Shown one piece after another: positions 1 through 29,751 of a DNA stretch of 29,751 bases (its first letter is position 1; each line of letters starts with the position of its first letter). Below the pieces are notes generated by a model. That model did no database searches. It saw only the letters and a program-made list of their open reading frames with translations, and was not told the origin of the DNA. Source of the DNA: a virus (taxonomy: Duplodnaviria > Caudoviricetes); the IMG/VR virus record IMGVR_UViG_3300007987_000062, positions 1 to 29,751 of that record. The stretch is one strand, 5' to 3'. A program made the position numbers and the translations under genes.

Positions 1-580
1 TATACATGTAGTCCCTGATTCAGCTGTTGCTAAATATTTAGTCATTCCTAAATATCATGAATACACTACTAACTATTATTTTCCGTTAATGGCTACAAGT
101 GAGTATCAAACGATGCTTTCACATATGGCTGAAGATGCTGAACGCAACTCTTTAATTTTAAAGGTATTCAATGAAACCACAAATGGTGGAGAAGTTCCAT
201 CTTGCTTTTTATGTAACAGGGTTGAACAAGTTAAAATATTAAATAGTTTAATACCTAATAGCGTAATGCTAGTTTCTAATCTAAAGATGCAAAGTAAAAA
301 AGAAAGAGTAGAAGCTATGGAAATGCTTCGATCTGGAGAAGCGCTGCATGTTATCTCAACCTACTCTTTATTTTCAACGGGGATTGATTTGCCTTCTCAA
401 GAAAATCTTTATTTAGCTTCACCTATCAAAAGCTCGACAAAACTTAAGCAGTCAGCTGGAAGGATTATGCGAATGTCTGAGGGGAAAAGTCAATCAAATA
501 TTTACGACTTTGTTGATAGCAACATAGGGCTTCTAGAAAAACAACATAAAAAACGACGTAGAATTTTACGAAACTTATAA
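1..580 (+). CDS. SF2 (DEAD/DEAH-like) helicase, C-terminal part; 5'-truncated by the window
   Basis: Frame is open from nt 2. Contains motif V-like STYSLFSTGIDLP and motif VI QSAGRIMR, followed by IYDFVD. Confidence 0.85.
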   Translation, partial: IHVVPDSAVAKYLVIPKYHEYTTNYYFPLMATSEYQTMLSHMAEDAERNSLILKVFNETTNGGEVPSCFLCNRVEQVKILNSLIPNSVMLVSNLKMQSKKERVEAMEMLRSGEALHVISTYSLFSTGIDLPSQENLYLASPIKSSTKLKQSAGRIMRMSEGKSQSNIYDFVDSNIGLLEKQHKKRRRILRNL

Positions 581-581
581 T

Positions 582-1070
582 ATGCTTAAATATAATTTTA
601 GTGACCTTGAAGTTGAGGAAGAACGAAAAAAGGTAGTAAAAGTTGCTGAAGCCACAAAAAAGAAAGCCCCTGATTATAATGATACAAAATTTAATTATAA
701 ACTTGTTAGATGCTGCGGTAACTGCCTTTACTATAAAAAATTCGGAGATGCCAAGGGAGTTCGAGGGTTCTGTACATACCCATCAAGAGGTGAAACCTTT
801 TTTATAAGCGGAAATGTAAGTAACACACGAACTACGAGAGAAGCTCACTTTATGTCTAGAGTAAATGGGTGGACACCGACAGTAGAGCACGGGCACTGCG
901 ATAACTACCTAATTACAAATAAGCTTAGCTACTTTAATAGGCTTGAAGACCACCTTATGTACTTAATAGATAGAGTGCGTCTTAAATTCACAAAAATACT
1001 ACCACTTAAAAAAATGGAAGACTTAGAAGATGACAATACTGATGATATGGATATCTACTTTAATTTTTAG
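582..1070 (+). CDS. Hypothetical Cys-rich protein
   Basis: 162 aa ORF tiling between neighbours; CCGNC...C...HC pattern suggests metal binding. Confidence 0.6.
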   Translation: MLKYNFSDLEVEEERKKVVKVAEATKKKAPDYNDTKFNYKLVRCCGNCLYYKKFGDAKGVRGFCTYPSRGETFFISGNVSNTRTTREAHFMSRVNGWTPTVEHGHCDNYLITNKLSYFNRLEDHLMYLIDRVRLKFTKILPLKKMEDLEDDNTDDMDIYFNF

Positions 1071-1404
1071 TATAGCCCCAATAATACACAAACTATTATT
1101 GGCTAATAAAGATTTAAAAGAGTTAAATAGAAAAATACTTTCTCAAAAGAAAAGCGGTGAGGTGGTACTAGGGCAGATAGCTGAGTCCCTTGCTCCTACT
1201 CTGGACAAGTTTACTATAGACTTAGAAAACGCAAAAGACATACATTTCTTGGGGATGCCCATTGATTATATACATTTTGCAGAGGATAGTATAGACTTCA
1301 TAGAGATAAAAAGCGGTAATGCGCAGCTTAGCACAAAGCAACGAAAAATAAAAAAGCAGATAGAAGATGGTAAAGTAACTTTTAGAGTAGTTAAAATATC
1401 TTGA
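1030..1404 (+). CDS. Holliday junction resolvase-like PD-(D/E)xK endonuclease (Endonuc_Holl type) with hydrophobic N-terminus
   Basis: GQIAE..AP, FLGMPIDYI, FIEIKSG.AQLS..QR.IK motifs. Ends at TGA, or two codons later at TAA 1408-1410 if TGA is read as Trp. Confidence 0.8.
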   Translation: MTILMIWISTLIFSIAPIIHKLLLANKDLKELNRKILSQKKSGEVVLGQIAESLAPTLDKFTIDLENAKDIHFLGMPIDYIHFAEDSIDFIEIKSGNAQLSTKQRKIKKQIEDGKVTFRVVKIS

Positions 1405-1429
1405 CAATAATTATAATTGTCAGTATTTT
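1401..1429 (+). promoter_or_regulatory. sigma70-type promoter, probably leaderless transcript
   Basis: TTGACA-N17-TATTTT; the ATG at 1436 follows the -10 after a 6-nt gap. Confidence 0.6.
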
Positions 1430-1435
1430 GTCTGC

Positions 1436-2071
1436 ATGCAAAAATTAAGCTTTGATATAGAAACAGTCCCTCAAGAAAATCTTTCAGATATTCAATTAGA
1501 GGAATTAAATAAAAAAATAAGCAGGTCTAAAGAGGATCTTCCAGAGAACGAACTTCGAAATAAAATATGCGCAACAAGCCCTTACTTGGGTAAAATAATC
1601 TGTATAGGTCTTCACATGCAAGATACAGATGGGGATGAAGAATCCCTAGCCTTAACCGGAGATGAGGACAAGATAATCAGACGTTTATGGGGAATTCTTG
1701 GAAAACAAGATGATACTCAGTTTGTATCTTATAATGGAATTAGTTTTGACGTGCCCTTCATTGCTAAGAGGTCGATGTACTATGGTATAATTCCTACCAA
1801 TTACAATTTTCTAAAAGTTAGACGTTACGCTAGCTATCCTCATTTTGATGTAAAAGAGCTGATAAGTGACTGGGATAAATTCTCAGCCCCAACTCTTAAG
1901 TTAGCTTGTGACCTTTTTGGCGTTCCTTCTCCTAAAGAAGGTGAGGTAAAAGCAGAGAACGTCTATGAAGCGTACCTTAATGGCGGTATAGGTGAAATCG
2001 CAGAATACTGCGTAAGGGATACCGTAGCTACACTAAGAGTAGCCGACAAACTTATGCCATTTTTGGTATAA
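1436..2071 (+). CDS. DnaQ-like 3'-5' exonuclease (PolB exonuclease-like)
   Basis: ExoI FDIET, ExoII YNGISFDVPF and ExoIII YCVRD motifs. Confidence 0.85.
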   Translation: MQKLSFDIETVPQENLSDIQLEELNKKISRSKEDLPENELRNKICATSPYLGKIICIGLHMQDTDGDEESLALTGDEDKIIRRLWGILGKQDDTQFVSYNGISFDVPFIAKRSMYYGIIPTNYNFLKVRRYASYPHFDVKELISDWDKFSAPTLKLACDLFGVPSPKEGEVKAENVYEAYLNGGIGEIAEYCVRDTVATLRVADKLMPFLV

Positions 2072-2162
2072 GAATAATAGAACTCTATTACGTTAGAAGC
2101 GCTTAAACTCGGGACTAGCACAACAACATTTTTTTTTAAACCAATTTTTTTAAAATAAAAAT

Positions 2163-3077
2163 ATGAGCCTTTTTGAAAAAGCGAAATCCTCTCCCGATAG
2201 AGTTAAGATGTATATTTATGGGAAAACGGGAACAGGGAAAACGCGCACGGCATTACACTTTCCTAGCCCAGCAGTAATAGACGCTGAGCAGGGTACAAAA
2301 TTTTATGGTGGAGAGTTTGAATTTTTTGTAATAAATACTAGTGACCCAGATAAAGTTCATGCAGCGATCGATGAATTGCTGATTGACCCACAAGGATTTA
2401 AAACTTTAGTTATTGACCCATTTACTGTTATTTATGATAATATCATACGTAATAAAGAAATCTATATGAGGCAGAAAACTGGTAATATGAAATACGAGTT
2501 AGCTCCATTAGACTATAAGTCAATTAAGACTGAAGTAAAAATACTTATGAATAAACTTCTTGCACTTGATATGAATGTTATTGTAACTGCGAGAAGTAAA
2601 GACCTTTATGCTAAAGGTAAATTTATGGAGGTTATTGGAGAAACTCCAGAAGGCCATAAAGACCTACCCTATATGTTTGATATTGTTATACAGCTTTATG
2701 TAAACGAAAAAGGAGAGCGTAGGGCAAAACTTGACAAGGACAGGTCAAACCAACTTCCTTCTGATTTCGTATTCTCTTATGATTCATTTGTAGAATATAT
2801 TGGAATTGAGGAGTTATCAAGAAATGCAGATGTTGAAAAACAAACTGATAACATCAATAGGCTATATGAGCGCAACTCAGAAATTGACTATAAAGGTGAA
2901 AAAATACACACAGCAGGGATTACTGCTGAAACTCTTGAAATACTAGAGAATTTACTAACTGGCGTACCACAGGATAAAGTAGTAGAGGTTCTTAAAGAAT
3001 CCTACGAGGTACAAAGCCTACTTGACTTAACAGAGAAGCAAGCTAGAGCATTTGCTAATGCAATAGCAGAAGAATGA
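2163..3077 (+). CDS. AAA_24 / Sak4-like P-loop ATPase (recombination)
   Basis: Walker A YGKTGTGKT, IDAEQG, LVIDP, KDR motif; lies next to a DUF669 SSB. Confidence 0.8.
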   Translation: MSLFEKAKSSPDRVKMYIYGKTGTGKTRTALHFPSPAVIDAEQGTKFYGGEFEFFVINTSDPDKVHAAIDELLIDPQGFKTLVIDPFTVIYDNIIRNKEIYMRQKTGNMKYELAPLDYKSIKTEVKILMNKLLALDMNVIVTARSKDLYAKGKFMEVIGETPEGHKDLPYMFDIVIQLYVNEKGERRAKLDKDRSNQLPSDFVFSYDSFVEYIGIEELSRNADVEKQTDNINRLYERNSEIDYKGEKIHTAGITAETLEILENLLTGVPQDKVVEVLKESYEVQSLLDLTEKQARAFANAIAEE

Positions 3078-3099
3078 CAACACACTTAATTATAATTAT

Positions 3100-3564
3100 A
3101 TGAAAATTAATTTAAAAACAATCAAAGAAAATAACTCAAAAGCAGACGGCGAATATACTCCATTAGATGAGGGACGCTATGACTTAGTAGTAGAAGGCGG
3201 AAAAATTAAAACATCTGCTGCTAAAAATGAATACCTTGAAATAGCTTTTAGAGTTACAGGGCCAAAATTCGCTAATAGAAAACTATGGACTCCTTTTATG
3301 TTATCAGAAACAGGCCTTTACTATTTAATCCGCTTTTTAAAAGCTGCTGGATTAGAGGCTTTAACCGAAACAGATGACTTGGAAATCGAAGAGGTTATAA
3401 AAGCAATGTCTGGTCAAAAGGTTAGTGGCTATGTAGAGATAAAAAATGAGCGTAATGAGCTTAGTAACTTTACACCTATTGGCGGTAAGGGAAATGCTGA
3501 AGAGCCTGCTGCACCTGCTGCTAAACCTGTTTCAGCAGCTCCTAAGAAAAAGATGTTCTCCTAA
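3100..3564 (+). CDS. DUF669-type single-stranded DNA-binding protein
   Basis: PLDEGRY...NEYLEIAFRV...NRKLW signature and a low-complexity Pro/Ala tail. Confidence 0.75.
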   Translation: MKINLKTIKENNSKADGEYTPLDEGRYDLVVEGGKIKTSAAKNEYLEIAFRVTGPKFANRKLWTPFMLSETGLYYLIRFLKAAGLEALTETDDLEIEEVIKAMSGQKVSGYVEIKNERNELSNFTPIGGKGNAEEPAAPAAKPVSAAPKKKMFS

Positions 3565-4043
3565 TGAAGGGAAATACACTAGAAAAAAGTGTTAATAAAG
3601 TAAACTTAAGATATAGGCTGGAGAAATCCAGCCTTATTCTTAAAGTTCCTACTCCAATAATATTAACAAGTAATGGGCTACATGCAGAGCAATCTACTGT
3701 AGACTTCACTGGAGTAATACAAGGAGGAAAGTACATAGCTTTTGATGCTAAAGAGACTAAAATTAAAACTAGGCTAGATCTTAAAAATCTACATAAACAC
3801 CAAATTGACTATCTAGAGATGGTCAAGAACTTAGGCGGCATAGTATTTTTTTTAGTTTGGTTTTACGAAGTACATAGCAAAGAAGCATTTATAGTCCCTT
3901 TAAGCTTAATACACAAAACAGTTTCTAGTGGTAAAAAATCAATTCCTTATAAGGAGCTTGAAGAAGCATCGCTATTAGTTCCATTAGACGACTACCTAAC
4001 ATTTTTAAATAACGATGAATTTACTAAAAAGCTATTTATCTAA
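3564..4043 (+). CDS. recU: RecU-family Holliday junction resolvase
   Basis: GNTLE, KVPTP, STVDFTG, FDAKET and HQIDYL...GGIVF motifs. Confidence 0.9.
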   Translation: MKGNTLEKSVNKVNLRYRLEKSSLILKVPTPIILTSNGLHAEQSTVDFTGVIQGGKYIAFDAKETKIKTRLDLKNLHKHQIDYLEMVKNLGGIVFFLVWFYEVHSKEAFIVPLSLIHKTVSSGKKSIPYKELEEASLLVPLDDYLTFLNNDEFTKKLFI

Positions 4044-4281
4044 GCAAAAAACTGATTTGCCTATTAGGGCATCTCTTAAATTAAAAGACGGGACCTTAGT
4101 CGATGGAGTGCTTTCTGATATAAATGAAGAAGCTCTTATTATGAAAACATACGGCGAAGATCTACTTACAGAAGCAAACAAAAAAGAGCTATCTGACCTA
4201 TTCTCTGGATTTATTCCAAAGTGGTCATACATAGTAATGAACAGCATACAATCAATAACTTTTTTTGAAAAAAATGGATAA
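4015..4281 (+). CDS. Hypothetical small protein, possible Sm/LSm-like fold
   Basis: LKLKDGTLVDGVLSDINEEALIM resembles the Sm1 motif. Confidence 0.45.
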   Translation: MNLLKSYLSKQKTDLPIRASLKLKDGTLVDGVLSDINEEALIMKTYGEDLLTEANKKELSDLFSGFIPKWSYIVMNSIQSITFFEKNG

Positions 4282-4708
4282 ACTAAAAATAGAGATACAA
4301 TTAATGCCAGGGGGCTTAATGCCTACTCAGGCAGATGGAAGTCCAGCAGGATTAGACCTTTATAGCAGAGAAGAAGTAAGAGTACCAGGACGTGGAGTCA
4401 TGGGAGTTCCTACTGGAGTAAAAATGGCTATACCTGATGGATGGTATGGTAAGATAGAGGACAGAAGCGGAGTAGCACTAAGCACGCCTCTTTCTAAGAA
4501 GGCTGGAGTTATTGACCCAGACTATAGAGGAGAAGTAGTTATAATTCTCCAAAATATTAGTGACTACCCTAGGTTTATAGACAAAGGGACAAAAATAGCG
4601 CAGGTCACTTTTCATAAAAGACCTATTCTTGAAGTAACCAAAGTCGAAAAATTCACGGAAAATGAGACTCTCCGTGGAGATAAAGGCTTTGGATCCTCAG
4701 AAAAATAA
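4274..4708 (+). CDS. dut: Trimeric dUTPase
   Basis: AGLDL, RSG, GVIDPDYRGE, KIAQ and RGDKGFGSS motifs; ATG at 4274 preferred over TTG at 4265. Confidence 0.95.
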   Translation: MDKLKIEIQLMPGGLMPTQADGSPAGLDLYSREEVRVPGRGVMGVPTGVKMAIPDGWYGKIEDRSGVALSTPLSKKAGVIDPDYRGEVVIILQNISDYPRFIDKGTKIAQVTFHKRPILEVTKVEKFTENETLRGDKGFGSSEK

Positions 4709-4777
4709 GCCGATAATAAGGTTCCACCGGTTTGGAAAAACATAAATTTCTACAACCACTACAACCTTATTTATAAA

Positions 4778-5152
4778 ATGTTAAAGAAAAACGAATTTCT
4801 AAACGTAGGCATAAGCGCGCCTACAGAAAGAAAACTAACGATACAGTTTATCAACAAAAAAAGAGTAAAACTATTAAACGGAAAAAAAGTTGAAAAAATA
4901 ATACTAGATTGCGTAGAATACGAGACGGGGCTTAAATTCAAGATTTCAGATGTTGCACATAAAGAATCCGATGGAAGTATTAAAATTTCCGGAATATGGT
5001 GGTCAATAACAGATGGTGGGTTAAGCCCCCAGTGTTACTTGGCAAAGCTTCTTAAAAAGCATAAAGCAGCTCTCGTGGGAGAGCTTAGGAAAAAAGAAGT
5101 AACTGCCGTTCAGGACTCTAATAATTTTTTAGTATTAAAAGGATATGACTAA
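4778..5152 (+). CDS. Hypothetical protein
   Basis: 124 aa ORF whose stop overlaps the start of the sigma gene. Confidence 0.6.
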   Translation: MLKKNEFLNVGISAPTERKLTIQFINKKRVKLLNGKKVEKIILDCVEYETGLKFKISDVAHKESDGSIKISGIWWSITDGGLSPQCYLAKLLKKHKAALVGELRKKEVTAVQDSNNFLVLKGYD

Positions 5153-5939
5153 TTACTTTAATGACATTCAAAAATGATCTCCTATTGAAAAAGAAGTTGA
5201 GATTGAGCTAATAAGAAAAGCACAAAATGGTAACGACTCCGCTAGAGGTGAGGTAATAAAAGCTAATCTCAAATTTGTTGTTCAAATCGCAAAAGCGTAC
5301 CAAAATAAAGGACTTTCATTCGAAGATCTTATAATGGAGGGGAACATTGGTTTGATAAAATCAATAGATAGGTTTGATACCGAAAGAGGGGTTAAGTTTA
5401 TATCTTATGCAGTCTGATGGATTAGACAAGCTATATTAAGCTCGTTATATGAAAACGGCTCTACTATAAGATTACCTATAAACAAGGCAATGCGGGTCAC
5501 AAAGCTAGCTAAAGCGCGAGCTCTTCTGGAAGGAGAACTATTAAGAACTCCTACTCATGAGGAGCTCGCTACTTTTTTAGGAGAAGACTCAGCCTTAAAA
5601 GAAGATATACAGTATCTTCATACAATTATAAGGCTTGATATTCCTAGAACAGATGGCGGGGATGCTACCTTACATGAAGTTCTTTTTGAAGAAGAATCTT
5701 TTGATGACAAAATAAAAGATTTTTCATTTGAATTTTTATATCTCGCTCAAGGATTGCCAGAAAGAACACTAAAAATAATTTGTATGTATTATGGAATAGG
5801 ACTTCCAAGAACATACAACTTAAGAGAAATCGGCGAGGATCTGTCCCTAACTAGAGAACGGGTAAGGCAAATAAAAGAAGAAGCCCTTAAAAAGATAAAG
5901 GGTCACCCGGAGGGTTCAATATTATTTGACTACTTATAA
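5145..5939 (+). CDS. sigma70-family (RpoD/RpoS-like) sigma factor, 264 aa with two in-frame TGA read as Trp
   Basis: Hand translation from ATG 5145: MTNYFNDIQK*SPIE...ANLKFVVQIAKAY...DLIMEGNIGLIKSIDRFD..RGVKFISYAV*WIRQAI...TIRLP...LREIGEDLSLTRERVRQIKEEAL. TGA at 5175 and 5415. Confidence 0.92.
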
Positions 5940-7271
5940 ATGAAAAACATAATAATTGTAAAAAATAAAAAAGACTGTGAAACAGCAATAAACTATTTAT
6001 CCACTCAAAATAAATTAGGTGTGGATTCGGAAACAACTGGATTTAAAGCAATACAAGAAAAAATGCTTTTACTGCAAATAGGTAATACCTATAGGCAATA
6101 TGTATTTGATCTTGCTAGAATACAGGATTGCTACGGCATGATAAGGGGCTTACTTGCCGATCATACCATTATTAAAATATTTCATAATGCTAAGTTCGAC
6201 TATACATTCATTAAGTCTACTTTTGGAATAGATGTTCATAATGTTAGATGTACATTAGTTGCGGCACAGCTTCTTACTAGAGGAATCATACAGGCGGACA
6301 ACTCGCTAAAAGGGTTGTTAAGCAAACACTTAAACGTAAACATATCAAAAAGCCAACAAAAGTCATTTATTGGCGCTAAGTTTGGTGAAGAATTTACAGA
6401 TGAGCAGCTTGAGTACGCTGGGACGGATATAGAGCATTTAGTAAACCTAGAAAATAGCCTTTTAAAATTATTAAATGAGAGAGGCATGCATGATCTATAC
6501 CGTTTAGAATGTGAGACTACTAGGGTAACAGGAGATATGGAGTACAATGGGCTTTTCTTGGATACAGAGATGTGGCTGGGCCTTGCTAATAAGTCTGAAA
6601 AAGAAACACGGGTTGCTATAGCTGCCTTAGATGAATATTTTTTACCATACTGCAATATGACCCTTTTTGGAGAAGCTGATATTAACTACGGATCTCCACA
6701 GCAATTGCTTCCAATCTTAAATAAGATAACTGGGCAAAATATAGAGTCAACTGGTGAGGAAGAGCTCAAAAAAATAAACCACCCGGTTATAAAACCTTTA
6801 CTTGCCTTTAGAGAGCATATGAAAAAGGTTACTACGTATGGTAAAGAATTCGTAGATAAACATATAAACTCTATAACGGGTAGAATCCACTCCTCCTTTA
6901 AACAACTTGGAGCAGATAGTGGGCGAATGGCGTCAGGAAGCCCTAATCTACAAAATATTCCAGCAGGCCCTGAGTACAGAGAGTGCTTTAGAGCACAACA
7001 TGTAGATTACAGATTAATCTGTGCAGATTTCAGCGGCCAAGAACTTCGCTTATTAGCGCACATCTCAAAAGAGCCGCAATTTATATACGCTCTTAGTAAT
7101 AACATGGATCTTCACTCTTACAGTGCTTCCCTAATATTTGGAATACCTTATGATGATTTCTTCGAAAGGGATGAAAAAGGAGATGTGTTACTGGACTCTG
7201 CAGGAGACCCAGTAATTAAAAAAGAGATGAAAAAAAAATACAGGAATCCTGCAAAGAGCATCACATTCGGT
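5940..7271 (+). CDS. polA: Family A DNA polymerase, exon 1 (3'-5' exonuclease to motif B)
   Basis: DSET, HNAKFD, SGRMASGSPNLQNIP, motif A ADFSGQELR; ends at KSITFG. Confidence 0.93.
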
Positions 7272-7809
7272 TAATGAAAACTAATCAAGCCGAATCAAAA
7301 ACCCTTAAATTCGGGGAAACCCTACCAGATGGTGCTGAGGGCAATCCCGAGCCAAGCCTGCTAAAGGAAGGTGTAGAGACTGAACAGGGGTTATGTTTGA
7401 AATGCAAAAAGCATATAGAGCCTAAAAGAAAAAAATACTGTAGCCGTAAATGTAGTTGTGCTTGTATACAGCAACAATATAGGATTAGGCACAACCTAAT
7501 ACAAGCGCCTGGAGTTGGTTCTGGAAATAGCCAACACGGAGAGAATAACCATCAATTTAAAAATGGTTGGACTACATATAATAAAAAAGCTTTTGGCACT
7601 AAACCAAGTTTATGTAATAAGTGCAGGTCTACCTCTAATCTTCTTGTTCATCATATTAATGAGGATAGAAGCAATTCGGATGTAGGGAACCTAGAGATAT
7701 TATGTAAAAGATGCCACCAAAAGCATTATGAGGCTCGTGACCATTTAGGTAGATATGCAAACAAACATAAAGAGACAGTCCAAGCCCAGAAGTAATTTTG
7801 GGGCACTTG
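7272..7809 (+). mobile_element. Group I intron 1 in polA (538 nt)
   Basis: Exon ends in U (GGT) with P1 TTCGGT/GCCGAA. Core elements P AAATTCGGGGAA, Q AATCCCGAG, R GTAGAGACTG, S AAGAGACAGTCC; terminal G 7809. Splicing restores KSITFG|LIYGMG. Confidence 0.92.
7274..7795 (+). CDS. Intron-encoded HNH endonuclease with N-terminal Zn finger
   Basis: CNKC...VHHINEDRSNSDVGNLEILCKRCH HNH motif and CLKC...YCSRKC finger; start codon uncertain. Confidence 0.8.
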   Translation: MKTNQAESKTLKFGETLPDGAEGNPEPSLLKEGVETEQGLCLKCKKHIEPKRKKYCSRKCSCACIQQQYRIRHNLIQAPGVGSGNSQHGENNHQFKNGWTTYNKKAFGTKPSLCNKCRSTSNLLVHHINEDRSNSDVGNLEILCKRCHQKHYEARDHLGRYANKHKETVQAQK

Positions 7810-8169
7810 TTGATATATGGAATGGGTCCAGGTAAACTAAGTAATGACCTTGGAATTTCATTAAATGACGCTAAAGACTTAATTGAAAAGTACTTTACTG
7901 TGTTCCCAACTATAAAGCAAACTCTAGATAAAGTGACTAATGACGCTATGAAAAACGGATACGCTTATTCTCCGCTTGATGGCAGAAGAAGAATATTTCA
8001 TGGAGTTGACTGGGACGATAAAGGTAAGGTTGCTCACTTAAAAAACGTAGCAAAGAATCAACCATTTCAAGGTGCCGGTGCTAGTGTAACAAAGTTGGCC
8101 CTATGCTGGATGAAGCATGAAATAGATGAAAACGTCTGGGACGCTAAAATAGTCCTAGTTGTCCACGAT
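7810..8169 (+). CDS. polA: Family A DNA polymerase, exon 2
   Basis: LIYGMG...GRRR...NQPFQGAGA...VVHD. Confidence 0.93.
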
Positions 8170-9087
8170 AGATTTTGTTGTGGTTAAACCCCCTTAATTG
8201 CTGGAAACTCCTGTTAGGTTGTAGATACCAATTCGGTAAAAATTCTACAAATAGGGACAATCAGCAGCTATTTAAAATAAAAATGAATACTATAGAATTA
8301 AAATGCACTTACTGCGGCCGCTCATATAATAAACTTGCGAGCAAATCAGAAAACTCAAAATATTGCTCAAGGGACTGCTTTGATAAAAAAGCCTATATGC
8401 TTGATTTAGGAATTTCATGCGTGCAAATTCTAGCATCTTCCGTACTTGGGGATGGGTGCTTGTATAAAGCTAAATCTGCAAATTATCATAAGTACTCTAC
8501 AAATAGTAAATATTTAGAGTATATAAAATATAAATCGTCACTAGTGGCTCCGTTAAAGTTTGGAAGCCCTAACGGTATTATAAATAACGGTTTTTCAAAA
8601 ACTACCTTATATCAATTTGCAACACAGCCCCACCCCAAAATAACAGAAATAGCACTAGAGCCCCTTGACTTAAAGTTACTGAGGCTAAATGAGCTTGGAG
8701 TAGCTCTTTCATTTTTTGATAATGGTTCTTTACATCAGAAAAAAGGGTTTTATAACCTTAATACTCATAGACATGATAAAGAAACGCATATAAAAATACT
8801 TATCCCTTACTTTGAAGATGTGTGGGCCCTTTATCCAAAGTTAGGGCAAGAACGTAAAAAGGATGGGAGGCATTTCTTTTATCTACGATTTGGAGTTGAG
8901 TCAGCTAAAAAGGTAAATGAGATTTTAAAAGAATTTGAACCTAGTAATAGTATTTTTAAATATAAAACTTTTAAATAGTTCAGAGGCCATCCGAAAGGAG
9001 TAGGTGACACGCCGAAACAGGGGGGATCTTTTTATAAGGTCAAGATATGGTCCGATCTACTTAGAAATAAGTAGATAACATAGAATG
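8170..9087 (+). mobile_element. Group I intron 2 in polA (918 nt, IA-like)
   Basis: P1 CCACGAT/GTTGTGG with U.G pair; P AATTGCTGGAAA, Q AATCAGCAG, R TTCAGAGGCCA, S AAGATATGGTCC; terminal G 9087. Splicing restores motif C VVHD|EILVE. Confidence 0.92.
8283..8978 (+). CDS. Intron-encoded LAGLIDADG endonuclease with N-terminal Zn finger
   Basis: ILASSVLGDGCL and VALSFFDNGSL motifs, CTYC...YCSRDC finger; lies inside the P6 stem CTATTTAAAA/TTTTAAATAG. Confidence 0.8.
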   Translation: MNTIELKCTYCGRSYNKLASKSENSKYCSRDCFDKKAYMLDLGISCVQILASSVLGDGCLYKAKSANYHKYSTNSKYLEYIKYKSSLVAPLKFGSPNGIINNGFSKTTLYQFATQPHPKITEIALEPLDLKLLRLNELGVALSFFDNGSLHQKKGFYNLNTHRHDKETHIKILIPYFEDVWALYPKLGQERKKDGRHFFYLRFGVESAKKVNEILKEFEPSNSIFKYKTFK

Positions 9088-9231
9088 GAAATTCTCGTGG
9101 AGGCGCACAAAGATTGCGCTGAAATAGTGTGTAGAACACTTGAAAAAGTAATGATCGATGCTTTTAACTTTTACGCGCCCTCGGTGCCTATGGTAGTTAA
9201 GGGCGAGATCTCAAACTGCTGGATACATTAA
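9088..9231 (+). CDS. polA: Family A DNA polymerase, exon 3 (spliced protein 611 aa)
   Basis: Hand translation EILVEAHKDCAEIVCRTLEKVMIDAF...VPMVVKGEISNCWIH*; missed by the ORF track. Confidence 0.9.
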   Translation, partial: EILVEAHKDCAEIVCRTLEKVMIDAFNFYAPSVPMVVKGEISNCWIH

Positions 9232-9232
9232 T

Positions 9233-9683
9233 ATGATTAAATATATTGAAGGGGACTTATTAGAGTCCCCTTTTCGTTAGATGTCCTAGCTCACAGATGT
9301 AATTGCTTTTGTGTTATGAGAAGCGGCATTGCTAAGCAAATAGCTAAAAATGCCCAGGGGCTGAAAAGGTAGACTCAATGACTACCCCTGGAGACATAAC
9401 AAAACTGGGTACCATACTGTCTGTACAGTGTGGAGATATGTAGGTAGTTAATGCTTATACTCAGTATAAATATGGAAGAGATACAAATAAAACTTACGTT
9501 GACTACGATGCAGTAGAAAGTGCATTTCTTCATTTAGACAAAAGTTTCCCCGAGCCTATGAAAATAGGAATTCCAAAAATTGGTGCAGGCCTTAGTAATG
9601 GAAATTGGAAAATAATCGAAAACATAATTAACGAGATTTTTCAAAATAGAGAGATCTACGTTTTTTGTAAAAAGTTGAAATAA
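9233..9683 (+). pseudogene. Macrodomain (ADP-ribose processing) pseudogene
   Basis: MIKYIEGDLL / LAHRCNCFCVMRSGIAKQI / VVNAYTQYKYG...DYDAV...IGIPKIGAGL..GNW spread over three frames. Frameshifts near 9275 and 9350; in-frame TAG at 9441. Confidence 0.85.
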
Positions 9684-9704
9684 GTAAACTTTGTAAGTAC
9701 TTTA

Positions 9705-9745
9705 TAAATAGTGGGTTATATGTAACTCACTATTTAGTTTTTTTA
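9705..9745 (+). terminator. Probable intrinsic terminator
   Basis: 14-bp stem TAAATAGTGGGTTA/TAACTCACTATTTA followed by T-runs. Confidence 0.65.
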
Positions 9746-9752
9746 ACTTTTT

Positions 9753-9781
9753 TTGACAACGTGAAAACTAATTTTTATCAT
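9753..9781 (+). promoter_or_regulatory. sigma70-type promoter upstream of the ribonucleotide reductase
   Basis: TTGACA-N17-TATCAT. Confidence 0.65.
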
Positions 9782-9827
9782 TAATTAGCAATAATTAAAA
9801 TCTAAAAAACCAAAATATTAAGTTTTT

Positions 9828-11667
9828 ATGTATACAAGAGAACAGGCGATGGCCGATTCAAAAACATATTTTTCCGGCGGAGAGCTTGAAGCTGGAACAT
9901 TCCTAGACAAATACGCTTTAAAAAACGACAATGAAGAACTACTAGAAAAAACACCAAACGATATGCATCGTAGGCTAGCAAAAGAGCTAGCTAGAATTGA
10001 AAGTAAATACCCTAACCCTCTTAGTGAAGATGAAATCTTTGAGATGCTAGAGCACTTTAATAGAGTAATTCCTCAAGGCTCTCCTATGGCCGGGATTGGG
10101 AATAGTTACCAAGTCACATCGATTTCAAACTGTCTTGCAGGGGAGACTAAAATCCTTACTAGAAAATTTGGATTTATTCCAATAAGTGATGTAGCTGGCA
10201 CTCGGCAAGAGCTACTTACCCTTGGAGGGGGCTGGGTTAACTCTGAGATTAAAGACTTTGGAGTCCAAAAACTTTCAGAGATAAAGCTTTCTAAAGGAAA
10301 AGGAAGTATAAAAACATTATATGCTACTCCTGAGCATAGATGGTTTTCTTACACTTCAAGACAAGGTAAGAAAAAAGAGGTTCTAACAAAAGAGCTTCAA
10401 GCTGGAGATCTACTAGTTAATCAATCTGGGAAGGGTAGAAGTTCTTCTAATATATCCGCTATTGGCATTCAGGCTGGATTTTGCTATGGTGATGGGTCAC
10501 TTTATAGTGACCCACATCATGCAGACTCTTTAACAATTTACGGAAACAAAAGAACGGCTTTAGGTAAATACTTTTCTGAATGTTATGTGTCCTCCTCAGG
10601 GGAAACGGACTATTACTCAGGAATTCCTAACTCTTATAAAGAGCTTCCTGCTCTAACAGAGAATACTTCATTTTTATGGGGTTGGCTATCTGGGTATTTT
10701 GCCGCAGATGGGCATTGCGATGATCGTGGAGCTTGTATGTTTAACTCAGCTAATGTTGAAGATATAGTTCATGTTCAAAACATTTGTGGAATTCTAGGTA
10801 TATTCTGTTCTGAAGTTTCTAGTCAAGAAAGCATTTCCAACCTAACAGAGGAAGAAAACCTTATATTTAAAGTTTTCATAAATAAAAATCACCTATCGGA
10901 GGAGTTTTTTATACGACCTGAGCATAGAAATAATTGGGTTAAAAATAGTTATAACTCTTTTCAAGAATACCCTAGATGGAAAGTTTCTAGTGTAACTCCA
11001 ACTGAAAGGGTTGAACCCGTATTTTGCGCTGTTGTTCCAGATACCCACTCTTTTGTTATAGAGGGGCATATTTTAACAGGAAATTGTTTCGTAGTGGATT
11101 CAGATAACTCTGATTCTTACGGAGGGATCTTTCAAGTAGATGAGCGCTTAGCACATCTTATGAAACGCAGAGCTGGAGTTGGAGTAGATTTATCATTCCT
11201 ACGACCATCTGCTGCTCCGGTTAAGAACGCTGCAAGAACCTCTACGGGCGTTCCATCCTTTATGGAGCGTTACTCTAATACTACTAGAGAAGTAGCGCAA
11301 GAAGGCAGAAGAGGGGCATTAATGCTTAGCCTGGATATACTGCACCCAGACTCTCCTGGATTCATCGATATTAAAATGGATGAAACTAAAGTCACTGGAG
11401 CTAATATATCTATTAGGCAAAGAGATGAGTTCATGAACGCAGTAAAACGAGGAGATACTGAGTTTACTCTCAGGTGGCCTATAGATGCAAAACTCAAAGA
11501 TGCTAAAGTAAAAAAAGTAATTAATCCTCAAGAGCTTTGGGGTAAAATTATTTATAATGCTTGGGCGCGTGCCGAGCCCGGTAACTTATTCTTCGATAAG
11601 ATATGGGAAGAATCCATTCCCAACTGTTATAGTAAATATGGCTATAAGGAATCTTCAACAAATCCGT
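9828..11667 (+). CDS. nrdJ: Class II (AdoCbl-dependent) ribonucleotide reductase, exon 1, contains an intein
   Basis: KYALK, PQGSPMAGIGN, SN|CFV, RRAGVG, VAQEGRRGALM, GANIS, AEPG and STNP motifs; resembles Bacteroidota NrdJ as recalled. Confidence 0.88.
10131..11084 (+). mobile_element. Intein (318 aa) with LAGLIDADG endonuclease in nrdJ
   Basis: Block A CLAGETKILT, block B ATPEHRW, GFCYGDG and GYFAADG motifs, C-terminal VFCAVVPDTHSF...LTGN|C. Removal gives SISNCFVV. Confidence 0.93.
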
Positions 11668-12506
11668 TAACTGTAGCGGCGTAATTAAAGTAATTTATTA
11701 TGGAAAACAAATCTAAAAACGGTGAAAGTCTAGAACAGATAATACCGTGCCAAGCCAGTATGGCAGGTGTAACGACTATGGGAAGAAAAATAAAAGACAA
11801 AAAGGAAAAAATGCTATTAACCAGTTTCGCAGTTATGTGCGATGGTGGGCTATATAAGCGGTATAAATCGGGTAATACTGTTTATATCTTAAATACAACA
11901 AGTGAGGACTATGCTCTTTATGTAAAGGACATACTGGAAAATACCACTTCTGTTATCATTGAAGATAGAACAGATTATAATACTAATGGGATGAATAGAA
12001 AAAAGCAAAAAAGGCTTTATACTAAAAGTCACCCATTTTTTACCAAACTGTATAATCGCATTTATAATAATGGTTATAAGGGTATAGATGTTTTGGCTTA
12101 TAAGTCCATTAACGCAGAATGTCTGGCAATGCTGTACATGGCGGATGGGTCTATTTCCTACAAGGGCGAAGCCATAAGCTCTGTATCCTTAAACACTAAG
12201 CGTCTTACAGAAGGTGATAACTTGCATCAAGCTATTCTAATTAAGGAGAGACTTGGATTTGAGTTTTCAATTAATAAACAAAACCAGTATACTTACTTGA
12301 GGCTAAAATCTAAAGACGTATATAAGTTTTTTGAGGATATCAAGCCTTACATACTGCCTTCTTTTATGTATAAAATCCCGGACGATTTGCTCCTATAAAA
12401 ATATCGATAGGATGGTGATATAGTCTGTACTCTATGGGGACATAGAGAGTTTGGCAGAAATGTCCAAACCTGCGTAAACTTAAGTGATTGTGCAGCAACA
12501 ACTTAG
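11668..12506 (+). mobile_element. Group I intron in nrdJ (839 nt), splitting the catalytic Cys codon
   Basis: P1 CCGT/GCGG; P AAAAACGGTGAA, Q AATACCGTG, R GTAACGACTA, S GTGATATAGTCT; terminal G 12506. Splicing gives AAT CCG T|GC GGA GAA = NPCGE. Confidence 0.92.
11778..12398 (+). CDS. Intron-encoded LAGLIDADG endonuclease
   Basis: SFAVMCDGGL and LAMLYMADGSI motifs; frame is also open from ATG 11700. Confidence 0.8.
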   Translation: MGRKIKDKKEKMLLTSFAVMCDGGLYKRYKSGNTVYILNTTSEDYALYVKDILENTTSVIIEDRTDYNTNGMNRKKQKRLYTKSHPFFTKLYNRIYNNGYKGIDVLAYKSINAECLAMLYMADGSISYKGEAISSVSLNTKRLTEGDNLHQAILIKERLGFEFSINKQNQYTYLRLKSKDVYKFFEDIKPYILPSFMYKIPDDLLL

Positions 12507-14301
<1,795 letters not shown>

Positions 14302-14315
14302 CATTTTTATATTTT

Positions 14316-14332
14316 TTGGCATAAAAATTGAA
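14316..14332 (+). promoter_or_regulatory. Possible sigma54 (-24/-12) promoter
   Basis: TTGGCATAAAAATTGAA (GG-N10-GA) ends 44 nt before the Hsp20 ATG. Confidence 0.45.
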
Positions 14333-14376
14333 ATAAGCTTTTTAAACTAAAATTTTAACTAAAAAAATTAAAATAT

Positions 14377-14694
14377 ATGACAATAGCATTTGAAACATTA
14401 GTACACGCACTGGTAAGTGATTTATTTTCAGAATTTCAAAAAACGAAAGGGCCCTCAGAACTGCCAAAAGACACAAAAGTAGATATCCCAATCCCTGGGT
14501 ATTCTAAGGAGGATGTGTCTCTTAGCGTTCTAGACAACGTATTAGTCATTTCATTAAAAGGTGAAACTTTTAGAAAGTTTCCACTATCTAAGGAGATCGA
14601 TATATCATTGGTTAAAGCATCGGTTAAAAATGGGATGTTAACCATAAGGGTTGAAAAGAAAAAACAAGAGATAATGCAGATCGCGATTGACTAG
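14377..14694 (+). CDS. Small heat shock protein (Hsp20/alpha-crystallin)
   Basis: IPGYSKEDVSLSV.DNVLVIS, FRKFPL and KASVKNGMLTI motifs. Confidence 0.88.
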   Translation: MTIAFETLVHALVSDLFSEFQKTKGPSELPKDTKVDIPIPGYSKEDVSLSVLDNVLVISLKGETFRKFPLSKEIDISLVKASVKNGMLTIRVEKKKQEIMQIAID

Positions 14695-14696
14695 TT

Positions 14697-14719
14697 AAAG
14701 GGGCTTCGGCTCCTTTTTT
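14697..14719 (+). terminator. Intrinsic terminator
   Basis: AAAGGGGC-TTCG-GCTCCTTTTTT. Confidence 0.85.
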
Positions 14720-14724
14720 ATTTT

Positions 14725-14958
14725 ATGGAAAACCTACCAGACTGGGTAACAGATTCATTGCTTGATGTTATCACAGAAGTTAAAGCAAAAAAAGATGCCT
14801 TCGAAAAGCACGGAAGCGCTATTTATTCCTATAAAGATATAAAAGCGTATGCAATAAAAACTGAAGATGGGTTCCATCTTATAGTTAGAATAAACAGACA
14901 AAAAGATCCAAAACCTATAAAAGGGATAGCTCATGTCAGATACAGATGGAATAGTTAA
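14725..14958 (+). CDS. Hypothetical protein
   Basis: 77 aa ORF in a tightly packed run. Confidence 0.55.
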   Translation: MENLPDWVTDSLLDVITEVKAKKDAFEKHGSAIYSYKDIKAYAIKTEDGFHLIVRINRQKDPKPIKGIAHVRYRWNS

Positions 14959-15268
14959 AAAACAAATGCCAGGTGTTAAAGAAATGGAATACCCTGCTTG
15001 GAATGGAAGCTATGAGGAAATAACCAGTGATCTAATAGGTAAGCCTGTTAACTGGGCAACTTGGCCTAATTCTAAAAAAACGATTTTAGTAGATATAAAG
15101 GCCAAAGGTGCAAAAGGATACCCGCTAGGTGGGTATATTATACACGACGGTAAATCTCATAGAGATATACCTGTGTTTAAAGATGAAATAAAGCCCTTTG
15201 CTAAAAAGGTGGGCTCTTTTAAATCACAGCTAACATTAAAGAAAAATGAACAGCTTAGTTTACTTTGA
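14933..15268 (+). CDS. Hypothetical protein
   Basis: 111 aa ORF ending in TGA. Confidence 0.55.
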   Translation: MSDTDGIVKKQMPGVKEMEYPAWNGSYEEITSDLIGKPVNWATWPNSKKTILVDIKAKGAKGYPLGGYIIHDGKSHRDIPVFKDEIKPFAKKVGSFKSQLTLKKNEQLSLL

Positions 15269-15497
15269 CAACGGAGTATACTCCTTAATTGATGAAAGAA
15301 CATCAGTCAGCGCACTTAAAACATCCATAGAAATAATGGTATCTGGGGATAGTTCTCTTGACCCAGAAAACTTCATAATAATCCCAGAAGGGCTTATTGA
15401 AGAATCCACTAGAGAAACATTTACAGAGGCTATATTATACCAGTATCCATACGTAGAAGACCTGCGTTCCGACTGTGAACATATCATTAATTATTAA
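15246..15497 (+). CDS. Hypothetical acidic protein
   Basis: 83 aa ORF. Confidence 0.55.
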   Translation: MNSLVYFDNGVYSLIDERTSVSALKTSIEIMVSGDSSLDPENFIIIPEGLIEESTRETFTEAILYQYPYVEDLRSDCEHIINY

Positions 15498-15515
15498 TTA
15501 CAACAAGCGCACTTT

Positions 15516-15794
15516 ATGAAATACAATAAAAATAATTTCCGAGAAAAAGTAGCAGTAACCTACATTAATAATGGTGTAGAAACACGTAGCCGACTTTTTA
15601 ACCACGAGTCAATAGGCCCTATTCAAGTGTTTATTGACAGTCGACCTCGGGTAACTGGCGTCATAACAAGAACTGAAATAGAAAGCAAGGCTGCAATAAA
15701 CGGCCTTCGCAAAGCGGCTTCCCAGCATATTGATATTTCCTTTATGGAGAAAACCGCAGAAATGAACAGAACCCAAAACAAACCGAAAAAATAA
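15516..15794 (+). CDS. Hypothetical protein
   Basis: 92 aa ORF abutting the next gene. Confidence 0.6.
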   Translation: MKYNKNNFREKVAVTYINNGVETRSRLFNHESIGPIQVFIDSRPRVTGVITRTEIESKAAINGLRKAASQHIDISFMEKTAEMNRTQNKPKK

Positions 15795-15795
15795 A

Positions 15796-17172
15796 ATGCT
15801 TTTTTTATTAATACTGCTAATCTCATTAGCGCTTATAGTTATTCCTATTTTTGAGAAAATAACTAAATTTTCTAAAACTAGCGGCTCTCCAGATTTTTTC
15901 AAAACAATAGCAAATAATACCTATCCAATGATAATTGGTGGTATACTGCTTTTTACAAGCTCTACCCTTATAGACTCTTCCTTGCACTTCGCCAGAGAAG
16001 GTCACCTATACTATGTACTATCTCCTTTAGGAAAGCGTACTATGATAGCTAACCCTGGATATTATATAGCTTTACCTAAGTCTTACATACAAGAGTGGGA
16101 AAGATATATTGACGTTAAGGCTATTCCTTATAAAGATGGCAGTAGAACAGAGTTGGCCCAAAGCACTGAAGGGCTAGAAGGAGTAATCCCAGGAGGAATA
16201 CTTATACGATTTAGCGACAAGGTTAGTGCTAATATGTTTATTGCTACCAGATTTGAAATACCTGTAGTAGAAGAGCAGTTTTTTAAACTGGTTGAGACTT
16301 ATAAGCATCCGAATAACCTAGTAAACAACATTTTAATCCCTACCATTTCTGAGCAGGCTGAAAACGTTGGTATGATGTTTTCTGGCGAAGATTATGTAAA
16401 CGGAGCAACTACTGAACTTAGAGCTACAATGGAAGACGCTCTTAAAAACGGTGGGTTTATTGTTAAACGCGTAGAATCAAAAGACACCTTATGGGTAGAC
16501 GATTTATCACAAAATAGAGATGTTAAAAATCGTAGACGTGAAATAAAAGAAATAAGAACTATTAATAAAAATGAAAAAGTTCTTGAGAACGGTATAGCCA
16601 AACGAACCGCTCATGAGATTAACGCTAACAAGATATATACAGCTTCTGTAATTGTTGAAAGCATTAAACTAGACCCGGAATTTGAAAAGAAACTAATAAC
16701 CCAAAGAGATATCTCTATTGAGAAAATCATTGAGCTACAAAAAGTTGGAACAGCCTGGGCTGCGCAACAACGTATTATAGCTGAGGGTGAAAGAGATAAA
16801 GCTAAGGAAAGAGCTGTACAAGAGATTCAAATGGTTAGTACATTAACTGCCATTGAAACTCGAGTAAAAGAAGAAGACTCTAAACGACAATTAGCTGTTA
16901 TAGCAAAACAAACTGCTAAAGAAGAAGCAGAGGCTTTACTTATAAAAGAAAGAGCTCAAGCAGAAGCTAGTAGATTAAAAGTTGCAGCGGGCTTAAGTCC
17001 GCAGGAAAAAGCTGAATGGGATTATAAAACTAAGGTAGGTGTTGCAGAACAACTAGCTAAGTTAAAGATGCCTACTACAATGATTATGGGAGACTCTAAA
17101 GGAGGAACTCCACTTGAAGCTCTAATAGGTGCGGCTATGGCCAAACAATTAGAATCTAAAGGATCAAACTAA
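15796..17172 (+). CDS. SPFH/band 7 (flotillin-like) membrane protein
   Basis: Two N-terminal hydrophobic segments, IRFSD motif, Ala/Glu/Lys coiled coil and AGLSPQEKAE tail. Confidence 0.75.
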   Translation: MLFLLILLISLALIVIPIFEKITKFSKTSGSPDFFKTIANNTYPMIIGGILLFTSSTLIDSSLHFAREGHLYYVLSPLGKRTMIANPGYYIALPKSYIQEWERYIDVKAIPYKDGSRTELAQSTEGLEGVIPGGILIRFSDKVSANMFIATRFEIPVVEEQFFKLVETYKHPNNLVNNILIPTISEQAENVGMMFSGEDYVNGATTELRATMEDALKNGGFIVKRVESKDTLWVDDLSQNRDVKNRRREIKEIRTINKNEKVLENGIAKRTAHEINANKIYTASVIVESIKLDPEFEKKLITQRDISIEKIIELQKVGTAWAAQQRIIAEGERDKAKERAVQEIQMVSTLTAIETRVKEEDSKRQLAVIAKQTAKEEAEALLIKERAQAEASRLKVAAGLSPQEKAEWDYKTKVGVAEQLAKLKMPTTMIMGDSKGGTPLEALIGAAMAKQLESKGSN

Positions 17173-17176
17173 ACAC

Positions 17177-17206
17177 AAAAAGCCCGAGGTGATTCGGGCT
17201 TTTTTT
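17177..17206. terminator. Bidirectional intrinsic terminator between the convergent arms
   Basis: AAAAAGCCCGA-GGTGAT-TCGGGCTTTTTTT. Confidence 0.9.
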
Positions 17207-17225
17207 CTCTTAAATCTTTTTTAGA

Positions 17226-17939
17226 TTAAGAAGGAAGAAATAAAGGATTAATAGGAACTATTCTAGTCCCCACTAGTGAAGCACTCTCAGCCAATACAGT
17301 TTGGTTAGCTTGTATTCCAAAATTGTGTTGACGAAGTGCGCATCCTTCAATGTAAACTCCGCCATAAGCCTCGCCCTCCATATCATACAATACTAATCCA
17401 AGGCCAAAAGGCTTGTTAAATACAGTAGACATAAAGTTTAACCATAAATTACCTATTTTTTTTCCGCCTACTGCTTCACTTCTAAGCTCTTTTACCACTG
17501 TAGGTAATTTACCGTACGGAAGAGTTGGCTTATTACTATTTATATTGCCCGGTGTACCTGGGTACGAAAAGTAGTTTTCGTTTTGCACTCTTACCATATA
17601 TAGTGCTTTAGCCAAAGATGGCCCATCAAACAATACTCTAGACAAAGAGCATTGCACAGAATTTCTACCTGGGATAAAAAATGGTACCCTACTACCTATT
17701 TCATATATTTCATTAGCCGCTCTATTCTGCGTTATTTGATAAGACTGAACCTGCCCAATTGGGATTAGACCGTTAATGCCTGCTGCTTTTGGATATTTTC
17801 TTGGTCCCGAAAATATTACAGCACCCTCAGCAGATAAAAACCCACCGTTTGATGCGTTAGCTACGTCGTCCGGTTGGACGTTATCATCATTTCTTAATGT
17901 ATTATTTTTTCAATTAATTAAACCTGAAAATCCTGCCAT
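17226..17939 (-). CDS. Probable tail tube protein (237 aa, one TGA read as Trp)
   Basis: ATG 17939 with AGGAG SD; TGA at codon 10 (17910-17912); IGQVQSYQITQNR..NEIYEIGS motif; directly follows the sheath gene. Confidence 0.75.
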
Positions 17940-17952
17940 TTTTATTTATCTC

Positions 17953-19536
17953 CTAAAATGTTAATGTTATTTTAATATAGTTTAATGGATAAAGTAGTTT
18001 TAAACTAAAATCTACTTTTAGTGTACTCGGTGCATCAGGATCCTGAAACAAATTATCCAATTTTAAATCTGCGACTATTCCATTATCAATAAGAACATTA
18101 GCTGCGGAGTTAAATGCTGCTGTTAAGTTTTTTGTAAGAGCTGGGGAAATTACGAATTTTCCAATAAGTGGAGAAACAAAGTCTCTTAAAAACTTAGCAG
18201 AATAATCAATTGCAGTTGTAATGCTTAACTCACGGGTTTGAGCTGTAAGAGCATTAGTAGACAACTGGTGACGGATTAATAGTCCGCCAACGTCTTCCAT
18301 AATTAGGTTACCGCCAGAAGCAATAGTATTCAAGTCTGAGTTTTTAAAGTACTTATTACTAAACTCTAGTTTAGAGAATCCTGCAATACTTGAGTTAGTT
18401 AAAGGCTGTGATGGCGTATTTACAGATATTTTACCTGCTAGGGCTGCAGCCATGTAATAACCAGGAACTGGTATAAGTACATCAACTTCTACTTTAGTAG
18501 TCGTAGATACTGCCTTTATAGTCGTGATTTGAGCATCAGTAACTGAATCGCCCTTTTGATAAGACCCGTCAGTTGCACTAGCTACCCATATAGGTCTGTG
18601 TGCACCTGCAAATGTTGCACCAAAAGCTGCAGTAATGAAAGCAGTTGTCAGTGTCCCTAAGTTTGCATTTGTCATTCTAACATAAGCTACTTCTGGGTGA
18701 ATGTTGAATAAGCGTTTTTCACCTTGACCCATTGCCCAGTTTTTTAGCGCTGTAGCGTTTTCGGCTTTAGTTCCACTTTCATAGTCAGCAATCCCTGCTA
18801 CTGACCCTATTACAATTCGCTCTCCTTTCTCCTCAGGCGCAGACATTGCGGTTGCATGAGACTTAAAAGCTGTTATGTCAGCCTCTAAAGAAGAAAGTAC
18901 TGCAATAGAATAAACATCTAAAGCGCCTTCAAATAAGGTAACTCCAGTAGATACTGCACTTCCTTTAGCTGTAACGCCCGCATAAAATTTAGATGCACCG
19001 TTTTGAAAAAGCATGCTTGCTCCAAATACAAGTGGGTTAAACCACTGACGACTTGGGTCTAAAGTAGACTTCGATATAAAGTCGTTTATTTGCTTAGCGT
19101 CGTCTATTTCTATTAGAGTGTTTTCTCTTTCAGCATTTTTAGCTAAGTATCCAATATGTACTGAAGCTTTATCTAAAGCAACATTGGTCCTAATTTCCTG
19201 CCCAGCTGGGATTGTTAATAGGCTTGTACCGTCTACAAGGTCTGGCGCTGCTAAAGTGTAGCCTCCCGATTCTAGGTAAACAACATCGCCTGGAGTTCCT
19301 GTGGTGCCCTCGTTTGCTAAGTAAACTACAACTGAGCCAGCTACGATATTAGCAACTTCGTAAGGTAGTATTACAACTAACTCTGCGCCGACATATTTAG
19401 TTTCAATGGCCACTGTAGGATCTACCCATATATAACCTGGGCCTACAACTGCACTTTTAAGCGTTGGGTCAGGTAAAGGAAAACTTTGGCTAACTTGTAC
19501 TTGTCGTACGGTAACGCCTGGTTTTTGATAAGACAT
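17953..19536 (-). CDS. Contractile tail sheath protein
   Basis: N-terminal YQKPGVTV, C-terminal RELSI...DY and YPLNYIKITLTF; AGGAG SD. Confidence 0.85.
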   Translation of the reverse strand: MSYQKPGVTVRQVQVSQSFPLPDPTLKSAVVGPGYIWVDPTVAIETKYVGAELVVILPYEVANIVAGSVVVYLANEGTTGTPGDVVYLESGGYTLAAPDLVDGTSLLTIPAGQEIRTNVALDKASVHIGYLAKNAERENTLIEIDDAKQINDFISKSTLDPSRQWFNPLVFGASMLFQNGASKFYAGVTAKGSAVSTGVTLFEGALDVYSIAVLSSLEADITAFKSHATAMSAPEEKGERIVIGSVAGIADYESGTKAENATALKNWAMGQGEKRLFNIHPEVAYVRMTNANLGTLTTAFITAAFGATFAGAHRPIWVASATDGSYQKGDSVTDAQITTIKAVSTTTKVEVDVLIPVPGYYMAAALAGKISVNTPSQPLTNSSIAGFSKLEFSNKYFKNSDLNTIASGGNLIMEDVGGLLIRHQLSTNALTAQTRELSITTAIDYSAKFLRDFVSPLIGKFVISPALTKNLTAAFNSAANVLIDNGIVADLKLDNLFQDPDAPSTLKVDFSLKLLYPLNYIKITLTF

Positions 19537-19561
19537 AAATTTTTCTCCTAATTTTAATTAT

Positions 19562-20371
19562 TTAATTTTTTGGTGCCGATTTCACTCCTCGGTACACGCT
19601 AGTGCCGATTCCTAAAAGCGGGTTGAGTGTGAATGTACCAGCATCTATAGCTGTGTCCATTATTCTTTTTGACTTTTTAGTCCCCTTTTCAGCAGAGGCA
19701 TATGTAAACGCGCCGACTGCTACTCCAGAAGTCCCAAGTCCTATAGATAAAGGCTGTATAGCTTTTCTTTTCTCAAGTATGGCAGTCCCTCTTTCTGTGT
19801 ACCCTTTTATTTCACGATCTTTAAAAAGTTTATGTTTTCAAGATCCTTCTTGTACTCTGTGATTCCTGGCGAACTCTTTACCATCCTTTTTAATTATCGA
19901 CCATTCTTTTCTAGGTCCGCTCGTTACAATCTCTTTATACCTATCACCCTTCATCTGCTCAATAGGTGTTTTTACAATTTTCTTAATCCCATTAAAAAAC
20001 CCGCCGCTCCTGCTTTTATCAAAAGCATCTATAACTCCACCAATAATATGCGCAGTGTTTCCAACACCCTGGCGAAAACCTCTAGACAAAGTCGGAACTT
20101 CAGTTTTATTAAGGTCTTGAATAACTGCCTGTCCTTTAGAATTAACCGCCCCCATAGTATTTTTAATACCGTCTTTACCTAACCCGATCGTTCTAACAGG
20201 GTCTTTAAACTGCCTAGCATAATCTATAAAAGACCTAAACGCGCCTTTACCACCTGTAGGGTTCATGGCTGCATGCTCCACGCCTAATAGAAACTTTCCT
20301 ATGTTTGTGTTTTCAAAAGGTAATTTTCCTAAAAGTTTTAAGCTTGCTTCTTTAGCTAGTTCACTTGCCAT
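19562..20371 (-). CDS. Basic Gly/Lys-rich probable virion protein (269 aa, one TGA read as Trp)
   Basis: Reading through TGA 19838 adds W plus 91 codons to TAA 19562 and fills the gap before the sheath gene. Confidence 0.75.
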
Positions 20372-20377
20372 GTATAA

Positions 20378-20386
20378 ATGATATCA
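20378..20386 (-). promoter_or_regulatory. Possible extended -10 promoter, leaderless
   Basis: TGA-TATCAT, 6 nt, then ATG 20371; no SD. Confidence 0.4.
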
Positions 20387-20398
20387 TTACTTAATAGT

Positions 20399-21208
20399 TT
20401 ATAGTTTATAAATTCCATATACTCCGAAAGGGTCGGGTACTGTATATAATGTATTATCTATTAAGTCAATTGTCAAGGGGACGCTAGTTTTTTGTTCTAA
20501 AGTTACTGAATCTTTAAAATTTGCAAGTAGCTGCTTTCCATCTGGAATTGGGTCAAAGAGTTTTATAGTTTTACCATCTCCATTTATAATATACTCTAGT
20601 CCTTCAGTTAGTTTAACATCGTCATAGTAAAGTTTTTGTGTAAAAAGAGATGTATTTTTAAATACAGTCTCTAAAACTAGAAATGATATATTAATTGGGA
20701 TTAATGTTACTTTAACACTTGAAGCTGTAAGTGAAACAATATTTTCTTTACCTAAATTTAAAGATGTTACCTTATGAATTCCTTGAGCCCTAAATGCTTC
20801 CCGATTTGCTGATATAACATAAAATACTTCATTAGCTAATTCATCTACTAAAAATGGAGTTCTATGTACAACATTTATTGATAGTGAGCCTTGCATTAAA
20901 TCAGTTATAGAGTAGTTCCCTAGCCTGCTTTTATCTGGCTGCGGCCCCATACTCGGTACGGTTTTTGAAGGGTCTCCATTATAATATTGTGGTTCAGCTC
21001 GTAAGTAATTGGCTCATCCGGCAGGCCCCCTGTCTATTATAATTGTGGGTAACTTTGCAGCCACGCCTATTTCCACAGAGTACTTATCCGCTATAATTAT
21101 TTTAGTAAGCTTTGGGTCTGGGTTTCAAGTATATTTTTCATGCCTAGAAAACCAATTCTGTAGGTAGTTTAAGTAAATATATTTACTCCGTAATGTTAGG
21201 CCTATCAT
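20399..21208 (-). CDS. Probable tail completion/terminator protein (269 aa, two TGA read as Trp)
   Basis: From ATG 21208: ...KYT*NPDP...KLPTIIIDRGPAG*AN..., in frame with the called ORF 20399-20950; function inferred from synteny. Confidence 0.65.
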
Positions 21209-21350
21209 AATACTTCCCGTCGTTAAATAAAACATCTTCTAAAGTTTTTTCAACCTTACCGCCACTCTTGCTTGCTAGTTCTTCTTCTAGCTGTTGAATT
21301 AATTTTTTATTTGCTTCTAAATCAGGAAGCCCTCTTTTTATTCTAATCAT
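21183..21350 (-). CDS. Small hypothetical protein (55 aa)
   Basis: MIRIKRGLPDLEANKKLIQQLEEELASK...; overlaps both neighbours by a few codons. Confidence 0.5.
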   Translation of the reverse strand: MIRIKRGLPDLEANKKLIQQLEEELASKSGGKVEKTLEDVLFNDGKYYDRPNITE

Positions 21351-22143
21351 ATGCTTCTACACTATATATCTCATCATCTAAGTGAACTAAGCTTAATCTA
21401 GCTTGTTGCTCAAAGGGTACTCCAAGTGCGGAAACTTGCCTAACCATTTGTATTTCATAGCGCTCGTTTGTTTTTGGGTCCACTATAATATCTCCTACAG
21501 TTAAAGGAGGTATATTAGTAGTGAAAAGAAAAACATCACTGGGATAAAATTCTCCTCAAAGCTGTAATGTTTTTTGATTCGGAGAAGGCTGAATCATCCC
21601 TCGAAAGGTTTGTGGTTTAAAATAGCCCTCTCTCCACCCTGTTCCAAAACAAGTGCAGTCATCACAAATTTTACCATTATTAACAAATAAAATAGGATCC
21701 CAAGAAACTTCACACCTAGTTCCTCATGTTCGTTTTTTAAGTAGAACAAAATCTCTCCCACTTTTTTTGTTTAATACTAATTTTTTTTCTCTAAGAATAG
21801 CCTTTCATTGTATTGACGGCGCCTCATCATTAACAAATCTATAACCATTCACGGGAAATTTGGATTCTTCTAGAGTTTCTGAATTCTTTATTTTTGCGTA
21901 AAAATATCAAGATCTAGTACTGGACAAAAGACCTTTTACACTCATATCAGTATAGTAAGGCGTGTCTATAGGAAGATCAGAGACTACAGGTTCATACTCG
22001 TTATCTAATTCAGATGGAGCTTCACTTTTAAATAAGCTTATAGTATATATAGATAAATCTTCTAAAGTAGGGGAAACCTCCCACTCTATAAAAAGAGAGT
22101 CACTATCTTTTCTACTAACTTTAAAACTTTTTAGATTTACCAT
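21343..22143 (-). CDS. Probable head closure/neck protein with Cys cluster (266 aa, four TGA read as Trp)
   Basis: TGA at 21907, 21805, 21724 and 21556; KKRT*GTRC...CDDCTCFGTGWREGYFKP and PPLTVGDIIV motifs; ends at TAG 21343. Confidence 0.75.
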
Positions 22144-22145
22144 TC

Positions 22146-22625
22146 TTACTGAGTAATTGATGAATATTCGCTTTCAACTCCGCCATACGCACTATTAATG
22201 TTTTTAGCACGTTTAATAGCCATACTTCTTCGTTTAAAGTCGCTACCCATTATATTGAAATAGTTTATATATCTGCCGTACTTATCCATATCTTTAACTG
22301 TTATTCCACCACTATCATTATAAGTAAGCGTATTTCTAGAAGAAAGAACTCCTTTCATAGTTAAGATATTTAACAACCCTCCTAGCTGAAGTACTGACCA
22401 CGGAACTTCCGTATGAGAAATATAGTTTAGGTCTATAGGTTCTATAGAATAATTCATTTCATCATAAGCATCTTGTAAGGCTATGAATAGCTCAAAATCT
22501 GTAGACTCCTGAGCTTCTGTAAGCTCATTTAACTCAGGGGTATCCCCTAAATACTTTCTAAACCTTACAACATAAGGTGCCCAGTCCGCTGGGATCTCTA
22601 ATAAACTGATATCGATACTTGCCAT
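22146..22625 (-). CDS. Probable head-tail adaptor (neck) protein
   Basis: Follows the capsid gene; R.YLGD.PELN.L and RN.L.YNDSGG motifs. Confidence 0.6.
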   Translation of the reverse strand: MASIDISLLEIPADWAPYVVRFRKYLGDTPELNELTEAQESTDFELFIALQDAYDEMNYSIEPIDLNYISHTEVPWSVLQLGGLLNILTMKGVLSSRNTLTYNDSGGITVKDMDKYGRYINYFNIMGSDFKRRSMAIKRAKNINSAYGGVESEYSSITQ

Positions 22626-22630
22626 AGTTT

Positions 22631-22659
22631 ATCTTAATACTTATTAAGGACATTGTCAA
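22631..22659 (-). promoter_or_regulatory. sigma70-type promoter, probably leaderless
   Basis: TTGACA-N17-TAAGAT, 5 nt, then ATG 22625; immediately follows the terminator. Confidence 0.65.
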
Positions 22660-22661
22660 AC

Positions 22662-22688
22662 AAAAAAGGCCGGGTATACCGGCCTTTT
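22662..22688 (-). terminator. Intrinsic terminator after the major capsid gene
   Basis: AAAAGGCCGG-TATAC-CCGGCCTTTTTT on the - strand; it lies after the TAG at 22709, not after the TGA at 22922. Confidence 0.88.
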
Positions 22689-22708
22689 AAGGGTCTAGTT
22701 TACTTTTT

Positions 22709-23605
22709 CTAGCTAAGTGTTAAAGAAGCTACAGATTTAGTATTTGCTATAATCATACCGATTGTCTCATATGCTGAGAAGGTGATAAGATTACGTTTTT
22801 TATCGATGTCGAATTTAGTATCGTTTAAGATATTGAATTCGCCCAAGTACTCAGGAGCTGTGAAAGAGTAAATAGTATTAGCTAACAAATCTGTTTTGTT
22901 AGAAATAACTACTCTGCGGCCTCATAAAGTAGGGTATTTAAACCCACTAACTGCAATCTCGCCTTTCAATGTACCGTCACCGAAAGTACCTTTAGCGTTG
23001 TTATCGATCATAATGCGGTTAAACATTTGAGTGTCCATTAACAATACTTCTGTTTGTAAGAAGTTACCGTCAATTTTGTTGAAAAGCTCAAGGATAGAAT
23101 CCTCAGGAATTTCTCCACCCGCACCATAAGATCCAGTAACTGCGTTACTTTGGATTACAATAGCTGCATCAACGTGGCGAAGGAATGTCTCATCCTCAAT
23201 ACGCTGAATTTCTAATACAGATTGTTGCTCAATGATTTGAGTCAAAGGCATACGATATGCAAGTAACTCTTCTTCCAATTTTTGGTATTCTTCAGAAGAA
23301 ATAGTGTGGAAAGACATTTCCACTCTTTTGCCTTCTAAATAATTCGTGGTAGGTTTTCCACGGAAGTTTACCAACATCGCTTTAGAATCTGGTTCTAACT
23401 CGATTATTTTAACAACACCATCATGTTTCGTAGAAACTTGTAAGTCGGTTTGTGTTACATACATCGGAGGAAGGATCTTACGAGCAAATGATGTCTCGCG
23501 TAGTTTCTCACGAATAAATGCTGCTCCATCTGCAGCTAGTTTTTGCATACCCTCTTGGGTATCTAACTTACGTAAAAATAAGTCGTTAATTGTTCTTGCG
23601 TCCAT
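22709..23605 (-). CDS. Major capsid protein, HK97 fold (298 aa, one TGA read as Trp)
   Basis: AGGAGG SD; IREKLRE.SFARKILPP; ...GFKYPTL*GRRVVISNK...AYETIGMIIANTKSVASLTLS, stop TAG 22709, then terminator. Confidence 0.85.
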
Positions 23606-23618
23606 TTAAAAAGGCCTC

Positions 23619-24059
23619 CTATACTGTGAAAATTTCAATTACGTTAGTAGTAGCGCCCAAATGAGAATACGAATGGGTAGCTTTTGTACAAATAGCAACA
23701 ACAGTGTCAGCAACATCTGCAGTGACTAAAAGGCCAGCAGCATTAACAGCAAGTTTGTCGCCTACTGCAATCGCACCTGTAAATTGGTCTGTTAGCGCAC
23801 GCATTTTTCCAAAAAGAACAGAAAGTCTTTTTAAGCCAGCGGCAGTGGCATCTGGTGTGAATCCAGCGGATCCATCACGGTTAGATTCTGTAAACACCTG
23901 AAATGCGTTAGCTGATCCAGCTGCTGGCAGTGCCAACGTATCCCCCACTTTAGAAACCCAAGTACCGGTTTTAACGGTAGAGTTTGAAGCGAAGAATGTA
24001 TCTGGAGCATTAACGTCAAAGCGTTCAACACTATCCAAGTTAGTTAATAATCGAAGCAT
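23619..24059 (-). CDS. Probable capsid decoration/cement protein (146 aa)
   Basis: AGGAG SD before ATG 24059; AVGDKLAVNAAGLL motif; immediately upstream of the capsid gene. Confidence 0.65.
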   Translation of the reverse strand: MLRLLTNLDSVERFDVNAPDTFFASNSTVKTGTWVSKVGDTLALPAAGSANAFQVFTESNRDGSAGFTPDATAAGLKRLSVLFGKMRALTDQFTGAIAVGDKLAVNAAGLLVTADVADTVVAICTKATHSYSHLGATTNVIEIFTV

Positions 24060-24087
24060 TATTTTTTCTCCTAATTTTAATATTTTG

Positions 24088-24441
24088 TTAATCGAATAAA
24101 GTTGCAATAAAACGGTCTTCTGCAGACCCTATAGGCAACGGAGACTCACTAAGCTTACCAACTGAAAAGGCTCTTTGTCCTCTATTGGTAGGCATCATGT
24201 GGGCAACTTTGTCCATAGTTGTTAAATCGTCTAATGGTTTATTTAGTAAGGACTCAAGGTTTTCCTGAATGTCCTCTGCTGGGAAAGATCCCATTTTTCA
24301 AAGTTTGAATGTTAGGTCTTTAGCCGCAGCAAACTTTTTAAGCTCACTAGAAAGGTCGTTTACCTCCTGAGAAAGCTCCTTCCTTTCAGAATCAAGAGCT
24401 TTTAAAGCCATAGCTACTTTTTGTATTAATTGACCTTTCAT
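24088..24441 (-). CDS. Head assembly/scaffold-like protein (117 aa, one TGA read as Trp)
   Basis: ATG 24441: MKGQLIQKVAMALKAL...TFKL*KMGSF... Confidence 0.7.
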
Positions 24442-24458
24442 GTGACCTTTACTTATTA

Positions 24459-24779
24459 CTAGTTATCTGACTCTGCAGCAGCTTTAAATCCAGCATACAT
24501 AATTTGGCCTAACTCGTAAGCTTCGGCTACTTTTTCACGCATGTTTAATTCTTCAGCTTCCTCAGCTATTTTAAGCTCAGCTAATTTTTCTACATCTTCC
24601 GCAGTGTAATTGCCTTCACCGTATTCAGCTGCTAAAGCTTGATCTGCCCAAGACGCATATTTTTCTAATATTTCTAGACGTTCGTCTACTACTTCGTTAA
24701 CTTGAGCTTGTGCAATTTTTTCTTGCTCTACAGCTGCAGTTTCTTGTATCATTTGATTAAATATATTTAAAAGACTCAT
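24459..24779 (-). CDS. Acidic helical head/scaffold-like protein
   Basis: AGGAG SD; repeated EKxA; GQIMYAGF tail. Confidence 0.7.
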   Translation of the reverse strand: MSLLNIFNQMIQETAAVEQEKIAQAQVNEVVDERLEILEKYASWADQALAAEYGEGNYTAEDVEKLAELKIAEEAEELNMREKVAEAYELGQIMYAGFKAAAESDN

Positions 24780-24790
24780 TGAGTTATCTC

Positions 24791-25252
24791 CTATTTATTA
24801 TAAATTTTATTGTAAAGATTTAGTACTACGTTGTTTTCAGAAGCCATTTTTTGCATAAAACGTCCTGCACCTAACGCGTCGTAAGGGTGGTGACCAGCCG
24901 CTTCTTGCATCTGAGCGTCGTATGCTACAGTTACAGGAGATGCTTGAGGTCTAGATACTTGTGAAATTGGTGGAATTGCAACTTCTTTAGTTGTAGGCAT
25001 TGCTATTCCCATAGCTGCTAATTCGCTAAAGAAACTATGAGCTGCGATTTGGCCCATTTCTTGAGCTTGTTCTACTAGCTCTTCTTTAGTCAAGCCAACA
25101 TTAGTAGTGGCTGATGCTACTTTTTCAGCTTCTACTGGAGCTGCTGATTTAGCTGCTGGTTTTTCTGTTTCAAGAAGAGTTGCTTCGAACTGCGCAGAGG
25201 CAGTTTTTTCACTTTCAAGCTCTTTTAACAGATCATCGATTTTATATGACAT
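24791..25252 (-). CDS. Head/scaffold-like protein
   Basis: AGGAGG SD; EKTAS, EKVAS and QKMAS repeats; GQIAAHSF motif. Confidence 0.7.
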   Translation of the reverse strand: MSYKIDDLLKELESEKTASAQFEATLLETEKPAAKSAAPVEAEKVASATTNVGLTKEELVEQAQEMGQIAAHSFFSELAAMGIAMPTTKEVAIPPISQVSRPQASPVTVAYDAQMQEAAGHHPYDALGAGRFMQKMASENNVVLNLYNKIYNK

Positions 25253-25262
25253 TGTTTTCCTC

Positions 25263-27038
25263 CTAGGAAATTATTTCGTTGAATATTGAATTTATTGTTT
25301 CTTCATCTAAAGATTGCAAATAATCTAAGCGATTAACAGATGCTGTTTTTTGGGAAAAAAACTTTACGGCGTCGTCAGAGCTACTTAGGGACTTTGTTAT
25401 CCCTTTTGTAAGGGATACTGCGCCTATAGAGGCCCCCAATGATGTCAAAAATGGATTTTTTCTTATGAAATTTTCCGTGTTTGATATAGGTTGTCCTTGT
25501 CTGGCCCTTGCCTCAATCTTGGCACTTTTTCAGTAAGTTAAAGGAGCTGCTACTCCCATAGTAAAAAGTCACTTTTGGGCTGTCGGCATACTAGCTTTTT
25601 TATAAATACTTTCATTAACAGGGTTAAGTACTTTTTCTTGCCCCATCGTTACTCCTTGTGCTAAAGAAGCACCCATTGTTGGTAATAGTCAAGGGTGTTT
25701 GCCTACAAAAGCTGTAAATGTGTTAGGACTTGAATACCGCCCGAAAAGGGTAGCGTAACCTGCATACAAAGCTCCTATTGCGACAAATGCCATTGTAGGG
25801 TCTTTTACTCCTGATGATGCTGGTTCTGAAGTATCATCAAAAAGTAACTTGCTTACCATAGATCTTTCTACTGGCCTTCCGGATGGGTAGAAGGGATCAG
25901 GAGCTGAGCTGTCCAAAGGATTTTGTAAAACAAAAGCTTTCTTCTCTAATATTCTATTAATTATAAGTGGCTTTGTCAAGGACAGGTCTAATAAATCTTC
26001 AGATAAAAGTTGAGCTATCTTTTCATTAAGGTAATCTGGGCCAACATCATCTATTTTAGATGGTACTGTATCGCTAGTAATATTAAAGACTTGCCCTGTT
26101 TTTTCTAGTTGTTTAGACCACTCATGATTATTCGAATAATAAAGCGCTAATTTTTGAAATTCTTCTCTCTTGGGAAGAATTTTAAAAGCTAACATTGTAG
26201 AGAGTACTTCATTAAGTGGATACTCTGCCAATTTTTTTAGCTTAGCATCTGAGATATCGCCTGTTGAGTTTAATATTAAATCAGCAGGGTCTTCCTGGAT
26301 ATCTGTTAAAACTCCATTTAACTTTTTAGTTATTTGGGCTTCCTTTGAATCTTCAAAAAAAGCTGTTTTTTCCAAATGACCCATAAGTGGAATCATGAAA
26401 GATGAAGTTGGATCTGCCGGAATAGTTACTATAGATATATCAAAGAATCTAGGTTTTTCATTTATAGCATAAACCTTTCTACCATCTGGTAAAACTTGAT
26501 TCATTTTATACTTTAAATAGTCTGAGTAATCAGCACGAACTTTTGCTCTTTTGCCAGTTATAGAACATATATCCTCTGGAACTTTGCACCCCATTGAGGT
26601 TTTTATAATTTTACCGCCATTTATATCTTCAATTATTTTTTGAACCTCAGCTAGAGCACGCTTTAGTCGAATAACTAATTCTACTCTCCGCATCTCTGGG
26701 TTATAGAATGAAAAAATAACCTTACCCATAGATTTTTCTGGGTTTTTATTTTGGTGGTGCCTATAAACATGGCCATTATCAACAAAGGTATGATGATACT
26801 TTTTTAACGCTTCTTCTGGAAAATAATCTCCATTACGATTAGATGAATAATACTCTCCTGCAGTTAAGGCATTTACAAGTGCGTAAATGTACTGGTTGTC
26901 TCTATCTAGAGTCGAAAGAAAAGAAGAAACCTCGGGAGCATAACTCGCTGTTTTTTCTAAGTCATTGCTAGACTCAATAATAGAGATTATTGGCTCGTCG
27001 CCAGGTGAAGAAATATACTCAGCTATTTTTTCTATCAT
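25263..27038 (-). CDS. Prohead maturation protease with long C-terminal extension (591 aa, three TGA read as Trp)
   Basis: NRNGDYF, HHQNK, TSMGCKV...CSITG, FFDISIV..PADP motifs. TGA at 25689, 25569 and 25530 join ORF 25689-27038 in frame to ORF 25263-25448. Confidence 0.8.
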
Positions 27039-27520
27039 TAATTACTGCCTAATAAGTCTTTAAAGATTGATAAAGATCCAGAAGTTGCATCAGGTCCCAT
27101 AGAGACTGTATGTTTACTTTTTTCTATATCAGTTAATGCCTTATAAGTGTCCAATCCAGGCCCTCCTAAATCACGCATAGTGCGCATTCCTACATTTTGA
27201 GTAATGAACGCTCCAGCTGCCGTTGGATCTTGTGCTAAATTTGGCGCATTTTTATAAAGAGTGTCCCAAAGTGCCATAACCTCGTTAGGATCAGCTTCTA
27301 ATAAATGAGGGTTTTTTTCTAGCATCACTTTATAATATCCGGGAGACTGTGCTTGCATAAACTTGTCTTCTGCATAGTTAATCATTCGTTTAATAAACTG
27401 CGCAACAATAACTCCAGCTCCTATAACCCCTATCATTTTTAGAGCTTCAGATGCACCTCCAGAGGATGCTACTTTTTCAAGTGTTCTTGCACGCATTTGT
27501 TGTAATTCTGTATTTTCCAT
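27038..27520 (-). CDS. Probable virion (head-internal) protein
   Basis: 160 aa; LEKVAS followed by a hydrophobic Gly-rich helix; TAATG overlaps on both sides. Confidence 0.65.
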   Translation of the reverse strand: MENTELQQMRARTLEKVASSGGASEALKMIGVIGAGVIVAQFIKRMINYAEDKFMQAQSPGYYKVMLEKNPHLLEADPNEVMALWDTLYKNAPNLAQDPTAAGAFITQNVGMRTMRDLGGPGLDTYKALTDIEKSKHTVSMGPDATSGSLSIFKDLLGSN

Positions 27521-28497
27521 TATAGATATGTTCTTTCTAATTTGTTTGTTGTTTTAACCGCGTTTTTAAAAGCATTGAAAGTTTTAGGAGTAACTTTGGT
27601 CTCTCCCCTTTTACCTCCTAAATAAAATACTCCACCTACCGCTGAAATAACTGGGTGATTTTTTGCAAACCTGTAAAGGCCCTTTACTGCCCTAGATAAG
27701 TAACCTATGTTAGTTTCAGCTTTTTTCTCTAGCGGGCTTTCTCTATCAAGGGTCTCTGCAATAGCTTCAGATGCTACATAGGTTTGAATAGCAGATAAAG
27801 CTATATCTTCATACTCAGCAATTTTTTGAACAAGCTTATTATTTGGGTTTATAAGGGTGGCTTTCTTCTCTAATTCCTCGGAGGGGCTAAGCTCTATAGA
27901 TCATTTTTTAAGATCATCATTTATATGATCCGTTAAATACTCCCCAAATAAGGATGCGTGCTTTACAACATATCCTAAATCTTTAGTATCTGTTCCTGAT
28001 AGTGCTGCTTGCTTTATAATCTGTACAATCTCGGATTCTATACCTTCTAATTTGGAAACTTGTTCTCCTGTAGCTCTTTCTAAAGCTGCAAGCTTGTCCA
28101 ATTTTTCCCTTGACTTTAAGTAAGCCTCTGTAGAATTAAATAGGACTTTATTCTCTACCTGCTCAGCTTGCTTCTTGAGTGTTAACTTTGATTTTCAATC
28201 TGTTTCCGGTTTTAGTGAATACGCTAATGTATGCGATATTTTTTCAATATCGACTGATGAAATTTTTGCTGCATCCGCTAAAGGGAATTTTATGTATGCA
28301 GTATCTGGAGAGGCTGTTTTCAACATCTCTAAATGGGTACGAACATTAGCAGTTTCGGCTATTCGCTGAACCTGGTGTGGGTTTAAAGCATGCTGAGAAG
28401 CTATCTTTTGTAGCCCATCTGTCATATTCTCCCCCCTCTGAAGAAACTCTTCAGATAACTGTACTCCTAGTCTTTGTAAGTCGGATGGCTGTAGCAT
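27520..28497 (-). CDS. Probable head protein (325 aa, two TGA read as Trp)
   Basis: TGA at 28195 and 27901 join two called ORFs; the frame ends in a TAATG overlap with the next gene at 27520. Confidence 0.8.
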
Positions 28498-28503
28498 AAT
28501 TAT

Positions 28504-28532
28504 ATTATATATTAAGTAGTGATGATTGTCAA
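28504..28532 (-). promoter_or_regulatory. Perfect-consensus sigma70 promoter heading the head operon, probably leaderless
   Basis: TTGACA-N17-TATAAT, 6 nt, then ATG 28497. Confidence 0.8.
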
Positions 28533-28535
28533 GTA

Positions 28536-29648
28536 TTAGTTTAAATTTTCCTGAACGCCTTCGAATAAGAATAGCGCTAGTAGTATTGCATACAGCGTAG
28601 AGTGCGTCCAGTCATCAGCACCTATATTTGTATACCGTTCAGAATTCTTTTCTTCGTCATACTCAATTACAACATTTCTAAGGTCGTCTAAGTAAAACTT
28701 CATCTCAGGATAATTAGGAAACTCAATCTTTCCCGTTTTAATCATCTTAAAAAATAAGTTCATAACATAATTTTTATTAAGTGTATAAGCTCTCATTTTA
28801 GGATTAAAATGAATAGGCTCTTTTTGAGTAGCTAAATGCTGAAAGGGCATTACCTTTTCAGGCCCTAACCTTTGTCTGAATTCACTATTACTTGCTTCAC
28901 CCATACCATAATCTGAGGCTAAAGCTATACATCCCCATTTTGCAAAAAGCTTAGGAATCTCTTCATGTATAAACGCGTAGTCTGCTTCTTTACCTAAAAA
29001 CTTTTTAGCGTAAACTACTACTATTTTAGACCCTCTTTGCTGAAGTATCGTTATAACTGTTCTAGAATTTTCACTATTCACTGGACCATAATCAATTCCC
29101 ATTATAGACGGACGCCCTATACAGTCACTAGGTACGTCATCTGATAGTTTTCTTAAGTCATTACAAGCTCTCATAAGCTCTTCCTCTGTAATAGGAATTG
29201 CCCCAGAGTCATATTCTAGCCCTAATGTCTCGTTGTAAAATAAGGCTGTGGAGGTGTTCTCCATTTTATACATAACATCACTCTGCCAATCAACCCATGG
29301 AGAGTGGGCAAAGTGTAAAAGGCATACTCTAAATCCTTCGATATACGGCCTGTTGCCTGCAGTTGAGTACGTTGACACCCATTCGCCTTTATCCTTTCTA
29401 AGATCTAAAGGCAGGCCGCTTTTTTTATCGATAAGGCCATTAGCTCCAATGTTATCCGGGCCTAAAATATTCCAGTGGCCAGATGCAGAGGATTTTACAG
29501 CATACTCATTTTGGGTAGACCCAAACCAGAAATCTGCTAAGGTCCCTTTGGAGCGTTTAGGCGTTCCAGCATAAATACTTTTCTTTACTAATGATCTAGA
29601 CATTGTTTCTTCAACAACACCTATAACATCTTTTTGAAGATCCTGGCA
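28536..29648 (-). CDS. terL: Terminase large subunit (gpA-like), C-extein; the gene begins outside the window
   Basis: CQD (end of Walker B), AGTPK, STQNEY, FYNETLG, nuclease GIDYG and DDWTHS. Confidence 0.85.
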   Translation of the reverse strand, partial: CQDLQKDVIGVVEETMSRSLVKKSIYAGTPKRSKGTLADFWFGSTQNEYAVKSSASGHWNILGPDNIGANGLIDKKSGLPLDLRKDKGEWVSTYSTAGNRPYIEGFRVCLLHFAHSPWVDWQSDVMYKMENTSTALFYNETLGLEYDSGAIPITEEELMRACNDLRKLSDDVPSDCIGRPSIMGIDYGPVNSENSRTVITILQQRGSKIVVVYAKKFLGKEADYAFIHEEIPKLFAKWGCIALASDYGMGEASNSEFRQRLGPEKVMPFQHLATQKEPIHFNPKMRAYTLNKNYVMNLFFKMIKTGKIEFPNYPEMKFYLDDLRNVVIEYDEEKNSERYTNIGADDWTHSTLYAILLALFLFEGVQENLN

Positions 29649-29751
29649 GTTACCACTTATGAATATCCCTTTTTCCTGCTCATGCCTAATAACTAATGTT
29701 GAGTTAGGAACAGTAGCACAATATACTTTACCTATATAGTTTTCTTTAATA
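29649..29751 (-). mobile_element. Intein C-terminal end within the terminase
   Basis: Hand translation YIGKVYCATVPNSTLVIRHEQEKGIFISGN|CQD, matching intein blocks F and G. Confidence 0.88.

Follow-up and report, generated by a model that had tools for sequence, protein, structure and literature searches.

In phages, stop-codon recoding is generally viewed as a timer for making virion and lysis proteins, while the genes for transcription keep the standard code. The locus considered here raises the question of whether a code switch can also reach transcription itself. It lies in the window, a whole phage contig of 29,751 bases that is present in aquifer metagenome runs, with replication genes on the plus arm (2–17172) and the terminase, capsid, sheath and tube genes on the minus arm (17226–29750). 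Within the replication arm, a gene for a phage sigma70-family factor (sigma1) carries two in-frame TGA codons (Table 1). With a recoded sigma, late transcription would lie downstream of the code switch, and such a gene bears on a standing question, namely whether recoding is a regulatory timer or merely tolerated drift. Our comparisons indicate that the recoded sigma is real and lineage-specific, and that a circuit built on it is plausible, if putative.

Table 1. Positions of the features discussed; coordinates without a prefix are those of the window.
Feature	Position	Strand	Remarks
sigma1, phage sigma70-family factor	5145..5939	+	264 aa with TGA as Trp
In-frame TGA, codon 11	5175..5177	+	Trp in homolog P0008; His in G002 and G004
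In-frame TGA, codon 91	5415..5417	+	First Trp of YAVWWIRQ, region 2.3
149-aa C-terminal ORF, ATG at 5490	5490..5939	+	Open in the standard code; regions 3-4, no region 2
RecU resolvase	3564..4043	+	TGG in window; TGA in G002/G003 (2) and G004 (1)
DNA polymerase A, TGA-free	5940..9233	+	Begins one base after sigma stop; two group I introns, homing endonucleases
Structural arm (terminase, capsid, sheath, tube, others)	17226..29750	-	15 TGA versus 23 TGG; 8/15 genes
Class I late promoter TTGACA-17-TATAAT	28504..28532	-	12/12 sigma70 consensus; ATG 6 nt past -10; conserved in 5 relatives
Class I late promoter TTGACA-17-TAAGAT	22631..22659	-	10/12 consensus; after capsid terminator; in G001, G002, G004, G009
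Class I-like site TTGACA-17-TATTTT	1401..1429	+	Before exonuclease gene, upstream of sigma; similar in G002, G004
Class II motif GGTATAAGAA	2065..2074	+	Before Sak4, upstream of the sigma-containing gene run; no -35 element
Second sigma (sigma2), divergent sigma70-family	G002:11297-12016; G004:6640-7365; G011:50777-51493		Late strand, among baseplate genes
UCA tRNA	G011:70650-70746		Long variable arm; between holin-like gene and amidase
UCA tRNA	G016 ~76160-76255		Homologue of G011 tRNA, same location
UCA tRNA	L454:7669-7764		
UCA tRNA	L467:4027-4121		
Split UCA tRNA	L465 (G026) 6462-6497 + 7095-7155		Two halves, 597 bases between
Lak megaphage sigma70-like gene (MK250029.1, MK250016.1)	L444:5776-6792; L445:5836-6852		Four in-frame TAG

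With TGA read as Trp, sigma1 is a complete sigma70 factor with regions 2, 3 and 4 in a single frame. Pfam detected region 2 (1e-18) and region 4 (2e-12), with region 3 under its cut-off; among PDB entries RpoD was matched at 3e-44; and AlphaFold gave a confident helical model (mean pLDDT 82, residues 1–100 at 88–97). The original prediction had placed one TGA at codon 11 and one at the first Trp of the region 2.3 motif YAVWWIRQ, and both were confirmed in the ORF, the second being codon 91. Codon 91 is followed directly by a TGG (codon 92); the same site is TGA in one close relative (G004) and TGG in sister clades. This motif and the region 4.2 motif LTRERVRQ are both intact, and the TRER(V/I)RQ of region 4.2 is conserved in sigma1 and its relatives. 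In sigma70 the region 4.2 motif reads TTGACA. By homology and modeled fold, sigma1 is an RpoD-like member of the sigma70 family, with predicted functions in polymerase binding and promoter-specific initiation. Under translation table 11, the start codon of sigma1 yields a 10-residue peptide. The claim that the standard code makes nothing else held for that start codon only, since the C-terminal ORF beginning at ATG 5490 is also open, and it is this form of sigma1 that appears in protein databases (P0114).

Contigs from four runs, one of which (X4) may be the source of the window, showed zero differences in the sigma1 region, and four further runs agreed with the sequence wherever they covered the gene. 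This agreement, together with identical structural-arm copies (L063, L064 and L075), rules out assembly error as the origin of the TGA codons. Pseudogene-like decay was looked for and not seen. The frame contains no frameshift, TAA or TAG, and pN (0.30–0.31) lies far below pS (0.73–0.74), similar to the neighboring genes, with pS saturated and hence giving no exact dN/dS; together these features argue strongly against a pseudogene. The sigma branch of the window is ∼2.2 times as long as those of its relatives (RecU, 2.1; other genes, 0.8–1.8), which may reflect relaxed constraint. Sigma1 is, as judged from these substitution patterns, an intact, conserved gene under purifying selection.

Which amino acid TGA encodes was assessed from alignments. 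Across ten family contigs, the partners of TGA codons in the window were Trp (19), another TGA (13), Phe (6), Tyr (6) and Cys (1), and Gly was absent among the residues listed. Among structural orthologues, TGA sites of the window are TGG or TGA elsewhere, and vice versa. These alignments identify TGA as Trp in the window's phage family, in line with the predicted choice of Trp over Gly; readings as Gly or selenocysteine are ruled out by the pairing with Trp and other aromatic residues, Cys being seen only once. The pattern is not that of selenoprotein-type recoding (UGA opposite Cys), although the UCA-anticodon tRNAs of the family are long-armed and one of them, from G011, passes as tRNA-Sec in Rfam despite the alignment of UGA with Trp. 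One member of the family, G019, has almost no in-frame TGA and represents a standard-code relative.

On the plus arm of the window, the 23 other genes hold 49 TGG and no internal TGA codons, and sigma1 alone differs (Fisher p = 0.002). The leftover stretches of this arm (the last polymerase exon, a broken macro-domain gene and a small ORF) also lack in-frame TGA. Three plus-arm genes stop at TGA, each with a back-up TAA 2–17 codons further on. Counting the window and its closest relatives (three lineages), six replication-arm genes use TGA as a stop, which suggests a host that probably uses the standard code.

A capsid search for relatives gave 13 loci; ten of their contigs were checked, and three carried sigma (G002, G003 and G004). 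As G002 and G003 are 99.8% identical, they were counted as one lineage, so that the subclade of the window comprises three lineages with DNA. Repeated searches for further subclade sigma DNA returned G002/G003 and G004 only, and a metagenome scan for sigma returned only copies of the window. One of two genome scans for sigma was empty, and the other gave cellular sigmas among the matches listed (3 of 64 parts). We found no close relative in culture, and the top capsid matches share ∼30% identity.

The three subclade sigmas form one clade (support 100/100) at ∼55% identity, and all bear TGA, at sites that differ: codons 11 and 91 in the window, 91 in G004, and ∼32 in G002/G003, where W91 is replaced by Phe and yet a separate TGA stands near position 32. 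We counted Trp codons over the three lineages, with terminal TGA stops trimmed by hand. TGA accounted for 0/127 in the replication arm (sigma and RecU excluded), 4/7 in sigma, 3/5 in RecU and 66/200 in late genes, a confinement to late genes like that of code-4 phages, from which sigma and RecU depart. Sigma is distinct from the replication arm (p = 3e-6) and not from late genes (p = 0.23), and the chance of at least one sigma TGA in all three lineages, at their own late rates, is 0.17. Because its rate matches that of late genes, tolerance alone, rather than selection to keep the codons, could explain TGA in sigma. The expected retention of TGA in sigma orthologues beside TGA-free neighbors was thus borne out among the closest relatives (3/3 lineages), RecU excepted. 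That exception narrows the claim that sigma is the sole plus-arm gene with internal TGA, which stands for the window and fails for the subclade, where RecU of the same operon is recoded in two of the three lineages.

Protein databases store these sigma genes as fragments. In a protein collection, eight further rows fell in the subclade clade, seven of them C-terminal fragments starting past W92 and one, P0002, full length; these seven were counted in the tree, and P0128, from a separate listing, makes an eighth fragment. The C-terminal fragments come mostly from contigs of 6–216 kb (P0126 from a 1-kb contig), and the N-terminal sigma piece of G004 stops exactly at YAV. Contigs of 59, 63 and 216 kb are among the sources of the subclade's protein records. 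The window's own entry, P0001, is probably a code-4 gene call, and P0002 may be another. This pattern suggests that sigma genes of the subclade are widely interrupted, as an internal stop would produce, the codon itself being invisible in fragments.

More distant relatives gave the opposite result. Among 18 family loci with sigma beside polymerase A, late genes carry TGA in seven, lack it in nine and are missing from two. Six recoded sister lineages were counted (L292 was left out as a sister of L291), and their sigmas have TGA at 0/15 Trp codons (probability 0.0013 at their own late rates). For scale, the late-gene rates of two near-complete genomes, G011 (205 kb) and G016 (210 kb), are 0.57 and 0.44. 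The contrast between 3/3 subclade and 0/6 sister lineages gives p = 0.012, for lineages that are not independent. The TGA-free sister sigmas argue that the gate is specific to the window's subclade and no family-wide lock, and the idea that recoded relatives in general retain TGA in sigma had to be dropped. Sigma appears, on these counts, to avoid TGA in the sisters and to tolerate or need it in the subclade. Apparent TGA codons in RecU of L302, L311 and L314 and in sigma of L125, L299 and L300 proved to be terminal stops.

In G011 and G016, a TGA-rich gene block (G011:20976-31631; G016:19663-26771) stands within an otherwise TGA-free replication arm. Judged by sequence starts only, it probably consists of glycosylation genes, including a glycosyltransferase. 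Such blocks imply that TGA marks late-needed products even in early operons. TGA scattered through other early genes had been named in advance as evidence against a sigma switch; the replication arm of the subclade is free of it, whereas RecU and these blocks are not.

Which promoters sigma1 might serve was approached through conserved motifs, of which there are two classes. Class I, TTGAC(A/T)-17-TATA(T/A)T, stands mostly before structural genes, often with the -10 box 5–6 bases ahead of the ATG, and it alone has a -35 hexamer. It also precedes RNR (9753) on the replication arm, and the class I-like site upstream of sigma shares bases with the TGA that ends the gene before it. Class I promoters come close to the sigma70 consensus, and many host sigmas would recognize them. 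The two late promoters originally proposed as targets of the phage sigma (28504..28532 and 22631..22659) are real sigma70 consensus matches; their dependence on a phage sigma is weakened, as such sites also occur on the replication arm. The nearest cellular sigmas to sigma1 belong to Bacteroidota and Marinimicrobia, but SD-like motifs were seen in 11–38% of genes and class I differs from the Bacteroidota consensus. If the host were a Bacteroidota, its sigma would be unable to read class I, going by the available text of PMC6847099. At the class I sites at 28532, 22659 and 1401 the ATG lies 5–6 bases past the -10 box, a spacing conserved across relatives, which suggests that their mRNAs are leaderless.

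Class II occurs at 52 sites in six genomes, against about 0.1–1.1 expected per genome. All 52 are on the replication/early strand, mostly ahead of TGA-free genes; a motif at L465:6874, outside the 52 counted, is the one exception to this strand rule. Since class II stands mostly before TGA-free early genes, a TGA-bearing sigma is unlikely to drive it. The family has a second sigma (sigma2), which has neither the region 4.2 TRER motif nor the WW pair and whose genes in G004 and G011 contain TGA. Sigma2 may be a virion-delivered early sigma and a candidate for class II. For the simplest assignment, we infer that sigma1 acts on class I, and sigma2 or a host sigma on class II.

No tRNA gene, suppressor included, was found in the 29,751-base window. 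Elsewhere in the family, UCA-anticodon tRNAs are present in G011, G016, L454 and L467 and, intron-split, in L465. Those of G011 and G016 lie downstream of a TTG..-17-TATATT (class I) site. RF1 and TrpRS were found in none of the five family contigs searched, two of them near-complete. A pattern scan for UCA tRNAs gave 42 loci, and wherever family genes were present the locus was a copy of G011. The insert in the L465 tRNA holds an ORF for a PD-(D/E)XK endonuclease and weakly matches a group I intron (E = 0.41); L465 6462-7155 is thus a putative suppressor tRNA with a group-I-like intron in its anticodon loop, the splicing of which could itself delay the code switch. A tRNA-Trp(CCA) called in L465 by ARAGORN was judged a mis-fold across the 3' half of this split tRNA.

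A search with the neighboring volactin gene gave 23 loci, with L465 and L467 as a separate branch. In composition the L465 contig is nearest to G002/G003 (0.74; next 0.64). The link of these two tRNA contigs to the window's subclade is indirect, and the L467 contig is not clearly assigned by composition. Both tRNAs close the late tail/lysis operon. Upstream of them we saw no class II motif and only imperfect sigma70-like sites, while a clear class I site lies downstream. We discounted the class II motif at L465:6874 as a tRNA promoter because of its place within the intron, past the 5' half of the tRNA. With the suppressor tRNA of relatives sitting in the late lysis operon, feedback is a better fit than feed-forward. 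We also observed a CUA (amber) tRNA in the main tRNA cluster of the TGA-recoded genomes (G011:105393-105469; G016:115365-115439), an actin-like volactin gene beside the suppressor/lysis region across the family (G011:72744-73724; L465:8629-9645), and a reverse transcriptase gene (Pfam RVT_1) at L465:16470-17372 that is conserved in G011, G016 and G019.

The reading we prefer, with confidence a little short of even, is that of a feedback amplifier and not of a feed-forward lock: sigma1 would be translated after suppressor tRNA builds up, and would then drive or amplify virion-gene promoters. In this scheme, sigma1 mRNA would be made early from the replication operon and stay translationally silent, like that of RecU and of the glycosyltransferase block in sister genomes. 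As UGA-suppressor tRNA accumulated, sigma1 would be translated through both TGA codons and would drive or amplify the TTGAC-17-TATA(T/A)T promoters ahead of virion genes. Host-sigma or read-through transcription would supply the first tRNA, and sigma1 and the late-operon tRNA would then reinforce each other. That only three lineages with DNA are at hand, sharing ancestry, weighs against this proposal. In the sister lineages sigma1 would come first, followed by the late transcripts, the suppressor tRNA among them, and finally by late translation; a UCA tRNA after a class I site and a TGA-free sigma are expected if sigma is upstream of the suppressor there. With the sister lineages apparently wired the opposite way from the window's subclade, the family would offer a natural comparison for the question of timer versus drift. 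A bolder version, possible though unlikely in our estimate, is a positive-feedback switch built from the code, in which sigma would need the tRNA for its translation and the tRNA's late operon would need sigma for strong transcription. Late commitment would then be self-locking, rewired from an ancestral sigma-then-suppressor cascade, perhaps independently in Lak phages.

Tolerated drift is the alternative that survives best, and we consider it unlikely. Here sigma would be accessory or needed late, host sigma would read the late promoters, and TGA would occur at the ordinary late rate with no regulatory role. The parity of sigma with late genes (p = 0.23), the similar behavior of RecU, the consensus nature of the late promoters and the long sigma branch of the window all agree with it. 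Yet drift still demands that sigma was dispensable before the code switch, whereas sigma is under purifying selection with its DNA-binding motifs conserved. Moreover, nearly all subclade homologs look interrupted, and the one lineage that lost the W91 site has another TGA.

Under a strict feed-forward lock, as in the original prediction, an early suppressor would unlock sigma, sigma would be essential for late promoters, and TGA would be selected. The presence of TGA in 3/3 lineages at different sites is compatible with this, as are the two TGA codons in the window, one of them very near the start (only 4/42 recoded minus-strand ORFs have a first TGA as early). But the suppressor tRNAs of relatives (L465 and L467) end a late tail/lysis operon with no early-type, class II promoter upstream, and sister clades are without the gate, which makes the strict lock quite unlikely.

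Sigma1 could instead be a late product that is packaged in the virion and acts when the next infection begins, with TGA marking only its late synthesis. The sigmas of Lak-C1 and Lak-A1 offer a parallel: four in-frame TAG codons stand among TAG-free neighbors (4/12 Gln codons versus 0/36, p = 0.003), and an N-terminal extension, similar on visual comparison to the beginnings of TAG-rich proteins encoded nearby, hints that the protein is part of the virion. The position of sigma2 among baseplate genes, with TGA in two genomes, points the same way. However, sigma1 has no extension, its gene belongs to the replication operon and has no TGA in recoded sisters, and sigma2 suits a packaged role better; delivery of sigma1 by the virion is very unlikely in our view. 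The Lak and window sigmas share in-frame recoded stops among stop-free neighbors, and differ in that the Lak gene reads TAG as Gln, belongs to an unrelated phage group and has the extension. The available text of PMC6784885 mentions Lak sigma factors and does not mention their recoding.

That sigma1 is a pseudogene with two nonsense mutations, or that the host itself reads UGA as Trp, is extremely improbable despite the long sigma branch and the broken macro-domain gene nearby, given that both stops are TGA at Trp-compatible sites in an otherwise clean frame, that ∼55% identical orthologues carry TGA with pN far under pS, and that a code-4 host would not leave 0/127 TGA in a replication arm where TGA serves as a stop.

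In phage sigma cascades, such as those of T4 (gp55/gp33) and SPO1 (gp28/gp34), phage sigmas redirect host RNA polymerase stepwise. The proposed circuit differs in that its timing would be set by stop-codon suppression, not by coupling to replication or by an anti-sigma. The window family, with two sigmas and two promoter classes, is otherwise like these cascades as outlined in the available text of a jumbo-phage overview (PMC7824862). It also resembles the code-4 phages Jade and Agate, as the available text of Borges et al. (bioRxiv 10.1101/2021.08.26.457843) describes them, in having TGA as Trp in structural and lysis genes, standard-code replication genes, a suppressor tRNA next to the lysis cassette, genome sizes of ∼200 kb and standard-code relatives in the family (here G019). 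Unlike in those phages, recoding in the window's subclade extends to a transcription factor gene within the replication operon, and the window phage comes from aquifer runs, not the gut. According to the same text, in two Jade genomes the lysis cassette is preceded by a code-change operon encoding a tRNA, TrpRS and RF1, an arrangement unmatched in the window family, where only the tRNA was found. The word 'sigma' is absent from the main text of that preprint. With the block-coded phages of Pfennig et al. (bioRxiv 10.1101/2022.06.29.495998, available text), the family shares one dual-readable strand block, with TGA stops and nearby back-up TAA, the other block being recoded. There, transcription genes are listed among those without reassigned stops, and the window sigma is an exception within the dual-coded block. 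A moraphage paper (PMC12619734) was set aside as a match, since in its available text the phages are of a PolB lineage and not the PolA family of the window. Our literature search found no report of a recoded sigma or of such a circuit, as had been supposed, although supplementary tables (Pfennig S8-S11, Borges, Devoto) could list some. The recoded sigma gene would be a new form of known phage recoding.

Inserted and broken genes were also seen along these genomes. The polymerase A introns are of group I, with HNH and LAGLIDADG endonucleases; RNR (window 9828-14146) has an intein and a LAGLIDADG insertion; and the terminase has an insertion in a near-identical copy of the window (G010). The macro-domain-like gene at 9235-9680 contains frameshifts and stops, with an apparently intact counterpart at G004:24658-25122.
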